A DNA stretch of 64,000 nt from Candidatus Saccharimonadota bacterium. Its GTDB lineage: Bacteria > Patescibacteriota > Saccharimonadia > UBA4664. The DNA lies in contig JACAFG010000005.1 of assembly GCA_019352195.1 (NCBI GenBank), positions 156,287 through 220,286 of the forward strand, read 5' to 3'. Made by a program: the position numbers and the translations under genes. Within the stretch, counting starts at the first letter, position 1, and each line of letters opens with the position of its first letter. This document shows, one piece after another, positions 1 to 64,000 of this stretch. The notes under the pieces were generated by a model. The model worked only from the letters and a program-made list of their open reading frames with translations, made no database searches and had not been told where the DNA came from.

Positions 1-1271
1 CCGACAAAGTCATACTCGGCGCGAAGACCATTTTCAAGATAGCGCTTGTAGCTAAAGTGCACGAGCTCAGCGTAGCTCGTGAAAAAAGTGAACGCTGGCG
101 GGTTGGTACCGGTTTGGGTAGCGTATTGAATTTTAGGCTGACGATTTTTGAGACCGGCCGGGGGCTGGCGCTGAACCATTTTTTCAACTAAGCGATTGAG
201 TGGTCCGGTCGTAATAGTTTGGTGGCGACGTTCGGCAATTTCAGTTACGAGTTCTAGGAGCTGGGTAATGTGTAACCCAGTGGTAGCTGAGGTATACAGG
301 AGCGGGGCCCAGGAGGCAAACTGGAAGCTATTTTGGACTTTCGCCGTCATACGACTTTGGGTCTTGTCATCCTTGTCTTCGACCGCGTCCCATTTGTTCA
401 TGACGATAATAAGGCCTTTGCCGGCTTCCAAAATTTGACCAGCGAGATTCATATCGGTGGCGACAATACCGTCGGCGGCATCAAGCACGAGGGCGCAAAT
501 GTCGGCCTCGTTGATGGCGGCCAAGGTGCGCATGCTGCCGTACTTTTCGATACCGGGCTCAATTTTGCCGCGTCGGCGCAAGCCAGCGGTATCCACCAGC
601 TCAATGGTTTGGCCGTGATATTTGAGCTGTTGGCTCGTGGTATCGCGGGTGGTACCGGCAATGTTGGAGACAATGGCTGATTGTTTGCCGATGAGGGTAT
701 TGAGAATGCTTGATTTGCCGACATTGGGACGTCCAATGAGCGCCAATTTTATGGGCGCTTCGGCATTTTCGGGCGGCGTGGCAGGAATTAGTTTGGTGAT
801 TTCGTCGAGCAAATCGCCAGTGCCACGACCATGGATGGCCGAAACGGGGACAATGGTAGGGATTCCGAGACGGCGGAAGCTGTTTTCATCGATGTCGCGA
901 GCCGTGTCGGCTTTGCCCAGCGCCAAAATTACCGGCTTACCCGTTTTGAGTGCGAGGCGCGCGGCGGCCTCGTCTTCGGTGGTAATCATGTTGGCGGCGT
1001 CGACAACGACAATAATGACCGCGGCCGAAGTGGCCACCGAACGAATTTGATCCTGCGCTGCTAGCTCGATTTCGCCTTCGGCGCGGCTGAGACCAGCCGT
1101 GTCCACCATCGTAAAGTGACGGTCACGCCAGCTGACGCCCGCGTAGTTAGCGTCCCTAGTGGTGCCAGCAGTTTCGTGCGTGATAGCCTGACGCAAACCG
1201 ACCAGTCGGTTAAACAGGCTTGATTTGCCCACGTTGGGGCGGCCAACTATAGCGATGAGAGCGGTGCTCAT
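1..1271 (-). CDS. der: GTPase Der/EngA (tandem G-domains), C-terminus cut by window edge
   Basis: minus-strand translation from ATG (cat at 1269-1271): MSTALIAIVGRPNVGKSSLFN..DTAG..; second G-domain IGRPNVGKSSILN..DTAG; + strand ORFs here are antisense artefacts. Confidence 0.85.
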   Translation of the reverse strand, partial: MSTALIAIVGRPNVGKSSLFNRLVGLRQAITHETAGTTRDANYAGVSWRDRHFTMVDTAGLSRAEGEIELAAQDQIRSVATSAAVIIVVVDAANMITTEDEAAARLALKTGKPVILALGKADTARDIDENSFRRLGIPTIVPVSAIHGRGTGDLLDEITKLIPATPPENAEAPIKLALIGRPNVGKSSILNTLIGKQSAIVSNIAGTTRDTTSQQLKYHGQTIELVDTAGLRRRGKIEPGIEKYGSMRTLAAINEADICALVLDAADGIVATDMNLAGQILEAGKGLIIVMNKWDAVEDKDDKTQSRMTAKVQNSFQFASWAPLLYTSATTGLHITQLLELVTEIAERRHQTITTGPLNRLVEKMVQRQPPAGLKNRQPKIQYATQTGTNPPAFTFFTSYAELVHFSYKRYLENGLRAEYDFV

Positions 1272-1314
1272 AATAATGCTCCGGCGATGGCATTGATCTG
1301 CCAATTAAGCAGAT

Positions 1315-2220
1315 TTATAGCCATGTCCAGGTTTGTCCTATCCAGTTAACTAATGATTGCGTTTCGCCAAAGCGGTCGCTCGATCCCAGTACCACGGTAA
1401 TGACTTCGTGGCCGTTTATCTTGGTGAGACCAGCGAAGCATTCGCCGGCGGCTTCGGTGTATCCTGTTTTTATACCATAAAAACGGCCCGTCGCCAAGAG
1501 GTCGTTAGACGCCGTCATCGTAAGCGTTCGGCCCGCGGTATCGGTGACGGTCGTACCTTGTGTATTTATGAGTTGTCGGAAGAGCGGGTTAGTGAGGTCG
1601 AGGCTGGCAATTTTGGCGACGGCAGCTGCCGAAACATCGTTGCCCGTATCGTTGAGTCCGGAAGCACTCGTAAAGTGGGCATTCTTAATTCCCCACTGGG
1701 CGGCGCGTGCGTTCATGGCCGCATAGAATTTGGGCAAGGTGCCGCTTGTGGCTAGCGCCAGCGCGTCCGCGGCGTCATTATCCGATGGAATCAGGGCGGC
1801 CTTGAGGAGGGACATTACGCTTAATTGCTCTCCTGGCATAAGTCCCATGGTTTCATCAACGACATCATACTTCGGTAGGTCGCCGACCGTGACCATTTGG
1901 GTGGGCTTGAGGCTGCCGAGCGCTACCATAACCGTCATGAGCTTGGTGACCGACGCAATGGGACGCGGTTTGTCGGCGTTTTGGGCGTAGAGGACTTGCC
2001 CGCTCGCAACGTCGATGGCGTAGACGCTGGAGGCGCTGTCGAGGCTAAGCGGGGTCGGGCTGGCGGCTGGTATAGGTGCGCTGGGAGATACCGGTAGTGC
2101 GATCACCTGACCAGGCGGCGTCACGGCGGTGGCTAGTTTGGTTTGACTAGCGATACTCAAATGCGGCCACCAGCCGGTGAGCTGGAGCACTAAGGCGGTG
2201 ATTACGGCAATAGCCATCAT
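1315..2220 (-). CDS. D-alanyl-D-alanine carboxypeptidase (peptidase S11, PBP5-like)
   Basis: SxxK (ASVTKLMT), SxN (IPSDNDAA), KTG (IKTGYT) motifs; N-terminal signal/TM. Confidence 0.8.
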   Translation of the reverse strand: MMAIAVITALVLQLTGWWPHLSIASQTKLATAVTPPGQVIALPVSPSAPIPAASPTPLSLDSASSVYAIDVASGQVLYAQNADKPRPIASVTKLMTVMVALGSLKPTQMVTVGDLPKYDVVDETMGLMPGEQLSVMSLLKAALIPSDNDAADALALATSGTLPKFYAAMNARAAQWGIKNAHFTSASGLNDTGNDVSAAAVAKIASLDLTNPLFRQLINTQGTTVTDTAGRTLTMTASNDLLATGRFYGIKTGYTEAAGECFAGLTKINGHEVITVVLGSSDRFGETQSLVNWIGQTWTWL

Positions 2221-2873
2221 GGAGTAATGTCCCGCCACTCGCCGGGCGCTAAATCACCGAGCTCGTAGGCGCCGATGCTAAGGCGGTGCAGCTTGGTTAG
2301 TCCATAGCCGAGCGCCCCAAAGGTGCGCCGGAGTTGGCGATTACGCCCCTCTTCGAGTGAAACGGTAATCGTTCGGCCGTCGTGAGCCAGAATTTTTGGT
2401 CGGCTGGGCCCGTCCTCTAGCATAACGCCGGCGGCCAGTTGCGTGAGGTCGGTCTCGGAGAGTTTGTGATCGAGCTCGAGCTCGTAGACTTTTTGCTTGT
2501 CGGCCGAGGGGTGCGACATTTTTAGGATGAAGTCACCATCGTCACTGAGCAGCAGCAGCCCGCTGGAATCGCGATCAAGACGACCAGCGAGTCGCAGCTG
2601 ATGGTCGCTTGTAGGCAGGAGCTCGTAGACAATGGGGTCAGTCCCCTGCTTCTCGCGGCTGGAGACGTAACCAGGCGGTTTGTTGAGGGCCAGGTAGCGA
2701 AACGTCGTTGGTAACGTCAATTTCCTATCATCTAAGCAAACGACTTCATCAGTTATTGGTAGGCCTAAGGTGGCAATGTCACCATTAACCGTGACCCGGC
2801 CGTCTTGGATGGCCATATCGGCAGCGCGGCGGCTGAGGCCGCTGGCTGAGGCAACGTAACGATTGAGCCTCAT
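2217..2873 (-). CDS. rluB: 23S rRNA pseudouridine synthase RluB-like (S4 + PseudoU synthase)
   Basis: S4 domain MRLNRYVASASGLSRRAAD; catalytic GRLDRDSSGLLLL; ATGA overlaps with neighbours. Confidence 0.8.
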   Translation of the reverse strand: MRLNRYVASASGLSRRAADMAIQDGRVTVNGDIATLGLPITDEVVCLDDRKLTLPTTFRYLALNKPPGYVSSREKQGTDPIVYELLPTSDHQLRLAGRLDRDSSGLLLLSDDGDFILKMSHPSADKQKVYELELDHKLSETDLTQLAAGVMLEDGPSRPKILAHDGRTITVSLEEGRNRQLRRTFGALGYGLTKLHRLSIGAYELGDLAPGEWRDITP

Positions 2874-3382
2874 GAGGCGGGCTCGTCGACATCAAGCGGC
2901 GGTAGGTCGGCGAGACTGGCTAGCCCGACATGTTCGAGAAAACGGTGACTGACCGCGTACTGCATGGGTCGCCCGACGTCGTGGGCTCGCCCCGCTTCGG
3001 TGATGAGTCCGCGTTGGAGCAGGCCACGCAGCATGCTATCGGAGCCGACGCCGCGCAGTTCGTCAATTTGGGTGCGCGTGATGGGTCCGCGGTAAGCGAT
3101 CATAGCGAGGGTTTCTAGCGCGGCACGGCTGAGGTCGCTGCGGGACTCGGCGCTGAGATAGCGCTTGATGGCACTGGCGGCGACTGGGGCGGTGACGAGC
3201 TGCCACTGCTGGTTATGAGATTGCAGGAGTAGCCCGGTACCAATTAAGCTGCGACCGAGCTCGTCCACGGCGGCCAATACGTCTTCTTCGCCCGCCTCGG
3301 TGGCCGCAATGAGTGATGGGAGGCCCAATGGTTCGGCTGAGACAAAGAGAATGGCTTCGATGCTTGCGGCAAGTTCAGACAT
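2870..3382 (-). CDS. scpB: segregation and condensation protein B
   Basis: ScpB-like winged-helix pair; IEAILFVS..P motif; operon with scpA. Confidence 0.8.
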   Translation of the reverse strand: MSELAASIEAILFVSAEPLGLPSLIAATEAGEEDVLAAVDELGRSLIGTGLLLQSHNQQWQLVTAPVAASAIKRYLSAESRSDLSRAALETLAMIAYRGPITRTQIDELRGVGSDSMLRGLLQRGLITEAGRAHDVGRPMQYAVSHRFLEHVGLASLADLPPLDVDEPAS

Positions 3383-4064
3383 GGATAGGCTCCACCATAA
3401 TGGGTTGAAATTGGGCGGTTTGCGTTACGCGGCTGCGGCCGCTGCGGATGAGTTCGAGCAGCGCCGAAAACGTTACCACGACTTCGAGACGGTCGGTAAG
3501 GTCGGCCAGTAAATGACTGAGTTCAAAAGCCCCGAGACTGAGGCGGTGTTCGAGTTTTTTGAGCACCTCGGCCTGTGACAATTGCGCACTAATGACACGG
3601 CTTGGTTTGGCAGGTTCGAGGCGTGCCAGCGCCGTTTGAAAAGCGGCCGCCAGTTCAGTGATATCAATTTCTGGCAAAGGCAGTTCTTCACGGCTTAATT
3701 TGGCAGCGACGGGTCGGTGCCAAGATGGGGTGTTGGTCCGGGTTGCCAGCACTTTGGCGGCCGCCTGATAGCGTTTATATTCGGCGAGTTCGCGGGTTAA
3801 TTCACGCAGTTCGTCAGCTTGGTCATCGGTTTCGGCCAGTGGCAGCAAAGCCCGGCTTTTGATGTACACCAATCGTGAACCGAGCTGCAGAAAATCGCCT
3901 AAAGCTTCGGGCGTGAGCCCCTCGAGTTCGGCGATTTGCTGGAGATATTGGTTGGTAATTGCCGCCACAGCAATATCAGTCACTGGCATCTGATTACGCT
4001 CAACGAGCTCGAGCAACAGCGCAAGCGGACCTTCAAACTGATTAATTACGATGGATGGCGGCAT
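3375..4064 (-). CDS. scpA: segregation and condensation protein A (kleisin)
   Basis: FEGPLALLLELV N-terminal kleisin motif; start chosen at internal Met (ORF extends to 4085). Confidence 0.75.
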   Translation of the reverse strand: MPPSIVINQFEGPLALLLELVERNQMPVTDIAVAAITNQYLQQIAELEGLTPEALGDFLQLGSRLVYIKSRALLPLAETDDQADELRELTRELAEYKRYQAAAKVLATRTNTPSWHRPVAAKLSREELPLPEIDITELAAAFQTALARLEPAKPSRVISAQLSQAEVLKKLEHRLSLGAFELSHLLADLTDRLEVVVTFSALLELIRSGRSRVTQTAQFQPIMVEPIHV

Positions 4065-4126
4065 CACAAAACCCTTATCGTACAAATATTGCGGGGCGAC
4101 TTACCCATTTGACGCGAGCCAAAAAC

Positions 4127-4501
4127 CTAAGCGATGGCGCCGAGTTCTTGTTTGACGGCGTTGACGACGTCTTCGAGGGTAACTTGGCTTTTAATCAGGT
4201 ATTTGTTTACACCCAAACTTTCACCGCGCTGACGGTCGGTGTCTTGAGACAACGCGGTCATCATAATTACCTTGGTCTCTTTCGTTTCAGGAGTAGAACG
4301 CAAGATGTCGAGCACGTCGAAACCGGAGATTTTTGGCATCATAACATCGAGTACGATAAGGTCCGGACGCTCGCGGACCGCTGTGGCCAAAGCCTCTTCG
4401 CCGTCGCTTGCGGTAATTACTTGATAATTTTCGGCAGCAAACCGCGCGGAGTAAATTTCGCGTAGGTTTGTGTCATCTTCAACCAACATTACTTTAGCCA
4501 T
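4127..4501 (-). CDS. single-domain response regulator (CheY-like receiver)
   Basis: MLVEDD..D..LDVMMP..K receiver motifs, 124 aa, no output domain; downstream of HK. Confidence 0.8.
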   Translation of the reverse strand: MAKVMLVEDDTNLREIYSARFAAENYQVITASDGEEALATAVRERPDLIVLDVMMPKISGFDVLDILRSTPETKETKVIMMTALSQDTDRQRGESLGVNKYLIKSQVTLEDVVNAVKQELGAIA

Positions 4502-4544
4502 AATAGATATACTCTAACCTTTTTACTTATGCTTATGCAAGCGT

Positions 4545-6389
4545 TTAACTAAGCCGTCGATCGGTTTTGTGAGCTTCAGGCTGAAGTTCGGGGACAGGCA
4601 TGGCGATAGGGGTAACGGGGACTACAGGCGGCGGAACCGTGGGAACTTGGGCCACGGCTGCGGCCGCCGGCATGACGCGGGCCGCAGCTTCGCCGTCGGC
4701 GGAGGCGGCTTCGGCGGAGGCGGCAACTCGGACGAGCTCTTTGGCTTCCGCCTCGCTTAGGCGCGGTAACGAAATATGGAAGGTAGAGCCCTTACCTGGC
4801 TCCCCTTCGACCCATATCCGTCCGTTAAACAATTCCACCAGGGTGCGGCATAAGTATAATCCAAGTCCGGTACCACCAATGGTGCGGGTAGCCGAGTTGT
4901 CGATGCGATAAAACTTTTGAAACAAATGCGGAATATCCTCTTTGGCAATACCAACCCCGGTGTCGGCGACGCTAATCTCGACCGCTTTATTATCGCCGGC
5001 CAGGCTGACGGTAATACCGCCCTCGGCCGTAAACTTGATTGAGTTATCGATGAGGTTCATCACGACCTCTCGGAGCCGCTCGCTGCTCGCGCCGACATAG
5101 TAGATCGGCGAAATTTGTTTACCAGCGCTGGAGGCAAGTTGTAGTACCAAAGTGAGATTTTTCTTCGCGGCTACAAATTGCATGTCGCCGACCGCGCCTT
5201 CGAGGAGCTTACCGACATCGACTGGTTCAATTTTACCGATGAGCTTACCCTCTTCGGCTTTGGTCACACTTAGAAGGTCGCGGAAGAGTTCGCCGAGATG
5301 CTGAATAGTCTCATGGGCCTTGGTGAGATACTTCATGGCGCGGTCGTCGATGGTAGCGACATTGGCGTTCATGGCAAGCGATATATAGCCTTCGATGGCA
5401 GCCACTGGGGTACGCATTTCGTGTGAGGCTGTACTGACAAATTCCTCTTTTTGACGCTCCACGGCTTTTTCGCGACTGATATCACGAAACAGCGCAATGG
5501 CGCCCGTGACATGACCGCTGGAATCGGCGATCGGCGAAACCGACAAACTGAGTTGAATTTTGCGGCCCGCGTGAGTGGTCATAACGAGATCATCGCGGAC
5601 CACCAGTTGATTGGTCGTAATGGCAGCGGTAAACGGATCCGAACCGGCAATCAGTTCGTGCTCGTCAGCGGTGTGGAGCTGAAGCACCAGGTTGTAATCG
5701 ATGCCAACCGCGGTGTCTTGATCCCAGCCGGTCAGGAGGCCGGCCGCCTTGTTAAACAGGCCAATTTTGTTACTGACATCGACCACAATAACGCCTTCGC
5801 CGATGCTGCCCATGAGTACCTGCGCCTTGAGCTGCTCTTCACTGAGCTTACCCGACAACGACGCGAGCTTGGTGGTAGCAGCGGCGGCTCGCCGTGAACG
5901 CCGATGGACCCATTCGGCCAGAGCGCCGGCGGCTAGGGTAATAAATAGTTCAACGGAATGATCGCCCAGATTGCGTCCATTGCTAAGAATGAAAGCCCCG
6001 GCAAAGTAAGCGAGCGTAATCCCGAGCACAGCCAAGGTTTCGTTAGCGCCAAAGACGCCGGCGCCCACGATGGCTAGCAGCCATAAGGCGTAATAAGGTG
6101 AATCGAGACCGCCCGTTGAGATAATGACCAAAATAAAATTGATGGCAACGAGCACCGTGAGGATCATGGTCGAGCCGGCACGCCATTTTTTGCTTAAGAG
6201 TTGATGCAGCGAGATAAAGTAGCCCACCACTGCCAAGCCAAGCAAGGCAGTTGCAAGTGACAGGCCAGTGTCGCTTAAAAGCGACGGCCGTAGCCCGTAC
6301 ATTGCAAAAATGACAACGGCAACTGTGCCCGATGCCACCGCTAAAATACGGCCAAGGAGGATGAGATTTCGCTGTTGTTGATCCACCAT
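4545..6389 (-). CDS. membrane sensor histidine kinase (TM-PAS-HisKA-HATPase_c, Pro/Ala-rich tail)
   Basis: H-box SHEMRTP, N/G1/G2 boxes (DNSIKFT, DTGVGI, GGTGLGL); ~6 N-terminal TM helices. Confidence 0.85.
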   Translation of the reverse strand: MVDQQQRNLILLGRILAVASGTVAVVIFAMYGLRPSLLSDTGLSLATALLGLAVVGYFISLHQLLSKKWRAGSTMILTVLVAINFILVIISTGGLDSPYYALWLLAIVGAGVFGANETLAVLGITLAYFAGAFILSNGRNLGDHSVELFITLAAGALAEWVHRRSRRAAAATTKLASLSGKLSEEQLKAQVLMGSIGEGVIVVDVSNKIGLFNKAAGLLTGWDQDTAVGIDYNLVLQLHTADEHELIAGSDPFTAAITTNQLVVRDDLVMTTHAGRKIQLSLSVSPIADSSGHVTGAIALFRDISREKAVERQKEEFVSTASHEMRTPVAAIEGYISLAMNANVATIDDRAMKYLTKAHETIQHLGELFRDLLSVTKAEEGKLIGKIEPVDVGKLLEGAVGDMQFVAAKKNLTLVLQLASSAGKQISPIYYVGASSERLREVVMNLIDNSIKFTAEGGITVSLAGDNKAVEISVADTGVGIAKEDIPHLFQKFYRIDNSATRTIGGTGLGLYLCRTLVELFNGRIWVEGEPGKGSTFHISLPRLSEAEAKELVRVAASAEAASADGEAAARVMPAAAAVAQVPTVPPPVVPVTPIAMPVPELQPEAHKTDRRLS

Positions 6390-6491
6390 GATGCTTACGC
6401 TTAAGTATGCTCGGCTCAGCCATAATTGGCAAGCCTGAACCTAGACAGTGCTGCCTAAAGCTGTTAACGTATTATGGTCTTTGCGGACTGT

Positions 6492-6567
6492 GGTCCCGTC
6501 GTCTAGCGGTTAGGACATCCCCCTCTCACGGGGAAGATCAGGGGTTCGAATCCCCTCGGGACTACCA
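6492..6567 (+). tRNA. tRNA-Glu (anticodon CTC)
   Basis: cloverleaf GGTCCCG..TTCGAAT..CGGGACT-A-CCA; anticodon loop CTCTCAC between CCCC/GGGG stem. Confidence 0.8.
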
Positions 6568-6595
6568 GAAATTATTTTGGGCTCTGCGTAGCCAT

Positions 6596-7171
6596 TTAAA
6601 TAGACAATGTATTTCGAATATTGCGAAGCTCTCTCTCGATGCCGGCGTTATTTTGCTGGTTAACGTAGAATGACAGACCCGAAATAGGCAGGGCTCGAAA
6701 CCGAAGATTTACCTTGTGAACCAGGTTTTTGTCGGCGCTGTAGGCACTCAATGCAGCGTTGCGGATGGTGTCATCCCATAGGTTGCTAAAATCCTTAGAC
6801 TGGTCATAGTACCTAGCGTCTCCAAAGTCGATGACCCCGATTTGGTCGTGAGTATCAATGAGGATGTTATTTAGCAGCAAGTCTCCGTGACAAAATTTAG
6901 GTACGTACCCAAGTTTTGTTATTTCCTCGGGCAGCTCTTTATAGTAAAACCGTTTGAGCACTGCTCGCTCCGTTTTTGTGAATGCCGCCTCTATATACGC
7001 TAAGCCTCGTTGGTAATCATCTTGATATTTGGCAATTTCTTGCTGGAGCGTAGTATGCGGCATTTCTGTAGGCTTGAGCTCATGGAGTTGATCTAAAAAT
7101 CGTCCGAGAGAGGCTCCGATCTGCTCTTTTTGAGGTGTAGTAAGCTGCGTTATGCGGCTCTTAATACTCAA
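6596..7171 (-). CDS. aminoglycoside/choline-kinase-like phosphotransferase (APH family)
   Basis: catalytic HGDLLLNNILID and DFGDA motifs. Confidence 0.7.
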   Translation of the reverse strand: MSIKSRITQLTTPQKEQIGASLGRFLDQLHELKPTEMPHTTLQQEIAKYQDDYQRGLAYIEAAFTKTERAVLKRFYYKELPEEITKLGYVPKFCHGDLLLNNILIDTHDQIGVIDFGDARYYDQSKDFSNLWDDTIRNAALSAYSADKNLVHKVNLRFRALPISGLSFYVNQQNNAGIERELRNIRNTLSI

Positions 7172-7471
7172 GCCTGGGACGCCGATATATCCAAACCAGG
7201 CGGACTGCGGGCCTTCCCATTTGACGATAGGGGTTCGAAGCCAAAGGCGTACTGACTCAAGCAGGTTTAGGACAGCGATTTCTTTCTTGTATTTTTTGCA
7301 GCTACATCTGTGCGCGGGAACTTGAAGATGTATTCATTATCATTGATGGTGTATGCGCGACTATCCCCCCCTCGGTGATGAGCTGGATGCTGCTATTACT
7401 GTTAAGTTTGAGAACACGCTGGATGGTGGCCGATTCATTTATGATTGCATCTGACTCGGTTTGGTGGGAGA

Positions 7472-7813
7472 TCAAGAAAAGAACTCCCGCAGTCCATGGA
7501 GTACTTGCGCGCCCGTCAATGTGTCTACTTGGCCAATTCGACTCATCAAGCGCTGCTTGTCGATTACCCGTACTTGGTCTGTTGCTGCCTGACCGTCCTG
7601 GCCGCCAAATGTCAGGTTTGTCCTTGCCGTGTATTGATGCCTGGAGCTCGTCATCGGAACGACAACGACAGTGTTGAGATGACGATTTGCTTCGTCTGGT
7701 GACACGATGATGCAAGGCCTGGTTTTTTGGAATTCTGAGCCTAAGCTGGGATCGAGTGGAACGGTCCAAATATCGAAACGCTTGGCTACCATTGCCATTC
7801 GCTCTTGTCCCAC
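7472..7813 (-). CDS. mazF: MazF/PemK-family endoribonuclease toxin
   Basis: RGDIW-like (KRFDIWTVPLDP), RPCIIVSPD, VVVVPMTS motifs; overlaps antitoxin gene. Confidence 0.8.
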   Translation of the reverse strand: MGQERMAMVAKRFDIWTVPLDPSLGSEFQKTRPCIIVSPDEANRHLNTVVVVPMTSSRHQYTARTNLTFGGQDGQAATDQVRVIDKQRLMSRIGQVDTLTGAQVLHGLREFFS

Positions 7814-8067
7814 TCAGATGCTGGTTGCTCACCGATGAGGAGGCTATCCTCGCCGTTTTTGGCCATTTGTACGTAGGACTCTTCCCGGCCCACGCGGGTA
7901 TGTTGTAATGGGCGAATTACTAGCTCGTTATGAACCGTTATGAGTTCGACTTCTCCGCTCAAGCCCGTCTCATCAAGAGCTTTTTTTGGTAGTCTAATCC
8001 CCCGGGAATTACCTATTTGGATAATTTTGGCGGTTGTCTTCATGCACCGAGAATAGCTTGTAGACAA
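7786..8067 (-). CDS. mazE: MazE/AbrB-type antitoxin (SpoVT/AbrB swapped-hairpin)
   Basis: IGNSRGIRLPK motif; immediately upstream of mazF. Confidence 0.75.
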   Translation of the reverse strand: MSTSYSRCMKTTAKIIQIGNSRGIRLPKKALDETGLSGEVELITVHNELVIRPLQHTRVGREESYVQMAKNGEDSLLIGEQPASEWDKSEWQW

Positions 8068-8159
8068 TGTAATTACAAGTAGTTCCGTCTAACTATTACG
8101 CTCATCGCCGATGCCAAGTTCCTCGAGTCGATCACTCAATTTGGTCAATCTGGGCCATA

Positions 8160-8212
8160 ACGGGTTCCACAATTGGGACGTTGGGTCTACTAATGCACTT
8201 ATGCTTGTTACG
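8160..8212 (+). repeat. ~47-bp interspersed repeat copy A (GTTCCACAATTGGGACGTTGGGTCTACTAATGCACTTATGCTT)
   Basis: about 89% identical to copy at 9365-9416; shares ACTTATGCTT tail with island repeat family at 28-44 kb. Confidence 0.8.
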
Positions 8213-8693
8213 TCCGTGGTGTTTATTCTTCTATGAAGCGCTTGTTATTGAGCATATCAGTGGGTATATCGCCATTGGCCGGAATTTCGGCAATCAAATT
8301 CATCTATGTCGACCAGCCTGCATTCAAGGCTGAATTATAAGTGTGCTTCAAGGATCCACTTTGTGAGCCTTCGCCCAACCTCCTAGTCGGTTATCCATGG
8401 GCAATAGATAATTACGACGATAGCTCTAGTACGCTGCAAATACTGTCATGGGTAAGCCGATCTGGTGAAATGTATGGCCAGAGTCCAACACGCTTCTGGG
8501 TCGGTGCGCTGGGTAACTTTTTGCTTTACGGGACAATTTCCTTTGGCTGCCAAAACTACTACGCAAGAATAAATAAACTCCCCTTTTCTTTAGCGGTACA
8601 TTTTGTGCCAGTGCACCACTTCTGCTCTGATCTCCTTCCGACACGATGACAATAGGTTTACTTGTTCAAACATTCGTTTTGATGCGCTCGGTA

Positions 8694-8984
8694 TTACTTT
8701 CGGTATTCTTTGCTATGCCATACTCGAATGACCACAGGGATGCCTTCGGTTTCAAGCATATATCTAAGCACATAGGCTCCAGCGCCAAAGGCCACAAATA
8801 ACTCACGTCGGCCAGTGTCATCCGGCATGGGCCGTCCCAAGCGAGGCGAGGTAGCAAGCAGTCGTGAACCCTGTAGGATACAATCAGCTGCACGGGTGGC
8901 GGCTTCAATGTCTTTGTCTTTTAAGAAGGAGTAAAGCCGCTCGACATCAGCGATTGCTTCAGGAAGCCATTTTACTTTGGCCAC
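8694..8984 (-). CDS. parE: ParE/RelE-family type II toxin
   Basis: plasmid-stabilisation ParE fold signature (..VERLYSFL.. ..IRVWHSKE..); overlaps upstream RHH antitoxin. Confidence 0.7.
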   Translation of the reverse strand: MAKVKWLPEAIADVERLYSFLKDKDIEAATRAADCILQGSRLLATSPRLGRPMPDDTGRRELFVAFGAGAYVLRYMLETEGIPVVIRVWHSKEYRK

Positions 8985-9241
8985 GAAGTTTCCTTGTTCT
9001 GGGTGAGCTCAGTCAGCCAGTTTTCGACTGTTTCGCCATCGACGGCATTGCCGGTCGTGAGGTAGCGATTCCACCTGGCCATATCGTCAGATCTTTCGTT
9101 CTCGTAATGCTCTTCATGATCCAGATATTTTTCAATCGCTGTGCGCATCAACCAGTGTGATGATCGGCTTTTCTTTTCCGCCAACGCTTTAAGCCTTGAG
9201 AGTGTTTTGTCGTCTAGTTTTATGCCCTGGGTAGTGGCCAT
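8972..9241 (-). CDS. parD: ribbon-helix-helix (CopG/ParD-like) antitoxin
   Basis: RHH N-terminus (IKLDDKTLSRLKALAEKKSRS); start at internal ATG 9239-9241. Confidence 0.65.
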   Translation of the reverse strand: MATTQGIKLDDKTLSRLKALAEKKSRSSHWLMRTAIEKYLDHEEHYENERSDDMARWNRYLTTGNAVDGETVENWLTELTQNKETSWPK

Positions 9242-9364
9242 TGATCTTCTCCCTAATGATTGAATGGTAGCGCTTTTCGCAACCGAACGCAACCCGATCG
9301 AAAGCCTTCATGTGATGCCGAGTTTTACTAGACACTCGCTCATTTGAACTAAACCAGGCCGTAG

Positions 9365-9416
9365 CGTGTTCCACAATCGGGACGTTGGGACTACCAATGC
9401 ACTCGTGCTTATATTA
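9365..9416 (+). repeat. ~47-bp interspersed repeat copy B
   Basis: GTTCCACAATCGGGACGTTGGGACTACCAATGCACTCGTGCTT; direct repeat of copy A flanking the parDE cassette. Confidence 0.8.
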
Positions 9417-10053
9417 AGACTCTGCGGAGCTTTGTATCATAGTTAACATAAATTATTTTAGATTGTCGCTCATATTGCAGCGATTTGGCCAATCGGGTGA
9501 AAGTATGCTTGTTGTAAGATGCACGGTTTTAACGAATGTTGATGTTCGTCGGCATTGAACCGCGACAGGTGCCGGCGTTCGTAGAACTCTCCTGTCACCA
9601 AATGACTTTTTAATCATAAGCGTTTTGGCAGTGCCAAGTAACGTTTTTTCCTTGGCGAAGACAAAAACTAGGTTAATTCATCTATCTCAAAACTTAGATC
9701 GAGCAAACATTATGAGGCTCTTCATTGCCCATGCGGGTCCTGCGCCTTGGGCCTTGGCATGCGCAGACTAATTTTCCGTAAAATACCCACCGCCGGAATC
9801 ATTGAATTATGGCTATCAAAATACCCACTTATACCACTTTGTGCCATCGTTGAGCCCTAAACGATTCCCCCTATCATGAAAGGGCGAATTTGTTATGTCA
9901 TCTAAAGAACATGCTATTTTCGTTTAACATTTTTAGAATATCTACCAATTGTACGTGGGTGGGTAGTAAGGTAGTCTTCATCCTCGTGTGGCAGATATTT
10001 GTTGCACTCGGAGGGTGGTATTTATGCATTTATTGTGCCAACTCTCTGATAAG

Positions 10054-10060
10054 AAAGGAG
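10054..10060 (+). promoter_or_regulatory. Shine-Dalgarno AAAGGAG
   Basis: 4 nt upstream of ATG at 10065. Confidence 0.6.
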
Positions 10061-10064
10061 CAGA

Positions 10065-10706
10065 ATGAGTAATATTATTGCAGGCACCGTTGCCACTATT
10101 GGCGCGAGTTTGCTATTGGCCTCGAGCGGTGGGCACGCGGTGACACAGCCGTCCCCTACCCCGGCGGTTGTAACGCGCGCGCCCGTACCCACTCCGGCGC
10201 CAAAAACTTACACGGTGGCAAGTGGCGATAGTTTATCAGCTATTGCCTCAACCGAAGGGCTCGATTCGTGGCGACCATTATGGAACGTTAATACTGGTAT
10301 TTCCGACCCTAATCTAATCTACCCGAACCAGCAACTGACGATCCCGACGGCCCCTACGGTTGACCGCCCAGTTCCAGCTGAACAGGCTGCGACCGCAGCC
10401 GCGCTCGACCAAACCAGCGCTTACAATACGGCGGTGATTCAGCGCTCGGCTCCGACGCACGCAGTCACGTACGCAGCGGGTAGTGCAGGCATCTTCGCCC
10501 GCATCCGCGTCCGCGAATCCGGTGGCAACTACGCCGAGAACACTGGTAACGGTTATTACGGGGCTTACCAATACGATCTTGGTACCTGGGGTAATTACGA
10601 CGGTTACGCCCGCCCCGACTTGGCTCCGCCCGCAGTCCAAGACGCCAAAGCGGCCGCTACCTATGCCGCCCGCGGCTGTTCGCCCTGGCCCAACACCTGT
10701 TATTAG
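10065..10706 (+). CDS. secreted LysM + Rpf-like transglycosylase domain protein
   Basis: signal peptide; LysM (YTVASGDSLSAIAS); C-terminal ESGGNYAENTGNGYYGAYQY..GCSPWP resuscitation-promoting-factor-like motif. Confidence 0.7.
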   Translation: MSNIIAGTVATIGASLLLASSGGHAVTQPSPTPAVVTRAPVPTPAPKTYTVASGDSLSAIASTEGLDSWRPLWNVNTGISDPNLIYPNQQLTIPTAPTVDRPVPAEQAATAAALDQTSAYNTAVIQRSAPTHAVTYAAGSAGIFARIRVRESGGNYAENTGNGYYGAYQYDLGTWGNYDGYARPDLAPPAVQDAKAAATYAARGCSPWPNTCY

Positions 10707-10897
10707 ACAGGCCCATACCAAACAATGTCTTCATGCGGGAAAGAATGTAAAAAAAGAGCCCTTAGACCCCCTGATGAGCTGAACAATAACATATTTTACG
10801 AAAAGTTACAATACTTGCTGGAGAATACTAATAGGATTAAATAATGTTTGCAGGCTTATCTGCGGATATTGAAATAAGTTAATGCTTAACAGAGCTA

Positions 10898-11272
10898 TTA
10901 ACTAAGAATTTCTTTTACTACCGCCATGAGTTGACTGGGAATAATATCGGCCTTGACCAGATAGCCGTCAGCTTGAGATCTAATGGCTTCTTGGCTAGTT
11001 TTGTCTTGAGCGAGATTGGTAAGAATGATTATGCGCGTGGCATTAAAGCCTGGATTTTTACGCAGCTCGTGCAACACTTCAATGCCGGATTTACCAGGCA
11101 TCATAATGTCGAGCAAGATGAGGTCGTAAGACTTGGTGGCGCTTTTAGCTAAGGCTTCGAGGCCGTCGTAGGCAAAATCAACTTCGAAACCGGCCTTTAT
11201 AAGGAGCCTGGCGTACATTTCGCTAATCGGACGGTCGTCTTCAACGAACAGAATGGTCTTTGATCCAGCCAT
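10898..11272 (-). CDS. single-domain response regulator (receiver only)
   Basis: ILFVEDD..LLDIMMP..K; 124 aa; ATG at 11270-11272. Confidence 0.8.
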   Translation of the reverse strand: MAGSKTILFVEDDRPISEMYARLLIKAGFEVDFAYDGLEALAKSATKSYDLILLDIMMPGKSGIEVLHELRKNPGFNATRIIILTNLAQDKTSQEAIRSQADGYLVKADIIPSQLMAVVKEILS

Positions 11273-12770
11273 GAGCACCTCGTGTAGTTATCTTATTATG
11301 ACCAGCCTTATCACTCGGTGCAATTGGAGCCTGGGGCATGGTGAAGGAAAAGGTCGTCCCCTTGCCGACAGCCGTTATTACGCTAATCGTGCCGCCGTGG
11401 GCTTCCACGATTTGGCGACAGATAAACAGGCCGAGTCCAGTGCCGCGGGTGGGGTTGGTAAGCTCGTTGACCCGGTAAAATTTGGTGAAGAGCTTATTGA
11501 TGGCGCCTGGCGGAATGCCTTCGCCGTCATCACTAACGTGGGTCGTGATAAGACTGCCCGTTTGTTCGACGCTGACGACGACATGCCCCCCAGGCGCCGT
11601 ATGAATAAGGCCATTATCAACCAGATTTCGAATTATTTCGCGCAGGCCAACGGTGTCCGCCAAAATATTGGGGACCTGAGCGGGTAATTTGAGACTGACT
11701 TTGCGGCCGGTTAGCCGGCCGCGGTCTTCGAGGGCAGCCATTAATTCAATTAGAAACGCCCGGTAGTTGATAATTTCGGGCAGGTAATTAATTTCGCCGT
11801 GTTCGATGCGGGCCACGCTTAGTAGGTTGTTGATGAGACCTCCAAGCTGCTCCGCACTGGAGACAGCGTGATTAAGCAAGCTGGTTTCGTCTTTGGTCAG
11901 CCGCTTCAAGTCGTGGCGCAAAATATCCAGATAGCCGCGAACCTCGGTCAGCGGAGTTCGTAGTTCGTGAGCAGCTAGAGCCACAAAATCCACCTTCATC
12001 TCTTCAAGTTCATGGCCGGCCGTAACGTCATGAAAGGTAATAAGCGCGTCGATACCATTGGGATCGTGAGGCAAAACTACCGCCTGAACGTTGACATATA
12101 AGCTGGAGCCATCGGCGCGGTAGAGCTCGAGACCGTCCCACTGCCCCACTTTATGATCGGCGCCGCGCTCGGTGGCCAACCAGCGCGTCATCACCAGCTC
12201 CCCTTTTTGACGTAACGGGATGACTTTTTCGGCGAGTTGTCCACCAGCCTCCGCGATCGTACGGCCGGTTAACTTGGCGGCAGCGTGGTTAAACAAAATG
12301 ATGCGGCCAGCCGCGTCGAGGGCAAAGACTCCGTCGGTCATGGAGTTTAAGACGCCGCGAAGCTTGTTGCGTTCGGCCGCTACCAGATCACTTTGCGACT
12401 TCGTTTCGCTGAGCGTTTGTTCAAGTACGCGCGATAACTGGATGAGTGACAAGCCAATCTCGCCAAATTCGCCTTCCTGGTCGGTGTCGCCGGCGTGTAA
12501 AAAATTCCCGTCAGCTAGTTTGCTGACTGCATCATGAATGGTTCGGATGGGCCGCGTTAAGAGTTCAGCAAAAATAAAACTCAGGAGAACGGCCGGAATG
12601 ATCCCCAGCAGCATGACCGGTAAAATGAACGATTTGAAGCTGACGATGAGGACGGCAGTGTTGGAGCTGCTTGTCTGAAGATACCAAACCGCGGCCACAA
12701 CTAAGGCCGGAATGAGTGACACAATAAAGAACAGCGCGAGGGTTTGACGTTTAAAAGCGGTTGGTTGCAT
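11241..12770 (-). CDS. sensor histidine kinase (2 TM, HAMP, PAS, HisKA, HATPase_c)
   Basis: H-box AHELRTPL; DNGLIHT, DDGEGI, GTGLGL boxes. Confidence 0.85.
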   Translation of the reverse strand: MQPTAFKRQTLALFFIVSLIPALVVAAVWYLQTSSSNTAVLIVSFKSFILPVMLLGIIPAVLLSFIFAELLTRPIRTIHDAVSKLADGNFLHAGDTDQEGEFGEIGLSLIQLSRVLEQTLSETKSQSDLVAAERNKLRGVLNSMTDGVFALDAAGRIILFNHAAAKLTGRTIAEAGGQLAEKVIPLRQKGELVMTRWLATERGADHKVGQWDGLELYRADGSSLYVNVQAVVLPHDPNGIDALITFHDVTAGHELEEMKVDFVALAAHELRTPLTEVRGYLDILRHDLKRLTKDETSLLNHAVSSAEQLGGLINNLLSVARIEHGEINYLPEIINYRAFLIELMAALEDRGRLTGRKVSLKLPAQVPNILADTVGLREIIRNLVDNGLIHTAPGGHVVVSVEQTGSLITTHVSDDGEGIPPGAINKLFTKFYRVNELTNPTRGTGLGLFICRQIVEAHGGTISVITAVGKGTTFSFTMPQAPIAPSDKAGHNKITTRGAHGWIKDHSVR

Positions 12771-12841
12771 GTCATAATTCTAATGCTTAGGTGCAGCAAT
12801 AGCCAGTAATGGTAAGATAGAGTGATAACGGAGTTTCGGGT

Positions 12842-13324
12842 ATGGGTACGCGAGTACTGATTGTGGCTGGAAGTATCATTGTAATAATTGCGGTTATTGG
12901 AGGAGTAGTTATGTTAAACGGTAGCAACAGCAACACATCTAAGTCGACGGCCTCGCCCAGCGCGAGTCCCGTCGCCAACGCCTCTGCCAGCTCGTCGCCG
13001 TCGGCGTTGCAGTCGACCGACGTGGTTGTTGGTACCGGTGCCGAAGCGCAGGTTGGCAGTACCATTACGGTGAAATACACGGGTACGTTAGCTGATGGTA
13101 CCGTGTTTGATTCTACCGACAAGCAAGGCGGCACGCCGGCGACCTTTACGTTGGCGCAAGGTCAGCTGATTGATGGTTGGGTTCAGGGTATTCCGGGGAT
13201 GAAAGTTGGCGGTACCCGCAAACTGGTTATTCCAGCCAGCCTCGGCTATGGCTCTCAGTCGGTCGGCTCAATTCCGCCGAACTCAACCCTCGTCTTTACG
13301 ATTGAGTTGGTCGGCGTTAAGTAG
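12842..13324 (+). CDS. FKBP-type peptidyl-prolyl cis-trans isomerase, membrane anchored
   Basis: VKYTGTLADGTVFDS..GWVQGIPGMKVGG..IPASLGYG FKBP signature. Confidence 0.8.
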   Translation: MGTRVLIVAGSIIVIIAVIGGVVMLNGSNSNTSKSTASPSASPVANASASSSPSALQSTDVVVGTGAEAQVGSTITVKYTGTLADGTVFDSTDKQGGTPATFTLAQGQLIDGWVQGIPGMKVGGTRKLVIPASLGYGSQSVGSIPPNSTLVFTIELVGVK

Positions 13325-13346
13325 CCGCCTTGCGCGTAGTTCAAAA

Positions 13347-13371
13347 AGGGCAGCAACGAGCTGCCTTTTTT
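13347..13371. terminator. bidirectional intrinsic terminator
   Basis: AAAAAGGGCAGCaacgaGCTGCCTTTTTT between convergent genes. Confidence 0.7.
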
Positions 13372-13376
13372 GATGG

Positions 13377-14000
13377 TTAATCTTGACGATGAGTGTCGCA
13401 GAAGACTGACGTGTGGCCCTGAGAACATAGGCTGTAGCCGACGATGTCACCGATCTTGTATGGCGTAACCGGGAGTTTGACACCCGTGGTATTGGTGACC
13501 AGGCGGATTTCGACGGGAATTGTACCGCGGCCGAGGCTATCAACTACCTGGAAGGCGCCCCGGGATAAGTCGATCACGCGGCCGGTCCAGGCTTCGGGGC
13601 CGTAATCGTTGACGTGACAAATGACGTTGTGGCCGTTGTACAGGTCGGTAACCCGCAGATAACTGCCGCGTGGGAAGGTTCGTGAGGCGCAGGTAATGGC
13701 GTCGGGCTGAGGTAAGCCGTAAGCGTACCACGAGCCGCGACCGACCTGATCAGCGGCACCCGGGGCCTTGGTAACTGGCGTCGGCGTGGAAGGTGCCACA
13801 ATGAGCTGCCCGGCGCTCGGGCCGTGGACGGCCACCGTTACGACTGGTTTAGTGACGGCAATGGCGTAAGCCACGGCGCCCATTGATACTGAGGCGAGCA
13901 AGATGGCAAACCCACGCAAAATGTGGCGAGAGGTCTTACGCTTGACTAACTTTTTTTTGGTGACGAGATGCGTGATCCGTCGTTTTGTTTTAGCCTTCAT
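13377..14000 (-). CDS. 3D-domain (MltA/RlpA-like barrel) secreted protein
   Basis: C-terminal 3D domain (..NGHNVICHVNDYGP..GRVIDLSRGAF..); N-terminal K/R-rich TM anchor; start at ATG 13998-14000. Confidence 0.6.
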   Translation of the reverse strand: MKAKTKRRITHLVTKKKLVKRKTSRHILRGFAILLASVSMGAVAYAIAVTKPVVTVAVHGPSAGQLIVAPSTPTPVTKAPGAADQVGRGSWYAYGLPQPDAITCASRTFPRGSYLRVTDLYNGHNVICHVNDYGPEAWTGRVIDLSRGAFQVVDSLGRGTIPVEIRLVTNTTGVKLPVTPYKIGDIVGYSLCSQGHTSVFCDTHRQD

Positions 14001-14092
14001 TTGCCACCACCCTACCATAAGCGTTATAAAAGGGCAAGTTTTAGGGCGGCCGGAGAATTCCGGCCGCCCTAAGCGGTGATGGGGCCGCTTAA

Positions 14093-14770
14093 CTACGGTG
14101 CTGCCTGAACGCTCAGGCGGTCCAGCTTGACACGCAGCCGATCGCCGGCTGACTTCCATGCCAAATTGCTGAACAGCTCGTTGGCCCGGTTGAGGTGCGT
14201 ACGGGCTGGTGCGGTCAGACCTAAGGCAGTCTGGCGATTGGCGGCGGCCAGGTGATAGCAGCAGGACGCGATGGCAAAATGCAGCCACGCCTGATTGGGG
14301 ATCACGGCTGCGCAGCGATCGGAGCGCAGCGACTCCTCATAGGCGACAACTGCGCGTTCGTAGCTCTCAGCGATTTCGAGCTTGAGGCCACCGCGCAGGC
14401 ACGGGTCGATGAAGGGCTCGATTTGTGACCGAATCCAGTCGAACCGGTTGGCTTTGGCGATTGTCTGGGCTCGAAGCGCGTTGCGTTGGCTACGGTGGAG
14501 GTCGCCGGCTCGCTGCCATAGGAGAGCCAGATCGAGATAGCGCAAGACTTCCGAAACCGATTCATCGTCGGTCGTCAGCTTGGCCAAATATGAACGCGAG
14601 GCGGCGTGATAGTCGTTCCAGGCGCGAACCAATTCGTTGGGATCGGAGCCGTACTTGGTGGCTCTGCGGAGCGCGAACAGAAGACGGTCCTGTTCGACAT
14701 CGAGCACGGCGGGATCGAACTGATATTCCTGGAGCACATCGAGGATGAATAAGGGCTCGTTCATGCGCAT
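14093..14770 (-). CDS. hypothetical protein
   Basis: 225-aa ORF, no recognised motif. Confidence 0.45.
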   Translation of the reverse strand: MRMNEPLFILDVLQEYQFDPAVLDVEQDRLLFALRRATKYGSDPNELVRAWNDYHAASRSYLAKLTTDDESVSEVLRYLDLALLWQRAGDLHRSQRNALRAQTIAKANRFDWIRSQIEPFIDPCLRGGLKLEIAESYERAVVAYEESLRSDRCAAVIPNQAWLHFAIASCCYHLAAANRQTALGLTAPARTHLNRANELFSNLAWKSAGDRLRVKLDRLSVQAAP

Positions 14771-14835
14771 CTCCTTTCTGGTCGGCGAGATGAGACGGCG
14801 GAAGCGATGCCTATTTATACCATATTTTGGCGGCG

Positions 14836-15996
14836 TTAGTAGCTAACGGCATTGCCGATCGGGACGATTTCGTACCAGGTGTTGCCGGCATCGAGGGCAA
14901 TTGCCGTGCCAGAGGCATCGGTGAGCTGTGTACGAGCGTTGTGAGAGGCTTTACTCCAAGTTCCCTCTGCCGCGCCCCCGTCGCGTAGTACGGTGGCTCT
15001 GCCGGAGCCTACGGTGGGCATATTGATGTACTGCGAGTCGTGTGGCGCGGGGGTGTAGGTTATGGGCATATATTCAATGACGATATTTTTAACGGTAATG
15101 GGCTGGCCCGTATTGCGATCGACGTGCGGGACTCCACCCAGATAGCGAATATAGCTATTGATGGTCGGCGCGTAACGATACTGAACGGCGTAGGCACCGG
15201 AGCTAAAATTAATGCTAATGGTGGTATGCGTCGGGGTGGTCATGGGCGCGTCGGGTTGGCGTGGTGAGGGCGTAAAACTGGGGGCTTTGGTGTAGCCATG
15301 TCTGGCGTTGATGGCGTCGAGCAAAGCGCTTGACGTGTATAAATTGTGAGGCGCGTAGCGATCTGAGGTGCGGTAGTACGTGGGAGCACCAATCACTAAA
15401 GCGTTGAGATCGAGGACCCCGAGCGGTCCGACAAGATTCAGTGCGTCACTGGAGCCACCGGCGTGGCTAAGCGAGGCGCCAAATTCCAAGGCCCAGTCAA
15501 TGTAATACGGTCGCAAGCTCCGGACGGGACCAATGCTGGATGGCTGCTGATCGCCAAATAACGCCAGAAAACGGGTAATGCCGCCTTCAGCCAAGGCCTC
15601 ATAAACCACGCCGGCTTGGCTCAAGCCCGACTGAGGGCGCGCGTCGGGATATAAGTTCTCAATCATGACGGCGGAAATAGGGCGGGCAGCCAAAGCCGGT
15701 TCAACGGGCAGACCGGTGAGCGGTGCTGGCACGGTGGTGGGAGTTGGGGTTGGCGTGGGGGTGGGAACCGGGGTTTTGGTTGGTACGACGGCGGCTTGTT
15801 TGGGAGCTGGTTTGAGCACAGCGTAGGTGGCGGCTCCCCCGGCCAACAATAGAACTATGATCACAGGCGCAAGCCATTTCCAACTGTGCTTAAGCCAGCC
15901 TTTGAAACCAGGCTCTGACTGCGTGATAGCCTCGCCGACAGTAAGATCTTTGTTCGGCGTAGTGAGTTCGTTCGTACTGGTCTTGATAGGGTCCAT
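14836..15996 (-). CDS. DUF3048 (YerB-like) membrane-anchored protein with Pro/Thr linker
   Basis: ISAVMIENLYPDARPQSGLSQAGVVYEALAEGGITRFLALF matches DUF3048 core. Confidence 0.6.
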   Translation of the reverse strand: MDPIKTSTNELTTPNKDLTVGEAITQSEPGFKGWLKHSWKWLAPVIIVLLLAGGAATYAVLKPAPKQAAVVPTKTPVPTPTPTPTPTTVPAPLTGLPVEPALAARPISAVMIENLYPDARPQSGLSQAGVVYEALAEGGITRFLALFGDQQPSSIGPVRSLRPYYIDWALEFGASLSHAGGSSDALNLVGPLGVLDLNALVIGAPTYYRTSDRYAPHNLYTSSALLDAINARHGYTKAPSFTPSPRQPDAPMTTPTHTTISINFSSGAYAVQYRYAPTINSYIRYLGGVPHVDRNTGQPITVKNIVIEYMPITYTPAPHDSQYINMPTVGSGRATVLRDGGAAEGTWSKASHNARTQLTDASGTAIALDAGNTWYEIVPIGNAVSY

Positions 15997-16271
15997 AACT
16001 CTACCCTATCATCGCGGTTATGGTTCGACAACATTTCTGAGAATAATACCCAAGTGAAAGGCCCCGCAAGCGGAGCCAGTCACCCTTGCGGGTGGAGCTC
16101 CGGCTGCGGGGCCGGCGGAACGGGATCAGCACATGGTGACGGTCGCGATGGGGGCCATAATAACCTCTTTCGAGTCGAGGGAGGTGAAGATGAATCAAGG
16201 TTCGGTGAACTCAGGCTATAGTATTATAGCATAACAACTTTATAATTGCAATATGTTGGCTGTCGCAACGA

Positions 16272-16296
16272 AAAAGACTCCCGGAGGAGTCTTTTT
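16272..16296. terminator. intrinsic terminator hairpin
   Basis: AAAAAGACTCCcggaGGAGTCTTTTT. Confidence 0.7.
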
Positions 16297-16321
16297 CGAA
16301 TACTAGTCTTGCGACCGGAAA

Positions 16322-16561
16322 TTATTCGACGGGAGCGTCGAGCTTGTCCCAGTCGGCCTGACCAACAAACTTGGTGAGGTTGCGGCCGTCGTACTTGCCA
16401 CGCAGGGCGTAACGTACCTGAACTTTACCCTCTTTGGTGGTGCGCTCGTACTTGGTCTTGGAAACGTCGGACTCTGGAACTTCGACGGACTGGCGGGTCT
16501 TTACGTCATAAAACGAAATGGCCATGGCTGATTTAACCTCACTTACGTTAAGTGTTTGCAT
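16322..16561 (-). CDS. small hypothetical protein
   Basis: 79-aa ORF followed by terminator. Confidence 0.4.
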   Translation of the reverse strand: MQTLNVSEVKSAMAISFYDVKTRQSVEVPESDVSKTKYERTTKEGKVQVRYALRGKYDGRNLTKFVGQADWDKLDAPVE

Positions 16562-16594
16562 GATAGGCTAGGCGAAACCCGCTTGTCAAACCTC

Positions 16595-18025
16595 TCAAGG
16601 TGTCAAAACTGTCAAAGCGGCTTGGAGACGTCGTTTTGAGGCCTCTTGACCAAGTACGAAAAGAGTTTCAAATAGTCCCGGGGCGGCAGTTCTGCCGGTA
16701 ATACTAACGCGGATGATACCGAATAGAATGCCTGCCTTAAGCCCTAATTGGTCGACTAAGGGTCGGATAGCTGCCTCTAAGGTGCTTTCGCTCCAATGGT
16801 CTGGTAATACCACGATTATTTGCTCTAACGCCTGTTTTGCAATTTCTGGTTCGAGATTTTTTGTAAGCACATTTTTATCGAGTTTGGGGTCTTCAAAAAA
16901 GAAATCGGTCAGCTCCGGAAGCTCGTTGAGGGTTTTGAGTCGTTCCTGGACGAGCGCCAAGACTGACTCACGGTAGCTGGCTGGATAGGCGCTGGCAGCA
17001 GCGGGCCAGAAGGGCTCACAGCGCTGGTTTAGCTTGGCTAGCGGTAGCTGGCGAATGAGGAGGCCGTTCATCCAGGTCAGGCGCTCCTTATCGAATTTAG
17101 CGGGGCTTTTTTGGATGCGATCGAGCGTAAAGTTCTCGATGAGTTCGGGCGTCGAATACACTTCTTGGGTCGTGCCGTCGTTCCAGCCCAGGGAGGCTAA
17201 AAAGCTACGCAAAGCTTCCGGCAAGTAGCCTTCGTCAATGTATTCCTGCACGCTTTGGGCCCCGTCACGCTTGGATAGTTTTTTGTTACCGGTGGGTCCC
17301 AGGACGGCCGGCAAGTGAGCGTAAACGGGCGCATCCCAACCAAAAGCGGCAAATAAGAGTAAATGCTTAGGGGTGCTGGGAATCCACTCGTCGGCGCGCA
17401 TAACATGACTGATTTTCATTTCATAATCGTCGACCACGTTGGCAAAGTGATACGTGGGATAACTGTCGGCTTTGATGGCCACAAAATCGTCGAGTTCGGT
17501 AGTTTTGAATTCGAGGTGACCACGGACGGCATCGTCCCAGCCGACGACGAGCGGGACCTTGGGAATCATAAAACGCAGCACGTGCGGCTCGTCGAGTGAC
17601 TTTTGATGCGCCGGAGTGAGGCAATGGCGATCGTATTTGAAGGCCACACCGGCCGCTTGCGCCTGTTCTCGCAACGCCGTGAGACGCTCTGGACTGCACC
17701 AGCACGGGTACAGCGCGCCGCTTTGGACGAGCTTGTCAGCGTGCCCATTATAAACTTCCAGGCGTTCAGACTGGAGATACGGGCCGTACGAGCCGCCTTG
17801 GGATGGGCCTTCATCAGGCGTAATCCCGAGCGCGTCGAGACTAGCCACGATTTGGGCTAAGGCCCCGTCGACCAAGCGCGCCCGGTCGGTATCTTCAACG
17901 CGCAGCACAAACGTACCATCATTGTGGCGCGCCCATAACCAGTTAAACAGCGCGGAGCGAATGCTGCCGACGTGGAGATAACCAGTTGGGCTGGGAGCAA
18001 AGCGGACGCGTACGGCTTTTGACAT
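16595..18025 (-). CDS. gltX: glutamyl-tRNA synthetase
   Basis: HIGH (PTGYLHVGS) and KMSKS (KLSKR) class I motifs; start at ATG 18023-18025. Confidence 0.9.
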   Translation of the reverse strand: MSKAVRVRFAPSPTGYLHVGSIRSALFNWLWARHNDGTFVLRVEDTDRARLVDGALAQIVASLDALGITPDEGPSQGGSYGPYLQSERLEVYNGHADKLVQSGALYPCWCSPERLTALREQAQAAGVAFKYDRHCLTPAHQKSLDEPHVLRFMIPKVPLVVGWDDAVRGHLEFKTTELDDFVAIKADSYPTYHFANVVDDYEMKISHVMRADEWIPSTPKHLLLFAAFGWDAPVYAHLPAVLGPTGNKKLSKRDGAQSVQEYIDEGYLPEALRSFLASLGWNDGTTQEVYSTPELIENFTLDRIQKSPAKFDKERLTWMNGLLIRQLPLAKLNQRCEPFWPAAASAYPASYRESVLALVQERLKTLNELPELTDFFFEDPKLDKNVLTKNLEPEIAKQALEQIIVVLPDHWSESTLEAAIRPLVDQLGLKAGILFGIIRVSITGRTAAPGLFETLFVLGQEASKRRLQAALTVLTP

Positions 18026-18278
18026 AGCTTGTAGTATACCAAATGGAATCGCCACTAGCAAAAGGCGATGTTTTGCGAGACTCTCGCTTTGAACGTGTGG
18101 CCGCAGGTCGGGCCCTTCACCGTTCGCTTGGGTGTTGAGCCCGGAATACTGAAGAATGAGCCACCGAAACTGCCCAGGAAACCGTTGTTGTTTCCCGTAA
18201 CAATACGCCAATCTCTCGGGTTGGCTGGATGGTAGCCGGAAGTATAAGGCCAAGGTTGCTACCGATCAAGAGGCAGGG

Positions 18279-18647
18279 TTATAACCCCAAGGCGGATGGG
18301 TCGAGCTTCACCCACTCGCCCCCGTCGTCTTTGTAGTAATTGGTGTGGCGCGCGGTTTCGTGCGCGTCATAAATTGTTTCGTAACGCAGTTCGGCGCCGA
18401 CGCGTCGGCCGCCAATGGCCTTCTTGTCGATAATAGCGGGGCCGGTAATACGCTCGAGACGATATTTGTCGCCGTCACGCGTAAATTCGATAAAGGCGAC
18501 TTGTTCTGTGAGATCGAGATGATCGGCAATTGGCCTGTTGAGGCGGCCATGGTTGTCGAGGCCAAAATTGCCTTCAATGGCGTCTACAATGCGATCCCAG
18601 CTGGTGTCGTCGTGCATGAGTGGCTCCTGTTTGGGACATTTTAGCAC
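18279..18647 (-). CDS. hypothetical protein
   Basis: ORF only. Confidence 0.35.
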   Translation of the reverse strand: MLKCPKQEPLMHDDTSWDRIVDAIEGNFGLDNHGRLNRPIADHLDLTEQVAFIEFTRDGDKYRLERITGPAIIDKKAIGGRRVGAELRYETIYDAHETARHTNYYKDDGGEWVKLDPSALGL

Positions 18648-18730
18648 TTTTGAATCATTGGGGTTGGGCCGGGCACAATAAATGACAATTATGGCGTCAG
18701 CTTTAAGCGGCGCCGAGGCGACTTCAGCGC

Positions 18731-19855
18731 TTACAGGCCGTAGGCGATCTTTAGCACCTGATCGCGGCTGAGGCGCGCGGTGCCTTTAATGGTGTACCAA
18801 ATGCCGTGGTTAACCCAGGCAGCTTGGTTGTTGTTAAACATGTAGATCGTCAGACCCTGCCCGTCGATTGATGAATAGTTGGAGTCGGCGCCGGCGACGT
18901 AGTTATCGAGTAATGATTTTGAATCCCAGGTGGTACGTTGTTGCGCGATGGTGAGGTTGCTCGCTTGGCTGGGGCTCTTAAAGCTCAGGGTGAGGAGACC
19001 GGGCTCGGCTGAGGTGCTCGCGAGTGTATAACTGGTTGGCAAATAGCTGGGGTCGGTGGCGGCAACGCCAGCTTTGGTAGCGGCCGCTTGAATGGTGAGT
19101 TTGGGGTAGTTTTGCAGCCAAACGTATCCGGCCATGATGGCGACAGCGCCGGCAACGCCCGCGTACTGCTGCCATTTGGGACCTGGTTTGGGGTCATTTT
19201 GCGCTGGAGCCGCGGCAGGCACGAGTGGAGCCAAAGTTTGATGGGCCGTGATAGCGGCAGCGGGAGCAATCATCGTATCGGGCACGCGAGGGGTGGGCTG
19301 CGGCTGGTCTTCGGGCTGGACCAAACGGCTTTCGGGTTTACCAAAGCGCGAAATATGTTCGCTTTTACCGACGCTTTTGGCGCGCTCGAGCCGGGCGGCC
19401 ATAATCGGGGCTTCGTGACCGTGCTGGCGCGGCGCGCGAGGGTGGCCGGCGACAACGGGCTGCGAGCTGGCGGTAACGGCTGGAGCGGCCGCGACGACTG
19501 CTGGTGCCGCGACTGGTGGCGGCGGAGGGGCGGCTACGGCGGCGGGCTCGTCGGGAACGTGTACCGTGCCGCGTGGCTTGGGGGTTACCACCGGGCGTCG
19601 CAGGTCGAGCGACCGAGTGGGACTGACCGTGGTTTGGCGATGTAAGTTGTGCGCAGTGGTGCCGCGGGCACTTACCACCGGCGATCCGCCACGCGTAAAA
19701 TCCATGCTGCGCGGCTTGGTAACGGGGGCTGCGGCAGCTGCCGACGGGCTCCCGGCCGCAATGCGGCTACCACACAGCGCGCAGTACTGCGAGGTTCCAA
19801 TAGTAACCGCGGTTGTTTGGCGCTGACACGTTTCGCAGGTCACGGTTTCCGGCAC
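18731..19855 (-). CDS. zinc-ribbon / proline-rich membrane protein with extracytoplasmic C-terminal domain
   Basis: N-terminal CxxC..CxxC, long Pro/Ala-rich segment, one TM, ~130-aa C-terminal domain. Confidence 0.5.
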   Translation of the reverse strand: MPETVTCETCQRQTTAVTIGTSQYCALCGSRIAAGSPSAAAAAPVTKPRSMDFTRGGSPVVSARGTTAHNLHRQTTVSPTRSLDLRRPVVTPKPRGTVHVPDEPAAVAAPPPPPVAAPAVVAAAPAVTASSQPVVAGHPRAPRQHGHEAPIMAARLERAKSVGKSEHISRFGKPESRLVQPEDQPQPTPRVPDTMIAPAAAITAHQTLAPLVPAAAPAQNDPKPGPKWQQYAGVAGAVAIMAGYVWLQNYPKLTIQAAATKAGVAATDPSYLPTSYTLASTSAEPGLLTLSFKSPSQASNLTIAQQRTTWDSKSLLDNYVAGADSNYSSIDGQGLTIYMFNNNQAAWVNHGIWYTIKGTARLSRDQVLKIAYGL

Positions 19856-19929
19856 ACCCTTTATTACGCTTATGTTACAACAAAACGTGGGGGTTTGGGA
19901 AGACGCACGTGTAGTGCCGCTTGCCTACC

Positions 19930-20796
19930 TTATCGAGGTTCGCGGTAAACCTGCCAGATGAGCCGCGGAATAGCTAGCTGGCGTCCAAGACGGCTGGGGT
20001 TGTGGGCGAGGCGCCACAGCCATTCAAGACCGATGTTTTGGACGAGCTTGGGCGCGCGGACCTGGTGGCCGCCAAAACTGTCGTAATCAAAGGTGCCGCC
20101 TTCACCTATCATGACGCCGTGCCGCAGGAGGGGCTGGAGCCGCGACATTATGGCTTCTTGCAACGGGAAACCCATGCCAATAAGAATAATGTCCGCACCC
20201 GAGGTGTTGACCGTGGCGACGAGTTCAGTCAGGTCGAGACCCGCTTCTACCGCCGCTAACAGTTTCGGTCCCGTGAGACCGGCAATTTCACCCGGCAACT
20301 GCCCAACAATGGCTAAATTGGGCAATTTTGTTTGAATTGTCTGTACCGTTTTGGTAATCGACGAATTTTTGGGGGAGCCGATCAGGAAAACCTTGAGGCC
20401 ACGTTGCGCTGCTAGCTCCAACAGTGGCCAAGCGGCGTTCGGGCCGGCAAATTTTTCGGGCAAGAACTGATAGGCCGATTTAGGATGCAGGATAAGACTG
20501 ACACCGGTCGTTATGATGCGCCACCAGTGACGGCCGCCCCCATACCGAAACACGGTCGCCCAGCAAATACCGATGCCATCGGGCAGACATAAATTGGCCT
20601 GATCGAGATAGGCTTTGCGCGCGGGACTGGTGATGACGCCATCAATAAACTCTGAGTATGGTTTCGTAACATACCAGGCGGCACTGGTAGGGTTAGCCGC
20701 GTGATCGGTAATGAGGTGGTTGGCTTCGGCAATCGTCAGCGCATCAATTTCGACGTTAAGGACCTCGTACTTAGGGAAGGTCGTTTGCTTAGACAT
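19930..20796 (-). CDS. WecB/TagA/CpsF-family glycosyltransferase (GT26)
   Basis: family length and conserved ..PDGIGI.. region; ATG at 20794-20796. Confidence 0.65.
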   Translation of the reverse strand: MSKQTTFPKYEVLNVEIDALTIAEANHLITDHAANPTSAAWYVTKPYSEFIDGVITSPARKAYLDQANLCLPDGIGICWATVFRYGGGRHWWRIITTGVSLILHPKSAYQFLPEKFAGPNAAWPLLELAAQRGLKVFLIGSPKNSSITKTVQTIQTKLPNLAIVGQLPGEIAGLTGPKLLAAVEAGLDLTELVATVNTSGADIILIGMGFPLQEAIMSRLQPLLRHGVMIGEGGTFDYDSFGGHQVRAPKLVQNIGLEWLWRLAHNPSRLGRQLAIPRLIWQVYREPR

Positions 20797-22048
20797 AGCG
20801 GGCTCCCAGGCTGGCGCCGGCCAGACTAAAGACGGTGAGGGCGGTCGATGAATCGGTAAACGCCGGCAGGACAAGAGCGGTGACGCTGATACCAATTAAA
20901 GCAGCGCCGGTGGCGAGCGAGGTTTGGTTGTTGGGTCGGGCGACCAGTAGATAGCTCATGAGGCCAATAACCGTCATAAACAGTACGGTGCCCATCAGTC
21001 CCGCCTCATAGCCAATCTGGAGATAGTTGTTTTCGATAATATTAATGCTTGGTCCGGTTCGGAAGGTGGCCGGTCCCGCCGTCCCTAAGCCATGGCCAAG
21101 GGGCGTGGCGAACACGCTGTGGAGGCCGTTACCGAGTGAGGCGACGTGCTGAGAATCGGAACTTTTTACGCTCGTCGTGGTGCTGGGGTGGCGCAAATAG
21201 TTGGTTAAGAAGTTCCCCGTTGGGCCAAAGACCGCGACGGCGCCCACTACCACCGCGCCAGCGGCGAGAGCCAAACCGATGGGCAGCCGGCGTTTGGTGG
21301 GTGCACTCATGATCAAGGTCACTGCGACCGCCACTACGGCACCGATCCAAGCGCCGCGTGAGTAGGTGATAAACATTACCGGGAGAATGGCAGCACTGTA
21401 GATCCACCAAAGCCGTCGTTTGCGGCCCAAAAGCAAGGTTAGGGTGAGCGGCAAGATGAGGAAGGTACCGAGTTGATTCGGGCCGCCCAGAGTTGAACCA
21501 AAACGGTAGTGCGTCACGGTCCCCGATACCACGAGTTCGTACGGTGCGGTTTGACCGGGAGTGAAACTATAGCCTAGGTGAACGAGCGTATCGTGAGGCA
21601 AGACAGTGGCTTGCAGAAGCCCAAATATAATTACCGCCCCGGTGCTGATGAGGAGCGTGACCACGAGTTTTTTCACCAGCTCCTGCGTGGCGACGATGAG
21701 GGCAATGACAGCGGCGAGTAAAAATTCTAGGTCAGTTTTGGCCCCGTACGCGGCCGAATGGAGGCCCGGCCGCGTCAACAGCGTGACGACGATGGTTAGG
21801 ACGCCGAAGGCGGCCAGCACGTAGACGAGCGGCTGCCGCAGCCGGTTTCGTTTAGTGGGGTCGGTGATGGTGATGATAATAGTGAGAAGACTTAGAAGGA
21901 CCAGCAGGACTTCTTTCCAACTCGCCCAAATGGTTTGGTGACCAAACCAGTGGCCGAGGCTAATAACCGCAATAGCGTGCAGCGGCATGAGCGCTACGAG
22001 CACAATAAGCCCCCAACCCGTGACGCGCGTAAGCCAGCGTGACGTCAT
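20789..22048 (-). CDS. O-antigen ligase / Wzy-like polymerase membrane protein
   Basis: ~10 TM; YSRGAWIGAVVAV Wzy_C signature. Confidence 0.65.
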   Translation of the reverse strand: MTSRWLTRVTGWGLIVLVALMPLHAIAVISLGHWFGHQTIWASWKEVLLVLLSLLTIIITITDPTKRNRLRQPLVYVLAAFGVLTIVVTLLTRPGLHSAAYGAKTDLEFLLAAVIALIVATQELVKKLVVTLLISTGAVIIFGLLQATVLPHDTLVHLGYSFTPGQTAPYELVVSGTVTHYRFGSTLGGPNQLGTFLILPLTLTLLLGRKRRLWWIYSAAILPVMFITYSRGAWIGAVVAVAVTLIMSAPTKRRLPIGLALAAGAVVVGAVAVFGPTGNFLTNYLRHPSTTTSVKSSDSQHVASLGNGLHSVFATPLGHGLGTAGPATFRTGPSINIIENNYLQIGYEAGLMGTVLFMTVIGLMSYLLVARPNNQTSLATGAALIGISVTALVLPAFTDSSTALTVFSLAGASLGARYV

Positions 22049-23049
22049 CGGACGGCGACGAGACTCCGCTTGTATTCCTCGAGGTTGTCCAGCGCAATAC
22101 CAGTACCGCGCACCACGCACAACAGCGGTTCTTCGCCGACAACGCAGGGGACGCCGGTAACTTGGCTAAGCATTTTGTCGAGATTACCGAGGAGCGCTCC
22201 CCCGCCTGTGAGCACCATGCCGCGGTCGATGATATCGCTCGAAAGTTCGGGCGGAGTTTGCTCCAGCACAACTCGGATGGCCTGAATGATTTTTTCAAGC
22301 TCGTCTTGAATCGCGCCGGTGATTTCGTTGGATTTTATGGTGACCGTTTTAGGTAAACCGGCAATGATATCGCGGCCACGAATTTCCATGGTTTTGTCGC
22401 GCGTGAGCAACAAGGCGCTGCCGATTTGGATTTTGATGGTTTCAGCGGTGCGATCGCCAATGGCGAGCCCGTAGGTGCGGCGAATATAGTCGGCGATGGC
22501 GCTATCGAGGCGATTGCCACCGACGCGAATGCTGTGTTGTGCCACCACGCCGCCGAGGCTCAGGATAGCGATTTCGGTGGTACCGCCGCCAATGTCGACG
22601 ACCATATTACCGGCCGCCGAAGCGATGGGAATACCCGCGCCAATGGCCGCGGCCACCGGCTCACGAATAATGTAGGCGGCGCGGGCACCAGCAGCCAAAG
22701 TGGCGTCAGTGACGGCGCGACGCTCGGTACTGGTTGCCCCAGCGGGCACACAAATCATGACATCGGGCTTGGTAAGACGGAAGCCGCCGGTAACTTTGCC
22801 AATATAATGTCTAATCATGGCTTGGGTAATACGGTAATCGGCAATAACGCCATCGCGTAGGGGGCGGTTGGCGGTGATCGTGTCGGGGGTGCGGCCGAGC
22901 ATTTCTTTAGCTTCGGCGCCGATCGCGACGATCTTATTGTGATCGTCAACTGCTACCACACAGGGCTCGTTGATGATAATGCCCCGTTTGGGGACGTATA
23001 CGAGCACGTTGGCGGTGCCCAGATCAATTGCGATGCGTTTAGAGAACAT
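22045..23049 (-). CDS. mreB: rod-shape determining protein MreB
   Basis: actin-fold phosphate-1 IDLGTANVLVYV, ..DIGGGTTEIA.. Confidence 0.9.
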   Translation of the reverse strand: MFSKRIAIDLGTANVLVYVPKRGIIINEPCVVAVDDHNKIVAIGAEAKEMLGRTPDTITANRPLRDGVIADYRITQAMIRHYIGKVTGGFRLTKPDVMICVPAGATSTERRAVTDATLAAGARAAYIIREPVAAAIGAGIPIASAAGNMVVDIGGGTTEIAILSLGGVVAQHSIRVGGNRLDSAIADYIRRTYGLAIGDRTAETIKIQIGSALLLTRDKTMEIRGRDIIAGLPKTVTIKSNEITGAIQDELEKIIQAIRVVLEQTPPELSSDIIDRGMVLTGGGALLGNLDKMLSQVTGVPCVVGEEPLLCVVRGTGIALDNLEEYKRSLVAVR

Positions 23050-23127
23050 AGGCTTATTATAACGTGTTATTGACGCATGTGCTCGGCATTGGGGCTGATG
23101 GTTTGGTATACTGTCTCGTGAGTCTTT

Positions 23128-24516
23128 ATGCTACGACGCATCGCAACTATTTTTGGCTATCTGGCGCTCGCCTGCCTGATCGTGTTATTGACGGTCGGGC
23201 TGGTTGCGTATGGACAAGATTATTCGTATAGCATTTCGCAGCACCGCATTATCCGCAGCGGCAACGTCATTATTCAGACGGTACCAAGCGGAGTCGCGGT
23301 CAGTATTGATGGTCATCCCAACAAGAAACGAACCTCGTACCGGCTAGCCACGGGCAAATCGTATTTATTTGCGGTGTCGAAAACGGGCTTTCACACCTGG
23401 CAGAAAGCGCTGACCACCTTGGCCGGAAAAATTACTTTGGTGCAGTACATCGTGTTGGTACCCAATGAACTCATCCCGCAGGCGCTGGCCACGGCACCGA
23501 CGGTGATTTCGCAAGCGGCGTCGCACGATCGTCGGCATGTGGCATATATCACGGGTGGCTCGACCCCCGGGGTGTTCGTTGATAACTATGATAACCAGCC
23601 GGTAAAAATCTATTCCCCTGTCGCGGCCACGGCGGCTACGGGCGCGGAAACGCTCCAGAGCGTAACTTGGTCCGATGATGCTTCACACGTGCTTATTATG
23701 TCGAGTTTTAACGGAGCCACGGTGGCGCGGGTTATGGCGGCTGATGGCAGCGGCGCTGAGAATCTGACGGATAAATATCATTACGATTTCTCGACGCTAA
23801 AGTTTAGCGCCGGTAATTGGCGCCAGCTGTACTGGATTGCCCCCGACGGCTTGCGCCGGCTCGATCTCGATACCCAAACCGTTTCGGCGGTACTGGCCTC
23901 CGGCGTTAAGCAAATCGAGATTCTGGATAGCTCCGTCATGTACGTTCAAGAAACTACGCTGGGTCAATCACTGTGGTTACTCGACGGTAAAAATGGTAAG
24001 CCGCAGCAGCTCATCGCAGCCTTGCCTGCCAGCGATCATTACGGCTTGGCTTACACCAATTACCGCGGAACGGACGCTTTGGCAGTGGTACCTTCCGCGA
24101 CGCAGGCCGGGACGCTCTACACCAATATTTTCGGTGACACTCCCCAAGCCCAAACCGTGGCTCATGGCGTAACAGACGTCAGTTTTTCGCCCGACGGCCA
24201 TTTGGTGGCCTTTAGCGGTCTTGCCAATATCACCACCTACGATCTTGAGGCGTCGAGCATTTTTGATACGTCCACGCTCTACACGTTTGCGGTTAATAAC
24301 TTGTCTACTCCCCCCGCTTGGTTTGATAACTTTCATCTGCTCAGCAACCAAAATGGGCGTCTCATTTGGACCGATTTTGACGGTGCCAATGGTGTCGATT
24401 TGGGCCTGACGCAGGCAACGCTGAGCGCCGGTTCAAGTAGCGATGTGAAAAACGTCTACGTTTGGCAGCCGACGGCGAGCGCAGTCCAGCTCACGACGCT
24501 GACGATTAAACCGTAG
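23128..24516 (+). CDS. PEGA-domain + beta-propeller (TolB-like) membrane-anchored protein
   Basis: N-terminal TM, PEGA motif (IIQTVPSGVAVSIDG), repeated propeller-like segments. Confidence 0.5.
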   Translation: MLRRIATIFGYLALACLIVLLTVGLVAYGQDYSYSISQHRIIRSGNVIIQTVPSGVAVSIDGHPNKKRTSYRLATGKSYLFAVSKTGFHTWQKALTTLAGKITLVQYIVLVPNELIPQALATAPTVISQAASHDRRHVAYITGGSTPGVFVDNYDNQPVKIYSPVAATAATGAETLQSVTWSDDASHVLIMSSFNGATVARVMAADGSGAENLTDKYHYDFSTLKFSAGNWRQLYWIAPDGLRRLDLDTQTVSAVLASGVKQIEILDSSVMYVQETTLGQSLWLLDGKNGKPQQLIAALPASDHYGLAYTNYRGTDALAVVPSATQAGTLYTNIFGDTPQAQTVAHGVTDVSFSPDGHLVAFSGLANITTYDLEASSIFDTSTLYTFAVNNLSTPPAWFDNFHLLSNQNGRLIWTDFDGANGVDLGLTQATLSAGSSSDVKNVYVWQPTASAVQLTTLTIKP

Positions 24517-24527
24517 CAGTCGCCTAA

Positions 24528-25583
24528 TTAGTTGGCTGATGGCAGGCTTGAGGGCTGGTTTGAAGTGCTCGACTTAGGAGTTGTCGTTGGGTTGGGCTTC
24601 ATGCCAAAGAGTGATTTGAAGCTATTCACGAGGCTGCTCCAGGCGTTGCCAGCTTGACTGCCGAGGTTTGATGAGCCGCTGGGTAAGCTAGCCTTACCAG
24701 CCGCGGCCGTGGTCGGCGTACTGACGGCGGCATTGGGGTTGGGGTCTATTTGCTTAGCTGTCACGACGAGGCGCTTCCAAGAGGTCCCGGGAGGCGTACA
24801 GGTGATGAGGCTAAGGGTGGGGGTAGGCGTGGCGTTGAGCACGGCCACGTCGGTGGGATCGACCACGGAAGAGCCCGTGACTTCGTAGGTGTAGCGCGTG
24901 CCTTGGTAGTCGATGAGAATCTGGTCGCCGGGGGCGAGTTTATCGAGCAACACAAAGACAAACTTGTAATTGCCAGGTTGCCACCAGTCGTTGGAGCTGT
25001 GGCCAAAAATGGCGACGTTGCCATTTTGGCCTGGTACGGCGGTGTTGCCGTAGTGAACGACGCCATTTTGAAGCGCGTTTTCGAAGGTCGTTTCATTGGT
25101 GCTGGGCTCGTATACCACCGGCGCGTGAACGTTGATTTTGGGAATGGTGATGCTTGGGTCGGTGGGGATAATGCTGGCGGCGGCGTTGGACGCCGGAATA
25201 CTAGCCGTGGCTGGGGTTTTATGGAAGGCGTAGCTAATTTGACTAAGTATGACAGGCGATTTAAAGACAATCAGAATCAGTAAGAAAATGCCAACGGCGG
25301 TTAGAACTGGTTGGATGACGCTGGGCAGTATAGGCCGCGACTTGGCTGCGGGTTCGGCCGTTAAGGTGGCGCGCAAGCGTTCGCGGCTGGTGATGAGATC
25401 TTGCGTAGCGGCCGTGGGCACGTCGTGCGCGTTTTCGAGCGGGAACGTCTCGGGGAGTTCGGCGATGCGAGCTCGCGCGGCTTCGACCGCTTCCGGATGG
25501 GTATAACTCTCCACGGCCGCGATGGGAAGGTCGCGGTCGCGGCGGAATCCGTCAAGGCTAAATGTGTCTAAGGCAGTGGCCAT
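24528..25583 (-). CDS. sortase-family transpeptidase (class E-like)
   Basis: catalytic TLITC-type motif (TLSLITCTPPG), His (IFGHSSN), TM anchor. Confidence 0.75.
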   Translation of the reverse strand: MATALDTFSLDGFRRDRDLPIAAVESYTHPEAVEAARARIAELPETFPLENAHDVPTAATQDLITSRERLRATLTAEPAAKSRPILPSVIQPVLTAVGIFLLILIVFKSPVILSQISYAFHKTPATASIPASNAAASIIPTDPSITIPKINVHAPVVYEPSTNETTFENALQNGVVHYGNTAVPGQNGNVAIFGHSSNDWWQPGNYKFVFVLLDKLAPGDQILIDYQGTRYTYEVTGSSVVDPTDVAVLNATPTPTLSLITCTPPGTSWKRLVVTAKQIDPNPNAAVSTPTTAAAGKASLPSGSSNLGSQAGNAWSSLVNSFKSLFGMKPNPTTTPKSSTSNQPSSLPSAN

Positions 25584-25720
25584 AGTTGTCGAGCGCCTAG
25601 GTTATCGGTATGATTAATGCCGCGGCCCGTCCATAGATGGACGTTTAGGGGATCAGTTACTATAATACAACCTTGGCCGAAAATAAATAAGCGCTCGTAA
25701 GATAGATTCGTAACACGTGC

Positions 25721-25806
25721 GCCGCTGTGGTGGAATGGTAGACACAAGGGACTCAAAATCCCTCGAGGGCAACTTCATGTCAGTTCGACTCTGACCAGCG
25801 GTACCA
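25721..25806 (+). tRNA. tRNA-Leu (anticodon CAA), long variable arm
   Basis: GCCGCTGTGGTGGAATGGTAGACAC..anticodon loop CTCAAAA..T-arm GTCAGTTCGACTCTGAC..CAGCGGT-A-CCA. Confidence 0.85.
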
Positions 25807-25823
25807 GCAATGATCAAACTAAA

Positions 25824-25853
25824 ATAACGCCTTTGTTAAGGCGTTATTTTAGT
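25824..25853 (+). terminator. hairpin + T-run after tRNA-Leu (ATAACGCCtttgttaaGGCGTTATTTT)
   Basis: 8-bp stem; same hairpin recurs at ~29050 and ~34640. Confidence 0.65.
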
Positions 25854-26020
25854 TCTGTAAAAGGTGGGTGCCACTGCGTATATCGGAAAGTCATTATTCG
25901 AATCAAGTGTAGTAATTTTACAAGCTAAGCTTGCACTTGCATTAAGTGGATTAAATTCGGTAAAAGTTATATAATATTCAACGTCCATTCGTTGTTTGAC
26001 ATCGGTGTAGCAGAAATGAG

Positions 26021-28150
26021 TTGATTTATGTGTATCAGCCATACCCATACCAGGTCCCGGTTTTACATGCCATCGACTTAGCCCGTAAGTCGGGCAAAAG
26101 AAGTGCTCTCGTTGTCTTGGCCTCTGGTCTTGGCAAAACGGTAGTAGCAGGATTTGATATTCGTCGCTTCATGAGCAGCCACCCTGGGGCAAAGGTCTTG
26201 TACCTGTGCCACCAGAACTAAATACTGCGGCAGGCTCGTAGGGAACTAGAGGAGAATATCCTGCCTAACAAGTACAATCATGGGTTCATGATTGGCGACG
26301 ATCGGGCGATCCATGGCGTCGATTTGTTGTATGCGTCATTCCAAACGATGCATCGCCATCGTCGACGTTTTCGGTCCGATGAGTTTGACTACGTTGTAGT
26401 CGACGAAAGTCACCACGGTCCAGCGCCCACGTATCTTCCGACACTGGAATACTTCACCCCGAAGTTTCTGTTGGCTATCACCGCTACTCCAGACCGTATG
26501 GATCAGCAAGATATTGGTGAAATTTTTGGCGATCCGATCTTCAGGATCGAGCTAGAAGACGCTTGGGCACGCGGTTTGCTCGCGCCAGTTGATTACCGTG
26601 TAATGACCGACGAATGGCAAAATTTGGAGGTACTCGACACGCCAATTGGGAAACTGAGCATAAAACAGCTCAATAAGACCATTTTTGCGACCAAGCGTGA
26701 TGAAGAGATTGTCCGCATCATTGAGGGCAGGATCATGCACCTCTTTGAGCCGCGGGTAATGATTTTCTGCCCGCGTATTAGTCATGCCGAGCACATTGCT
26801 GACCTCATGGAAGGCGCGACCGCTATTCACTCCATGCTTACGAGCACCGAGCAAGAAGATCGGCTAAACGGTTTTCGTGATGGTAAGTACCGTGTCGTCA
26901 GCACCGTCGACATGTTTAACGAGGGCATTAATGTTCCAGAAGCGAATGTCATCGTGTTCCTACGCTCAACGGCTTCGCGTACGATTTTTTTCCAGCAACT
27001 GGGCCGTGGGCTCCGCAAGAGCAAAACAAAGAAACATGTCCTGGTTCTTGATTTTGTAGCGAACTGTGACCGTTTGCTTATACTCGATGAACTCAGGGGC
27101 GGCGTTAACGAGCGGCTCACCAAGCTGCGCTCAAGGACGCCCGGAGGCGATACACCAATCGTGATCGACTCAGGGGATTTTATATTCGACGAGGCCGTAC
27201 GTGACGTACTTAAGATACTCGCATCGATCAGGGGTAGGTACTCGAACGAGGAGCTGATAGAGATTTTCCGAGCCAAGGCGCTAGAGCTTGGGCGCAATCC
27301 GACCGGTGATGATGTCGACGCCGATCCGGCGTTGCCAAGTAGGGCGCTGTACTATAAGCGATTCGGTAATTGGAGCAAACTGCTGCGACTCGTAGATCTA
27401 GACGCGGCCTTCTTCAGGTCTGATGATCGTCTGATTCATGAACTCAAGAAACTAGCGGACCAACTGGAAAGAGCGCCCTCGACCAAGGACGTTAAGGATA
27501 CACATTGGATGGCGGCACCAAAGACTTACTACCAGCGATTTGGCAAGAGTTGGTCTGAGGTTCTCGCTAAAATCGGTCTTACTCCTGCTAGAAAATTCCT
27601 CTCCGACAAGGAGCTGCTCGATAAGTTGCGAGCCAAGTATCAAAGTTGGACTGAGCAATTTCTTACCATGGCGAATATAGATGCCGATTCGGAGATGGCT
27701 CATTCTTCGACATACAGGGAGAGGTTTGGCTCGCTAGATAGCGCGTTATTGCGAGCGGGTGTCACGGAAGATATTCAAGTTCAACACCAAAAAGCGGTGC
27801 TGACAAAGCGTCTGAAAGAGCTTGGAGACCGACTCGGCCGTACACCTGGGCGTCGAGACGTCGATAAAGCCTCAGATATGGCGGACAGCAGCACTTATCG
27901 GAAGCTGTTCGGAAGTTGGAACAGTGCACTAGGTACCGCTGGATATCCGCAAATTCGGGTGCGTCGGACCCCAGAGATGATGCTTGCGGACCTCCGAATG
28001 CTCGTCGATAAATACGGTAAGTTGTCGCAACCTATCATCAATTCCGAATCAGGAGTTGCTTCATCATCCACGTATGCATTGAAGTTCGGCTCAATAGCGA
28101 ACGCTGCTAGGCTTGCGGGAGTTGAACCGAATAACTCTCGTATCAAATAA
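26021..28150 (+). pseudogene. DEAD/DEAH (SF2, res-subunit-like) helicase fused to 5 tandem ~50-aa HEAR-like repeats; interrupted by in-frame TAA at 26219-26221
   Basis: ORFs 26021-26221 and 26288-28150 are in the same frame; Q-motif PYPYQ, Walker A ASGLGKT, then stop, then DESHH (motif II), helicase C-domain; C-terminal repeats ..LGRxP..S.TY..RFGSW..AL..AG. Confidence 0.7.
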
Positions 28151-28304
28151 TTTCCGGTCATGTGTTAGCATGACGTAATTCTTGATGACCACATCGAGAA
28201 AGCCGGTACGATAACCCGGTGCAGTCACTAAATGTTATTTAGTCTGATGAGTCTGAAAAGACGAAACTGCAAATCACCCGCTACTTTTTGGCGAGTACTA
28301 TTTT

Positions 28305-28353
28305 AGTTCGAACGTCGTTGACGGTGGTGTACCAAAGAACTTATGCTCATACG
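28305..28353 (+). repeat. island repeat copy C (AGTTCGAACGTCGTTGACGGTGGTGTACCAAAGAACTTATGCTCATA)
   Basis: member of GTTCGAAC..GGTGGTGTACCA..ACTTATGCT family. Confidence 0.8.
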
Positions 28354-28369
28354 AGAGTCTCTCCACAAA

Positions 28370-28630
28370 CTAGTAGTGGTAACGACAGGCAAATATTCGA
28401 ATTTCTTCATTTATCACTGTGTAAACGAGACGATGCTCATCTGTTATTCTTCTAGACCAAGATCCAGCCAAGTCTTCGCGTAAAGGCTCAGGCTTGCCTA
28501 GGCCTTCAAATGGGCTCCGCTGGCAGTCTCTAACTAGTTGATTTATCTTCTTGAGAATTTTTTTGTACTGAGATTGCCAATAGACGTAATCATCCCAACC
28601 GTCTGGAGTAAAACTAATTTGTCTGCTCAT
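28370..28630 (-). CDS. yoeB: YoeB/Txe-family toxin
   Basis: WDDYVYWQ..PFEGLGKPEPL..WSRRITDEHRLVY..ACRYHY near-canonical YoeB. Confidence 0.9.
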   Translation of the reverse strand: MSRQISFTPDGWDDYVYWQSQYKKILKKINQLVRDCQRSPFEGLGKPEPLREDLAGSWSRRITDEHRLVYTVINEEIRIFACRYHY

Positions 28631-28881
28631 TATTCAGAAATAGCGTGAGATGATACATTCCCGCTCGCTGCGTCGGCAAACCCGCGACGCAAACGCTTGG
28701 CATTATTTTTATTTCCAAGCAAATAGTCAGTTTCTACTTTTGAGTTGTATTGCTCGAGCGGCATAGCGACGATCGTGCTGCCATCAGTACGAGTAATTAG
28801 TAAAACATCCTGATCGTCAATCACCTGATCAAAGTACTTCTTTGAATCTTTGCGAAAATTAGAAATGGTAGTTACTTTCAT
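28630..28881 (-). CDS. yefM: YefM/Phd-family antitoxin
   Basis: Phd/YefM N-terminal fold (TTISNFRKDSKKYFDQV..LLITR); 1-nt overlap with yoeB. Confidence 0.85.
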   Translation of the reverse strand: MKVTTISNFRKDSKKYFDQVIDDQDVLLITRTDGSTIVAMPLEQYNSKVETDYLLGNKNNAKRLRRGFADAASGNVSSHAISE

Positions 28882-29004
28882 GGTTGTCTCCTTGTATGTT
28901 AAATTGTACGCTAAAACGTACGTTAATACAATGAATTTAGCACGGTTCGTAAATTATGGGCTCTCAGTATAAAAGCCTACCCATTCTTTTCGAACCAATA
29001 GTTT

Positions 29005-29083
29005 GGTTCGAACGTCTAGCACGGCGGTGTACAGCGCAGATCGAACTAAAATAACGACTTTGTGTGAAGGCGTTATTTTAGTT
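29005..29083 (+). repeat. island repeat copy D plus copy of tRNA-Leu 3' flank hairpin
   Basis: GGTTCGAACGTCTAGCACGGCGGTGTACAGC..GATCGAACTAAAATAACGACTTTGTGTGAAGGCGTTATTTTAGTT. Confidence 0.8.
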
Positions 29084-29302
29084 TTTGGAATAGTGGGTAC
29101 CAACCAATACCTTGTAGTTCCAAAACGGAAAGAGCCCCCGGCTGCGGAGGATTTCCTATGCTGGAGGCTATAAGTCGAAGGCCAGTTGTGGGTCTTGATT
29201 GCCACGGCTAATCTCCGTGACATATTTGGGTAATTCCTTGCTCGTCGGATAGTAATGCTGACGGCAGGCACAGCGTGATTCACCCAACCACGACTCATAG
29301 CA

Positions 29303-29848
29303 TTAGTGAGTTTTGCTTAACGGTTTGCCGCATTGAAGACAGAGCACACGACCTTCGTAGCGAAATATGGTTGGTAGATCACCGGCGGCCGCTTTTTGTA
29401 GCAGAACATCGTCAACATCAACACCAAAGTAAGTAGCGATTTTTTCTGGCTGAAAGAAAACAAGATTTTGCAGCCAGGTTTTTGGTAAGAATAGCTCTCT
29501 GACGATTGAATTGACGAACGCTTCTAGGAGCCAGTACTGCCTAGAGGAATATACATCCTTTATTCCAAAACTCTTAATGAGGTACCAGTGAACGATCTCA
29601 TGGACAACCGAGAAGCGAAACTCGTTTTGACTAGAGTCGCTTTTTACCTTCACCACATAACCTTGGCCGCTATGAAATAGCGCTGCAGGTCCAGCTAAAT
29701 CTGACGAAATAGTAAGTCCGAGGCCTAACAATTCACACATGTGGATCGGGTCGAGAATAAATCCTTGGTCTCGGCGCAATACTTTCGAACGAGAAAGAGC
29801 GTCCAAATGTGTCGCCGAGCCATAAGCTAACACCTCTTCTCTTGCCAC
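29303..29848 (-). CDS. ImmA/IrrE-family zinc metallopeptidase (DUF955) with C-terminal zinc ribbon
   Basis: HEIVHWYL (HExxH) motif; C-terminal CLQCGKP..; no partner HTH gene seen. Confidence 0.65.
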   Translation of the reverse strand: MAREEVLAYGSATHLDALSRSKVLRRDQGFILDPIHMCELLGLGLTISSDLAGPAALFHSGQGYVVKVKSDSSQNEFRFSVVHEIVHWYLIKSFGIKDVYSSRQYWLLEAFVNSIVRELFLPKTWLQNLVFFQPEKIATYFGVDVDDVLLQKAAAGDLPTIFRYEGRVLCLQCGKPLSKTH

Positions 29849-29980
29849 TTTAGCCTCCTGTACCGTTTGGTTTTTAAGGGACGTGGTTACGTAATCAGTT
29901 TATTGAGCGCGGACGAATCTATCTAGTCAACAATTCTTGCCTTAATTTGCTTTTAGTAAAATCTCGTTGCGCCTAAGTAC

Positions 29981-30030
29981 AGTTCGAACATCCCCCACGG
30001 TGGTGTACCATTTGGATCGAACTCGACATA
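29981..30030 (+). repeat. island repeat copy E
   Basis: AGTTCGAACATCCCCCACGGTGGTGTACCATTTGGATCGAACTCGAC. Confidence 0.8.
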
Positions 30031-30421
30031 GCGAAGCTAAAGATAGTAGGCTGATTTGATGATGGTTAAGTAAACTGCGATAGAGCGCTTTTGCTTAATC
30101 AAGTTTTCATTTGCATTAGTATTGGATCGATCGAGCAGATTCATGCAATCGCCCCTAGCTATTCGCAGAAAGTATCACCATACTGATGAGCACGCTAGTA
30201 TAAGGTTCTACTCAATGAAGCGCCGGGATCACAAGTACCGCAACGAATCGGGTAAAATCACGGTATAATTCTTGGTTATGCCTACCATCATTCTGAACTT
30301 GCTGCTGACACTGCTTTTGAATTCCATACTTCATCATCGATTCTATAGCAATCTCAGGATTAGTTGCCCTATCAATGCACGTTAGGCATGGCGCATAGTA
30401 ACAACCTTATGAGGAGCTTTC

Positions 30422-30958
30422 ATGACCGAATTACCACCCGAGATAAATAGTTTTGTCGCTGATACTCGCGAAGACTTAATTGTAAATGCCATCGAAATAT
30501 TTGACACTATCAAGCAGTCACTGCTCGTGCTAGATAAAAATCTTACAGTCGTACTGGCTAATGCTTCGTTTTACCGAAACTTTCAATTTACCAAAAAGGA
30601 AACTGAAGGTACCCGTATTTATGATGTCGGCAACGGACAATGGCAAAGTGCTCGGCTCAAATCATTGCTCGAAAAAATTATTCCAGAACAAAAAGAAGTG
30701 AACGACTACGAGCTTGTACATACATTTGATCACGTTGGCGAGCGGGCAATGCTGCTGAATGCGCGAGAAATTATTCGTCAAGACAATCGCCAAGAAGTTA
30801 TTTTGCTGGCCATCGAGGATATAACAAATAAGAAGTTTATGGAGCAGCAGACAAAGGATGCCGAATCGCGCATCAACAAGATTCTCGAGAATTTGGTTGG
30901 GTCCTCCGAACGATACACGGGTGGGACAGGTTCCCCATTGGCCAAGCCGCTGAAATGA
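30422..30958 (+). CDS. stand-alone PAS-domain protein
   Basis: PAS fold pattern (..LVLDKNLTVVLANASFYRNF..); no output domain; translationally coupled to next gene. Confidence 0.6.
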   Translation: MTELPPEINSFVADTREDLIVNAIEIFDTIKQSLLVLDKNLTVVLANASFYRNFQFTKKETEGTRIYDVGNGQWQSARLKSLLEKIIPEQKEVNDYELVHTFDHVGERAMLLNAREIIRQDNRQEVILLAIEDITNKKFMEQQTKDAESRINKILENLVGSSERYTGGTGSPLAKPLK

Positions 30959-31332
30959 CCGACCGACGTTCTTCAAACGCGGTTTATATGCGCGAAGATC
31001 TATTGTGGATCGAGGTGGTGGGCGATCAAAACGGTGAAACAATTCGCGCTATGGGAGAGCTTATTGACGCGCAGATTACTATCTTGCGTAGGGCTCATAA
31101 GCCCGTATTAGTACTTGATGACCTAACGCGTATCGGCAATGCCAATACCGATGCCCTGAAAGGTGTGGCCATTTTAGCTCGGATGCTCGACTATGATCTC
31201 GCCGCCATGCTCGACAAAAAATCGGCGCTGATGCGCGGAGGCACTAACCTCCTGCTCACATCCATTGGGAGAGCCGATGCGCGTTATTTTTCTGACCGAG
31301 ATAAAGCTATGAATTGTCTTCGCAACGGATAA
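30955..31332 (+). CDS. STAS-like (anti-sigma-antagonist fold?) small protein
   Basis: 4-nt overlap with PAS gene; weak STAS-like pattern (VLVLDDLTRIGNANTDALKGVAILARML). Confidence 0.35.
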   Translation: MTDRRSSNAVYMREDLLWIEVVGDQNGETIRAMGELIDAQITILRRAHKPVLVLDDLTRIGNANTDALKGVAILARMLDYDLAAMLDKKSALMRGGTNLLLTSIGRADARYFSDRDKAMNCLRNG

Positions 31333-31391
31333 TTTCAGTATTTTGCGCTAAACATAAGAGGCACTCGAGAGAGTGCCTCTTATGTTTAGAA

Positions 31392-31580
31392 ATTGGTCGG
31401 GGCGGGACTGGTCATGGAAGACGTCGCGGCGGTGTGGCTTACTAACTAACAAAGCAACGGGCTCAAACGACGGACTTAACTAAATCAGACTCTATTTGAA
31501 CCGGACATTCTTAACTCGATGTGCCACATCTAGGAGCTAATTTATATCCTCCTGTGTTCCGAAATTAATATATCAAATTA
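31392..31580 (+). repeat. ~190-bp repeat, copy 1 (GGTCGGGGCGGGACTGG...CTAGGAGCTAATTTAT..CCTCC...TATCAAAT)
   Basis: ~85% identical to 37666-37850; directly preceded by hairpin 31357-31380. Confidence 0.8.
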
Positions 31581-31647
31581 ATTTATTGTGAATCAAGTAT
31601 TTATATACAGTCAGGCGGTGGCTAATTTATACTCGATGTGGCTTGCG

Positions 31648-31695
31648 CATTTCGGGCGTCGCCCACGGTGGTGTACCAATGTTCTTATGCTTATA
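31648..31695 (+). repeat. island repeat copy F
   Basis: CATTTCGGGCGTCGCCCACGGTGGTGTACCAATGTTCTTATGCTTATA. Confidence 0.8.
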
Positions 31696-31820
31696 ACGGC
31701 CTATCAAGGGCGCTATTTGCGTATTAAGCTTCTATAATGAACAACAGTGGACATTTGAAGCGAGCTATTGAGCTAGTAGTCCAATACTGAGCGGACTCAC
31801 TATAAGCGCCGAATTAAAAA

Positions 31821-31849
31821 AGTGCCCTCATGGTTGAGGGTACTTTTTT
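31821..31849. terminator. bidirectional terminator hairpin
   Basis: AAAAAAGTGCCCTCatggttGAGGGTACTTTTTT. Confidence 0.7.
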
Positions 31850-31856
31850 ATTGTTT

Positions 31857-32039
31857 TTAGCTTGTTCTCGGATGACCATGAGCGGCGTATTCGTCGAGTA
31901 GCTCTTTCTGCTCGATGTTTGAGTGAGCAGCAGCCGTTTCGATAAGGCGCTTCTGATCCTTCGCCTTTAACTCGTAGAAATGATTGTCGGTCTTGGGGGG
32001 AGAGAAAAGTTTAGAAAGTTTGCGTAGAATGCGTGTCAT
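31857..32039 (-). CDS. small protein downstream of zeta-like kinase (possible cognate partner)
   Basis: 60-aa ORF overlapping zeta-like gene by 4 nt. Confidence 0.4.
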   Translation of the reverse strand: MTRILRKLSKLFSPPKTDNHFYELKAKDQKRLIETAAAHSNIEQKELLDEYAAHGHPRTS

Positions 32040-32737
32040 TTGAGCTTCTCCTCTAGCAGCTCCCTAGTATAGGGCGCTTTTAGATAATGATCAACGTTTG
32101 TAATATTTATTACGTATTTATATTGTAACGTATCAGCGTTCTTATTAATGAGGTATAAGTAAATTTTGTTTCCGAACTCTTCTTTGCAACGATTTACATT
32201 TTCTTTTGCCGAAAAGTATGCATTGATGAAGGTTTCTTTTGGAACCATCCGACCTTCGCGTAGCTCACGCGCTTTGGTTATGTCCCAAGCTACTAAGGGA
32301 TCTTGGTGCACATAAAGAATTACAGGTTGTCGGCCGTGTTTTATTGCACGCTCAATGTTTTTGTAAGCTAAGTCGTATCTAGCAAACGTACCGTCAAAGA
32401 GAAAACTAAGTTGCTTGTTTAGTGCATGGTCTAAAATCTTTTGAACCGCTAACGATGCTGCGCCTTGAACTTCATCAGAGTTATTCCCGGTGTAACCCGG
32501 TATAGTTGCTCGGATATCATCAGGATCTATTCGTAATATACCGCTTACGCCATGAACTTCTTTGTAGGCTTGTAAAAAGTTGCGAGACCACTCTGTTTTG
32601 CCTGCGCCTGGCGATCCGGCCATGAAAAACGTTTCTGGATGAGGGTTGGGAGTGAACTTTTGAGGATCAACAAATTGCTCGACTAAGCTGCGCTTGTTGG
32701 CTTTGACGAATTTTACGGCTTCTTCAGATAAACTCAT
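32036..32737 (-). CDS. zeta-toxin-family P-loop kinase
   Basis: Walker A GSPGAGKT, ..IDPDDIR..P.Y.., ..LFDGTFARYD collinear with PezT/zeta. Confidence 0.65.
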   Translation of the reverse strand: MSLSEEAVKFVKANKRSLVEQFVDPQKFTPNPHPETFFMAGSPGAGKTEWSRNFLQAYKEVHGVSGILRIDPDDIRATIPGYTGNNSDEVQGAASLAVQKILDHALNKQLSFLFDGTFARYDLAYKNIERAIKHGRQPVILYVHQDPLVAWDITKARELREGRMVPKETFINAYFSAKENVNRCKEEFGNKIYLYLINKNADTLQYKYVINITNVDHYLKAPYTRELLEEKLK

Positions 32738-32778
32738 GTTCTGATAATATCAGTTTTTACATGCGCCACTTGAATCCT

Positions 32779-32826
32779 AGTTCGAACGTCGCCCACGGTG
32801 GTGTACCATTAAACTTATGCTTCGAA
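32779..32826 (+). repeat. island repeat copy G (near-consensus)
   Basis: AGTTCGAACGTCGCCCACGGTGGTGTACCATTAAACTTATGCTTCGAA. Confidence 0.85.
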
Positions 32827-33412
32827 TGCTGTACTTAGTTGTCAGTGTTAAAACGCACTAATGAATTCTCCTCGTACTCGTCTCACGCTAATTATGTTTA
32901 TTCTAGTGGCAGTTGTACTTGGTCGGTTGGCTACTCAAATTGCCAACTACTCCATCTATCGAATACAACCTGGTGCCTCGTCCTGCCAAAGAATTTCTGG
33001 GCCTAGCCTATGCCCTATCCTTGAGTCGTCATCGAGAAATTACGGATAGCCGATAGTTACAAGTACTGTTCTAATCAAACCTAAAATTTCGGATGGGGCA
33101 TACCAATTTTCGGAGGAGGCCTTTGAACGCTCCCCGGCCTTACGGCCAGCTTTCTCTCCGTATATTAATGCCTTTGAAGACGACTGGATATTATGGAGCG
33201 TCTTTTTTCTCTTAGCCTTAATAGTTATGCGGTCTCATCAAAAAAAACCGTCGCTCGCTTTAATGTAGTCTTCTTATTTGGTGCATTGCACAATATTAGC
33301 AGCGTGCCGTAGCGGTGACCGTAATAGCTTATACAAACCCTCAAGTGGCGAAATATAGAGCTTATTTTCACAGTCTCCCATGGAAGTCTATTTCTTTTGA
33401 TATTATTAGGTC

Positions 33413-33808
33413 ATGAATACTCTCGTAAAGCGGCTTCGGGACGGGCAGGATCTCATGTTAGAGATAACTAAACTCGTCGGGGAAAATCACGTACAGGCAG
33501 GTATCATCCTGTCGGCTGTAGGCAGTCTAAAAGAATCAAATATACGCGTACCTATTATCGACGGCGCCGTGAAATACATTAATCCGACTAATTTAGAGAT
33601 CGACAACTTGCATGGAACGGTGTCGGTAAATGGCTGCCACCTTCATATTTCTGTGTCTGATATCGACGGTAAAGTTATGGGCGGCCATTTAAAAACCGGT
33701 TGCATTGTTCGAACAACATGCGAGCTGGTGATTGGAGTATTGGACGATCATTCATTCCGACGAGAGCCCGATTCCGATACTGGTTACGATGAGCTGGCGG
33801 TCACTTGA
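33413..33808 (+). CDS. DUF296 / PPC-domain protein
   Basis: ..GIILSAVGSLKESNIR..GHLHISVSD.. pattern typical of PPC/DUF296. Confidence 0.55.
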   Translation: MNTLVKRLRDGQDLMLEITKLVGENHVQAGIILSAVGSLKESNIRVPIIDGAVKYINPTNLEIDNLHGTVSVNGCHLHISVSDIDGKVMGGHLKTGCIVRTTCELVIGVLDDHSFRREPDSDTGYDELAVT

Positions 33809-34002
33809 TTCGCTGCTGACGAGGTTACATCGCATTTCGAACGTCTTTTACGATGGTTTTCCAGCAGCCATCGAACCAAAACAGCGCATTTCTAGTGTCT
33901 TTCTCTTGTGCATTCAAAAATAAACTTGTTTAGATTGAGGGAGTTAGTTGTCGGAGCTTTAACCTTGACCGCGACTAACTGTGTAGCTATAATGTAATTA
34001 CT

Positions 34003-34239
34003 ATGAAGGCATCAATCGTCACCATCGGCAATTCAAAGGGTATACGCATTCCGAAGCCCCTGCTCGAGGAAAGTGGCTTAAGCGGTGACGTTGAATTAAA
34101 AGCTGTTAAGGGTGAAATCAAGATTGTTGCAGCAACACGCGATCCGAAGATATCGGAAACCATGCTTCTTTCCGAAAAAGTGCTTGCACGAGACTGGCTA
34201 CGCCCCGAAGAGGATGAGGCATGGTCAAGTTTACAGTAG
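34003..34239 (+). CDS. mazE: MazE/AbrB-type antitoxin
   Basis: IGNSKGIRIPKPLLEESGL; paralogue of 7786-8067 product. Confidence 0.75.
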   Translation: MKASIVTIGNSKGIRIPKPLLEESGLSGDVELKAVKGEIKIVAATRDPKISETMLLSEKVLARDWLRPEEDEAWSSLQ

Positions 34240-34553
34240 GGCAAGTCGTCACAAGTGCCTTTCCATTTTCTGATCTCACGACACAGAAGTTGAGGCCAGC
34301 ACTAGTTGTTGCGATCGGGGACTTCGAAGACATAATTTTATGCCAAATCACCTCAAAAACGTATTCGAGCTCTAATCCTATCAAGTTAACAGCTGCAGAT
34401 TTTGTCGAGGGTAGCCTGCCGGTGGATAGTTTTATACGTCCTGACAAATTATTTACGGCCGATCAATCAATCGTACATTAAGCATATGGCAGAGTCAGTG
34501 ATGCAAAGCTGCAGCACGTTCTGGCCGATATTCGCCAGTTATTTACGACCTAG
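34221..34553 (+). pseudogene. mazF: MazF/PemK toxin with in-frame TAA at 34479-34481
   Basis: N-terminal 86 aa (..RPALVVAIG..ITSKT..) then TAA; the same frame continues AYGRVSDAKLQHVLADIRQLFTT*, the expected MazF C-terminus. Confidence 0.65.
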
Positions 34554-34586
34554 ACGTAGTGGTCGAGTATCTTGAAGTTGAATTGC

Positions 34587-34662
34587 AGTTCGAACGTCGC
34601 CCACCGTGGTGTACCAGCAATAATCAAACTATGATAACGCCTTTATTAAGGCGTTATCTTTG
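34587..34662 (+). repeat. island repeat copy H plus second copy of tRNA-Leu 3' flank
   Basis: AGTTCGAACGTCGCCCACCGTGGTGTACCA + GCAATAATCAAACTATGATAACGCCTTTATTAAGGCGTTAT (compare 25807-25850). Confidence 0.85.
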
Positions 34663-34749
34663 TATATATCGCTTTGGGTCCCAAGTATTATTCAAAACTT
34701 TTTTTAACGGAAAGAGCCCCCAGGCGCGGAGGATTTACGGGCTTGAGGG

Positions 34750-35355
34750 CTAAGCGGTTAGTTTGATGGGATCAGCAACTTTGTGGCGCTGATATCCAGG
34801 ATGCCAGAGCCGGACCACAGCCTGAACGACTGCGAGCTGGCTGCCGGGAATGAACATGAGCGATGCCCTCGTGAGCAATCGCACCTTGCGTTCCTGCGAG
34901 GCGTAATTTGCCTCTTCGTCGCAGGACAATGGGAAGGCGTATTCGCTCGTGGTTGTGGTGATGTTGAACCCGCGCCCTAGTATTTTGCGGCCCAAGAACA
35001 GAATACGTGGTTCAGCGTGGCGGATCGTCACAAAAATTACATCTGCGACCTTGATACCGTTACGTGCCATTACGTGCTTGGCGCAAGTCATATTGCTGAT
35101 GTTATCTCGGGATTGATCCTCGAAGAGGATGTGGTCTGCTGGTACTCCCAAGTCAATCATGATGGCGCGCATTTCGGCGGCTTCGGTGAATTCGTTCTGA
35201 TTAGTGTCAAGGACACTCCAGCGTCCGCACGCCGTAACATAATCGACTTTGCCCGACAGCCACAACGCGGCAGCTTTGCGGGCAATCGATTTCGTGCCTT
35301 CAGCGCCCGGTCCACGACCAAAGGCAATGGCAATAGTTGTCAATCGAAACACCAT
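34750..35355 (-). CDS. DUF218 / YdcF-ElyC-SanA family protein
   Basis: YdcF-like Rossmann-like core; family assignment by overall pattern. Confidence 0.5.
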   Translation of the reverse strand: MVFRLTTIAIAFGRGPGAEGTKSIARKAAALWLSGKVDYVTACGRWSVLDTNQNEFTEAAEMRAIMIDLGVPADHILFEDQSRDNISNMTCAKHVMARNGIKVADVIFVTIRHAEPRILFLGRKILGRGFNITTTTSEYAFPLSCDEEANYASQERKVRLLTRASLMFIPGSQLAVVQAVVRLWHPGYQRHKVADPIKLTA

Positions 35356-35439
35356 CCTCAGTTAGGGCGGATAGAGTAGTATATAGTAACATTAATTTAA
35401 CTATAGTGCAACATTATTGCGTTGTAATAATCGTATCGA

Positions 35440-35471
35440 AGTTCGAACGTCGCTTACGGTGGTGTACCATT
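35440..35471 (+). repeat. island repeat copy I
   Basis: AGTTCGAACGTCGCTTACGGTGGTGTACCATTG. Confidence 0.8.
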
Positions 35472-35549
35472 GTGTACAAAGTAAATAGTTACGACGTCTT
35501 GACGTCATAACGTTATTAGATCATACTCAAAGTATATAAGGAGACCCAT

Positions 35550-35780
35550 ATGGCAACCCTAACCGAGCGCACCACGGTATATCTTAATCCGTATGTAAAA
35601 AAGTATCTGCAGCATGAGGCCGTTGAACAGAATAAATCGATATCCGAATTGATCAACGAGCAATTGGCTGAGTTGCTGGAAGACGCTGAGGATTCGGCAG
35701 CCATTAATTCTCGTAAGACCGAATCTCTTACGTCGTGGGACAAGGTTAAGGCCGATTTAGTGCGAGACGGATTGCTTTAG
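35550..35780 (+). CDS. relB: RHH (RelB/CopG-like) antitoxin
   Basis: RHH N-terminus (TTVYLNPYVKKYLQHEAVEQNKSISELI). Confidence 0.65.
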   Translation: MATLTERTTVYLNPYVKKYLQHEAVEQNKSISELINEQLAELLEDAEDSAAINSRKTESLTSWDKVKADLVRDGLL

Positions 35781-35785
35781 CCCCG

Positions 35786-36037
35786 ATGTACGTAATTGTC
35801 TTGCGAACCAGCGCCACGAAAGAGTTACGCAAGCTGCCTAGTCCTATCCGGCAGCAAATCATTATCCTGATTGATTCGCTGGCAAGCGATCCAAGACCTC
35901 ATGGCGTGAAGAAAATGGCGGGGGTTGAAGCTTGGCGAATACGTTTTGGTGACTACCGAGTAATTTTCTCGATTCAAGATACCCGGTTATTGATTGAGAT
36001 TATCAAAATTGGTAACCGACGTGATGTCTACCGGTAA
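35786..36037 (+). CDS. relE: RelE/ParE-family toxin
   Basis: ..GVKKMAGVEAWRIRFGDYRVIFSI..LIEIIKIGNRRDVY RelE/StbE signature. Confidence 0.8.
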   Translation: MYVIVLRTSATKELRKLPSPIRQQIIILIDSLASDPRPHGVKKMAGVEAWRIRFGDYRVIFSIQDTRLLIEIIKIGNRRDVYR

Positions 36038-36063
36038 CATTAACTCATCGTTATTTTGATCGC

Positions 36064-36110
36064 AGTTCGAACGTGGGTGACGGTGGTGTACCAATGAACT
36101 TATGTTTGTA
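36064..36110 (+). repeat. island repeat copy J
   Basis: AGTTCGAACGTGGGTGACGGTGGTGTACCAATGAACTTATGTTTGTA. Confidence 0.8.
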
Positions 36111-36160
36111 TTTACAACTAAGAGCCTCGGACGCGCCGAGATCTCTCAGTCGTCCAAGGC

Positions 36161-36697
36161 TCATTTCAGGGGCTTTCGCCAAACGCTACCGTCATATTCC
36201 CCTTCGGCATCATTGAAGTATCTTTCGGCAATGCCAACTGGTCTACCATACAGCCTCCGCCAGAATGGCCAGCCACTCCACCGAAAGCGGGGCCCGCTGA
36301 CGAGAACTATCTCGGTGTGCCCATCAGCACGGGCTTTGTTTTCCATGTGGGCGACAAGTGCACGGCCAATGCCTGTTCGGCGTGTGAGAACGTATGCGTC
36401 AGTGAGCTCGATTGGGTTTTCGCTGCGAGCAAAGCCGCGGATAATTTTGTCGGGTGGTTTGAGCGTCATCACGCCCAATAGCACCTGGCTTCCAGGTTGT
36501 TTTGCAACGACGCAATATCCTTGTGAGGGTTGGTTGCGATAGCTCAGTATAGCCGCCAATACCTCGGTAATCTCGTCCATGGCAACTTCGTCAGTGGGCG
36601 GATTGCGAATGGCGCTGATAAGTACCGGCAGCAAACTCTCCCTGGGGTTGTGAATCGTGAATAGGTCGCAAATTTCGATGTCACTGGTCATGTTCAT
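36161..36697 (-). CDS. GNAT-family N-acetyltransferase
   Basis: acetyl-CoA site RRTGIGRALVAHMENKA. Confidence 0.6.
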   Translation of the reverse strand: MNMTSDIEICDLFTIHNPRESLLPVLISAIRNPPTDEVAMDEITEVLAAILSYRNQPSQGYCVVAKQPGSQVLLGVMTLKPPDKIIRGFARSENPIELTDAYVLTRRTGIGRALVAHMENKARADGHTEIVLVSGPRFRWSGWPFWRRLYGRPVGIAERYFNDAEGEYDGSVWRKPLK

Positions 36698-36962
36698 CTC
36701 CGCCGGAGAAGGAATGGGTTGCTAGATATAACAGCTTTGGCTGTCGGCATTACCATAGCTTCTTTCCCGTAATACATCAAGTCTTGGTAAGTACGTAAGG
36801 ATGCCGCTTGCGGGGTTCTTACTTTGCTCCACCACTTTGCAAATTGGTTCGACTGTCCTGGATGGTGGTAAACCAGTACTAATGAACTTAAATATCGTCG
36901 TTGTTAGCGTATTTAGGGTGTGATATAGCCAGGTAGCTGGTCGGAATTGTTGGTAGGGTGAG

Positions 36963-37529
36963 CTAGTATCCGAACGATTTAGGCTGCGTCTTTTCAGCCG
37001 ACAATACCATCTCGTATTCGGGCCGTAGTTTACCATTGGAGAGTCTTGTCTCGGATTCAGGCAATTGGCTCGTGATCTTAAATCCGAGCCGTTTATAAAA
37101 CGATACTGCATTCGTGTTATAGGTTACTACGTTGAGTACGATATCGTCATCTCGTCCGAGCCACTTGAGCGCTTCAGCGGTTAAGGCGTAACCCGCGCCC
37201 TGGCCTTGATACTCTGGCAACACATAGAGCGCGCGAAGCTTGTGTTTGCCATCTTGCTTACGCGCTTCACAGTGGCCTACAACTTTATACCCTATAGTCG
37301 CTACCAGCCGAATAGTGGTTGAGTCGTGCTTCTCATTCGCGATTCTGTCAGTGAACTCCTGGATTGCGTCAGGTTGGTCCCACCAGTTCGTTGCCGCAAC
37401 AATATCCGCGTAGGTAATGCCATATTCAACGTTTGGATAGGTTGCTCGCCAGGTAAGCGTCTGCACCTCTCGAATGCCTGCAGCGTCGCTTGGAACCGCG
37501 CGGCGGATCTTGATATCGTAGCTTGTCAT
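36963..37529 (-). CDS. GNAT-family N-acetyltransferase
   Basis: YVLPEYQGQGAGYAL motif A; start at ATG 37527-37529. Confidence 0.7.
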   Translation of the reverse strand: MTSYDIKIRRAVPSDAAGIREVQTLTWRATYPNVEYGITYADIVAATNWWDQPDAIQEFTDRIANEKHDSTTIRLVATIGYKVVGHCEARKQDGKHKLRALYVLPEYQGQGAGYALTAEALKWLGRDDDIVLNVVTYNTNAVSFYKRLGFKITSQLPESETRLSNGKLRPEYEMVLSAEKTQPKSFGY

Positions 37530-37665
37530 GGGTTCAGTATATCTGAGCCACGACGCTAAGTAATAGCTTGGCTTTTTCTGTGTCATTCGAACATGCTCCC
37601 ATGACTCATTGACTATGACGTAAAACGCAAAAGCAGAGACGCTCGTTAGAGCCTCTCTGCTTTTG

Positions 37666-37850
37666 ATTGGTCGGGGCCGGACTTGGACTGGAAGACGTCG
37701 CGGCGGTGTGGCCGACTAACTAACAACGAAGCGGACAAAACTTACTACTACTTAGTAACGCGGACTGAACGGGACATTCTTAACTTGATGGGCCACATCT
37801 AGGAGCTAATTTATGTCCTCCTGTGTCTTCCGTAGTTAATATATCAAATC
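37666..37850 (+). repeat. ~190-bp repeat, copy 2
   Basis: preceded by hairpin AAAAGCAGAGAc..TCTCTGCTTTTG at 37628-37664. Confidence 0.8.
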
Positions 37851-37997
37851 TCGGAAACGAAGATCAAGAGTTTTTTTGGGTTAAATTATTTTACGCGGCC
37901 GGCTTGCCAGTTAGAATTTTCAATTCGCGAAGCTGCGGCGCCAAATACTGACCGGGTTTTTTGACACCCCTCCATTTGCATCGGGGTTTGGTATACT

Positions 37998-38612
37998 TTG
38001 CCCATGATTAAGGCAATTACTTTCGATTTGGACGGCGTGTACTTCCCTAGCGGCAAGGCTAATTTCATAAAAGCTGTCGTTTCGCTTGGTGTAGCAGAAG
38101 ACGAGGTGAAGCGGGTTTTTCTTAAGAGTTTTGAAATGAATGAGCGTTACAAAATAGGCGTCATGACTGATGATGAGTTTTGGACTTGGGCGGCGGAGCA
38201 ATGGCAGTTAGACATGGCTCCAAAGCAGCTGATCGAACTATTAGGCGACAGCTATGAGGTAGATCCGAAGGTCGTAGAAGTCGTGAGAATGGCGCGTCGC
38301 AGTGGTTATAAGACACTGGTTTGCTCCAATAATTTTCCCGCGCGCGTCAATGAGTTGCAGCGTAAGTTTGCGTTTCTCGATAACTTTGATGCGGCGGTAT
38401 TCTCTTATGAAATTGGTGCCGTGAAGCCGTCTGAGGCCATCTTCCAGGAGCTGGTCAAGCGATCGGGTGTTATGGCCGAAGAAATTGCATTTGCTGATGA
38501 TGATGCGGAAAAAATATCCGGAGCGGTGGCTATCGGGATGACCGCTTTCGTATACGATGGTTTTGAACCGTTTATTGATCACCTCAATTCACTAGGAGTG
38601 AAATTAGCGTGA
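37998..38612 (+). CDS. HAD-superfamily hydrolase
   Basis: motif I ITFDLDGV; capped HAD length. Confidence 0.7.
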   Translation: MPMIKAITFDLDGVYFPSGKANFIKAVVSLGVAEDEVKRVFLKSFEMNERYKIGVMTDDEFWTWAAEQWQLDMAPKQLIELLGDSYEVDPKVVEVVRMARRSGYKTLVCSNNFPARVNELQRKFAFLDNFDAAVFSYEIGAVKPSEAIFQELVKRSGVMAEEIAFADDDAEKISGAVAIGMTAFVYDGFEPFIDHLNSLGVKLA

Positions 38613-39091
38613 TCATCAAAAGTCATGCTCCCGAAAACTACGATTGCCCTATTTGCTTGGGCCTACTAGGCAGTGCTAGTCAAAAGACGTTGATAAAAGC
38701 ATCAGATTTTGTCTATCGAGATGAGCTGGTGAGCGCGTTTATAAACACGTTTTTCATTGGCAAGAATGGCGGGCATGTAATCGTCGTGCCAAACGAGCAC
38801 TTCGAAAATATCTACACATTACCCGTCGCTCATGGCCATCGTATTTTTGATGTGGCCCAAATGATTGCCTTAGCAATGAAAGCAGCCTATGACTGCGACG
38901 GCATTACCACGCGCAACAATAACGAGCCTGCTGGTGACCAGCACGCATTTCATTATCATTTTCACGTTTTTCCGAGATATGTGGACGACGACTATAACTC
39001 AGTGTCACCGGCCGAAAAACGACTAACAGAGCCTGCTGAACGGGCCGGATATGCCGCTAAAATTAAAGCCGCGCTTGCAGCAGGAGAATAG
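38609..39091 (+). CDS. HIT-family (histidine triad) protein
   Basis: HYHFHVFPR triad; 4-nt overlap with HAD gene. Confidence 0.65.
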   Translation: MIIKSHAPENYDCPICLGLLGSASQKTLIKASDFVYRDELVSAFINTFFIGKNGGHVIVVPNEHFENIYTLPVAHGHRIFDVAQMIALAMKAAYDCDGITTRNNNEPAGDQHAFHYHFHVFPRYVDDDYNSVSPAEKRLTEPAERAGYAAKIKAALAAGE

Positions 39092-39137
39092 CTAGCTGCC
39101 CCGGTGGGCTCTCGCTGCTTTGTCCCCTTCACGAACA

Positions 39138-39175
39138 CATTTCGAACTTCGCCCCCCCCGGTGACGTATCAACAG
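39138..39175 (+). repeat. degenerate island repeat copy K
   Basis: CATTTCGAACTTCGCCCCCCCCGGTGACGTATCAACA; resembles copy F 5' half. Confidence 0.5.
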
Positions 39176-39454
39176 GAATGTAACTAACGTAACGCCCTCA
39201 TGAAGGCTCTGGGTTAGGTGGCGCAATCGTGGTTACGCATTGTGCTTTGATTCGGGAAACTCCTCAGGCCATACGTATTGCTGAGGAGTTATGGGTTGTC
39301 ATATCTTAGTCAGCGAAGATGGCATCAAACGCGTGATCAGACAAGCCGAAGTGTTTTTGGTAGTAGTAGCGAGTCGAAGCCGCCATGTCGGCCCTACGCT
39401 GCTTCTAATAGCAGTCACTAAATTCATCGTCACGGTAGCTGTTATTATTAACGT

Positions 39455-40027
39455 ATGACTACGCCAAACGCCATCATTGTACATGGTATGACGAGCCGGG
39501 ATGAATATTACGATGATGCTATGCCATCAATGAGTAATAATCACTGGGTACCGTGGTTGCAGAAGCAGCTACTGATTCGGGGAATAGCGACGGCTACTCC
39601 TGAAATGCCGTTAGCATATGCGCCAGATTACGAGGTGTGGCGGCGCGAGTTTGAACGCTATGAGATTGGACCCGAGACGATTTTGGTGGGTCACAGTTGT
39701 GGGGGTGGTTTTTTAGTGCCCTGGCTGAGCGAACATCAGGACAAGCGCGTCAAACAAGTTTTGCTGGTGGCACCCTGGCTTGATCCGTTTCGAGAAGATA
39801 CTACCGACTTCTTTGAGTTTGATATCGATCCCGGCCTCGCAACGCGTTCACCGACATGGTTGTTTCATTCAGATGACGATAGCGTGGGGGTCCAGACTAG
39901 CGTCACTACGATCCGCGTGGCCCTGAAGGACATTCGCGACGTGGGATTTCATGGGTATGGTCATTTTACCTTCAACGACCTTGGGACAACGGCGTTTCCG
40001 GAATTGTTATCCACCTTACGTAGTTAG
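39455..40027 (+). CDS. alpha/beta serine hydrolase, YdeN/RBBP9 family
   Basis: nucleophile elbow VGHSCGG; family size 190 aa. Confidence 0.6.
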   Translation: MTTPNAIIVHGMTSRDEYYDDAMPSMSNNHWVPWLQKQLLIRGIATATPEMPLAYAPDYEVWRREFERYEIGPETILVGHSCGGGFLVPWLSEHQDKRVKQVLLVAPWLDPFREDTTDFFEFDIDPGLATRSPTWLFHSDDDSVGVQTSVTTIRVALKDIRDVGFHGYGHFTFNDLGTTAFPELLSTLRS

Positions 40028-40144
40028 AAAACTGGGTAGGCTACCGGGTGCTTGAACGTGAGTCATCACGATAATTCCCCAATGGCACGGCGTATTTGGT
40101 AATAGCTAGATTTTTGACCGCGGGATTTTTTCATCTGGTAACGG

Positions 40145-41371
40145 TTACTTAGCGACGGGTTGGTTAAGGGTTAAGTAAAAGAAGTCTTTGTTATATCCGT
40201 GCAGATAAGCATAGCCACCATTTGCAAGCGTGTTTAATATGCTCTGATAGGAGTAGCTGCCATTACCGAGCGGCTGAAACGTGACGTACCGAACCCAGAA
40301 AGCGTTTATATCCAGTTGAATTGCTTCGGTAGCGCCCCCGGCTTTAAGGGCGCTTGCTAGGGTTGCTGCCGTGAGCGACGGGCCAACGGCGTAAATAAGA
40401 TTACCGTTAGGGGTTAATCCGACACCCGAGCGCCAGGTATAAATCGAGTTGGTCGTAGTTCTGCCCCAGACAGCATAACCTCCTGAGATAGCGTCAGACG
40501 TAACCGTGCCATTATCTAAGATCAGCGGTCCATTTTGTCGTATGGCCTCGATTGGCTTGGTTGATGATGCTGGCGTCTGGTATCTGTTAATCATCAGGCT
40601 GCCATCTTTGTAAATGGTCAGGGTGCCCAGGCCAGTTTGAAGCGGAACATAGGTCGTTGGTCCAACTACCATGCCGTAGTGGCCGTCTTTATATTGAAAA
40701 CCGCCGTTAAAGCCCGCGACGAGCTCATTGCTGGCAATATCTGAGGCCGGAATAAGCCCAGGTCCGGGATGGCCAAGAATTGCACCCGGGTGTTCGGTAC
40801 CGGCCACAGAATGCAGATGCAGCTGATGCGCGTTCATTTGCACAAGCGCAACGATGGCGTAGCTTCGTGCCGAGTCTGGCCTGACAAATGTCTTCGCCAT
40901 GAGAGACTGCCCTTTAAACTGTGGCAGTTCAACCAGACTCCAATTTCCTTCGCCGGGTAATTTGGCGAAATTCGGCTGAAAGTAATTCAAGGGCGCAAGA
41001 TTGAGGGCTTGTAGATTGGCGGTGGCGTCGACAGTTGGGCTTAAGGCTGCTGGATTTGGGAAAGTTGCTGGTTGAGATGGTCCCGTGCTGAAGATGTTGC
41101 TATTTGGTTTAGCGATAGTACCATACGCGAGCTGCTTGAGGTGGTCACTGAGCGAAAGCATCGATGCCTCGAGGGCAATCGTAGCCCGATTACCAATGGC
41201 GGGCCGAAGATAATTGTCGGCAAAGTTAGCTACCAATGATGGCTGAAACTCTATGGTGGCAAGCCCAATGAGTCCAACAGCTACCACAGCAACCATGCCG
41301 GTAAGAAGCTTGCGTAGAGTACGCTTCTTCCTGGGTCCATCTAACGTATATTTGGGTTTTGGTGAGAACAA
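40145..41371 (-). CDS. phosphodiester glycosidase-family (DUF2233/NAGPA-like) secreted protein
   Basis: N-terminal TM anchor; AGFNGGFQ and GVGLTPNGNLIYAVG regions. Confidence 0.5.
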   Translation of the reverse strand: MFSPKPKYTLDGPRKKRTLRKLLTGMVAVVAVGLIGLATIEFQPSLVANFADNYLRPAIGNRATIALEASMLSLSDHLKQLAYGTIAKPNSNIFSTGPSQPATFPNPAALSPTVDATANLQALNLAPLNYFQPNFAKLPGEGNWSLVELPQFKGQSLMAKTFVRPDSARSYAIVALVQMNAHQLHLHSVAGTEHPGAILGHPGPGLIPASDIASNELVAGFNGGFQYKDGHYGMVVGPTTYVPLQTGLGTLTIYKDGSLMINRYQTPASSTKPIEAIRQNGPLILDNGTVTSDAISGGYAVWGRTTTNSIYTWRSGVGLTPNGNLIYAVGPSLTAATLASALKAGGATEAIQLDINAFWVRYVTFQPLGNGSYSYQSILNTLANGGYAYLHGYNKDFFYLTLNQPVAK

Positions 41372-41623
41372 ACTAGCTGGATTCCGTTTCCTAGAACGTA
41401 CGCTCTATGTAATAAAATTGATAATGGCCGGGCTACGTCTATGATACCAGAGTAAGCGAACGTTGCTCGCTTTGGAAGTCGCTGACTGTCGCTCCATTGA
41501 CGGTGCTTTCACGGCTCTCTGGGTTTGCCACGGGAGCCCACGCTGCTCAAATTGTCAGTTGAGCCAGCCGCCTTCTCGGGCTTAACTCCTTGCCCAGGCT
41601 TGTCTCCGAGACGTAGACGAGCG

Positions 41624-42010
41624 CTACCGGTTGGTGGATGAGCCGGCGCGTCTTCGCAAGCTTCGCGCCATGAGTAACAGGAGAATCAGGGCGTGAATAG
41701 CAACAGCGGCTGCGATGCTGAGCAGCACGATTGTGGTGGCGCCCTGATAGTGCAGAAGGGTCAGAATGTAGCTAAATAGGACGATGCCAAGCAAGCGGAG
41801 GATAAATCCGATTCGGTTGGATCGGAGCTCACGCCAATTGATGCGCGCGACATAGACGTAGAAGATCCAAATATGGATGAGCAGGAGGGCCCCAATGTAA
41901 AGAAGCGTTGGGATGATGAGTTTGTAGTGGATGAGCGGGACCAGGACAATCGTAGTTCCAAGTAAGGTTGCGAGCTTGCCGACAAACAAGCGGGGCTGGT
42001 TGATTTGCAT
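41624..42010 (-). CDS. small polytopic membrane protein
   Basis: 4 predicted hydrophobic helices; downstream of cytochrome b gene. Confidence 0.45.
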   Translation of the reverse strand: MQINQPRLFVGKLATLLGTTIVLVPLIHYKLIIPTLLYIGALLLIHIWIFYVYVARINWRELRSNRIGFILRLLGIVLFSYILTLLHYQGATTIVLLSIAAAVAIHALILLLLMARSLRRRAGSSTNR

Positions 42011-42019
42011 CTTGCGCTG

Positions 42020-43492
42020 CTACCGCGTGGGTGGTTTGCGCCAGATGAGCTTATAGAGACCGAGTTTTTCGGGTAGGCGGTTAACGAAGGGAATGAACGG
42101 GAACGCCAGGAGCAGGAGGATAAAGGTCCCGATGATGATGGCAGCGTCACGGTCGCCGTTGTCGTCACTGGCGAGGACCGTGTGGTTCAACAATCCGATG
42201 GGGGCAAGCCACCACGCGCCCGGGGGAATGCTGCCTGATTCTTCACGAACCATGCCGTATTGGTCAGTCGTCATTTTGAGACTGGTGGCAGTGTCGTCGG
42301 GCACGCCCGTATCGGCGAGGAAGCGAGTAACATAGGTGGTCTCGTAACCGGAGCCGTTGTTGTTGCGCAGAGCTGCCTCGTACAGACCACTGCCTGCCAT
42401 CGTCGTGAGCTTATCGACCACCGCAACCACGGGGTTAGCTTTCGGGGTGGCGGGTTTTGGGTCCGCGGCGTAATAGTCGGTGGCGGCTTTGAGCTGGGCA
42501 TCTTGGATCGCGGTTGGCTCAGCGTTGAAAACGTCCATCTGATTGGTACCGACTTGGACCGCGAGGAGTTGGTGATACGGGGTTTCAATATACACTTGGC
42601 GTGAATCAAAGGTGTAAGGGTTAATGTTATCGAGATAGGTGGCAGTATCGGATGAGTGGTCGAACTCTTTGGTTAGGGTTTGCGAGATGAGGGCCGGGTC
42701 GTCGGCGGCAATTTTGCTGATGGTGAGCGGGGCGAGATAGGGCGACGGATACATATACGCGAGAGCTGCCACGGCCAGGACCACGGTGCCGCCGCGCCAC
42801 GCCAGTAAGGTGTGGTTGGCTTTAACAACTGGGTAGTTATCGGCCAGTTTGGCCGGCTTGCCGATGCCAAGCACCCGCACCAGAAAGTAATGACCCAGGA
42901 TTAAGGCGATGAGCAGGAGCGGGATTACCACCACGTGAATACCCATGACCTGGCCCGTGTTGAGGTTATTGAGAACCCAACCAATGCCGCTGCCGTTGTA
43001 GAGGTCGGCGCCTTGGAGGCTACGGTATTGGGACGAGAAGTCGCCGCGGAGCACATAGCCGAATTCAGCTTCAGCTAGGGCGAACAGGAACATGAACACC
43101 CCTAGTACCCAGGTTAGCTTGCGGCCGCCGCGGAAGCCGGAGGTGAGGAAGACGATGGTCAGGTGAAGCAATATGAACACGACGAAGGCTTGAGTGGCCC
43201 AGAGGTGGAAGCTGCGCGTATATTGGCCGACGGTACTGGTGATCCACCAGTGGGGCCCAGCTGCAGCCATAATGGTGCCAGTAACTAGCAGGAGCAAAAA
43301 CGAGACAGCCGAGAGAAAGCCGAGCGAGTAGAAGAATTTGTTGGCAAACGACGGCACGTCGCGGATCATGAGGTTTTGGAGGCCGTTGCGTATCAGTTGG
43401 AACGGGGGCTGTGATTGAGCCATTAGTGTTATCTCTTTGGCAGTGGACGAGGGGCCATCGCTTCGCCGTGTAGTGTTACTTGGCGTCATCAT
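42020..43492 (-). CDS. di-haem cytochrome b (b6-like) fused to a ~260-aa extracytoplasmic C-terminal domain
   Basis: His pairs spaced 14 and 15 residues apart in helices (SFHLW..ILLHL; GIHVVV..LGHYF), b6-type spacing; possible start at internal Met 43423. Confidence 0.55.
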   Translation of the reverse strand: MMTPSNTTRRSDGPSSTAKEITLMAQSQPPFQLIRNGLQNLMIRDVPSFANKFFYSLGFLSAVSFLLLLVTGTIMAAAGPHWWITSTVGQYTRSFHLWATQAFVVFILLHLTIVFLTSGFRGGRKLTWVLGVFMFLFALAEAEFGYVLRGDFSSQYRSLQGADLYNGSGIGWVLNNLNTGQVMGIHVVVIPLLLIALILGHYFLVRVLGIGKPAKLADNYPVVKANHTLLAWRGGTVVLAVAALAYMYPSPYLAPLTISKIAADDPALISQTLTKEFDHSSDTATYLDNINPYTFDSRQVYIETPYHQLLAVQVGTNQMDVFNAEPTAIQDAQLKAATDYYAADPKPATPKANPVVAVVDKLTTMAGSGLYEAALRNNNGSGYETTYVTRFLADTGVPDDTATSLKMTTDQYGMVREESGSIPPGAWWLAPIGLLNHTVLASDDNGDRDAAIIIGTFILLLLAFPFIPFVNRLPEKLGLYKLIWRKPPTR

Positions 43493-43711
43493 ACCACTTA
43501 TGCTTCGATTATCAGTGTGAGTTACGTCACAGTGTCCATAGATGTACCGGCACGGAGCTAGATAGAATCTATCGCCTTCATAGTTAGAGACGGCATTTTG
43601 TATCTTTAAAAAGAGTTTATGATGTCAAGATTGCAGTGCGAGGCTTGATATCGACCTGGAGTATTTACTAAATCAATTGGCCATAGGTCCGGTCCAATAG
43701 TTCATGACTAT

Positions 43712-43760
43712 GGTTCGAACGGCGCCTACGGTGGTGTACTCATGTACTTTTGAGTGTACC
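43712..43760 (+). repeat. island repeat copy L (last); partial copy at 43487-43515
   Basis: GGTTCGAACGGCGCCTACGGTGGTGTACTCATGTACTTTTGAGTGTA; 43487-43515 CATCATACCACTTATGCTTCGATTATC. Confidence 0.75.
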
Positions 43761-43897
43761 GTGCCAGTGATTGGAGAAGGTAGCATAAGAGCCGCCTACT
43801 GGCGACACTTATCCGAGTTTGCCAACTAAGACATTGCCATTAATTGGCTTATGAAACAAATTTCCGCTTCGGCTCAGTCCGGCGGGCGTGAGGCAGA

Positions 43898-44335
43898 CTA
43901 GAGCTTCACCTTCCTTGTGGGTAGCTCGGCGGCTAAGGTCTGCTCTATTACTCCGGCAAAGGTTATGGCGGCGGTGTTATTCACCTTGTTGATCTCGATA
44001 TCGCCAATGTGAGTGTGCAGCGTCACGCTTGAGAATAAGCCGTAGGTCACGAGGCGCACGCCAGTGATGATGGCGTACGAGAACTCCTCACTATCGGTAA
44101 TCATGGGGCGATGGCCAACCATGATAAGACGATGATTGGTGGCGACGAGGATGGTTCGGGCTTTGCCGTGGAAACCGCCAATGGCGGCAATGAGTTGCTC
44201 ATTGCCATTCAGATCGCGGGTGATGATGCGGGCTGCCTGATGCATGCGCCACATGCCCGTAACGCCCAAGTCGCCCAGTCGGGCGATCATACGCTCTTCG
44301 TCGTTGGCTGCCATGTGAGTTGCAGAGTGAAGCAT
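43898..44335 (-). CDS. bacterial PH (bPH_2/YokE-like) domain protein
   Basis: start at ATG 44333-44335; pattern consistent with bPH_2. Confidence 0.4.
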   Translation of the reverse strand: MLHSATHMAANDEERMIARLGDLGVTGMWRMHQAARIITRDLNGNEQLIAAIGGFHGKARTILVATNHRLIMVGHRPMITDSEEFSYAIITGVRLVTYGLFSSVTLHTHIGDIEINKVNNTAAITFAGVIEQTLAAELPTRKVKL

Positions 44336-44568
44336 TAGCTTATCCTCCCAAGGGTTGAAGTGGCGAAGGAGCGCTGATGGATGTTTGCCAGGCGGCTTAA
44401 TTCTTTGAGGCAGCGCTCGTATTTGTCGCGACCAATGTCGTTGACAGGTGCACGGCGATGATAGGCCGACCATGACCCGAGCAGGATTTGCTCGTAAACG
44501 TCGATACAAGCAATATCGACGGGTTTGTCCGCATTTAATTGAGGAAGATTGGATTTAGTCTGCGCCAT
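44335..44568 (-). CDS. small hypothetical protein coupled to bPH gene
   Basis: stop overlaps downstream start by 1 nt. Confidence 0.4.
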   Translation of the reverse strand: MAQTKSNLPQLNADKPVDIACIDVYEQILLGSWSAYHRRAPVNDIGRDKYERCLKELSRLANIHQRSFATSTLGRIS

Positions 44569-44675
44569 GGCTGGTCCTCCTAGCTACAGTTTCATCCTAG
44601 ATAGCGGGACGGGATTTGACTATCAGGTTGGTCAATTAACGCGCGTGATACGTGTCACAACGGGTAGAGACTTCG

Positions 44676-45323
44676 CTACAGATCGCGACCGAGGGTGGTT
44701 TCGAGTTCGGTTAAATTTGGTACGAGGAGAATTTTATTGTTGAGTTCAATGATACCGCTGGCGCGCAGTTTCACCATTTCCCGGCTGACAGTTTCGCGGC
44801 TCAGCCCCGAGCGGGCAGCAATATCAGACTCAGTCAGATTCATAACGAAGCCATCACCTGACGGCTCACCGAAGCGGCGGCACTCGATAATGAGTTCATA
44901 TATGACTCGGCTTTTGGCGGAGCTGGCCATAAGGTGAGCCATACGTTGCAGGACGCCGTCGGTGCCGCTATAGACGCGCGCGAGTAAGTTAAAGAGCACA
45001 TCGGGATTAGCCTTGATGAAGTCTAAGACCTGCTCGACGGGAGCTTTATGAAGCATAATGTTGTCTTCGGCTTCAAAAAAATAGAGATTTGGGGTGCGGT
45101 TAATGACATATGACATGGGGAAAAAGGCGCCGGTTTTGAAGATATTAAGAACGACTTCGTCACCGCGATACGTGAGGTCATACATCTTAACTCGTCCCGA
45201 TGTCAGGTAGTGGACACCATCGGGATCATCGCCAGCGTGAATGAGAATCTGGCCTTTTTTGTAGTCGCGGGTTGGAAATTGACCGAAAAAATCATTAACT
45301 TTAGCTGTTACTGCCGTGTCCAT
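44676..45323 (-). CDS. Crp/Fnr-family transcriptional regulator
   Basis: cNMP-binding beta-roll plus C-terminal HTH (ESDIAARSGLSRETVSREMVKL); GGGAGGA SD before ATG at 45323. Confidence 0.75.
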   Translation of the reverse strand: MDTAVTAKVNDFFGQFPTRDYKKGQILIHAGDDPDGVHYLTSGRVKMYDLTYRGDEVVLNIFKTGAFFPMSYVINRTPNLYFFEAEDNIMLHKAPVEQVLDFIKANPDVLFNLLARVYSGTDGVLQRMAHLMASSAKSRVIYELIIECRRFGEPSGDGFVMNLTESDIAARSGLSRETVSREMVKLRASGIIELNNKILLVPNLTELETTLGRDL

Positions 45324-45615
45324 TGGTCCTCCCGTGTCCCTCGAGTGTATAGGTTCTAGGGCGGCATTGATACTGGCTGAAGCCAAAAGTGCTCTCTGGT
45401 AGCGGTCCACTAACGGCTTGGCACCAGCCGGCGCCGTCTCACGGTAATCCCATCTGCTATACGGTAGGATGGCATCATTAAAGAACTCACCTGTTTAGGA
45501 TCCTCTACCGTATGTTTACTCCGCTCGTCCGAACCAACCCATTAGTACACAACTTCTCAGATATGGCTCAGACTGACATAAGCTTGTTATCAGCGCGTTG
45601 CGGTAAGGTAGCAGC

Positions 45616-46653
45616 ATGATTAACCGATATTCTTATAAGGTCAAAACGTCTATGGCCGTGTCGCGCGGCGTTAATGTAGTGCGGCTGGCTCCAACTTCGG
45701 GCAACGCCCTGACTGCTTTTGAGCCTGGTCAATATGTGGCTGTGAGCTATTACCGTTCGGGGCGACCTTCACCGGTACGCTGTTTTTCGCTGCTTAGTGT
45801 TGCTAACGCACGCGGCGAGCTGGAGCTTGGTATGCGTACAGGCGGTTTGTTTACGACCGCGTTTACGAAGCTCGCTCCCGGCGACATGGTGAGTGTACAA
45901 GGCCCATTTGGTAGCTTTACGGCCGAGAGGAATGATCCGTCGCCCATCGTTATGTTTGCCGGCGGCATCGGTATTACACCCTTTATCAGCATGATCCGTT
46001 CAGCGGCTGCGGCTGGCTTCCCGACTCCGATGCGTCTTATTTATAGCTTTAACGTCATCGACGCCGTGCCATTCCTCGATGAACTGACCGCCTACGCGGC
46101 GGACTCGGATAAGTTCCGCTTCCGCGTTTACGGTGGGCCGGCGGCGAGCCAGTTCGCGAACAGTAATGTGAGTTCGGAACGGATGGCTCCGCTGATCGTG
46201 CAGCAATTGGCTACCAATATTACCTCGGGGAGGTTTTTCTTGTGTGGTCCGGCCGGTTTTATGTCGACATACGGCAAAACCCTGCGTAAAGCCGGGATTA
46301 GCTCGGACGCCATAATAACCGAATCGTTTATGGCGATTGCGCCGGGTTCGCCGAAGAAGCGGTTTGGCATGCTGCCAATGGCGTACGCGCTTACGGCCAT
46401 GGCAATTGTGCTGGGAACGCTCACCATTAGCGGCGTCGATCTGGTTCGGTATTTGCCCGCGCACGCGGAGTCGAGCGCCCCGAGTGCCCCTTTATCTGCG
46501 CCGTCAGATTCGACGTCGGCCGTGGATACAACGAGTAATGAGACCGTGCCGGTGAGTACGGCTACGCCAACGGTATCTTCATCTTCAATAAGCTCTAGTT
46601 CGTCATCAAATTATTCAAGCTACTACCAAGCGCCCCGCAGCTCGGTGTCGTAA
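45616..46653 (+). CDS. FNR-type FAD/NAD(P)-binding oxidoreductase with C-terminal TM and Ser/Thr-rich tail
   Basis: RxxS FAD motif (RCFSL), GGIGITPF NAD motif. Confidence 0.65.
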   Translation: MINRYSYKVKTSMAVSRGVNVVRLAPTSGNALTAFEPGQYVAVSYYRSGRPSPVRCFSLLSVANARGELELGMRTGGLFTTAFTKLAPGDMVSVQGPFGSFTAERNDPSPIVMFAGGIGITPFISMIRSAAAAGFPTPMRLIYSFNVIDAVPFLDELTAYAADSDKFRFRVYGGPAASQFANSNVSSERMAPLIVQQLATNITSGRFFLCGPAGFMSTYGKTLRKAGISSDAIITESFMAIAPGSPKKRFGMLPMAYALTAMAIVLGTLTISGVDLVRYLPAHAESSAPSAPLSAPSDSTSAVDTTSNETVPVSTATPTVSSSSISSSSSSNYSSYYQAPRSSVS

Positions 46654-46654
46654 C

Positions 46655-47581
46655 ATGCACCATTTTCAGCAAGCGCGGCAGGCTCTTGGCTCAGAGGTAA
46701 TTCTGACCATTTTGACAGCGCGCCGTGACGCGCAGCTTGATAGCATGTTTGACGGGCTCTGGAATCACTTAGAAGGTTTTGAAGAGCGTTTTAGCAGATT
46801 TCGGACTACCAGCGAAACCACGCGTGTCAATGTGGGGGCAGGCAGTTGGGTTGAGGTGTCGCCGGAGTTCATGGAAATGCTGCGGCTATGCACCTACTGG
46901 AATCAAAAGACGGCCGGGTTATTTAACCCGCTCGTTTTGCCGCAGCTGCAGCGAGCAGGTTACGTTGGTTCCTGGCCCGACGCTGCGACGGTTACTCCTC
47001 AGCTTGATTACCGGCAGCGTAACGTAGCAGCTTGGACTGAAATCGAAACTCACGGCTCGCGGGTGCGACTTCCCAAATCGAGCGCGCTTGATTTGGGCGG
47101 CATTGGTAAGGGTCTCGCGTTAGATCAGCTGGCAGCTGTCGTGGCTTCAGTCTACCCTGACTTTTGCCTGTCATTGGGCGGCGACATCGTGTGCGGTGGG
47201 CGGGGCTTGACTGGTGCTTGGGAAATCGAGGTGATGCGGGCCTCAAATACCGACGAAGCCGCCGCCGTCTACCAGCCAGCGGGCGACGAAATTTTTGCTC
47301 TCGCTACTTCTGGGGTGACGAATCGCCAAGGCATTACCAATGGACAGCCCTGGCATCATATTATCGATCCGCGTACCGGCATGAGCAGTAAGTCGAACGT
47401 CCTGACAGCTAGTGTCGTGGCCGAGACGGGGATAGCGGCTGACATTTTGGCCAAATGCGTGGTTATTACGGGGTCCAAGAATGCCGAGATGTTGTTGACC
47501 CAGCTTGCTGCCTCGGCGTGGCTGCTTCAAACTGAGGATGAAGCACTTATTATTCAAAACGGAGGATTTCGCATATGTTGA
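46655..47581 (+). CDS. apbE: FAD:protein FMN transferase (ApbE family)
   Basis: ..ALDLGGIGKGLALDQ.. and C-terminal ApbE motifs. Confidence 0.75.
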   Translation: MHHFQQARQALGSEVILTILTARRDAQLDSMFDGLWNHLEGFEERFSRFRTTSETTRVNVGAGSWVEVSPEFMEMLRLCTYWNQKTAGLFNPLVLPQLQRAGYVGSWPDAATVTPQLDYRQRNVAAWTEIETHGSRVRLPKSSALDLGGIGKGLALDQLAAVVASVYPDFCLSLGGDIVCGGRGLTGAWEIEVMRASNTDEAAAVYQPAGDEIFALATSGVTNRQGITNGQPWHHIIDPRTGMSSKSNVLTASVVAETGIAADILAKCVVITGSKNAEMLLTQLAASAWLLQTEDEALIIQNGGFRIC

Positions 47582-48186
47582 CGTTGTTTGCTGCCACCAG
47601 TGTTGCAACCAGAGTAGCGCAGGCTTGGCCATGGTATGTGGTGCGGGCGGCGGGCTTTATTGCGGTTGGCTTGTTGATTTTATTGATTATTTCGGGCATC
47701 GCTCAGGTGACGGGTTTGATGTATCGCTTTTTTGAGCCGGTTAAGGCATGGGCTATCCACAAAGCGCTTGGCTACGCTTTGGCGTTGGCCGTAATGGTGC
47801 ACGTCGGGTTTTTGCTCATCGACACGTATCTTCCCTTCTCCTTATCTCAAGCCCTGATTCCGTTTGTATCGGGTTACAAACCCGTTTCAATTGCTGGAGT
47901 ACAGGTATCGCTGTGGGTGGCGGCCGGGATTGTTGGACTCTATGGACTCGCTATAATTCTCGTGACTTCTTGGCTATTGATTGACCGCCAGCGCAAACTT
48001 TGGAAGGGTTTTCACTACCTCAGTTACGCGGTAATGGCACTTATATTTGTCCACGCGCTCTATCTTGGTAGCGACCTGCGCTACGGCACGTTTCGGTCGG
48101 CCTGGCTCGCAATTGGCGGCCTTATCATACTAGCGATTGGGACGAGGCTGTGGCGGGCGGGGCTGCTAAAGCATCGCAGCTCGTGA
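47575..48186 (+). CDS. ferric-reductase-like transmembrane (haem-binding) domain protein
   Basis: 6 TM with paired His (..MVHVGF.. ..FVHALY..). Confidence 0.55.
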   Translation: MLTLFAATSVATRVAQAWPWYVVRAAGFIAVGLLILLIISGIAQVTGLMYRFFEPVKAWAIHKALGYALALAVMVHVGFLLIDTYLPFSLSQALIPFVSGYKPVSIAGVQVSLWVAAGIVGLYGLAIILVTSWLLIDRQRKLWKGFHYLSYAVMALIFVHALYLGSDLRYGTFRSAWLAIGGLIILAIGTRLWRAGLLKHRSS

Positions 48187-48686
48187 GCGAGCCTGTGGCC
48201 GAAGCGCCAATTTCAAATTCCGAAGCGCGAATTAAACGCCTGTTTTATATCTCGCTCATCATCAAAGGTGTCGACGCGGTGCTGCAGCTGGTTGGCGGCG
48301 TTTTGCTGCTGACGCTGCGCTCAACCCAAGTTGATTCAGCCGTGCGGTTTTTGGCGGATCATAGTTACGGCGGCGACCTCGACGATGCGTTATTTCGTCA
48401 TGCTTCCGGCTACTTGAGCCATCTGACCGGTGGGACAATTCGCTTTGTGGCGATTTATATCATTGTAGACGCGCTCCTGAAGTTGATTTTGATTCATGAA
48501 ATCTTTCATAAGCGGTACTGGGCCTATATTGGACTTATCTCGATCTTATCGGTATTGGTGGTCTATCAAACGTACCGGATTATTTTGAACCACTCGGTGA
48601 TCTTGATGGTTTTGACGGCGTTTGATCTTGTGATCATTTACTTGTCGGCGCATGAATATCGTCGTCATATGATGGCCGTCCACTAA
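48150..48686 (+). CDS. hypothetical membrane protein
   Basis: 4 TM ORF overlapping upstream gene end. Confidence 0.4.
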   Translation: MAGGAAKASQLVSEPVAEAPISNSEARIKRLFYISLIIKGVDAVLQLVGGVLLLTLRSTQVDSAVRFLADHSYGGDLDDALFRHASGYLSHLTGGTIRFVAIYIIVDALLKLILIHEIFHKRYWAYIGLISILSVLVVYQTYRIILNHSVILMVLTAFDLVIIYLSAHEYRRHMMAVH

Positions 48687-48708
48687 GCCTCTGAGGGCAC
48701 GGTTGTCC

Positions 48709-50229
48709 TTAGTAGCCAGAGAAATGGTCGGTTTTGATACTGCTCGTGGCGACTCCCAGGTCCTGAAGATACGCCTTCGTGGCATCGACCATGACGTTGG
48801 GGCCAGAAATGTAGAAGGTCCGCTGGACGGCGTCAGGAATGAGGCTCGAGAGCAGGTTGGTCGACAGTTTGCCGGTTATGGCGCCGGGCGCTGATACCCC
48901 AGTTTGGGTGATGATGGGGATAGTGGTCACGCCAACTTGGCGGGCGGCCTCAAATTCAGTCATGTAAGCGAGCTCGGCTGGATCTGATACGACGTAGAGT
49001 ACGACGACATCACTTTGGATACCTGAGTCAGTCAAATACTTCACCATGCTGCGAAACGGGGTTACCCCAATGCCGCCCGCAATGAGCGCCAGTTTTTGGT
49101 GGTCGTGTTTGCCTAAGGTGAAGTTCCCGCCCAACTGACTGGCGTAGAGCAAATCGCCTGGTTGGAGCTGCGCCATGGCGGCTTTAAAACTACTGGCCGG
49201 TTCATAGTACTTGATGCCGAGCTGCACGGTATTTTCCGTGGGAGAAGAGGCAATGGTAAACGTTCGGCGGTTGCCGCGGCTATCGTACGGTACGCCGGCT
49301 AAGGTCCACTCCATGTACTGACCTGGCAGAAACGTAAACGGCTGGTCGGGCTTAAAAACGTAGTTGTAGACGCGGTCGGAAATACGCTGAACTTCTTGGA
49401 GTTCGAGCCGCAACCGGAATTTTGGTGATACCAAGTAGGCGTAAACGTTACCAAGCAGGAGGGCTACCTCGGGGTAAATGATCAGGGGGCCAATTTGCCA
49501 AGCGGTGGCATATAAAATTCCGACGAAGACGCCAAAAACTAATTGCTTGTTCAGTCGTGGCGGCATTGTCGCTGGTTCAGTAAGCATAATGGTAGCTAAG
49601 AAGATGAGGGGCGAGCTAATCAGGGCCGCCTTCATATTGCTGCCAAAGGCCTGCTGGCCAAGGGAAAAGCTGAGTGCCTGCGTCACGATCGCGGTGGCGA
49701 CGAAACTTAGTACCATGGGAAAACGGCGGATCTTGCGGACGACCAGGAGCCCAAGAACCAGGGTAAACGGCCAGAAAATCGCGCTGCCAATCCACCAGGT
49801 AGTGGACTGAAGACCGGTGAGCCCAAGAATGGTGGCGGCTAACGCGGCCGGATTAAAGAAGTGCTTGGCGTTACGGGCGAGGAGAAATTTAGACGCGCTC
49901 GAGATGGCGCCACCTAGGATTAGGGCTACGGCCGAGGCGGAACTGGTCGCCGGATGGACAATCAAAAATAATATCAGCGCCGTAATGAGCCATGATTGGT
50001 TGTTGGTGGGCACGTCAAATAGTTTGGAAAAGCTAAAGTCGGTAATGAAGGCCGAGCCAAGCAGCAAAAATAGTGACACCACCATGGCCGTGGGACTGGC
50101 CGATAAGCGTCCGAGCATTGAGGCGCCAATGCCGATGGCTGCCAGAAGACTGAGCACGTAGACCACGAGGCGATACATGGTGATGCGGTTAAGCACAGCA
50201 TTAATGGGCTCAGAGATAGTTTTAAGCAT
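48709..50229 (-). CDS. polytopic membrane domain (NqrB/RnfD-like, ..HFFNPAA..) fused to FNR-type FAD/NAD-binding module
   Basis: C-terminal RTFTIAS (FAD) and GGIGVTPF (NAD); N-terminal ~8 TM. Confidence 0.55.
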   Translation of the reverse strand: MLKTISEPINAVLNRITMYRLVVYVLSLLAAIGIGASMLGRLSASPTAMVVSLFLLLGSAFITDFSFSKLFDVPTNNQSWLITALILFLIVHPATSSASAVALILGGAISSASKFLLARNAKHFFNPAALAATILGLTGLQSTTWWIGSAIFWPFTLVLGLLVVRKIRRFPMVLSFVATAIVTQALSFSLGQQAFGSNMKAALISSPLIFLATIMLTEPATMPPRLNKQLVFGVFVGILYATAWQIGPLIIYPEVALLLGNVYAYLVSPKFRLRLELQEVQRISDRVYNYVFKPDQPFTFLPGQYMEWTLAGVPYDSRGNRRTFTIASSPTENTVQLGIKYYEPASSFKAAMAQLQPGDLLYASQLGGNFTLGKHDHQKLALIAGGIGVTPFRSMVKYLTDSGIQSDVVVLYVVSDPAELAYMTEFEAARQVGVTTIPIITQTGVSAPGAITGKLSTNLLSSLIPDAVQRTFYISGPNVMVDATKAYLQDLGVATSSIKTDHFSGY

Positions 50230-50232
50230 ATT

Positions 50233-50748
50233 TTAGGCCTGGGCCTGCGAAGCGATTTGGTTTAGCGTCTGGACGAATCCGGAGGTTGTATCAGAAGCGC
50301 CTGAGATAACGTCAAGACTGAGCCCGCTCAGGCTTTTGCCGACGACATAGTTTTTGTAAGACGAGGCAAAATCTTGTTGGTAACTCGCAGAGGTGCTGTC
50401 GCCTTCACTATTTTGAATCGAAGCGTTGGTAATAACTCCGCCGACTAGTTTCACCTCGACACTAATAGATTCCTGACTGTGGGGCACCCGGTAGTTGGCT
50501 GATGCAGAATAGGTGCCATCTTTGTAGCCATTCGTGGTAGACGAGGCGGCTCCGGTCGCTGAGGGAGTGGCGGGCGTAGTTGTCGGCAGGCTGGAAGCTG
50601 ACGTCGAGACGGTTGACAGCGTGCTGACGGCGGAGGTTTGGTTGGATTTGATCTTATCAATCGTGATAACGGTACCCCCGATGACGGCGACGCTAATCAG
50701 GGTTGCTAAAATTTTAGTCTTGCCGTGTTGTTCGTACGTTGTCAGCAT
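50233..50748 (-). CDS. membrane-anchored extracytoplasmic FMN-binding (FMN_bind) protein, probable ApbE substrate
   Basis: TM, Ser/Thr linker, ..DGTYSASANY.. and D-V-I-S-G-A-S-D-T-T flavinylation-type motif. Confidence 0.6.
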   Translation of the reverse strand: MLTTYEQHGKTKILATLISVAVIGGTVITIDKIKSNQTSAVSTLSTVSTSASSLPTTTPATPSATGAASSTTNGYKDGTYSASANYRVPHSQESISVEVKLVGGVITNASIQNSEGDSTSASYQQDFASSYKNYVVGKSLSGLSLDVISGASDTTSGFVQTLNQIASQAQA

Positions 50749-50815
50749 GCGGTCTCCGTCATTATTGTTACGTTAGTACCAGTCTAATGAAGCTGGTTGA
50801 GTCTATCCTGAGGAC

Positions 50816-51463
50816 TTATTGAGCTATATCTGAAGCCTTGGCGAAGGGAATATACCAGTGCGCAATCGCACCGATGAGGAGTAGGCTCAGGCACCAGCCA
50901 GCCAGGACATCGCTCGGATAATGGACGCCTAAATAGATGCGCGAGGCGCCGACGGCCAAGGCGTACATGACACCTAAGGTGAGCGCAAGGTAGCGCCATT
51001 TCGTGTTCCATACCAAATAGATAATGGCGAGCGCAAAGGCGCTACTGATGAGGCTGTGCCCGCTCGGAAACGACTGCCCTGTCTCCACCACTAGATGAGA
51101 TAAATAGCTGGGGCGCACGCGGCCAATGATGACTTTGAAGACGTAAGCTAGAACAACGGCGCCGAGAACTCCGGCGGTGATGATGCCGAGCTCAAAGTGT
51201 TTGCGTTTTGAAATGAGCCCAAATCCAAGAATAGCCACTGAGACTAAGACAACGGGAGTGCTTCCCACATCAGTAATGAGATGAAATAAAACCGTGTGGT
51301 TGGGCGAGCGGAGGTTGCCAAAAAACTGCATTATGGGTTGGTCGAACCATATTTGACGATGGGAGACGACCGCAATAGCTAAGGCGATAAAAATGGTGGC
51401 CGGAATCAGGTAAGCGAGATAATAGGGGCTAACTGAGCGGTTGGGATTAGGTGTGAGTTTCAT
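50816..51463 (-). CDS. PAP2-family membrane phosphatase
   Basis: KxxxxxxRP / PSGH / SRxxxxxHxxxD (SFPSGHSL; ASRIYLGVHYPSDV). Confidence 0.75.
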   Translation of the reverse strand: MKLTPNPNRSVSPYYLAYLIPATIFIALAIAVVSHRQIWFDQPIMQFFGNLRSPNHTVLFHLITDVGSTPVVLVSVAILGFGLISKRKHFELGIITAGVLGAVVLAYVFKVIIGRVRPSYLSHLVVETGQSFPSGHSLISSAFALAIIYLVWNTKWRYLALTLGVMYALAVGASRIYLGVHYPSDVLAGWCLSLLLIGAIAHWYIPFAKASDIAQ

Positions 51464-51515
51464 GCTGCCTTATTATACGGTTTTCGCATGGGACTAGCGT
51501 GAGAATGGACCCGCT

Positions 51516-52523
51516 CTAGCTATGATGAGGGTTGGCTTGTGGCACAACGAGGGTAACCGTCGTACCTTTACCGACGGTTGATTTTATGTCAATTCGTCCG
51601 TTATGCAGCTTGATGATTTGGCGCACCAGCGCGAGCCCCAGTCCATGTCCGGGTGAATTCCGGGCGGCCTCGGCGCGCCAAAACCGCCGGGACGTTGCTC
51701 TGATCTCCTCGTCGGTCATGCCTATCCCCTGGTCGGTCACGGTGATGATGATGTCAGCGTTGTGGGACGTGGCGGCAACCGTTATGGGGGTATCGACCGC
51801 GGAGTATTTGACGGCGTTATCAATGAGATTCTTGATAGCTTGCTCGAGCAGAGCGGAGGAGCCCATCACCGTCAGATTGGTCGGGGTATTCAGATGGATA
51901 CGACTCGCAACGTCCGGCGCTGCGGTTCGCGTAGCTCTGACACTGCGAGTCATGAGCTGATACACATTGAGAGGTTGAAACTGCGCCGTCACTTGATCTG
52001 CCTTGCCTCTCGCTAGCAGCAGGAGGCTTGCGACCAGGTCAGACAAGGCTTTGGTTTCGGTCAGACTGGCAGCAATTGACGCCTGGTAATGCTCGGGACT
52101 ACGTGGGCGGCGGAGCGCAAGTTCGAGTTCGCCTTGAATAATACTGAGCGGTGTTCGCAGCTCGTGGGAGGCGTCATCAACGAATCGCTGCTGCGTTTCG
52201 TAAGACACTTGAATCGGTCTCAGGGCGCGCCGAGCCATTTGGTAACTTACAATCGGGATAATAAGGACGACTAAAGCGTCGGCAATAAGCAAGCCAGCCT
52301 GAAGCTCGTCGAGTCCCTCGTCGACCGTATTATGGATGTCTCGTTGGCGGATACTACTGTGCTCAAGATCACTATGCTGCAAGTCTGAGGTAATATTTGA
52401 CTCATAGTTGCTGGCGAACGTGCGGTTCATATAGTAGTAAATGCTCACACTAAAGAGCCCGACCAAGCCAATGAGTAGAATCGAGTATTGCCAAGTAAGG
52501 TTAATGACAGTTTTACGAAACAT
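51516..52523 (-). CDS. sensor histidine kinase
   Basis: H-box SHELRTPL, N/G boxes DNAVKYS, DQGIGM, GHGLGL. Confidence 0.85.
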   Translation of the reverse strand: MFRKTVINLTWQYSILLIGLVGLFSVSIYYYMNRTFASNYESNITSDLQHSDLEHSSIRQRDIHNTVDEGLDELQAGLLIADALVVLIIPIVSYQMARRALRPIQVSYETQQRFVDDASHELRTPLSIIQGELELALRRPRSPEHYQASIAASLTETKALSDLVASLLLLARGKADQVTAQFQPLNVYQLMTRSVRATRTAAPDVASRIHLNTPTNLTVMGSSALLEQAIKNLIDNAVKYSAVDTPITVAATSHNADIIITVTDQGIGMTDEEIRATSRRFWRAEAARNSPGHGLGLALVRQIIKLHNGRIDIKSTVGKGTTVTLVVPQANPHHS

Positions 52524-53203
52524 TAGGCCTGTTTGCCGATCATATAGCCAGCGCCTCGGCGGGTCTCAATGATATCGGGCTCGCCGCCTGCGGTGAGTTT
52601 CTTGCGAACGTAGCGAATATAGGTTTCGACGACATTGCTGAGACCGTCATACTCATAGTCCCAAGCGTGCTCGAGCAGTTCAGATTGACTGACAATTCTG
52701 CCGGCATGCCGCACCAGATAATCAAGAACAGCGTACTCCTTGGCGGTAAGCTCGATAACTCGGCTGCCTCGGACAGCGCGGCGCGTGGCAGGCTCTAGGG
52801 TGAGGTCATCAATCGTGAGTGAAGTCAGCTGGGCCTTGGCGGCTCGTCGCAGCAGAGCGCGGATTCTGGCCAACAGCTCGTCTAAGTTAAACGGTTTCGT
52901 GAGGTAATCATCGGCCCCAGCATCAAGTCCGGAAACTTTGCTGTCTGGTGAGTCGAGCGCGGTTAGCATGAGGATCGGCAGGTGGTGTCCCCGCCCCCGA
53001 ATTTGGCGGCATAACTCGATACCGCCACCGGCGATTCCCGGAATGAGTAAATCGAGAATGACCAAATCATACGCTTCAGCGTCGAGCGCGTCGTTAGCCT
53101 GGGCCGCGTCTAAAGCCACGCGCACCGTATAGCTGGCTTCGGTTAGAGCGCGGTTGATGAGGCTGGCGATTTTGACTTCATCTTCAATGACTAATAGTTT
53201 CAT
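52523..53203 (-). CDS. OmpR-family response regulator
   Basis: receiver (LLVIEDE..DLLIPG) plus winged-helix (..LTAKEYAVLDYLV..). Confidence 0.85.
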   Translation of the reverse strand: MKLLVIEDEVKIASLINRALTEASYTVRVALDAAQANDALDAEAYDLVILDLLIPGIAGGGIELCRQIRGRGHHLPILMLTALDSPDSKVSGLDAGADDYLTKPFNLDELLARIRALLRRAAKAQLTSLTIDDLTLEPATRRAVRGSRVIELTAKEYAVLDYLVRHAGRIVSQSELLEHAWDYEYDGLSNVVETYIRYVRKKLTAGGEPDIIETRRGAGYMIGKQA

Positions 53204-53281
53204 GCAGCTCCGTGTAGCTGTAGTACACCATATTCATCCTGATATGACCATGAGAAAGCTCACCGCGACATCGATTAAGTC

Positions 53282-54190
53282 CTATTTTAAGGTCGCAATG
53301 TCGATAACAAAGCGGTAACGCACGTCAGATTTTACGACGCGTTCGTACGCCTCATCAATAGCGTCGGCGGAGATAACTTCGATCTCGGCACCTAAATGAT
53401 GTTCGGCGCAAAAATCGAGCATTTCCTGAGTTTGCTCGATACCGCCAATCAGCGACCCGGCAAAGGAGCGGCGTTGCCCAATGAGCGAGAAGACGTTGAG
53501 CGATAGCGGTTTGGGCGGAGCGCCGACATTTACCAGCTTGAGGCCATCATCTTTTTTCGATAGCGACTGCGACAACACGGTGACTTCGGCGCCGAGGGCA
53601 TGCGCCAGCTTGACGGCCATGTGACCGAGACCCCCAAGACCGACAATCGCAACTTGTTTACCAGGACCAGCGCCCCAGTGCTTAAGCGGCGAGTAGGTGG
53701 TGATGCCGGCACACAACAACGGTGCCGCGGCGTCCAGTTCGATGTCTTCGGGGATGCTAAGGACAAAGCCTTCGGTTACCACCACATGCGTTGAGTAGCC
53801 GCCAAGGGTTGGGCTGCCGTCGCCATAGGTATCGACGGAGGCGTACGTCCCGGTCATACCACGCAGGCAAAATCGTTGCTCGCCTTTCAGGCAGTTAGCG
53901 CACTCGCCGCACGAGTTAACCATACAGCCGACGCCGACCCGGTCGCCGACTTTGTGCTTGGTGACTTCAGAACCTACTTCGGCCACGATGCCCGCTATCT
54001 CGTGTCCGGGGACGAGGGGGTAGGTTTCAGACTGCCACTCGCCACGGACGTGATGAATGTCGGAATGACAAATGCCAGCGTATTTAATTTCGATGAGGAC
54101 GTCCCTCGCGCCGACCTCGCGGCGATCGATGGTTGCGGGTTCGAAACTGCCATTGGCCTCTAAAATGGCGCGTGCCTTAACTTGCTTCAT
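53282..54190 (-). CDS. zinc-dependent alcohol dehydrogenase (MDR family)
   Basis: GHEIAGIV, structural Zn CGECANC, GLGGLGH Rossmann motif. Confidence 0.8.
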   Translation of the reverse strand: MKQVKARAILEANGSFEPATIDRREVGARDVLIEIKYAGICHSDIHHVRGEWQSETYPLVPGHEIAGIVAEVGSEVTKHKVGDRVGVGCMVNSCGECANCLKGEQRFCLRGMTGTYASVDTYGDGSPTLGGYSTHVVVTEGFVLSIPEDIELDAAAPLLCAGITTYSPLKHWGAGPGKQVAIVGLGGLGHMAVKLAHALGAEVTVLSQSLSKKDDGLKLVNVGAPPKPLSLNVFSLIGQRRSFAGSLIGGIEQTQEMLDFCAEHHLGAEIEVISADAIDEAYERVVKSDVRYRFVIDIATLK

Positions 54191-54479
54191 AAAATTCTCC
54201 TTTCTATGGGTTTACCCTATAGCCAGATGTAAGTCATTGGCGATTATTGCAGGGTGCGAAGTAAATTGATGATGCTAATTGATTTAATTGGCAAAATATT
54301 GTTTTCTTTTGGCACGTCGGTGGCAGAGGTGAGACAATGATCACAGCTAGGAACGTGATGGTCTGTGGCCTGCATTATGTTGATTTGGTTTGATGGCGCT
54401 GAGCTGCCATCAAATTATCTCCTTATTCAAGCGCATTAATGCTCTATTATCGCTGGCCGATGAGTTAGCAGGGAGCCAT

Positions 54480-54839
54480 ATGAAATCACTTTCACCCGAA
54501 GAGGCACTTAAAATTGCCGTTGAAAAACGAATCCTGAATGAATTTGGGTCAAAAATTCTCAACGAGGAACGCCTAGACAAAGTCCTCAGTTACCATGATA
54601 AAGCTGACCGTCGACTGGCCGTCCACTCGGTCATGTCGTTTCATTGTGAGTGCGATGACGCCACTTGTGAGGAAACGATCGAGTTATCGACCGAAGAATA
54701 CGTCCAAATGCACCATAAAACCAAGCAGTTTATCGTCGTGCCATCGCACGTGCGATTGGATCTCGAAGAGATTATTAGCAGTTTTGGAAAGTACGCTCTC
54801 GTAGCTAAGTATTTCCCCCACACCAACTTTTCCGATTAG
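54480..54839 (+). CDS. hypothetical Cys-containing small protein
   Basis: ORF; start at internal Met. Confidence 0.35.
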   Translation: MKSLSPEEALKIAVEKRILNEFGSKILNEERLDKVLSYHDKADRRLAVHSVMSFHCECDDATCEETIELSTEEYVQMHHKTKQFIVVPSHVRLDLEEIISSFGKYALVAKYFPHTNFSD

Positions 54840-55306
54840 TTGGTTGGCTTGGGGGTGTCTTCGAGCTGGATCTCCATGTGCTTGAGGAGGCGGCCGTTCA
54901 GCTCTTCAATTTTGAGCAGGGCGGTCTGGAAGTCAGTTATATCGATGGCAATGGTATAAATTCCAACGACCACGTCATCTTCAATAATCGGCTCGACCCG
55001 GATGTCGTTGTAGAAGATCTCCCCGTTCTTACCTTCAACTAAGGTACTCTTAAACATTTCTCGCACGCCGTGCTTACCTTTGAGGGCTCGTTGTTTGATG
55101 GCCGTCAGCTTAGCGGCTTCGCGAGCCGGCAGCCAATCGGCATCGGTTTTACCGACCAGGTTTTCGCGCGCCATTCCTTCATGCGTGTTGAAGAAATGAG
55201 TGTAGCGCAAATGCACATCCTGCTGTGAGACAGTGACGCCGGAATTTTGCAGGGCTTTTTCAAGGACGTTTCGACTCGCGATAATCTCGGATAAAATCTT
55301 GTCCAT
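54836..55306 (-). CDS. stand-alone PAS-domain protein
   Basis: PAS-like core; GAGGA SD before ATG 55304-55306. Confidence 0.5.
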   Translation of the reverse strand: MDKILSEIIASRNVLEKALQNSGVTVSQQDVHLRYTHFFNTHEGMARENLVGKTDADWLPAREAAKLTAIKQRALKGKHGVREMFKSTLVEGKNGEIFYNDIRVEPIIEDDVVVGIYTIAIDITDFQTALLKIEELNGRLLKHMEIQLEDTPKPTN

Positions 55307-55487
55307 GGTGGGTCCTCGTTGTCGATACTTGGTTGATGTGACTACTATACGTTCCAGTTTGCACCATAACGGGGTCATTGCCATTGGGTAGTTCTCCTAC
55401 AATGTGAAGCAACTTGCAGTGAGTTCTGTGAATGGCCTGAGTCTACGAAAAACCCCAAGCGCGGGGTTTTCCGTAGCTTGGGGCGGG

Positions 55488-55817
55488 TTAGTCCACCGTG
55501 AGGCGGTAGACCATATAGCTGGTGTCGACGTTGTTTTGGCCGGTAGCTTCATCGAAGGTGATGAGGTAGCTGGCGTGGACCGACACGAAGGGCATGAGAT
55601 GTACTTCGGCGGCGAGGCGGTCAGTGAAGAGGCGTTGGAGGGTCAAGAGTTCGAGTCCCGAGGCGCCCGATCGGCAGATCACGAGCTCCACTTTGAAGCG
55701 ACGATCGCCGTTGGCGTAGCGCTTTTCGAGCTCACTGAAGGCCATGACCGCAAACCATTCCACCTGCCGAACGAACTCTTCGAGTCTGGAAGCACGGCTG
55801 TCGAGTAGTGTCGTCAT
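55488..55817 (-). CDS. hypothetical protein
   Basis: ORF coupled to upstream gene. Confidence 0.35.
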   Translation of the reverse strand: MTTLLDSRASRLEEFVRQVEWFAVMAFSELEKRYANGDRRFKVELVICRSGASGLELLTLQRLFTDRLAAEVHLMPFVSVHASYLITFDEATGQNNVDTSYMVYRLTVD

Positions 55818-55819
55818 GA

Positions 55820-56245
55820 CTACTCCTTGGACGGGTTGGCGGCGGAGGTCGCGAGGCGGGTTGGTTCGTTGCGTTCGAGTAGTTCCAGATGGAGTGTGAG
55901 GTGCCTGATCAATTCGGCGCTGGTGATGCCGCACTCGGCGAGACCGATGTATTCATGGCTGATCAGACGCGTCAACTCAGCCGCGTAGGAACTGCCAGGG
56001 TGAGACTTGAGCCAGTCAACGGCTCGTTTGGCATCTGCTAGGGCGCAGGGTCGCCTGAAACCTGAGACCTCACGGTGGTTCGTCCCCAGTGCCTCGTAGT
56101 TGTCACCACTCTGGCTTAGGTACTGGACCAAAGCGAAGTAGGCAGCCAAAGTGCATTCATCGGGGTGATTGCGGAGGGTATCCAGATACTGCCGGGCAAT
56201 GTAGTAAGCTGCTTCGTCGTGTATTCCCATATAGCTCACATCCAA
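55820..56245 (-). CDS. hypothetical protein
   Basis: ORF. Confidence 0.35.
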   Translation of the reverse strand: MDVSYMGIHDEAAYYIARQYLDTLRNHPDECTLAAYFALVQYLSQSGDNYEALGTNHREVSGFRRPCALADAKRAVDWLKSHPGSSYAAELTRLISHEYIGLAECGITSAELIRHLTLHLELLERNEPTRLATSAANPSKE

Positions 56246-56363
56246 AGTGTTTTGAGGTGGGTGAAACGAATAATCTATTATAGCATTAATCTAGTTAAAA
56301 GCAAGGGGATGAGCAGACAAACAAGCCGGACAAATTGTCCGGCTTGTTTGCGGTGCGTGAGGC

Positions 56364-56717
56364 CTAATTCCAGGGCGCGGCTACCTGCAGGTAGTTACCG
56401 TCGGGATCCGCTACAGTGGCCAGCCACATCGGGTTATCAGGGCTGGGATGATAGGGCTCGGCGATGCTCGTGGCGCCCAGCTTAATGAGCTCATTATATG
56501 AGGCTGGTACGTCTTCGACTTCAAGGGTGAGCATAATGCGGGCGGGGGCGGTGTTTTGACCGGTCACTTCGCTATGGCCGCCAATCATGATTTGGGCGCC
56601 GTCTTGCCAGCCGTACCAGGTATCTTCTTGCATGCCAGGTTTACCGAGAATTTTAGTGTAGAATTCGCCGAGAGCTTTGGGGTTGTCCGATCCAACCATA
56701 GTGCCGCTAAACTTCAT
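56364..56717 (-). CDS. VOC/glyoxalase-family protein
   Basis: 117 aa, paired beta-alpha-beta-beta-beta pattern. Confidence 0.55.
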   Translation of the reverse strand: MKFSGTMVGSDNPKALGEFYTKILGKPGMQEDTWYGWQDGAQIMIGGHSEVTGQNTAPARIMLTLEVEDVPASYNELIKLGATSIAEPYHPSPDNPMWLATVADPDGNYLQVAAPWN

Positions 56718-56739
56718 GAACGTGCTCCTTATATGGAAG

Positions 56740-57618
56740 CTAAAAACCTGATCTAGTTTCTAATTCGGCTTTTATCAGGCGCCCAAGATCGCTGATGGTA
56801 AAACGCTTATCGGTTTGGATGTGGCGGCTGATCTGGCCCAAAATAAAGGCACCAGTAGCCAGACCCTCTCGTCGCCGGGCGGGGTTTTGCATCCAAAATA
56901 CGCTCGCCAGCGCATAATAAGCGGCTGGATACAGACTCAAGCGATAGTCGGTAGGGGTCACAATGAGCGGTTGGCCGGGCACGGCAATAATAATTTCAGT
57001 GCCATAAACGAGCATAGAAGCGGCCATCTGGGCCGACACCGAGGCCACGATCTCGAGCTTGTTGATGAGGCCGCCACCGGGACGGATTTGGACAGCGACA
57101 CCGAGCTGATCGGCAAGTTTGAAGACTTGGGGCATAGTCAGTACGAGCAAATTATCAGCGCTTTTAAGCAAGGTGTGCGGGTTCGATAGACTGAGCGTAA
57201 TAGCTTCGTCAAACGCGATGACGGGGCGCACGGTTTCACCAATAAACCGGTCGATCAGAATGGCTGTTTCGCTATTGCTCGACAGGCTTACCCCGAGCGC
57301 GACGGCTTCCATATCTTCGCTTAGCTCGAGTAAACGCCCAAGCGCTTCACGGCCCAGCGAGCCCGATGGGCTTGAGGCGACGAAAGTGGTGCTCGGGGTA
57401 CCTGCGAGCAATTTTAACAGCGCGTCGGGCAGCGCCACCAGGCACTCCCCTGCCCCAGCGGCCCCGGCCAGCGCAAAGAGGGCCGTGGGTTGGCTCAGCT
57501 CCCCGGTATGGCCGCCTGCAATTAGCAAACGCCCTGCCCCACCACGGGTAACAGGGCGATTGAAGAGAATGGCCGGGAAAAGCGGGCTGTCGTCTTGGCG
57601 GATAAAGTTGGGCGTCAT
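56740..57618 (-). CDS. YjeF C-terminal-domain carbohydrate kinase (NAD(P)H-hydrate dehydratase-like)
   Basis: ..RGGAGRLLIAGG..ALFALAGAAGAGECLVALP.. matches YjeF_C N-terminal region. Confidence 0.5.
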   Translation of the reverse strand: MTPNFIRQDDSPLFPAILFNRPVTRGGAGRLLIAGGHTGELSQPTALFALAGAAGAGECLVALPDALLKLLAGTPSTTFVASSPSGSLGREALGRLLELSEDMEAVALGVSLSSNSETAILIDRFIGETVRPVIAFDEAITLSLSNPHTLLKSADNLLVLTMPQVFKLADQLGVAVQIRPGGGLINKLEIVASVSAQMAASMLVYGTEIIIAVPGQPLIVTPTDYRLSLYPAAYYALASVFWMQNPARRREGLATGAFILGQISRHIQTDKRFTISDLGRLIKAELETRSGF

Positions 57619-57650
57619 GCGGGTATTATAGGGACGCTTCCTACTTGAGG

Positions 57651-57914
57651 CTAGGCTTGGCCGCTTTTCGTCTCGGGTTCAATGGGACTTTCGTCGTACA
57701 TCGCCAGTTCATCGGGACGCAGACTTTCGTAATACATGGGAGCTTTAGCGCCCAATTGACTGCGTTCAACCAGCTCGTCAGCAAATTCCGGTTCAAAGCC
57801 GAGCCGGATAATTTGTTGCGCTTTACTCGCCGCGTCAACGCCGGAAGTTAATATTTCTTCTAGTCGTCGTTCTTGCCACATGGCGTCTTTCTCGCTCATG
57901 GTACCCTCCACCAC
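57651..57914 (-). CDS. small acidic hypothetical protein
   Basis: ORF. Confidence 0.35.
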   Translation of the reverse strand: MVEGTMSEKDAMWQERRLEEILTSGVDAASKAQQIIRLGFEPEFADELVERSQLGAKAPMYYESLRPDELAMYDESPIEPETKSGQA

Positions 57915-58032
57915 TTATTGAATTTCACTATACGACGTGACACATTATGCCAGCATTGGCGTTTTATCCAATCGCATAACAAATTTGCGTCCGCTTTTTG
58001 GACTCGTCTGGACGTCCGTGCATAATAGCGTC

Positions 58033-59235
58033 ATGGCCTACTCGTTATCTCCAGATCAAGCCGAAGCGCTGCGTCAAATTGGGGTATGGTACCGCACCCG
58101 CGCGACGCCCTACATTACCTTGGGCGGCTACGCGGGTAGCGGTAAATCAACCTTGGTGGCGTATTTACGACTGAAGCTGCGCGAATTTGATGACGACGCG
58201 AGAGTGGCGTTCTGCGCTTATACCGGTAAGGCCACGCGCGTCCTCACGGAGCGGCTGCGAGAGCAAAAGGTGCCACGTCGCAGTGACACCGTCAGTACGA
58301 TTCACTCACTGATCTACACTACGAGCGAGACCGCGAGTAGCGCGCCCACCTGGACGCTTAAAGACAAGCTCGAGCGTGATCTCATCATTGTTGATGAAGC
58401 GTCAATGGTTGATGAGGCGATTTGGCGCGACTTACTTAGTTTTGGAGTACCAGTGCTGGCGGTGGGCGACCATGGTCAGCTGCCACCAGTGGGATCAAGT
58501 TTTAATTTGATGGCTGATCCGCAGCTGCGGTTGGAGCGGATTTGGCGCCAGGCTGAAGATTCGCCGATTATTGAAGTGGCAACGCTGGCGCGAACGAGCG
58601 GCCAGTTGCCGGTGCGGCAATTTGGTTTTGGGGTACGTAAGCTCGATAAGAGCGTGGCCGAAACGGGCCAAAATGTCGGCGAAATGCTGGAAAATTGGCG
58701 TCCTGATTTATTGGTCTTGTGCGGTTACAACCATACGCGCATTAAGCTGAACCAGGCCATCCGTCAGGCTACCGGCGCCGAAGTGGTTGAGCCACAGCCC
58801 GGGGACCGGGTGGTGTGCCTGAGTAATAACCGGGCGTCTAAAATTTATAACGGCATGCTTGGCACGCTGACGTCGATAGGGCCCGCCACTAATGATCCCG
58901 GGCAATTATGGTATGAAGCCGAAATAGAGCTCGACGGCGAAGATTATCGGTATCAGGGAGTTTTGCTGCGGGCCCAGTTTGGCGCCACCGAGACCGCGCG
59001 TGATGTGGCGGTCATGCCAACTGGTTTACGACCTGACTTGTGGGATTTTGGCTACGCGCTGACCGTGCATAAAGCGCAGGGCTCGCAGTCGCCGAAGGTG
59101 CTGGTGTTTGAAGAGCGTTCAGCCAAAATGAGTGATGACGATTGGCGACGGTGGCTTTATACCGCGGTGACCAGAGCGCAGGAGGAATTGACGGTGGTTG
59201 GGGTAGATCCTGAGGCCGAAGGAGTTGCGCCGTAG
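58033..59235 (+). CDS. RecD/TraA-like SF1 helicase (AAA_30 + UvrD_C_2)
   Basis: Walker A GYAGSGKST; IVDEASMV; GDHGQLPPV; C-terminal ..LTVHKAQGSQ.. Confidence 0.75.
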   Translation: MAYSLSPDQAEALRQIGVWYRTRATPYITLGGYAGSGKSTLVAYLRLKLREFDDDARVAFCAYTGKATRVLTERLREQKVPRRSDTVSTIHSLIYTTSETASSAPTWTLKDKLERDLIIVDEASMVDEAIWRDLLSFGVPVLAVGDHGQLPPVGSSFNLMADPQLRLERIWRQAEDSPIIEVATLARTSGQLPVRQFGFGVRKLDKSVAETGQNVGEMLENWRPDLLVLCGYNHTRIKLNQAIRQATGAEVVEPQPGDRVVCLSNNRASKIYNGMLGTLTSIGPATNDPGQLWYEAEIELDGEDYRYQGVLLRAQFGATETARDVAVMPTGLRPDLWDFGYALTVHKAQGSQSPKVLVFEERSAKMSDDDWRRWLYTAVTRAQEELTVVGVDPEAEGVAP

Positions 59236-59291
59236 CGTAAGGCGTCATATCATAACGCTAAAGCTAAATCAGATATGGAGCCCCACTCGTC

Positions 59292-59675
59292 ATGGAAGAA
59301 GATAAGACCACTCTTGAAGCCGTTCACCGCCTCATGCTCGAGCTCGCCGAAACGCGCGAGAAAATGAAGCACATCAAAGACGACCTTAAAGATATCGCTG
59401 AGCAAAACGACGAATACCGCGCCTTGGCCGAAGAGCTCAAAGAAGCATCGGTGAAGCGCCAAACCGCCAAAAAACTGCTTGAGGCCGATAAGGATTATCA
59501 AACGGTTAATTCGGAGCTCGAAGAGCTGAAGTTCAAATACAAAGACTTGCAGGAAATTATGAGTCACCACTTGGTAACCTATTTTAGCGAAACCAACGAA
59601 ACCCAAATTGCTTCGCCCGAAGGCGATAGTATGCAGGTGGTAGTGTCGGCCAAACTGGGTAAAGCCACCGCCTAA
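59292..59675 (+). CDS. coiled-coil hypothetical protein
   Basis: E/K-rich heptad-like sequence. Confidence 0.4.
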   Translation: MEEDKTTLEAVHRLMLELAETREKMKHIKDDLKDIAEQNDEYRALAEELKEASVKRQTAKKLLEADKDYQTVNSELEELKFKYKDLQEIMSHHLVTYFSETNETQIASPEGDSMQVVVSAKLGKATA

Positions 59676-59704
59676 TCTCGTGTTGGCTCGCTGCCGAGAC
59701 GTGC

Positions 59705-59737
59705 AAACGCCCGCCCCTTACGGGGCGGGCGTTTTTG
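59705..59737. terminator. strong bidirectional intrinsic terminator
   Basis: AAACGCCCGCCCCttacGGGGCGGGCGTTTTTGG between convergent genes. Confidence 0.85.
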
Positions 59738-60341
59738 GTTGCGGCCGCTCGGCGCCCTGGCGATGGTACGGGACGTTGTTGGCGGCGAAGTAACAGAGCT
59801 TTTCGATGTTCGGGTGCAGCCAGTCGCCGTTGACGGTGAACAGACCCCGGCTGGTGAGCTCCTGGACCGTGGGGTCGACGGGCGTTCTGTGGGCGATGAC
59901 CCACGCCCAGAAGTTGATGTCACGGTGCCGGGCGTTGACCAACTTGACCATGGCAGGGCTGCTCAGATGATGCTCGTCATGGATCAGGACGCCGGAGCCG
60001 AGGAGCTCGGGGATACGTCGCCACCTCAATTGCAAGGCCAGCAGAACGGCGTGGCGCCGCTTGAGCGACTCGTACTTGGCCACAAATGCGGCCTCGGTGT
60101 CAGCTGCTTCTTTGATGTGCGCATCGATGTTGGCCTGCAGGACCGGCAGGCTGGCGTCCGCGAAGGAGCCAATGGTGTTCATCTCAAGGATCAGGATGCC
60201 GACGAGGCGTTCCCAGTCCGGGAAGTACAGGGCAGTGCCCCACTGCTTGACGTTCGACGCCGCCTTCGCGAGTTCATCAGAACTGAACGTAGGCAGGGCA
60301 CGAAGCAGCTGGTCGCGCTGACGATCTAGCAAGTAAGTCAT
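59718..60341 (-). CDS. hypothetical protein (3' end runs into terminator hairpin)
   Basis: 207-aa ORF. Confidence 0.35.
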   Translation of the reverse strand: MTYLLDRQRDQLLRALPTFSSDELAKAASNVKQWGTALYFPDWERLVGILILEMNTIGSFADASLPVLQANIDAHIKEAADTEAAFVAKYESLKRRHAVLLALQLRWRRIPELLGSGVLIHDEHHLSSPAMVKLVNARHRDINFWAWVIAHRTPVDPTVQELTSRGLFTVNGDWLHPNIEKLCYFAANNVPYHRQGAERPQPKTPAP

Positions 60342-60488
60342 GACCCATCCTCGGGGTTGTCGGTACGATTAATCCATATATAATACTACTTTTCTCTGAC
60401 ATTGTCAAAAAATGTATCGTGTGCCGGGGTTTGAGAATGGGCCTGATTAAGGTAAATAAAAGCAACCATAATTTATCAGTGGCTGTCG

Positions 60489-60995
60489 TTATACCGATGA
60501 GGGGCTCGTCATAATTTCGGCTGGATTTATTGGACGGGGCGGCGGATCTAATCTGATAATATCGCCCAGTTTGGTGCCGGTCATTTCAAGGCTCAGTCCC
60601 AAGGCCTGCCGCACCCGTCCAGGACCAGACGCGAGCATGCTGGTACTGGTTTGATGGCGGCGGCGCTGCATGAGCGGGAGGCCAATGGTGGGGCGCAAGC
60701 TGCGAATCAGAATGGCTTGAGCGCTGCCGGCGGGGCCTGTCACCAAATTTAGGCACAGATGAATACCGTATGAGCGGTAAACGTAAACTACCCCAGCCGC
60801 CTCAAACATTGGTTGGTTACGAGTCGAGGGACCACGATGGGCATGAGAGGCGGCATCACGCTCACCATGGTAGGCTTCGACTTCGGTGATAACGCCGCCG
60901 GTTGTTCCGTCGGCTGCGGTGCTGGTGAGCTGCCAACCAAGCAGACGCGGCGGCGCCTGTAAGACGTTAGCCGAAAGTAGCGTTAACGAGTCCAT
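60489..60995 (-). CDS. mpg: 3-methyladenine DNA glycosylase (AAG/Mpg family)
   Basis: ..GGVITEVEAYHG..D.ASHA.RG.T.RN..MF..GG..YVY..YG family motifs. Confidence 0.75.
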   Translation of the reverse strand: MDSLTLLSANVLQAPPRLLGWQLTSTAADGTTGGVITEVEAYHGERDAASHAHRGPSTRNQPMFEAAGVVYVYRSYGIHLCLNLVTGPAGSAQAILIRSLRPTIGLPLMQRRRHQTSTSMLASGPGRVRQALGLSLEMTGTKLGDIIRLDPPPRPINPAEIMTSPSSV

Positions 60996-61033
60996 ACCGA
61001 TATGCTACCATTTGGCAATAACAAAGGGCGCAC

Positions 61034-61462
61034 ATGCTAAAAGACTTTAAACAATTTCTCTTGCGCGGCAACGTGGTCGACCTGGCGGTAGCGGTCGTGA
61101 TTGGCGCGGCCTTTAACAGTGTCGTGCAAAGTATGGTCAAAGATCTCATCACGCCGCTCATTGCAGCGGTCGGGGGCAAGCGCGACTTTAGCGCGCTGAG
61201 TTTTACCATTAACGGGTCGACTTTCTTGTACGGCGAGTTTTTGAACCAGCTTATTTCTTTTGTGGTGGTGGCCGCGGTGGTATTCTTCTTTGTCGTTAAG
61301 CCAATTAACCACCTCATTTCGTTATCGAAGCGCAGAGAAGCGCCCGCCGATCCGACCACGCGTAAGTGTCCGGAATGCGTTAGCGAAATCCCCCGCGAAG
61401 CTTCACGCTGCGCGTTTTGTACGGCCAAGGTTGAGCCGACGAAAGTTACTGCCCTAACCTAG
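61034..61462 (+). CDS. mscL: large-conductance mechanosensitive channel MscL with C-terminal CxxC..CxxC extension
   Basis: MLKDFKQFLLRGNVVDLAVAVVIGAAF; extra CPECV...CAFC tail. Confidence 0.85.
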   Translation: MLKDFKQFLLRGNVVDLAVAVVIGAAFNSVVQSMVKDLITPLIAAVGGKRDFSALSFTINGSTFLYGEFLNQLISFVVVAAVVFFFVVKPINHLISLSKRREAPADPTTRKCPECVSEIPREASRCAFCTAKVEPTKVTALT

Positions 61463-61474
61463 ATTGGATGTTTT

Positions 61475-61876
61475 ATGAGATCGTTTGGTGCCCCTATATC
61501 ACGAGACCGCATTGCCGAAATTACGGCAGCCATTGCTGAGATTGCGCCACGTCTGCCGCTGCATCGCGATGTCACTGGCGCCGACTATCTGATGGAGCCA
61601 GATGACATGGTGGTGATTCATTTGGCGGAACTCAATATCAAAAAAGGTCCGCGGCTGCGCATTGGCGCCACGATGCCCGAAGCCCGGCCGCCCTTTGATT
61701 GGCTCTACGAGCTATCGTCCGATGTCACTCCGGCCGATTACTTTAAGCATTATTTGGTACTGGATGATCAGATCGTGTTGGCACATCTGAAAGTCTTAAC
61801 TCCGATTGACGACGTGGAGGCTGATCTCATCATGGCTGATTTGGCGGTGGCCTCCGAACTCCTTATGACGATTTAG
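61475..61876 (+). CDS. hypothetical protein
   Basis: ORF. Confidence 0.35.
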
Positions 61877-63509
61877 TGGCTTTTGGGCTGGGAGCGGCCG
61901 CGTTCGAGGTGCGCAGCTCCGCGGTGGGAATGAGATAAAACAGCACGACGCAGACCGCGCACAAAGCCATAGCGACGATGAAGACCGTGGCAATGGCATC
62001 GGCGATGGTGGCACGCGTAAGGGCGAGGTAGGCGTTAATGGCGGCGGTAATGGGCGCTACCGCGGCCGCCGGAATGACTTTGGTAATAGCACTCATAATG
62101 CCCGCAACGGCTTGATGTGACGTCACGATGTTGGGGTCGCGTAACTTAACGACCAGAGCGGACAAATGCGGATCTGATAGCCCCGTGAGCGGCAGCGCGG
62201 CCAAACCCGAACGGACCTGATTGTTAAACACGGTCCCAAGTACGCTTGAGCCAATGGCGCCGCCAATCGTTCGGAAAAAGGTGGCGGCACCGGTAACCAC
62301 GCCAATATCTTCAGGTCCAAAGGCGTTTTGAATAATGATTGGCATAAGTGGCAATGACGGTCCAAAGCCGAGACCGAGGATGACGCTATTTAAGATAATG
62401 GTAGCGTTGCTGGTAGTGCTCGTGAGGTGTGATAGTAAAAACAGACCTAGGGTGGCCACGAGCAGGGCGACGATACCGACGGCACGGTACTTGCCGGTGC
62501 GCGACACGATTTGCCCCGAGGCAATGGACGATACCACGATGCCGGCCGTTAGGGGGAGCAAAATAAGCCCCGAATTGGTGGCACTTTGGCCGACAACGAT
62601 TTGAACAAAGATGGGTATGTAGAGGATGCCGCCAAATAAGACCCCAGCCGACAGCACAATGATGGCGTTTCCTAGGGTGAAAGTGGTATTGCCAAACAGC
62701 CGCAGCGGTAGGAGCGGGTCGGCAGCAATCGCCTCCACGCCGATAAATACCGCGGTCATAAGGGCGCTTGAGAGGAACAAGCCAATGATGACGCCACTGG
62801 ACCACGGGTGTGTGACACCGCCCCAGGTTAGGGCCAAAACTAGCGGCACGACCGCGGCAGCGAGAGTAATCGCCCCCAGCCAATCGACACTACCATGAGC
62901 ATCACGTTTGATATTGGGTAGCGCATAACTAGCGATTATCAGAGCTCCAATTCCGATGGGAACATTGATGAAAAAGATCCAGTGCCAACCGTAATGGTCG
63001 GTAATATAGCCTCCCAGCGTGGGTCCAATAACACTCGAGAGACCAAAGACCGCGCCAATCAGGCCGGTCCACTTGCCTCGCTCACGCGGCGGGAAAATAT
63101 CGGCAATAATGGTGAAGGCAGCGGCCGCTAGTCCCCCACCGCCAATGCCCTGGATAACGCGGGCGCCGATCAACCAGTGGATGTTGGTGGCAAAACCACA
63201 TAATACGGAGCCGAGCAGAAAGATCAGCACGTTAAAGAAAAACATGACCTTGCGGCCATAGATATCACTGAGTTTTGAGGTGATGGGAACGGCCACGGCT
63301 TGGGCAATGAGATAGGCGGCGACCACCGAGGTGTAGCTGGAGAAACTATTTAAGTCACGTAGGATGGTCGGCAAGGCCGTACCAACAATGGTTTGATCAA
63401 GAGCCGCTAAAAACATCCCCGCGATCACACTTACCAAGATGCCGGCTTTGGCGCGGCCCGATAATTCTTGCAGCAACGGTATCATCTCCTTTAGTTGGTA
63501 GGTTCTCAT
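61863..63509 (-). CDS. MFS transporter, DHA2 (EmrB/QacA-like, 14 TMS)
   Basis: MFS motif A ([13 protein letters not shown]), 14 hydrophobic segments. Confidence 0.8.
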
Positions 63510-63576
63510 AACCTGGCGACCGGGTGCAAGTAAAATGCTTGGCTCGCTCTCAGCTGTTTTGGCTTACAATAGAACT

Positions 63577-64000
63577 ATGAAACGCACCACTCATAAACGT
63601 GCGACTGCCGGACTCATAATTTTGTGCGTCTATCTTGGTTTGGTCATTACCTTTGAACTCGTGCGAGCGCTGACGTCCATTCCGATCGTCGAGTGGCTGG
63701 CATCGAGTCCGGCGGGTCTAGCGCGCGGTGAATGGTGGCGTCTGGTAACGAGCGCCTTCGTCGTCGAAGGCCCGGTCGCGCCGCAAATTGCCATTACGGC
63801 AATCCTGGGTGGCCTCATTATATGGTTCCGGGGATCGTGGATGTTCTGGGGCATTGCCACTGCCGGACATATTTTTGGAACACTATTTACCTACGTGGCA
63901 GTTATTGGCGCGGGCACCCTAACACTCCATCAGCTGCATCACTTTCTGGGTGCGCCGGATTACGGGATATCACTGATTTGGAGCTCCGCTTTGGGGGCGC
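63577..64000 (+). CDS. polytopic membrane protein, possibly rhomboid-like; 3' end beyond window
   Basis: ATG 63577, open to window end; GEWWRLVTSAF resembles rhomboid WRLxT motif. Confidence 0.35.
   Translation, partial: MKRTTHKRATAGLIILCVYLGLVITFELVRALTSIPIVEWLASSPAGLARGEWWRLVTSAFVVEGPVAPQIAITAILGGLIIWFRGSWMFWGIATAGHIFGTLFTYVAVIGAGTLTLHQLHHFLGAPDYGISLIWSSALGA

Follow-up and report, generated by a model that had tools for sequence, protein, structure and literature searches.

A helicase-HEAR gene with an in-frame stop codon and a predicted hammerhead ribozyme in its 3' UTR, beside a tRNA-Leu gene of a Candidatus Saccharibacteria genome

The gene analyzed here lies in a 64,000-nucleotide stretch (the window) of a Candidatus Saccharibacteria MAG, 224 nt downstream of and on the same strand as a tRNA-Leu(CAA), at the border of a lower-GC accessory region that adjoins this tRNA (Table 1). 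A first-pass annotation had described it as a helicase gene next to tRNA-Leu at an island edge and broken by a single stop, and this description held. Positions 26021-28150 comprise 710 codons with one internal stop, the TAA at 26219-26221 (..VLYLCHQN*ILRQARRELEE..); the ORF listing and the translation confirmed that the ORFs at 26021-26221 and 26288-28150 share one frame and that the lone TAA falls after motif I and before motif II. The frame had been opened at TTG 26021, but this start is less likely than GTG 26030 (MYQPYPYQ), which aligns with the MYQPRPYQ of the closest homologs; the N-terminal fragment spans 63 codons from the GTG and 66 from the TTG. The putative promoter at 25970, which a consensus promoter scan did not list, and the 5' UTR share the pattern TATAAT...CGTYC..TTCG..TTTGACA with two related loci (L003 and L145), and the Shine-Dalgarno sequence is weaker here (GAGTTGA) than in these loci (GAGGTGG and TAGGTGG, respectively).

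Table 1. Features of the helicase locus and the adjoining repeat array (positions in the window)
Feature	Position	Strand	Basis or remark
tRNA-Leu(CAA)	25721..25806	+	ARAGORN; Rfam tRNA, 55 bits; left border of the accessory region
tRNA-Leu 3' flank, terminator-like hairpin (AAAATAACGCCTTTGTTAAGGCGTTATTTT)	25807..25873	+	Repeat search
Putative promoter and 5' UTR	25970..26029	+	-10 TATAAT at 25970-25975; reading of the sequence
N-terminal fragment of the helicase gene	26030..26221	+	Q-motif region and Walker A (ASGLGKT); ends at the TAA
Rest of the helicase gene, same frame	26222..28150	+	Motifs II, III, and VI, LDFVANCDR, five HEAR repeats
Five HEAR (PF18780) repeats	27239-27418, 27419-27601, 27602-27763, 27800-27967, 27968-28123	+	Pfam
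3' UTR hairpins	28157..28220	+	MFE fold
Predicted type III hammerhead ribozyme	28219..28272	+	Rfam RF00008; predicted cleavage after GUC, 28226/28227
First D1 repeat, tRNA-3'-end-like (GTTCGAAC..ACGGTGGTGTACCA)	28306..28334	+	Right border of the helicase unit
D1 array, nine ~30-nt direct repeats	28306..43741	+	Repeat search

Pfam searches supported the earlier assignment of the protein as a fusion of an SF2 helicase with five HEAR repeats. Its motor comprises ResIII (residues 6-159; E = 1e-27) and Helicase_C (residues 239-333; E = 1e-14) and shows the RecA1 and RecA2 domains and the motifs of the SF2 DExH class (I, ASGLGKT; II, DESHH; III, TATPDR; VI, QQLGRGLR), together with the family signature LDFVANCDR. 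PF18780 (HNH_repeat) matches in five tandem stretches with 170.2 bits against a cutoff of 26 (E = 1e-50). The closest solved structure is SauUSI, a type IV modification-dependent restriction endonuclease with a homologous motor (PDB code 7clg; E = 1e-49 over residues 10-351 in phmmer), which is also the top Foldseek match, followed by RadD and XPB; the NCBIfam models for EcoAI R (108 bits) and RadD (84 bits) match far below their equivalog cutoffs (550-720 bits). SauUSI has an N-terminal PLD nuclease and a C-terminal DUF3427/SRA-like target-recognition region, whereas both are absent here, with the five HEAR repeats standing where the target-recognition domain would be. RadD, XPB (Rad25), and type I HsdR share the superfamily 2 dsDNA translocase fold and motifs, but their accessory domains differ, and partner subunits are not encoded near the helicase-HEAR gene. 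Intact members of the family would be SF2 DExH double-strand-DNA translocases with a motor nearest to those of SauUSI, RadD, XPB, and type I HsdR.

Each HEAR repeat consists of one long and three short helices in AlphaFold models (pLDDT 84 and 90), with no significant Foldseek match in the PDB, and the repeat region is basic (pI 9.5; 9.5-11 in relatives). The same PF18780 repeats typically occur in homing endonucleases but are here fused to a helicase; no nuclease domain (HNH, LAGLIDADG, or other) was found with Pfam at E <= 0.1, so the protein does not itself qualify as a homing endonuclease. Related repeats are present in phage proteins of unassigned role (phrog_22655, E = 7e-37; BFVD matches). 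The literature on PF18780/HEAR yielded just one modeling table entry, and literature and structure searches found neither a solved structure nor an experimental function for the repeat. Based on charge and domain associations, the repeats are most likely modular nucleic-acid-binding units, basic four-helix modules that would position the motor.

The fusion is not a rare architecture, as the family is very large (>3,000 cluster matches, mostly from the ultrasmall bacteria of the Candidate Phyla Radiation, CPR), with 2 to 7 repeats detected across the 120 relatives scanned. Profile searches of genome contigs with the full alignment drew mostly motor-only relatives from other phyla, and the metagenome scan was hence run with a family-specific sub-alignment. 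A phage or plasmid origin was considered and rejected: no full-length fusion was recovered from IMG/VR, INPHARED, or PLSDB, the motif LDFVANC has no relative in IMG/VR, and tblastn against INPHARED and PLSDB matched the motor only (0 records at >=80% coverage). We thus have a large, CPR-centered, uncharacterized family that combines a restriction-type DNA motor with variable repeats of the homing endonuclease type.

The first-pass annotation had taken the HEAR repeats as a mark of Abi and defense-linked proteins and the gene as a plausible anti-phage candidate. In one reading of this kind, the family would be an anti-phage or anti-plasmid helicase derived from a SauUSI-like type IV system and residing in a defense island, with this copy lost as costly. 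The best PADLOC matches are indeed type IV methyl-directed REases (mREase_IV; E = 6e-49), in line with the SauUSI structure; the gene adjoins toxin-antitoxin cassettes in this genome, and defense genes are often pseudogenized. However, all PADLOC matches are confined to the helicase core (model positions 218 to 568 of 945), no PADLOC model matches the repeats, whose supposed link to Abi or defense proteins thereby did not hold up, Pfam finds neither a nuclease nor a DUF3427 domain, and against PADLOC-DB v2 the locus thus offers partial motor matches in place of a full-length component with its partner genes. Moreover, the neighborhoods of homologs, checked at seven loci, contain unrelated housekeeping or uncharacterized genes and not defense islands; the homologs are solitary, without an evident conserved partner gene, and lie beside prmC/prfA, dnaG/rpoD, ndk, and surA-like genes. 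Since the homologs sit among housekeeping genes, the anti-phage reading is weak, and we regard a defense helicase as decidedly unlikely.

In the alignment of 29 homologs, none ends at the site of the TAA and every one reads through it, with D in 17, E in 5, H in 3, and P, N, A, and Y in 1 each. The segment that the stop interrupts had been given as a conserved HRxELxxQA, but the family sequence is CHQN[D/E/H]ILxQA. The stop had also been placed one substitution away from a sense codon; the three closest relatives have GAT or GAC at this site (the fourth, L004, has CCG), and two substitutions therefore probably separate the TAA from its ancestral codon. The stop is present in the NCBI contig JABBYD010000014.1, which is 100% identical to the window in both BLAST segments (~21.8 kb in total), and in the Logan contig SRR11551193_3740, which is identical over 12,414 nt and ends inside the tRNA-Leu at 25737. 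This agreement speaks against an assembler artifact; as the two assemblies probably go back to the same read set, a polymorphism in the population or a systematic error may still underlie the TAA. The remainder of the gene is well preserved, with deviations at 0 of 50 invariant columns, 4 of 94 columns conserved at >=90%, and 13 of 163 conserved at >=80%, all within the range of intact homologs. One homolog, P0095, had looked like a second N-terminal truncation; this is merely a start-site call at MASGLGKT, with no stop at the TAA site.

Of the two earlier readings, a fresh pseudogene or stop codon readthrough, the former is the better one and the latter is unlikely. A recent nonsense pseudogene is the best reading because the TAA occurs in two assemblies, none of the 29 homologs has a stop there, and all 50 invariant residues are kept; the inactivation is dated as recent because no other part of the gene has decayed. 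The same lack of decay might instead indicate that the gene is really intact and that the TAA stems from a sequencing or consensus artifact or from a minority allele, as a minority variant can become fixed in the consensus of a MAG and both assemblies probably go back to one read set. We consider this very doubtful, given that two different assemblers agree over 12.4 kb, that substitution errors are rare in Illumina consensus, that two changes would be required from the GAY codon of the closest relatives, and that the start region also looks weakened (GTG start, degraded Shine-Dalgarno sequence). Decoding of the TAA into a full-length helicase through programmed readthrough, a suppressor tRNA, or an altered code is extremely improbable: the in-frame stop does occupy a position that varies and tolerates exchange among the homologs, but 15 of the 36 long ORFs in the window, the helicase gene itself among them, end in TAA, more than in any other stop codon, ARAGORN finds only two tRNAs in the window and no suppressor, and no homolog shares the stop. 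The TAA-A context is, moreover, a strong terminator. On stop-codon usage in the window, an altered genetic code or readthrough was rejected.

With the nonsense pseudogene as the preferred reading, translation would end at the TAA, codon 64 counted from GTG 26030, directly after Walker A, so that motif I is separated from the remaining motor sequence. What remains is a 620-codon ORF starting at ATG 26288, with neither motif I nor an evident ribosome-binding site; from this ORF and the truncated N terminus, we infer that no active ATPase is made. NCBI treats the 620-aa ORF (identical to P0001 in our collection) as intact, under the name "DEAD/DEAH box helicase family protein"; an internal start may possibly yield a DNA-binding, ATPase-dead product. 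A broken helicase gene is by itself ordinary, but this one shows how public annotation can call a fragment lacking Walker A intact.

Downstream of the stop codon that ends the helicase gene, we found two features that the first-pass annotation had missed, the predicted hammerhead and the tRNA-linked cassette chain described below, both of them new observations. The last of the 3' UTR hairpins (GCCGG-UACGAUAAC-CCGGU, 28202-28220) ends 6 nt before the predicted cleavage site of a type III hammerhead ribozyme and is retained in L003 (as an identical 25-mer) and in a further related locus, L146 (as a variant). The ribozyme has the core CUGAUGA...GAAA, a GUC cleavage triplet, and three stems with stem III open, in agreement with the RF00008 core (CUGANGA, GAAA, NUH triplet), and its MFE fold reproduces the three-way junction. 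It matches the full RF00008 model with 47.4 bits (E = 9e-8), under the gathering score of 48.5, and is hence not listed in a gathering-mode Rfam scan; the relatives score 46.3 bits (L003) and 44.9 bits (L146), with E-values of 1e-6 to 9e-8 overall. A covariance model (R1), searched against 573 kb of related loci at E <1e-4, gave matches from 5 lineages, every one of them 29 to 226 nt past a helicase-HEAR gene and on the strand of that gene; likewise, all four matches of a permissive regular expression in 2.05 Mb (both strands counted) lie downstream of such genes. In an alignment fitted to the model, 13 of 20 pairs covary across the 5 lineages, with covariation in stems I and III and 97.9% of cells paired. 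Besides the window, L003, and L146, versions of the ribozyme occur in the loci L010 and L089, the latter with a core variant (U15.1/A16.1). The ribozyme is not a family-wide feature, as it is carried by only ~5 of ~57 loci.

The hammerhead, directly behind the conserved hairpin, would cut the helicase transcript at its 3' end, leaving an mRNA with a hairpin-protected 2',3'-cyclic-phosphate end that is uncoupled from downstream sequence. With cleavage itself being predicted, the role of the ribozyme is most likely 3'-end formation and insulation of the helicase mRNA. It shares its canonical core, and its position flanking a single gene in accessory DNA, with the bacterial type III hammerheads reported near prophage and integrase genes (Perreault et al. 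2011, PMC3088659), but differs from them in being tied to a single chromosomal gene family of CPR bacteria, in whose 3' UTR it lies with no phage genes around it, and in having a conserved hairpin directly 5' of the predicted cleavage site. We found no report in the literature that ties hammerheads to helicase-HEAR genes of CPR bacteria, and the ribozyme-hairpin motif and the D1 motif described below are absent from IMG/VR. To our knowledge, the role of bacterial hammerheads has been unclear ever since their discovery, and a predicted 3' UTR hammerhead that belongs to one chromosomal gene and is conserved through compensatory changes provides a concrete case for such a role.

The first D1 repeat lies 32 nt past the end of the ribozyme model match (28274) and opens an array of nine co-oriented copies (starting at 28306, 29006, 29982, 31650, 32780, 34588, 35441, 36065, and 43713, all on the plus strand) that bound cassettes of one or two genes, encoded on both strands. 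In order, the cassettes contain YoeB/YefM; an M78-like protein; PAS with a small ORF; zeta toxin with a small ORF; PCC with small ORFs; DUF218; RHH/ParE; and, after these, two GNAT genes, HAD, HIT, and others. GC content is 0.42-0.48 in the array region versus 0.51-0.58 in the flanks. Copies of the tRNA-Leu 3' flank recur at 29032-29102 and 34611-34683, each right after a D1 copy (families D2-D4, 80-89% identity). Although D1 resembles the T-loop-to-CCA segment of a tRNA, it was rejected as a tRNA or tRNA-like RNA: ARAGORN and Rfam recognize none, the folds lack a common cloverleaf or minihelix, and D1 exceeds a canonical T-arm/acceptor end by 5 nt. A classic att site was likewise rejected, since the exact 24-nt 3' end of tRNA-Leu is not repeated within 3 mismatches.

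The array is like integron arrays and tRNA-linked islands in its co-oriented short repeats between one- or two-gene cassettes, in its richness in toxin-antitoxin and GNAT genes, in its start at a tRNA gene, and in its lower GC. It departs from integrons in that the cassette genes lie on both strands, in that the repeats are more like the T-loop-to-CCA segment of a tRNA than like attC, and in that neither IntI with attI beside the array nor another integrase was found among the ORFs scanned. The repeats do have short palindromes, for which the folds showed no consistent hairpin. Specifically, Pfam detected no integrase or recombinase in 40 ORFs (83-614 aa, most of the large ORFs of the window), and the annotation of the locus itself (L001) lists none. 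With respect to tRNA-linked islands, the tRNA-Leu stands at one border and nine tRNA-3'-like D1 repeats follow, while an exact duplication of the tRNA-Leu 3' end is absent. Flanked by the tRNA 3' end on one side and by a tRNA-3'-end-like repeat on the other, the helicase-ribozyme unit would be the first member of this cassette array, and the bracketing repeats suggest that it arrived by site-specific recombination. Similar repeats bracket the gene in L146 and L145 and, weakly, in L003, as detailed below. With no integrase among the ORFs scanned and no exact second copy of the tRNA-Leu 3' end, cassette integration is a putative step. We consider it probable that the locus as a whole represents a recent nonsense pseudogene of the chromosomal CPR helicase-HEAR family, with an apparent promoter of its own and a predicted 3' hammerhead, in a repeat-bounded cassette.

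A more far-reaching alternative is that the unit of helicase-HEAR gene and 3' hammerhead moves as a small cassette in its own right, or is carried by one, inserting beside tRNA genes, with the predicted ribozyme and the tRNA-like repeat as parts of its mobility or expression machinery. Consistent with this, tRNA 3' ends or tRNA-like repeats bracket the unit here, in L146 (tRNA-Arg 3' end repeated after the ribozyme in a short 13/16 match), and in L145 (33-nt repeats flanking the gene left and right), and weakly in L003 (a D1-like match 18 nt after the ribozyme); 7 of ~57 loci have a same-strand tRNA 98 to 660 nt upstream (Asn in four, and Leu, Arg, and Met in one each); and the neighborhoods around the closest relatives are unrelated. 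The clustering of bacterial hammerheads with integrases and prophages (PMC3088659) also counts in its favor. However, neither a recombinase nor a transposase nor a reverse transcriptase turned up within the unit or close to it, the majority of family loci lack both the tRNA and the ribozyme, the full-length fusion is absent from the phage and plasmid collections searched above, and short flanking repeats such as the 13/16 match could be chance in single cases. We therefore hold a mobile helicase-ribozyme cassette to be unlikely. Adjacency to a tRNA as a general feature of the family had already been discarded with a first tally of 5 in 55 loci.

A tentative, and rather doubtful, extension of the cassette reading is that Saccharibacteria possess an undescribed system in which one- or two-gene units accumulate downstream of tRNA genes between ~30-nt T-loop-to-CCA-like repeats, with the helicase-HEAR gene as a recurrent cassette, the hammerhead and the repeats serving as RNA "punctuation," and the recombinase encoded elsewhere. 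Were this true, each cassette would be freed from its insertion context by the hammerhead and perhaps also by the tRNA-like repeats, and the helicase-HEAR gene would be self-contained through its own promoter and a hammerhead that cuts the 3' end. The array of tRNA-end-like repeats also hints at how the tiny genomes of Saccharibacteria collect accessory genes.

An Rfam E-value scan of 25 to 45 kb recovered a full-length type III hammerhead ribozyme beginning 69 nt past the stop codon of the helicase-HEAR gene, on the same strand. Its parts are canonical (stem III GCAG/CUGC, GUC triplet, 7-bp stem I, CUGAUGA, stem II, and GAAA), with predicted cleavage after GUC, between 28226 and 28227, and the minimum-free-energy fold of the 3' UTR gives the hammerhead with three hairpins 5' of it. 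The element is a type III hammerhead by structural definition, with Rfam scores in the window and two relatives 1 to 4 bits under the gathering score of 48.5. Searched with a covariance model made from three helicase-linked hammerheads, 573 kb of family loci gave matches with E <1e-4 only downstream of helicase-HEAR genes, and all four matches to a permissive pattern in 2.05 Mb (both strands counted) had the same placement. An alignment of five lineages, itself fitted to the model, has standard base pairs in 97.9% of its pair cells and two-sided changes in 13 of the 20 pairs. As only about 5 of the ~57 family loci carry it, the ribozyme is a lineage-specific addition.

Members of the window's clade have a hairpin (GCCGG-N9-CCGGU) that stops 6 nt short of the cleavage site on its 5' side; it is near-identical in three loci whose proteins share only about 50% identity. 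Most parsimoniously, self-cleavage would leave a helicase mRNA with a hairpin-protected 3' end and would uncouple it from the downstream, usually convergent, genes. Bacterial hammerheads are known beside single genes in the neighborhood of integrases and prophages (PMC3088659); we found no report in the literature linking them to helicase-HEAR genes.

The first of nine co-oriented ~30-nt direct repeats (D1; consensus GTTCGAACGTCGCCCACGGTGGTGTACCA, of the form GTTCGAAC..ACGGTGGTGTACCA) begins 32 nt past the end of the ribozyme model match at 28274. All copies lie within 28.3 to 43.7 kb, chance alone would produce none, and they separate one- or two-gene units, several of them toxin-antitoxin modules (see the table). 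D1 resembles the 3' end of a tRNA from T-loop to CCA, but tRNA identity was rejected. GC content is 0.42 to 0.48 within the array versus 0.51 to 0.58 around it. The 3' flank of the adjacent tRNA-Leu, with a terminator-like hairpin and GGGTNCCA end, recurs twice at 80 to 89% identity, each time directly 3' of a D1 repeat; these copies look like older tRNA-proximal junctions pushed downstream. A scan of 40 ORFs from across the 64 kb turned up no integrase, recombinase, or transposase. Also inside the cassette region, 31392-31578 and 37666-37849 share three adjacent direct-repeat segments (86 to 93% identity) ~6.27 kb apart. Elsewhere in the window, a lone RHH protein of toxin-antitoxin type is encoded at 8972-9292.

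Comparable bracketing was seen in relatives. At L146, the tRNA-Arg 3' end (CTCTCCGGGGACGCCA) recurs at 13 of 16 positions just past the ribozyme; at L145, 33-nt D1-type repeats flank the helicase gene on both sides, with a fourth 3.6 kb further, and are alignable with those of the window (GGTTCKAACKTC..CAC..G..CCA); at L003, the D1 model gives a weak match 18 nt past the ribozyme. A same-strand tRNA lies 98 to 660 nt upstream of the helicase gene in 7 of ~57 loci. In four loci, tRNA-Asn(GTT) is directly upstream on the same strand, which could reflect either old synteny or repeated targeting; their proteins are only about 30 to 55% identical to the intact reference relative P0003 (P0010 of L005 is 41% identical to the window protein). 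The motif (A)CTTATGCTTAT occurs 4 nt past the CCA end of real tRNAs in two other CPR loci (L145 78 and L007 14076) and 4 nt past four window D1 repeats (28340, 31684, 32814, and 36099), and therefore may mark where an inserting element ends. At L007, this motif is followed by a serine-recombinase/relaxase element. Given the D1 borders and the bracketing in relatives, the helicase-ribozyme unit looks like one cassette of an array presumably built by recombination. The array resembles both integron cassettes and tRNA-linked islands but does not clearly qualify as either.

Features of the window and of related loci (L numbers, contigs or metagenomic loci with family relatives; P numbers, family proteins)
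Feature	Locus	Position	Detail
tRNA-Leu(CAA)	window	25721-25806	same strand as helicase gene
tRNA-Leu 3' flank	window	25801-25873	copies at 29032-29102, 34611-34683
Helicase-HEAR frame	window	26021-28150 (+)	pieces 26021-26221, 26288-28150
Internal TAA	window	26219-26221	
Promoter/5' UTR pattern	window	25970-26029	
Promoter/5' UTR pattern	L003	about 7050-7113	
Promoter/5' UTR pattern	L145	about 665-728	
Promoter/5' UTR pattern	L146	about 4940-5000	
Hammerhead	window	28219-28272 (+)	Rfam 47.4 bits, E 9e-8
Hammerhead	L003	9532-9586	P0003; Rfam 46.3 bits
Hammerhead	L146	6996-7049	P0004; Rfam 44.9 bits
Hammerhead	L089	5916-5985	P0095; covariance model 34 bits; U15.1/A16.1 swap
Hammerhead	L010 (= L125)	5198-5272	P0039; covariance model 31 bits
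D1 repeats	window	28306-43741 (+)	nine copies
D1-type repeats	L145	531, 566, 3577, 7226	
D1-bounded unit	window	28370-28881	YoeB/YefM (YoeB E 2e-39)
D1-bounded unit	window		M78-like protein
D1-bounded unit	window		PAS + small ORF
D1-bounded unit	window	32036-32737	zeta toxin + small upstream ORF
D1-bounded unit	window		PCC + small ORFs
D1-bounded unit	window		DUF218
D1-bounded unit	window	35550-36037	RHH/ParE
D1-bounded unit	window		longer block with GNATs, HAD, HIT
tRNA-Asn(GTT)	L005	7667-7739	
tRNA-Asn(GTT)	L112		
tRNA-Asn(GTT)	L114		
tRNA-Asn(GTT)	L145	1-72	

The helicase gene itself comprises 710 codons of one frame, shared by both pieces in the ORF list and broken by a single TAA (..VLYLCHQN*ILRQARRELEE.. 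in translation). Every element that the first-pass annotation described (split frame, TAA, helicase domains, five repeats, and tRNA-Leu) was found, and its view of one broken frame holds; its start at 26021 gives way to GTG 26030, the likely start, from which MYQPYPYQ aligns with MYQPRPYQ of the nearest homologues. The conserved segment that it gave as HRxELxxQA is CHQN[D/E/H]ILxQA in this family, and the TAA, claimed to be one substitution from sense, probably needed two, because the three closest relatives have GAT or GAC there (a fourth, L004, has CCG). In 29 aligned homologues, this column holds D (17), E (5), H (3), or else P, N, A, or Y, and none of them (0/29) naturally ends at it.

Of the proposed explanations, a fresh pseudogene or readthrough, we consider the former the best and a fairly probable one. 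The gene keeps 50 of 50 family-invariant residues. Its deviations number 4 in the 94 columns with ≥90% conservation and 13 in the 163 with ≥80%, and both values fall inside the spread seen among intact homologues; such a lack of other decay is expected of a very recent nonsense mutation. An altered genetic code is excluded, because 15 of the window's 36 long ORFs, the helicase gene included, end in TAA, more than in any other stop codon. It is quite improbable that the TAA is a population variant or an error. The 620-aa downstream ORF (P0001) exactly matches an entry from Candidatus Saccharibacteria MAG GCA_017884045.1 and also occurs in the Logan assembly of run SRR11551193, which is independent but probably from one read set with the NCBI assembly. 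The Logan contig matches the window without a difference over 12,414 nt, TAA included. P0001 carries the NCBI name "DEAD/DEAH box helicase family protein" and is treated there as intact rather than as a pseudogene; an active ATPase is not expected from this fragment, because it lacks the Walker A motif and no Shine-Dalgarno sequence was seen before ATG 26288. Other family members are damaged as well: L091 (about 1077-2402) lacks the 5' third of the gene, and the L116 copy is frameshifted (frames 1 and 3). The L116 C terminus has CPxC zinc-ribbon-like repeats in place of HEAR repeats. Separately, the NCBI contig (L001 1684-1770) has ~87 extra bases relative to window 18058/18059, a scaffold gap (run of 10 N) with flanking sequence, and is 100% identical to the window on either side.

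Pfam searches with the protein of the whole frame recovered ResIII (residues 6 to 159), Helicase_C (residues 239 to 333), and, as the first-pass annotation had proposed, repeats in five stretches, matching PF18780, "Homing endonuclease associated repeat" (170 bits; cutoff, 26). The motor belongs to the DExH translocases of superfamily 2. Its best named NCBIfam relatives, EcoAI-type HsdR and RadD, score far below equivalog cutoffs, and a PADLOC match to type IV restriction enzymes (E 6e-49) covers only model positions 218 to 568 of 945. SauUSI (7clg) matches in sequence (E 1e-49) and ranks first in Foldseek, followed by RadD and XPB. The protein resembles the SauUSI-type enzymes in its motor but is not one of them, lacking their nuclease and recognition domains (Pfam found neither the PLD nuclease nor DUF3427). 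Likewise, it has genuine PF18780 repeats, yet is not a homing endonuclease. In each repeat, a 15-residue helix and three short ones are predicted (pLDDT 90), and the region is basic (pI 9.5; 9.5 to 11 in relatives), with 2 to 7 repeats among 120 relatives. No solved homologue of the repeats was found by sequence, the best Foldseek match in the PDB having an E of 0.46; they match phage proteins without assigned function (phrog_22655, E 7e-37, and two BFVD models). We infer a DNA motor positioned by a modular, putatively nucleic-acid-binding array. At L007 (9254-10168), the HEAR region is made up of five 183-nt units repeated in tandem at the DNA level, 60 to 74% identical to the first; this suggests that repeat number changes through unequal recombination. 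P0007 (827 aa) has, besides helicase and HEAR domains, a precomputed LAGLIDADG_3 (PF14528) match, possibly from an intein or from a homing nuclease fused to the protein.

Homology searches yielded 3011 significant clusters among 8000 scored candidates, with named homologues from Saccharibacteria, Parcubacteria, Colwellbacteria, and Omnitrophica and a best full-length match of only 53% identity. The family-specific motif LDFVANC[ED] recovered 55 loci in a metagenome scan and no relative in IMG/VR; tblastn against phage and plasmid collections recovered the motor only (0 records covering at least 80% of the query). Neighbors in the seven loci with called genes are mutually unrelated and mostly housekeeping (prfA/prmC and htrA; dnaG/rpoD; a surA-like gene and ndk; a lexA-like gene; divIC plus an IS element), with no conserved partner apparent, and do not fit a defense island or multigene defense system. 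The earlier proposal of an anti-phage defense candidate is therefore weak and unlikely to be right, and no PADLOC model matches the repeats, which had been assigned to a defense-linked class.

The helicase genes of the window, L003, L145, and L146 have a conserved putative promoter and 5' UTR pattern, TATAAT..CGTTC..TTCG..TTGACA. The L146 5' region contains a perfect direct repeat (TTCGTAC TTCGTAC), and a LexA-like S24 repressor gene adjoins the L145 copy; the two may point to an operator and to damage regulation.

Follow-up and report, generated by a model that had tools for sequence, protein, structure and literature searches.

A repeated element downstream of a PAS-STAS operon

We analysed a window of 64,000 nt from a Candidatus Saccharimonadota genome (contig JACAFG010000005.1). 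On the plus strand, Pfam identifies a PAS gene (30422-30958) and a STAS/SpoIIAA-like gene (30955-31332), and both converge on the left-hand member of a pair of direct repeats. The first-pass annotation had placed this pair at 31392-31580 and 37666-37850, and both repeats are real: a global alignment over these coordinates gave 156 identities in 195 columns, i.e. 80% identity over all columns and 87% over ungapped columns. In a repeat search, the pair was recovered as three collinear blocks (31392-31460 versus 37666-37734, 86%; 31497-31557 versus 37766-37826, 93%; 31553-31578 versus 37824-37849, 88%). For the 34-nt core CCACATCTAGGAGCTAATTTATRTCCTCCTGTGT, the window contains exactly two occurrences, where shuffles give an expectation of 0.00. 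Similarity extends ~25 nt further right than had been noted, to ~31605 and ~37875, and this extension includes the promoter described below. The strong hairpins that had been reported immediately to the left of both repeats were also found (31349-31388 and 37628-37665). We refer to the left and right members as copies A and B.

The surrounding tRNA-Leu island

The block of 6 kb that separates the copies belongs to a larger island of low GC content, which starts at tRNA-Leu(CAA) and lies downstream of this gene. Around the block lies a larger repeat system that the first-pass annotation missed: 11 same-strand repeats of 35-49 nt (28294-43747) that resemble the 3' end of tRNA-Leu and mark out cassettes of 0.6-1.8 kb. 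Seven of them fall between the copies on the plus strand, within 31638..36881 (31638-31684, 32768-32814, 33823-33869, 34576-34622, 35429-35475, 36053-36099 and 36835-36881). They are not part of the repeated element, and similarity or complementarity between the element and the array repeats was at chance (score 14; shuffle mean 13.5). By Pfam, the cassettes between the copies carry one or two genes each: a zeta toxin plus partner, PCC/DUF296, MazEF, DUF218, RHH-ParE and GNAT. The array repeats align to the T-loop-to-CCA end of tRNA-Leu with a 5-nt insertion but would be unable to complete its acceptor stem; against the repeat model they score 39-58 bits, versus a weak 11.6 bits (E = 0.46) for the real tRNA-Leu end. 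Three are followed by copies of the tRNA-Leu downstream terminator. A second repeat family resembles the 3' end of the neighbouring tRNA-Glu, and its member r9314 (9314-9410) ends in the exact tRNA-Glu terminus GGGACTACCA.

A start at a tRNA gene, same-strand tRNA-3'-like repeats separating modules, a cargo of toxin-antitoxin and acetyltransferase genes and a low GC content recall tRNA-targeted genomic islands with partial-tRNA repeats, such as the tycheposon islands of Prochlorococcus, and integron or CALIN cassette arrays. In tycheposons, as elements integrate one after another, the older ones are displaced inward and partial tRNAs remain scattered (bioRxiv 10.1101/2020.12.28.424599). The present island differs from both systems in that its modules are so short and none has an integrase (no element-encoded tyrosine recombinase was found among the Pfam-scanned ORFs of the 64-kb window), and from tycheposons in that its repeats resemble each other far more than the real tRNA end. 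An integron/CALIN assignment is not supported for the 11 array repeats: there was no intI among the ORFs scanned, and on inspection of the alignment by eye there were no R''(RYYYAAC)/R'(GTTRRRY) attC cores, the array repeat GTTCGAACGTC-N4-5-ACGGTGGTGTACCA being a misfit to the attC core consensus.

Homologous copies in related genomes

A 19-nt core of the element matched a Candidatus Saccharimonadia MAG. Using a covariance model built from five copies and then run on related contexts, we found the element in 8 of 14, all on Saccharimonadia-type contigs, giving 10 distinct copies: two in the window, two in L003 and one each in L090, L094, L096, L097, L101 and L107. Full-length matches scored 69-166 bits (E 1e-17 to 1e-46), with copy A at 145 bits (E 8e-40) and copy B at 148 bits (E 1e-40). 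Every match lies on the strand opposite a conserved 180-aa PAS gene. This gene usually adjoins the element, with an orthologue adjacent or near in eight contexts, and is the syntenic anchor of the family. In L003 the two copies are 98% identical and sit on either side of the PAS gene; duplication of the element is thus recurrent, a second genome also having two copies. The family is patchy, with no element in the fetched DNA of 6 of the 14 PAS contexts, where flanks were at most 10 kb and often much less.

Promoter and terminator

A promoter scan made independent calls on the minus strand of both window copies: TTGATT-18-TATATT in copy A (31567..31596) and TTGATC-18-TATATT in copy B (37838..37867, preceded by an A-tract at 37868-37876), each with TG before the -10. 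Across the family, the -35 (TTGAYN), the 17-18-nt spacer and the -10 (TATATT or TATTAT) are kept in 10 of 10 copies and the TG directly before the -10 in nine, while the end of the -10 stands 5-7 nt from the stem P1 described below. With its A-tract and a spacer ending in TG, this arrangement would form a sigma-70-type promoter.

At the other end of the element, a GC-rich terminator hairpin is kept in all copies, and in L090 and L096 it carries compensatory GGC>GAC/GCC>GUC double changes. In copy A the hairpin (AAACAUAAGAGGCACUC...GAGUGCCUCUUAUGUUU, 31349..31388) has a stem, AAGAGGCAC/GUGCCUCUU, that is common to most other copies; it is probably bidirectional, because the PAS-STAS operon converges on it. 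In copy B the hairpin (37628..37665) is followed on the minus strand by UUUUGCGUUUU. Clear U-runs come after the hairpin in L094, L101, L107 and copy B; in L107 no gene converges on the hairpin, and its U-run (UUAUUUUUUUAUUUUU) is on the strand of the element. Under the strict terminator rule of the prediction tool, neither window hairpin was called. Alignment with the homologous copies (nine in the case of copy A) delimits minus-strand units from promoter to terminator at 31349..31606 for copy A, with a predicted transcript of ~214 nt running from ~31562 down to ~31349, and at 37628..37876 for copy B, with a predicted transcript of ~206 nt.

Predicted structure and covariation

The predicted transcription start lies at the base of P1, a closing stem of 7 bp (GGAAGAC/GUCUUCC; 31556-31560 with 31416-31422 in copy A, 37825-37831 with 37690-37696 in copy B). 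P1 would enclose a three-way junction from which two arms extend. The first would be a 5-bp hairpin in which AGGAG pairs with CUCCU (31532-31553 and 37801-37822). The second would be an 8-9-bp stem, P2 (AUGUGGC/GCCACAY; 31522-31530 with 31431-31439, and 37791-37799 with 37705-37713), carrying an AU-rich loop of 45-80 nt that is large and has little structure. The loop would display GAGUUAAGAAU and UUGUUAGUUAGU in single-stranded form on either side of a lineage-variable middle. These two motifs are invariant, and in copy A they lie at 31507-31520 (AUCGAGUUAAGAAU) and 31442-31454 (UUUGUUAGUUAG) around a variable apical part at 31455-31506; in copy B the motifs are at 37776-37789 and 37716-37728 and the variable part at 37729-37775. 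Predicted folds of the inner 45-80 nt are weak and inconsistent (-1 to -14 kcal/mol). The RNA core would span ~150 nt (31412..31565 and 37686..37836 from the homologue alignment and pair counts), with the GC-rich hairpin and U-run ending the RNA at ~160-225 nt.

The first-pass annotation had proposed looking for compensatory changes between the two copies, and across all 10 copies these were found in P2. This long-range stem of 9 bp has five pairs changed on both sides, in 12 cells, the variants being AUGUGGC/GCCACAC, AUGUAGC/GCUACAU, AUGCAGC/GCUGCAU and AUACAGC/GCUGUAU, and 94% of its cells are paired. The covariation score was 0.193, compared with 0.113 +/- 0.013 in shuffles (0 of 500 reached 0.193) and with 0.03-0.07, 3-6 times lower, when the partners were slid by 1-3 columns. 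The sample consists of only 10 sequences from eight contexts, so that the P2 covariation reflects ~6-8 independent events. The alignment used for pair counting was fitted to the model; the P2 blocks were nonetheless aligned identically by MAFFT. P1 and the AGGAG/CUCCU hairpin are invariant in their pairing stems, never covary and so are uninformative; in the hairpin, variation is limited to the loop. The earlier suggestion that the AGGAG is sequestered in this hairpin is therefore compatible with the data, its stems being invariant, but gains no covariation of its own. Separately, RNAalifold predicted a long 5' hairpin as an alternative that may form, although its pairs break without compensation.

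Weighing the alternatives

The helices could form on either strand, and the G-U evidence is split: six cells favour the minus strand (G-U there, A-C if read on the plus), whereas at pair 39-139 five of the 10 copies are A-C on the minus strand and G-U on the plus. Since these counts point both ways, it is on the promoter and terminator that the minus-strand call is based. As the element directly follows a PAS or STAS stop codon in most contexts, it might instead belong to the PAS-STAS operon as a structured 3'-UTR or read-through RNA, or else be purely a DNA-level site, with the minus-strand promoter coincidental in either case. We regard this as improbable: a correctly spaced -35/TG/-10 just before P1 is kept in every copy only on the minus strand, the plus-strand T-run has no preceding hairpin, and the element sits past the terminator hairpin of the upstream operon. 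Moreover, the L107 element is 1.8 kb from the PAS gene with no plus-strand gene upstream, and copy B comes after a minus-strand GNAT gene. A minus-strand transcript might also have acted through a peptide, since, as first reported, both window copies have AGGAGG-N18-ATG on that strand followed by 14 codons (MWHIELRMSGSNRV) or 16 codons (MWPIKLRMSRSVRVTK), and short ORFs starting MW(H/P)I(E/K)LRM recur in L090 and L096. The AGGAGG hairpin would then control translation of a peptide that either senses some signal or attenuates a downstream gene. We rejected this leader-peptide reading, which is extremely unlikely, and with it the claim of a conserved micro-ORF: among the 10 copies, the ATG is directly followed by TAG in four (both of L003, L097 and L107) and replaced by ATA in L101, elsewhere the ORF has 14, 16, 24, 17 or 13 codons with a different C-terminus in every lineage, and a comparison of all six frames revealed no conserved ORF. 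Efficient initiation requires a Shine-Dalgarno sequence closer to the start codon than 18 nt, and most contexts have no downstream minus-strand gene to regulate. The partial conservation of the ORF arises because it overlaps the P2 stem and an invariant motif.

As to why there are two copies, the first-pass annotation had suggested the termini of a composite insertion. This was rejected: the same element stands single and self-contained, without the bracketed block, in the six single-copy contexts named above, and Pfam scans of 40 ORFs (all main island ORFs and most of the large others in the window) found no transposase, integrase or recombinase. Duplicated 3' UTRs of paralogous genes, which that annotation had named as the case against its own reading, were likewise rejected, since the left neighbours are unrelated (STAS on the plus strand, GNAT on the minus). 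A single crossover leaves direct repeats in the same orientation, here seen around low-GC DNA of foreign appearance, and a Campbell-type crossover at the element could have inserted a circle carrying the cassette block and its own copy; more loosely, the element could be an integration hot spot. Import would fit the core of copy B being closer to the L090 copy (82%) than to copy A (72%), and L003 has a comparable arrangement, its two copies enclosing other DNA, namely the PAS gene. We nevertheless consider such an origin unlikely. A derived 3' tail (AGUCCNGCCCCGACCAAU) is common to copies A and B and present in no other copy, which points to duplication or gene conversion in this lineage; the event would be old at 80-87% identity; and no recombinase gene was found among the ORFs scanned in the window. 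The block is also modular, its internal tRNA-Leu-like boundaries continuing past both 190-bp copies, and insertion of a single circle is therefore insufficient. The geometry is probably the result of gene duplication, with tRNA-Leu island cassettes between the copies, rather than of transposition.

Comparison with known RNAs

The Rfam/Infernal scan that had been proposed gave no family match. Rfam 15 (4227 families) yielded nothing at the gathering threshold, nothing at E up to 5 over 25-45 kb, and nothing at E up to 10 with the isolated element from two genomes, including 6S, SRP, tmRNA and riboswitches. A literature search found no sRNA or structured-RNA family for Saccharimonadia. A divergent 6S-type RNA that binds RNA polymerase and was missed by Rfam through CPR divergence would share the size of ~160-225 nt, the ends clamped by a closing stem, the large open loops and an occasional second paralogue, and the inferred promoter strength is high (A-tract, TG-extended -10). 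A second 6S RNA paralogue occurs in Bacillus. We judge this very unlikely: RF00013 gave no match even at E up to 10, and the predicted fold has a three-way junction and ends in an unstructured loop of 45-80 nt, whereas 6S RNA is rod-shaped, with a bubble at its centre and a stable stem at its apex. The element is also patchy, being absent from the fetched flanks (at most 10 kb, often much less) of 6 of the 14 PAS contexts, while 6S RNA is, to our knowledge, close to universal. IS110-family bridge RNAs and other element-encoded guide RNAs are likewise structured ncRNAs of ~150-200 nt with internal loops beside recombination-prone DNA; the element differs in that no IS110-type or other recombinase gene was found, either adjacent or among the ORFs scanned in the window, and in that its loop motifs are invariant rather than programmable.

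The element resembles the general class of trans-encoded bacterial sRNAs, though no specific family among them, with a stand-alone intergenic gene of ~160-225 nt, a sigma-70-type promoter, a Rho-independent terminator of hairpin plus U-run, conserved single-stranded motifs between stems, paralogous copies and no conserved ORF. The difference lies in the host, a CPR lineage, and in the lack of any Rfam 15 match.

A putative small-RNA family of Saccharimonadia

We propose that the two repeats are paralogues: each would be a minus-strand gene for a structured small non-coding RNA that is transcribed independently. We give this reading a probability of about 0.75. Of the options in the first-pass annotation, it was the small RNA that gained ground, from conservation across genomes, the minus-strand promoter and terminator, and the covarying long-range helix. 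Judged from sequence comparison, this would be a new structured sRNA family, present here as two paralogues and common to several Saccharimonadia (CPR) genomes. The RNA would act in trans; a search of the window and of the translation-initiation regions of the PAS genes gave no target. Its clamped loop would present the invariant motifs as base-pairing seeds for mRNAs or as a protein-binding platform, and through the variable middle the paralogues may differ in specificity. The RNA and the neighbouring PAS(-STAS) sensor gene possibly belong to one circuit.

A family of elements adjacent to a PAS gene

The first-pass annotation described two ~190-bp direct repeats, and both are present, at 31392-31580 (copy A) and 37666-37850 (copy B), as three collinear blocks: 31392-31460 against 37666-37734 (86% identity), 31497-31557 against 37766-37826 (93%) and 31553-31578 against 37824-37849 (88%). 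Global alignment over the full intervals gave 80% identity across all columns and 87% across ungapped columns. A 34-nt core occurs exactly twice in the 64 kb, with a chance expectation of none. The strong hairpin reported immediately to the left of each copy was recovered (31349-31388 and 37628-37665), as was, on the minus strand of both copies, AGGAGG-N18-ATG followed by an ORF of 14 or 16 codons.

When a 19-nt core was searched against one genome per species, there was one true homologue, L003 (a MAG labelled Candidatus Saccharimonadia bacterium); the remaining matches (L002, L004-L007) were due to chance. In L003 the element is present twice (4974-5278 and 6145-6467), once on each side of a PAS gene of 180 aa, the orthologue of window gene 30422-30958 (+). 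These copies are ~305-bp direct repeats, 98% identical in the core, and the repeat runs ~90 bp past the promoter. The window gene encodes a 178-aa stand-alone PAS protein of a very strongly conserved family (~85 protein clusters, 60-96% identity), in which the C-terminal part RQDNR...AIEDI...GGT is invariant; the few relatives with an organism name are mostly from Saccharimonadales or Saccharibacteria. In the window genome and in the related context L090, the PAS gene and a STAS/SpoIIAA-like gene are fused into one operon.

Using the PAS protein as an anchor, we fetched 14 distinct genomic contexts, over which we ran a covariance model derived from the five copies found first. Full-length matches (69-166 bits) were found in eight contexts and comprise 10 distinct copies: A and B of the window, two in L003, and L090, L096, L094, L097, L101 and L107. 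The element lies just beyond the stop codon of the PAS gene or PAS-STAS pair in seven of the eight carrier contexts, the exception being L107, where it is 1.8 kb from the PAS gene in the same neighbourhood; its strand is opposite to that of the PAS gene in every case. The fetched DNA of the other six PAS contexts (L008, L009, L088, L092, L093 and L103) contained no element, and the family is thus patchy. A DNA-pattern scan of metagenomes gave 0 matches. A PAS-based metagenome scan brought up mainly PAS proteins of distant kinship; just two orthologues were among them, and neither had the sRNA in its fetched DNA. No sRNA copies were found in viral contigs using the sRNA motifs.

Anatomy and structure of the predicted sRNA gene

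The order of parts was read from an alignment of the copies with their flanks, and all are on the minus strand. The promoter comprises an A-tract, TTGAY, a 17-18-nt spacer ending in TG, and TATATT or TATTAT. Its spacing is the same in 10/10 copies (checked by script), and a promoter scanner independently called a TG-extended minus-strand promoter at each window copy. A gap of 5-7 nt separates the -10 from the 5' strand of the closing stem P1 (CGGAAGAC), which is followed by a hairpin, aCAGGAGG-AUAUAAAnnAG-CUCCU, whose loop is the sole variable part, and by the 5' strand of the 9-bp long-range stem P2 (AgAUGUrGC). There follow the first loop motif, AUCGAGUUAAGAAU, of which GAGUUAAGAAU is invariant; a variable middle of 20-55 nt; the second loop motif, UUUGUUAGUUAGU, of which UUGUUAGUUAGU is invariant; the 3' strand of P2 (GCyACAy); and the junction with the 3' strand of P1 (CCGCGnCGUCUUCC). 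A short, variable tail leads to the terminator, AAGAGGCAC...GUGCCUCUU plus a U-run. The terminator stem has double changes in L090 and L096; in L107 there is no convergent gene for the terminator to serve, and the long U-run is on the sRNA strand.

Two candidate folds were compared on the 10-sequence alignment. In the favoured fold (P1, the AGGAG/CUCCU hairpin and P2), 94% of cells are paired. Covariation is confined to P2, where both sides change at five of the nine pairs (12 cells). The covariation score was 0.193 compared to 0.113 in shuffles, none of 500 shuffles reached it, and it fell to 0.03-0.07 when the partners were slid by 1-3 columns. Comparison of the copies, suggested earlier as a check on structure, gives compensatory changes in P2. 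The AGGAG/CUCCU hairpin, in which the AGGAG was proposed to be sequestered, shows no covariation; with both P1 and the hairpin invariant, the comparison speaks neither for nor against them. A long 5' hairpin from RNAalifold (GGAUAU/AUGUCC, UUAGCUC/GAGUUAA, GAUGU/ACAUC) was rejected: its pairs were lost uncompensated at variable positions as sequences were added, and its covariation was at or below shuffle level on the pair and type measures. A stable apical stem was also rejected. Because the 45-80 nt inside P2 fold weakly and differently in each sequence when folded singly, we read this region as a predicted large loop that would present the two invariant motifs. G-U cells do not decide the strand (six favour minus and five favour plus), and the strand assignment thus rests on the promoter and terminator.

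The conserved minus-strand micro-ORF behind AGGAGG had been put forward as a possible leader peptide. In five copies it has 14, 16, 24, 17 and 13 codons; in four more the ATG is followed at once by TAG, and the remaining copy has ATA and hence no start codon. Over the 10 copies the reading frame is not conserved, and we reject the leader peptide; the partial conservation is explained by overlap with P2 and an invariant motif. A plus-strand 11-codon ORF (MEDVAAVWLTN) is present in only 3/10 copies, and the 10 copies contain no conserved ORF in any other frame. Rfam 15 gave zero matches to the element at any threshold. In the literature, as far as searched, there is no account of the element and no sRNA or structured-RNA family reported from the Saccharimonadia lineage. 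The element resembles an ordinary, predicted stand-alone bacterial sRNA gene and is outside every catalogued family; its likeness to 6S RNA is superficial.

Origin of the two copies

Pfam searches confirmed the listed gene content of the ~6-kb block between the copies: zeta toxin, PCC/DUF296, MazE and MazF, DUF218, RHH and ParE, and two GNATs. The accompanying suggestion that the repeats are the termini of a mobile unit is ruled out by one fact alone, namely that six carrier contexts have a single copy and no bracketed block. Between the sRNA copies are six modules of a repeat array (see below) and one GNAT gene, the modular pattern extends beyond both sides of the bracket, and Pfam searches turned up neither an integrase nor a transposase in the window. 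Copies A and B have a common 3' tail that is absent from all other copies, yet their apical regions differ, that of B resembling L090; they are thus old or mosaic paralogues. Most simply, the sRNA gene would have been duplicated, as it also was in L003, and cassettes of the island lie between the two copies; an insertion of Campbell type, with the sRNA gene as the homology patch, is a minor alternative.

A tRNA-Leu array in a low-GC island

Both sRNA copies and the PAS-STAS genes are within a low-GC island (~25800-41000; 42-51% GC compared to 53-61% in the flanks) that begins at tRNA-Leu. Right after tRNA-Leu(CAA) (25721-25806) starts a series of 35-49-nt repeats, GTTCGAACGTC-N4-5-ACGGTGGTGTACCA, with 11 plus-strand copies across 28294-43747. 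The repeat model places these at 28294-28340, 28994-29040, 29970-30016, 31638-31684, 32768-32814, 33823-33869, 34576-34622, 35429-35475, 36053-36099, 36835-36881 and 43701-43747, with scores of 39-58 bits against ~12 bits for the next-best matches in 21 kb; there is also a weak copy at 39128-39177 (+). The repeat aligns to the T-loop-to-CCA end of tRNA-Leu(CAA) with a 5-nt insertion, and has invariant arms and a variable centre. The repeats cut the island into modules of 0.6-1.8 kb with genes on both strands, toxin-antitoxin and GNAT genes among them, in the order YoeB-YefM; M78-like peptidase; PAS-STAS-sRNA A; zeta; PCC; MazEF; DUF218; RHH-ParE; GNAT; and GNAT-sRNA B-HAD-HIT plus further genes. 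The sequence downstream of tRNA-Leu, including its terminator hairpin (25801-25873), is copied after three of the repeats (29032-29102, 34611-34683 and 39166-39218, all plus strand; 64-89% identical). A simple model of tandem integration predicts one attB- or attR-like junction; here there would be several.

Other sources for the array repeat were rejected. It shares ACGTCGC...GGTGT with the sRNA gene, but local alignment is at chance level, against derivation from or pairing with that gene. A protein-coding origin (minus-strand WYTTVxDVRT or GTPPxxTFEL) is opposed by stops a few codons upstream in the copies examined and by arms that are invariant even at would-be synonymous sites. The four viral-contig matches to the motif, candidates for a phage attP, are one sequence scoring 10 bits (E about 1) inside an ORF, and thus chance. 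A degenerate repeat seen by eye at ~37586 was not found by the model with filters off. The sole array-type repeat found outside the window (39 bits, GTTCGAAGGTCGTTGACGGTGGTGTACCA) is at 1728-1774 (-) of L093, from GCA_025491075.1 (Saccharimonadia-type), directly after the PAS gene in a context without the sRNA.

Separately, the array repeat could form a CGUCG-N4-CGGUG hairpin, with pairing kept by three one-sided changes. A type III hammerhead ribozyme whose catalytic core is complete (28219-28272 (+); 47.4 bits, E 1e-9, 1.1 bits under the Rfam gathering score) lies between a helicase gene with HNH-associated repeats and the first array repeat, 27 nt upstream of the latter. This 620-aa ORF (26020-28150 (+)) has ResIII, Helicase_C and four HNH-associated repeats. 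It lacks its N-terminal ATPase motif, and a GxGKT-like stretch is visible by eye slightly further upstream (~26100-26150) in a different frame, suggestive of a frameshifted helicase pseudogene at the head of the island.

A second array at tRNA-Glu

A second, smaller array, with a mimic of the tRNA-Glu end, is downstream of tRNA-Glu (6492-6567). Its 97-nt plus-strand repeats (8110-8206 and 9314-9410) are 73% identical. At its end the 9314-9410 copy has GGGACTACCA, identical to the 3' terminus of the tRNA-Glu nearby, and the 8110-8206 copy has GGGTCTACTA; the repeat end is followed by ATGCACTTATGCTT, or ATGCACTCGTGCTT in the second copy. The small antitoxin-like genes downstream of the repeats are unrelated to each other (AbrB/MazE-type and RHH-type, from translations judged by eye). 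The Leu-type and Glu-type repeats have CCAATGNACTTATGCTT in common, placed immediately behind their tRNA-like CCA end. At ≤3 mismatches this motif has seven matches compared to 0.47 expected, six of them at repeat ends (8190-8206, 9394-9410, 28332-28348, 31676-31692, 32806-32822 and 36091-36107, all plus strand). A similar AAAGATTTATGCTA follows the genuine tRNA-Leu in L088.

Tycheposons are tRNA-seeded islands with partial-tRNA repeats (bioRxiv 10.1101/2020.12.28.424599). The window array resembles them, as it does integron or CALIN arrays; it differs from both in that its modules are tiny and integrase-less, and its repeats mimic the tRNA end rather than copy it. One joint reading is that the sRNA gene and the tRNA-end mimics would form a single integron-like cassette-capture platform in CPR bacteria, with no cis-encoded integrase. 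Toxin-antitoxin, GNAT and other cassettes, 0.6-1.8 kb long, would be inserted at sites where a mimic of the T-loop-to-CCA end of the neighbouring tRNA (Leu or Glu) precedes the common ATGNACTTATGCTT motif. The structured sRNA, copies of which flank inserted DNA in two different genomes, would act as a cofactor or guide in recombination, or as the preferred landing site. We regard this as a long shot, at roughly one chance in twenty.

Function and significance

The unit is conserved, equipped with a promoter and a terminator, non-coding, and has one covarying helix. It may act in trans as a small RNA, with GAGUUAAGAAU and UUGUUAGUUAGU displayed in its clamped loop to base-pair or to bind a protein, and it may be linked functionally to the PAS(-STAS) sensor next to it. 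Elsewhere in the window the invariant motifs have no complement, and duplex energies with the PAS translation-initiation regions were equal to those of shuffled controls.

The array is the most intriguing by-product of the analysis because of the second, tRNA-Glu array sharing CCAATGNACTTATGCTT: two tRNA genes in the window each precede small-cassette arrays bounded by mimics of their own 3' end. Such arrays are a possible cassette-exchange mechanism in episymbionts, and this context could outweigh the sRNA in importance.

Candidate Phyla Radiation genomes are small and have few recognisable regulators and, to our knowledge, few regulatory RNAs have been described in these bacteria. The candidate sRNA is conserved and structured, its promoter and terminator are clear, two of its loop motifs are invariant, and a stable genomic link joins it to a highly conserved stand-alone PAS sensor. 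Together these features give a concrete handle on post-transcriptional or protein-titrating control in Saccharimonadia, and a covariance model is now at hand for annotating the family.

Follow-up and report, generated by a model that had tools for sequence, protein, structure and literature searches.

The systems closest to the locus described here fall into two classes, termed "NQR/RNF-like" and "MsrQ-like", which have been defined bioinformatically (Meheust et al. 2021, PMC8238504; Huang et al. 2024, PMC11334425). In the literature searched we found no biochemical characterization of either system. NQR/RNF-like clusters were reported mainly from Actinobacteria and the candidate phyla radiation (CPR), and an association of both classes with VIT1 was noted (Meheust et al., PMC8238504). 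An AF-multimer model puts the flavinylation site of the FMN_bind protein at the NqrB-like outer face (PMC8238504; PMC11334425).

We analyzed a stretch of 64 kb (the window) from a Candidatus Saccharibacteria MAG, for which a flavin-trafficking locus had been proposed from the sequence alone. All seven ORFs of this sequence-only reading were found where it had placed them, and the proposed kind of locus, flavinylation-associated transmembrane electron transfer, was borne out. Profile searches recovered every domain it had assigned except FMN_bind, for which family-level evidence was needed. With moderate confidence we regard the interval 44676–50748 as a composite electron-export locus made up of two independently conserved modules converging tail to tail: module A, a split and circularly permuted NOX/ferric-reductase ("MsrQ-like") system, and module B, a two-subunit "NQR/RNF-like" system that belongs to a uniform, widespread family and fits the published definition. 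Both module types are thus already described, and both most likely oxidize NAD(P)H and export electrons. Such a locus had been called unexpected in a reduced genome; however, CPR bacteria are already among the main carriers of NQR/RNF-like clusters (PMC8238504), and at least 44 of the best 80 GTDB loci came from Saccharibacteria or other Patescibacteria.

Module A is encoded on the + strand. Its first gene (45616–46653) codes for FNR-TM, a protein of 345 aa matching FAD_binding_6 (2.7e-10) and NAD_binding_1 (4.9e-9), with a predicted cytosolic FAD/NAD(P)H domain (aa 1–245), a TM helix (aa 252–274, nt 46369–46437) and a 71-aa Ser/Thr-rich tail. The AF2 model gives high pLDDT for the FNR domain and for a long helix (aa 240–272 in the numbering of P0241, the NCBI version, which starts 12 codons later) and shows the tail as disordered. 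The domain also gives NOX-type FAD_binding_8/NAD_binding_6 signals, and the distant relatives P0312, P0315, P0320 and P0346 are fused Ferric_reduct+FAD_binding_8+NAD_binding proteins. The extreme C-terminal peptide of FNR-TM, YYQAPRSSVS (46621–46650, +), is conserved in homologues with the consensus Y-Q-x-P-x-[ST]-S-V-S-COOH. An end of this type was present in 45 of 67 homologues, all 45 having P at -6 and S at -1, and nine ended in a C-T-T-x-Q-S-G-V-T-T-C-type sequence instead. The codons of the peptide differ synonymously between loci, and among 7359 ORFs the motif was nearly confined to the gene that immediately precedes apbE.

The third gene of the module (47575–48186, +) follows apbE and encodes a di-heme b membrane protein of the FRD/NOX/MsrQ type (Ferric_reduct, Pfam 8.3e-7; 29.5 bits at a cut-off of 28), which also gave a weak PDB profile match to the TM domain of STEAP4. 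Its core has 5 TM helices, with the N-terminus predicted outside by the positive-inside rule, and four homologues carry a signal-peptide-like N-terminal extension ahead of it. Described earlier as a di-His protein, it contains four rather than two His ligands, H62/H76 and H147/H160, which are invariant in 10 homologues; their spacing of x13 and x12 is typical of NOX/FRE proteins. Thr46, in the first predicted cytosolic loop, is invariant. The triad of FNR-TM, ApbE and Ferric_reduct genes, which overlap or abut, recurs in loci L001–L005, in L169 and in nine metagenome loci (L089–L092, L094, L096–L098, L100). In the proposed mechanism the cytosolic FNR domain, held by its own C-terminal TM helix, would take electrons from NAD(P)H and pass them via the two b hemes of the 5-TM Ferric_reduct protein across the membrane. 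The last gene of the + operon, which the earlier reading had missed, encodes a DUF2127 membrane protein (48150–48686, Pfam 6.6e-22). It overlaps the Ferric_reduct gene by 37 nt and is peripheral, not conserved with the module, and has a homologue near module B in L040 only.

Module B is encoded on the - strand, the FMN_bind gene (50233–50748) being separated by 3 nt from the gene of its membrane subunit, a fusion of 506 aa (48709–50229). The fusion matches NQR2_RnfD_RnfE (9.5e-7), FAD_binding_6 and NAD_binding_1 in Pfam and is composed of an NqrB/RnfD-like 10-TM domain (aa 1–270, nt 49420–50229) and an FNR-type FAD/NAD(P)H domain predicted to be cytosolic (aa 271–506, nt 48712–49419). Its profile matched RnfD (8ahx_D) at 3.4e-5, and by profile comparison about 75 aa of RnfD are absent from it, including the RnfD flavinylation loop. 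Ser113-Lys114, located where TM4 is predicted to end on the cytosolic side, is near-invariant. The family comprises 583 representatives at E<=1e-30, nearly all of about 500 aa, and module B, common in CPR, was confirmed in at least 538 GTDB species stretches. Among the best 80 loci the gene order is FMN_bind-ApbE-fusion in 53 and FMN_bind-fusion, as in the window, in 12.

The FMN_bind subunit, of the FMN-bind1 type, consists of a signal anchor (aa 13–31), a Ser/Thr linker (aa 32–72) and the domain proper (aa 73–171). The window copy has no Pfam or NCBIfam match even at E<=10, and its assignment comes from the family profile, AF2/Foldseek and the Pfam matches of homologues. PF04205 was matched by 12 of 27 homologues, and the family profile aligned with the solved FMN-binding domain 8p2a (E=0.008), placing Ser152 in the column of the flavinylated Thr. 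When the AF2 model (domain pLDDT ~90) was compared by Foldseek, the FMN-bind1 structure 3o6u ranked first (prob 1.0), and the TM against 8p2a was 0.74. A motif scan found the flavinylation-type motif D146-V-I-S-G-A-S152 (50293–50313, -) as the only strict match to D..[ST]GA[ST] among window ORFs of >=70 aa, with Ser152 (nt 50293–50295) as the predicted FMN attachment site. The expected conservation of the motif Ser was confirmed: G150, S152 and T154 are invariant across 27 homologues, the family consensus being x-[AS]-G-A-S-D-T-T. ApbE has been reported to accept Ser, and the Asp of the motif to be dispensable (PMC12052999). The protein had been called secreted, but it is membrane-anchored and not freely secreted. 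Of 67 FMN_bind partners, 64 have a Sec-type N-terminal anchor without twin arginines; the actinobacterial counterpart is a lipoprotein. Over the homologues the mean K+R count is 2.5 in the N-flank of the anchor versus 1.55 in the C-flank. We suggest that the FNR domain of the fusion oxidizes NAD(P)H and reduces the flavin(s) of the membrane domain, from which electrons would reach the FMN phosphoester-linked to Ser152 of a protein kept outside the membrane by its N-terminal anchor and Ser/Thr linker.

The one oddity of the locus is that the enzyme expected to attach flavin outside the cell lacks an export signal. The ApbE of module A (FAD:protein FMN transferase, type A; 46655–47581, +; Pfam 9.3e-44, 150 bits) aligned over the full length with the mature enzyme of V. 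cholerae (6nxi, 9e-40) and contains the motifs DLGGIGKG (residue 146), TSG (218) and HHIIDP (234). Its N-terminus, MHHFQQARQALGSEV, has no hydrophobic segment, as in its homologues, and neither a signal peptide nor a lipobox nor a TM helix was found in the protein. The sequence begins directly with the first strand of the ApbE fold, a start shared by 78 of its 79 closest homologues among the matches listed. Type B homologues are likewise signal-less, with a maximal ORF of 250 aa (median). The sequence-only reading had itself named such a lack as speaking against it, and an extracytoplasmic flavin trafficking as in FmnB is not transferable as such. Since ApbE is signal-less while the FMN_bind partners are Sec-anchored, either flavinylation precedes export of the FMN_bind protein or a piece is missing from the model.

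ApbE had also been said to sit with the FMN_bind gene, but apbE belongs to the other, convergent operon. An HMM scan of the ORFs of the 64-kb window found no second ApbE. The module A enzyme is the sole flavin transferase of the locus and most likely serves the FMN_bind protein of module B too, since the apbE normally lying between the two genes of module B has been lost. In its closest relatives (L009–L014) this apbE is retained. Another Saccharibacteria genome (GCA_017884045.1; L169/L170) has module A at a distance of 3 kb from a module B that lacks apbE and is preceded by an RR-HK pair, and both modules are adjacent in an Anaerolineae contig (L071) as well. These loci, together with the copy number in the window and the 3-nt gap, support one ApbE common to both modules. 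Since neither an FMN_bind gene nor a canonical flavinylation motif was found within 8–10 kb of stand-alone module A loci, the module A enzyme there would have another client.

Immediately ahead of module B and likewise on the - strand (50816–53203), Pfam identifies a PAP2 phosphatase (50816–51463), a histidine kinase (51516–52523) and an OmpR-type response regulator (52523–53203), which are probably co-regulated with it; homologous response regulator/kinase pairs adjoin module B in L007, L028, L030, L040, L074 and L169. Divergent from module A lies a Crp/Fnr-family regulator (44676–45410, -; cNMP_binding 1.5e-13, HTH_Crp_2 1.7e-11), followed downstream by a bacterial PH-domain protein (bPH_3, 43898–44509, -; Pfam 2.9e-4, below cut-off). 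The suggested link of this regulator to the locus receives some support from L034, where a Crp homologue (223 bits) and a bPH gene again occur, upstream of module B. Having a single Cys, the regulator does not qualify as an Fe-S sensor of the FNR type. This two-component system and the Crp-family protein would probably control expression of the locus. The cytochrome b/b6-like di-heme protein pointed out earlier (42020–43492, -; Pfam Cytochrom_B_N_2 7.8e-12, NCBIfam) has the His ligands H96/H110 and H186/H201 and consists of a four-helix core, a fifth hydrophobic segment, a domain of ~190 aa that is probably outward-facing and a C-terminal TM helix, and its gene is followed by one for a 128-aa membrane protein (41624–42010, -). 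Its link to the locus is weak, homologues being found 3–5 kb from modules in L003 (module A) and L054 (module B) only.

The window encodes neither a terminal reductase nor an acceptor-binding protein, and both modules would reduce an extracytosolic acceptor that is not encoded there either. Our best-supported guess is Fe(III) or iron handling: VIT1, absent from the 64-kb window, lies in or beside the cluster in three of about 90 loci (L169, L054, L015), a hint at iron as acceptor. NAD(P)+ would be regenerated as a by-product of electron export, which would be useful to a fermenter.

We consider it unlikely that module A is instead a bacterial NADPH oxidase converting O2 to superoxide/H2O2, whether to scavenge O2 or to attack or signal to the host bacterium, with module B independent and the juxtaposition incidental. 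The NOX-type signals of FNR-TM, its fused relatives and the x13 and x12 His spacing agree with such an enzyme, as do the two-component NOX-like MsrQ/Fre systems cited by Meheust et al. (PMC8238504), yet an NADPH oxidase needs no ApbE, whereas in the triad apbE always occupies the middle position. Moreover, both modules are adjacent in three unrelated contigs (window, L169, L071), in two of which (window, L169) module B is without its own apbE, which argues for functional coupling, and VIT1 points to iron. Slightly less probable still is a cytosol-facing client of ApbE, such as Ferric_reduct Thr46 or a site in the FNR or NqrB-like domains, where a covalent flavin would bridge FAD and membrane cofactors on the inside, Ser152 being unmodified or modified by another enzyme. 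The signal-less ApbE of both module types, the stand-alone module A loci, a hydroxyl residue in the Thr46 column of most ApbE-linked Ferric_reduct proteins and Ser113-Lys114 of the fusion could be explained in this way, and in Klebsiella pneumoniae an ApbE and its client are both cytoplasmic (PMC12052999). However, no candidate site resembles D-x-x-[ST]-G-A-[ST], the single canonical motif of the window lies on the FMN_bind protein with an invariant G-A-S core, and the position of apbE between the FMN_bind and fusion genes in the 53 loci is the usual enzyme-substrate arrangement.

An MsrPQ-like repair system, delivering electrons to an extracytoplasmic reductase for oxidized proteins or disulfides, seems hardly credible: the Ferric_reduct protein belongs to the Pfam family of MsrQ (PMC8238504) and a VKOR gene lies near the related locus L003, but MsrP/molybdopterin, thioredoxin-like and DsbD-type genes are absent from the window ORFs scanned and from the genes called in the listed related loci. 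Rather improbable, too, is an anaerobic respiration by flavin-based extracellular electron transfer as in Listeria, in which a secreted ApbE (FmnB) flavinylates a surface FMN protein (PplA) and electrons pass via the quinone pool. The window does encode ApbE and an anchored FMN_bind protein that bears a flavinylation motif, and the cytochrome b, 1.2 kb from the interval, could in principle use quinol. Against this, Ndh2, EetA/B, DmkA/B and the ECF flavin exporter FmnA are absent from the window ORFs scanned, and the NqrB-like::FNR and FRD families take electrons straight from NAD(P)H with no need of quinone (PMC8238504). Unlike Listeria FmnB the window ApbE is signal-less and not a lipoprotein, and whereas PplA is a two-domain lipoprotein, the window FMN_bind protein is a single domain attached to a TM anchor, with no lipobox.

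The comparison with Listeria FmnB/PplA drawn earlier therefore lacks its defining parts, and the "NQR/RNF-like" and "MsrQ-like" classes match instead. New in the composite locus proposed here are the signal-less ApbE as opposed to its exported partners, the apbE-less module B beside module A, and the C-terminal peptide of FNR-TM.

All open reading frames that the sequence-only reading had combined into a Listeria-like (FmnB/PplA) locus for flavin-based extracellular electron transfer (44676–50748) are present in the window, where they form two convergent operons with a divergent regulator. The plus-strand operon consists of genes that abut or overlap and encodes a 345-aa FNR-like protein (FNR-TM, 45616–46653), ApbE (308 aa, 46655–47581), a Ferric_reduct protein (47575–48186) and a DUF2127 protein (48150–48686). 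We refer to its first three genes as module A or the triad. On the minus strand a response regulator (52523–53203), a histidine kinase (51516–52523) and a PAP2 protein (50816–51463) are followed by a 171-aa FMN_bind protein (50233–50748) and a 506-aa NqrB/RnfD-like::FNR fusion (48709–50229), the latter two constituting module B. The genes for Crp (44676–45410) and a bPH protein (43898–44509), both on the minus strand, are divergent from the FNR-TM gene, and a cytochrome b gene (42020–43492) lies farther upstream. Pfam and NCBIfam confirmed Crp, both FNR modules, ApbE, Ferric_reduct, the NQR2_RnfD_RnfE segment of the fusion and the cytochrome b as the sequence-only reading had assigned them; the 171-aa and 308-aa proteins have 100% database matches, including the annotation HJC99_05410. 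A promoter and terminator scan of 44.4–53.4 kb gave counts no higher than chance. The divergent intergenic region between Crp and FNR-TM contains a perfect inverted repeat of 9 nt, ATACGGTAG ... CTACCGTAT, whose arms are 37 nt apart (45459–45513); a second exact copy was not found in the window and near-matches occurred at chance frequency.

Module B corresponds exactly to the NQR/RNF-like class of Meheust et al. 2021 (eLife, PMC8238504) and Huang et al. 2024 (mSystems, PMC11334425). In the fusion protein PF03116 (NqrB/RnfD) matched residues 156–266 with 28.9 bits (cut-off 27.7) and PF00175 residues 382–485 with 35.5 bits, and its profile matched the RnfD chain 8ahx_D at 3.4e-5. In the profile alignment about 75 RnfD residues between the ...TTW segment and the next transmembrane helix, including the flavinylation loop, have no counterpart in the fusion, which has only about 6 residues at this place. 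The missing loop agrees with the AlphaFold-Multimer model of Huang et al. 2024, in which the membrane domain is without a flavinylation Thr and the flavinylation site of FMN_bind docks on the outer face of this domain. The membrane domain of the fusion lacks the flavinylated Thr of NqrB/RnfD. Two candidates for a residual flavinylation site in the NqrB-like domain were rejected: S-A-[ST]-W-W (142–146) pairs with ...QMTTW of RnfD, a segment located upstream of the loop deletion, and S-A-S-K (111–114) is a conserved S-K pair lacking the motif. This pair, Ser113-Lys114 (A-[MS]-A-S-K; fusion residues 111–114, window 49888–49899), is near-invariant in 83 fusion proteins and is located at the predicted cytosolic end of TM4, just before an invariant K-H-x-F-N-P-A segment; it shows no flavinylation motif and is probably part of a cofactor site.

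The fusion family comprises 583 representatives at E≤1e-30 in a 50%-identity library, nearly all of about 500 aa. A GTDB scan with the fusion alignment confirmed at least 538 species-level matches, the best 80 of which were analyzed; at least 44 of these 80 loci belong to Saccharibacteria or other Patescibacteria and 19 to Chloroflexota. The order FMN_bind-ApbE-fusion was found in 53 of the best 80 loci, the window's own order FMN_bind-fusion in 12, ApbE-fusion in 3 and the fusion alone in 10, some of them on truncated contigs. FMN_bind and fusion also recur on their own, normally as FMN_bind-ApbE-fusion (related loci L006, L007 and L008, the last from Pseudarthrobacter). In the window the FMN_bind gene lies 3 nt upstream of the fusion gene, with ApbE 1.1 kb off in the convergent operon.

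The 171-aa protein itself gave no Pfam match even at E≤10, and its FMN_bind identity, as claimed in the sequence-only reading, is upheld by evidence at family level. PF04205 was matched by 12 of 27 aligned family members, the family profile hit 8p2a, an FMN-binding domain of known structure, at E=0.008 and aligned Ser152 to its flavinylated Thr, and the JGI label among 129 homologues is often "uncharacterized protein with FMN-binding domain". The AF2 model of the protein (domain pLDDT ~90) is most similar to 3o6u, used as the FMN-bind1 reference structure by Huang et al. 2024, and also resembles 8p2a (TM 0.74). The segment D146-V-I-S-G-A-S152 is the sole strict D..[ST]GA[ST] match in the window. 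Homologues vary at the motif Asp and the first Ser (consensus x-[AS]-G-A-S-D-T-T; full motif in 6 of 120), while G150, S152 and T154 are invariant in the alignment; the acceptor Ser/Thr, on whose conservation the sequence-only reading depended, is indeed conserved. According to a review of ApbE (PMC12052999), Ser can serve as the acceptor and sites without the Asp are affected little. The protein, with its N-terminal anchor, would represent the extracytosolic NqrC/RnfG-like subunit carrying a predicted flavinylation site.

Module A occurs independently of module B. The triad recurs in Saccharibacteria contigs (L001–L005) with no NqrB-like or FMN_bind gene within 8 kb, and likewise without these genes in metagenome contigs (L089–L092, L094, L096–L098, L100). 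No canonical flavinylation motif was detected near stand-alone module A loci. FNR-TM homologues show NOX-type FAD_binding_8/NAD_binding_6 signals, and more distant relatives are fused Ferric_reduct-FAD-NAD proteins. AF2 predicted the FNR fold and a long transmembrane helix of FNR-TM with confidence and a disordered tail. The Ferric_reduct protein matched PF01794 with 29.5 bits (cut-off 28), its gene overlapping the apbE stop by 7 nt. Members of the NOX/ferric-reductase-domain superfamily carry two bis-His haem sites on two helices with x13 and x12 spacing, and the predicted ligands of the window protein conform to this rule, with H62/H76 and H147/H160 invariant and spaced by x13 and x12. The charge distribution places the R/K-cluster loops and the C-terminus inside and the N-terminus outside. 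Together with a signal-peptide-like extension ahead of the conserved core in four homologues, this speaks for a core of 5 TM helices with the N-terminus outside, corresponding to NOX TM2–TM6. The FNR-TM helix could stand in for the missing first helix, and FNR-TM and Ferric_reduct together would then make up a split, circularly permuted NOX, an architecture previously undescribed. In Saccharibacteria Ferric_reduct proteins Thr46-Gly47 (residues 43–47, window 47701–47715) is invariant in the first predicted cytosolic loop, and the Thr46 column holds Ser or Thr in most high-GC ApbE-linked homologues (L089–L133); Thr46 could be a cytosolic site of interest.

The Mg/FAD-binding and catalytic-His motifs of ApbE FAD:protein FMN transferases (D-x-G-G-x-x-K-G, T-S-G and H-H-I-I-D-P) are kept in the window ApbE, whose alignment with mature V. 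cholerae ApbE spans the full length. Its N-terminus MHHFQQARQALGSEV directly forms the first strand of the ApbE fold, and sequence inspection revealed neither a typical ApbE N-terminal signal peptide nor a lipobox. The closest homologues are all of about 300 aa; a signal peptide is absent from each of the 79 listed, 78 of which open with the ApbE fold itself. The sequence-only reading had named a missing secretion signal of ApbE beforehand as a finding that would speak against it, and the signal is indeed missing. ApbE of L006–L008 showed no export signal either. For the ApbE usual in module B loci (type B) we examined 59 ORFs at maximal possible length: the median was 250 aa without an N-terminal hydrophobic segment, hydrophobicity scores above 1.8 resulting only from one fragment ORF and the first beta-strand. 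In NQR/RNF-like clusters (80 GTDB loci, L009–L088) ApbE lacks a signal in every case and is often a mini-ApbE measuring about 246–250 aa. An N-terminal hydrophobic anchor is present in 64 of 67 FMN_bind partners, usually starting with MKKxxLS...; twin arginines are almost absent and the Pseudarthrobacter partner carries a lipobox. Across the NQR/RNF-like class a cytosolic-looking ApbE is paired with a client that, judged by its N-terminus, is Sec-exported.

The known cytoplasmic ApbE has a cytoplasmic client (review PMC12052999), and the accessible text of Meheust et al. 2021 and Huang et al. 2024 contains no comment on the missing export signal of ApbE in NQR/RNF-like clusters. Flavinylation before or during export, another export route or a different client are possibilities to reconcile a signal-less ApbE with an exported client. 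Export of a pre-flavinylated FMN_bind protein via Tat was rejected, as RR ahead of the anchor is rare (5 of 118 partners of the Saccharibacteria type, 1 of 56 in other phyla); FMN_bind partners mostly begin with MKKxxLS..., while HGKTK is found in the window copy. We also rejected a fusion FNR-TM-linker-ApbE broken by a frameshift, which would bring ApbE outside, since frame and overlap of the junction vary between loci (TAAcATG, TAATG, TAAATG, ATGA) and the closest ApbE homologues all have a length of about 300 aa. Because of these differences between genomes we regard FNR-TM and apbE as ordinary translationally coupled genes. ApbE is predicted to transfer FMN to Ser152 or to another client.

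A candidate for a different client is the end of the FNR-TM tail, which is of low complexity and variable length but conserved at its extreme C-terminus (window 46621–46650; also in homologues P0241–P0310 and loci L001–L005 and L089–L098). Among 67 FNR-TM homologues of at least 300 aa, 45 end in P-x-[ST]-x-[VIAMT]-S-COOH, typically Y-Q-x-P-x-[ST]-S-V-S, with P at −6 and the terminal S in all 45. Nine of the 67, from other lineages, end in C-T-T-x-Q-S-G-V-T-T-C-x; a single conservative substitution separates its core S-G-V-T from the canonical S-G-A-T. The codons of the peptide vary synonymously between loci and a Shine-Dalgarno-like sequence is absent, which shows selection on the protein. Among 7359 ORFs of related loci the motif is found almost exclusively in the gene directly upstream of apbE, and the FNR-TM peptide is in all cases encoded immediately ahead of the apbE start. 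In the AF2 model the motif has a pLDDT of about 36 and shows no docking on the FNR domain, and a Pfam search of longer tails (P0307, P0310, P0262, L092) for extracellular-type domains gave no matches. A precedent for a C-terminal client peptide exists: Huang et al. 2024 report FMN_red proteins that were experimentally flavinylated on an unstructured C-terminal extension. By analogy we hypothesize that the FNR-TM peptide, non-canonical and predicted to lie outside, may be an ApbE client. The more specific proposal, that the signal-less ApbE flavinylates first with export afterwards and that the split-NOX client is this Ser/Thr peptide and not FMN_bind, we consider improbable. If it were true, flavinylation ahead of export would spare these bacteria an FAD exporter, and the client peptide would sit at the end of a disordered extracellular tether of 45–130 residues, from which the covalent flavin would take electrons from the outer haem and ferry them across the cell wall.

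On high-GC metagenome contigs (L103–L143) a small single-TM protein (MTSHVGRLYA...) is encoded directly upstream of signal-less apbE-Ferric_reduct pairs, for example at L112:1150–1554 and L133:770–1117. It consists of a basic helix followed by ...VRVV[TN]LPPLTITRTS-COOH, the AGG Arg codon in TRTS probably doubling as Shine-Dalgarno sequence of apbE, and the preceding gene ends in an acidic/His-rich tail (...DDDD). If the improbable client-peptide proposal were true, this analogous protein in actinobacterial-like contigs would mean that the arrangement is widespread.

The single ApbE of the window is of the module A type (ApbE-A) and only 25% identical to Saccharibacteria type B ApbE. The closest relatives of the fusion (L009–L014) retain the type B gene (apbE-B) and the two module B genes of the window are 3 nt apart. 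In a fairly distant Saccharibacteria genome (GCA_017884045.1, L169/L170) the same super-cluster occurs, again without apbE-B: Ferric_reduct, ApbE and FNR-TM are divergent from VIT1, a 140-aa gene, response regulator, histidine kinase, FMN_bind and fusion. On an Anaerolineae contig (L071) ApbE-A-like and Ferric_reduct genes lie beside a complete module B. Taken together, these arrangements suggest that ApbE-A can serve module B, one ApbE paralogue replacing another where the modules adjoin.

OmpR-type response regulator/histidine kinase pairs recur in L007, L028, L030, L040, L074 and L169, and Crp with bPH in L034; a comparison of the histidine kinase sensor loops for a clue to the signal showed no conservation. 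VIT1 recurs in L169, L015 and L054 (there directly upstream in the same orientation), in agreement with the iron-assimilation suggestion of Meheust et al. 2021, but is absent from the window. L169:1–20498 (JABBYD010000123.1) also has VIT1, DUF347, DUF4396, PAP2 and Cation_efflux genes and a second Ferric_reduct gene preceded by a MarR regulator and with DUF1775 two genes after it, which suggests that this super-cluster is a metal-handling island.

The cytochrome b/b6-like protein has the classical ligands H-x13-H (H96/H110) and H-x14-H (H186/H201), a fifth hydrophobic segment, a domain of about 190 aa without Pfam match and a C-terminal transmembrane helix. A gene for a 128-aa membrane protein comes after it (41624–43492 for the pair). 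The window showed neither a Rieske protein nor a cytochrome c as partner; homologues are located near the modules in L003 (beside VKOR) and L054. The remainder of the window holds housekeeping and cell-envelope genes plus a low-GC island, and no respiratory genes were found there. This stretch (28000–36000, GC 0.43–0.45 versus about 0.54 elsewhere) carries a zeta-toxin gene (32036–32737) and a small PAS protein (30422–30958), a helicase with HNH-endonuclease-associated repeats (26288–28150) lies just upstream, and the stretch was probably acquired horizontally. The Zn-alcohol-dehydrogenase ORF at 53282–54190 has 302 aa only, with the ADH_zinc_N match limited to profile positions 76–128; the gene may have been shortened internally or be in decay.

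Obligate fermentation with a minimum of redox enzymes is the accepted picture of Saccharibacteria and other CPR bacteria. If they had two electron exporters driven by NAD(P)H, widely conserved and regulated, these would provide an extracellular electron sink or iron-reducing capacity, which could influence their dependence on host bacteria. The locus class is known from the literature and its core has been predicted for CPR, so that the locus is mainly a well-resolved example. Beyond this core it features the split-NOX architecture, a signal-less ApbE that would be shared by both modules, and the conserved tail peptide. Three anomalies stand out: the partnership of a signal-less flavin transferase with exported clients over hundreds of genomes, evidence pointing to ApbE paralogue substitution where both modules adjoin, and a conserved C-terminal peptide beside apbE, perhaps a docking element or a client of a new kind.

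A literature search for ApbE together with Saccharibacteria found no papers. Compared with known systems, the Listeria-type reading of the locus did not hold. Both share ApbE-type flavinylation of a surface-anchored FMN_bind protein and electron transfer out of a monoderm cell, as predicted here. Listeria monocytogenes uses Ndh2 and demethylmenaquinone, whereas the donor here would be NAD(P)H directly via the fused FNR; none of the Ndh2, EetA/EetB, DmkA/DmkB or ECF exporter FmnA families was found by Pfam in the scanned window ORFs of at least 150 aa. The secreted ApbE of Listeria, FmnB, is a lipoprotein, in contrast to the signal-less ApbE of the window. PplA, likewise a lipoprotein, contains two FMN_bind domains, whereas the window protein is TM-anchored with a single domain and lacks a lipobox Cys. 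With Na+-NQR and RNF, module B shares the NqrB/RnfD fold, the NqrC/RnfG-like partner and an FNR domain that is distantly NqrF-like. It has two subunits instead of six and a deleted RnfD flavinylation loop, and the subunits A, D and E with the Fe-S centre are absent from the window; with only the B/D-like and C/G-like parts, the locus has no six-subunit operon (NqrA-F or RnfABCDGE) with a flavinylated NqrB/RnfD. Nothing in the sequence evidence points to ion pumping by module B, and its electron flow is proposed to be one-way. The cytoplasmic ApbE of Klebsiella pneumoniae (PMC12052999) also lacks a signal peptide, but its client is a cytosolic, soluble fumarate reductase, whereas the sole canonical client in the window is Sec-anchored. 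The flavinylated FMN_red proteins of Huang et al. 2024 offer a parallel to the candidate FNR-TM peptide, since they are flavoproteins encoded beside apbE whose ApbE site lies on a C-terminal extension that is disordered; in FNR-TM the peptide is non-canonical and a TM helix lies between it and the flavin domain.

Judged by its predicted architecture, module B is a member of the NQR/RNF-like class as defined by Meheust et al. It combines a fusion of an NqrB/RnfD-like membrane domain with PF00175 as C-terminal NAD-binding domain and an adjoining extracytosolic NqrC/RnfG-like FMN_bind subunit; the membrane domain has no flavinylated Thr, further NQR/RNF subunits are missing, and the class is present in CPR. 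It differs in that the window lacks the intervening apbE, found in 53 of the 80 best loci, and would use a paralogous ApbE from the neighboring operon. The triad counts as MsrQ-like by definition, namely PF01794 in a flavinylation cluster (PMC8238504), although the typical architecture with a NAD-binding domain fused to the C-terminus and an FMN_bind gene in the cluster is not seen in the triad. With this class and the NOX/FRE/STEAP proteins, including E. coli MsrQ-Fre, it shares the PF01794 membrane domain with two bis-His haem sites, an NAD(P)H/FAD FNR-type donor domain, apbE in the cluster and occasionally VIT1. In contrast, the FNR of module A is separate, precedes the membrane domain instead of being fused to its C-terminus, and carries a TM helix of its own and a long tail with the conserved peptide at its end; the core has 5 TM with the N-terminus outside, ApbE is signal-less, and stand-alone copies are without an FMN_bind gene. 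By analogy with the NQR/RNF-like and MsrQ-like models, the locus would work in the manner published for these two classes.
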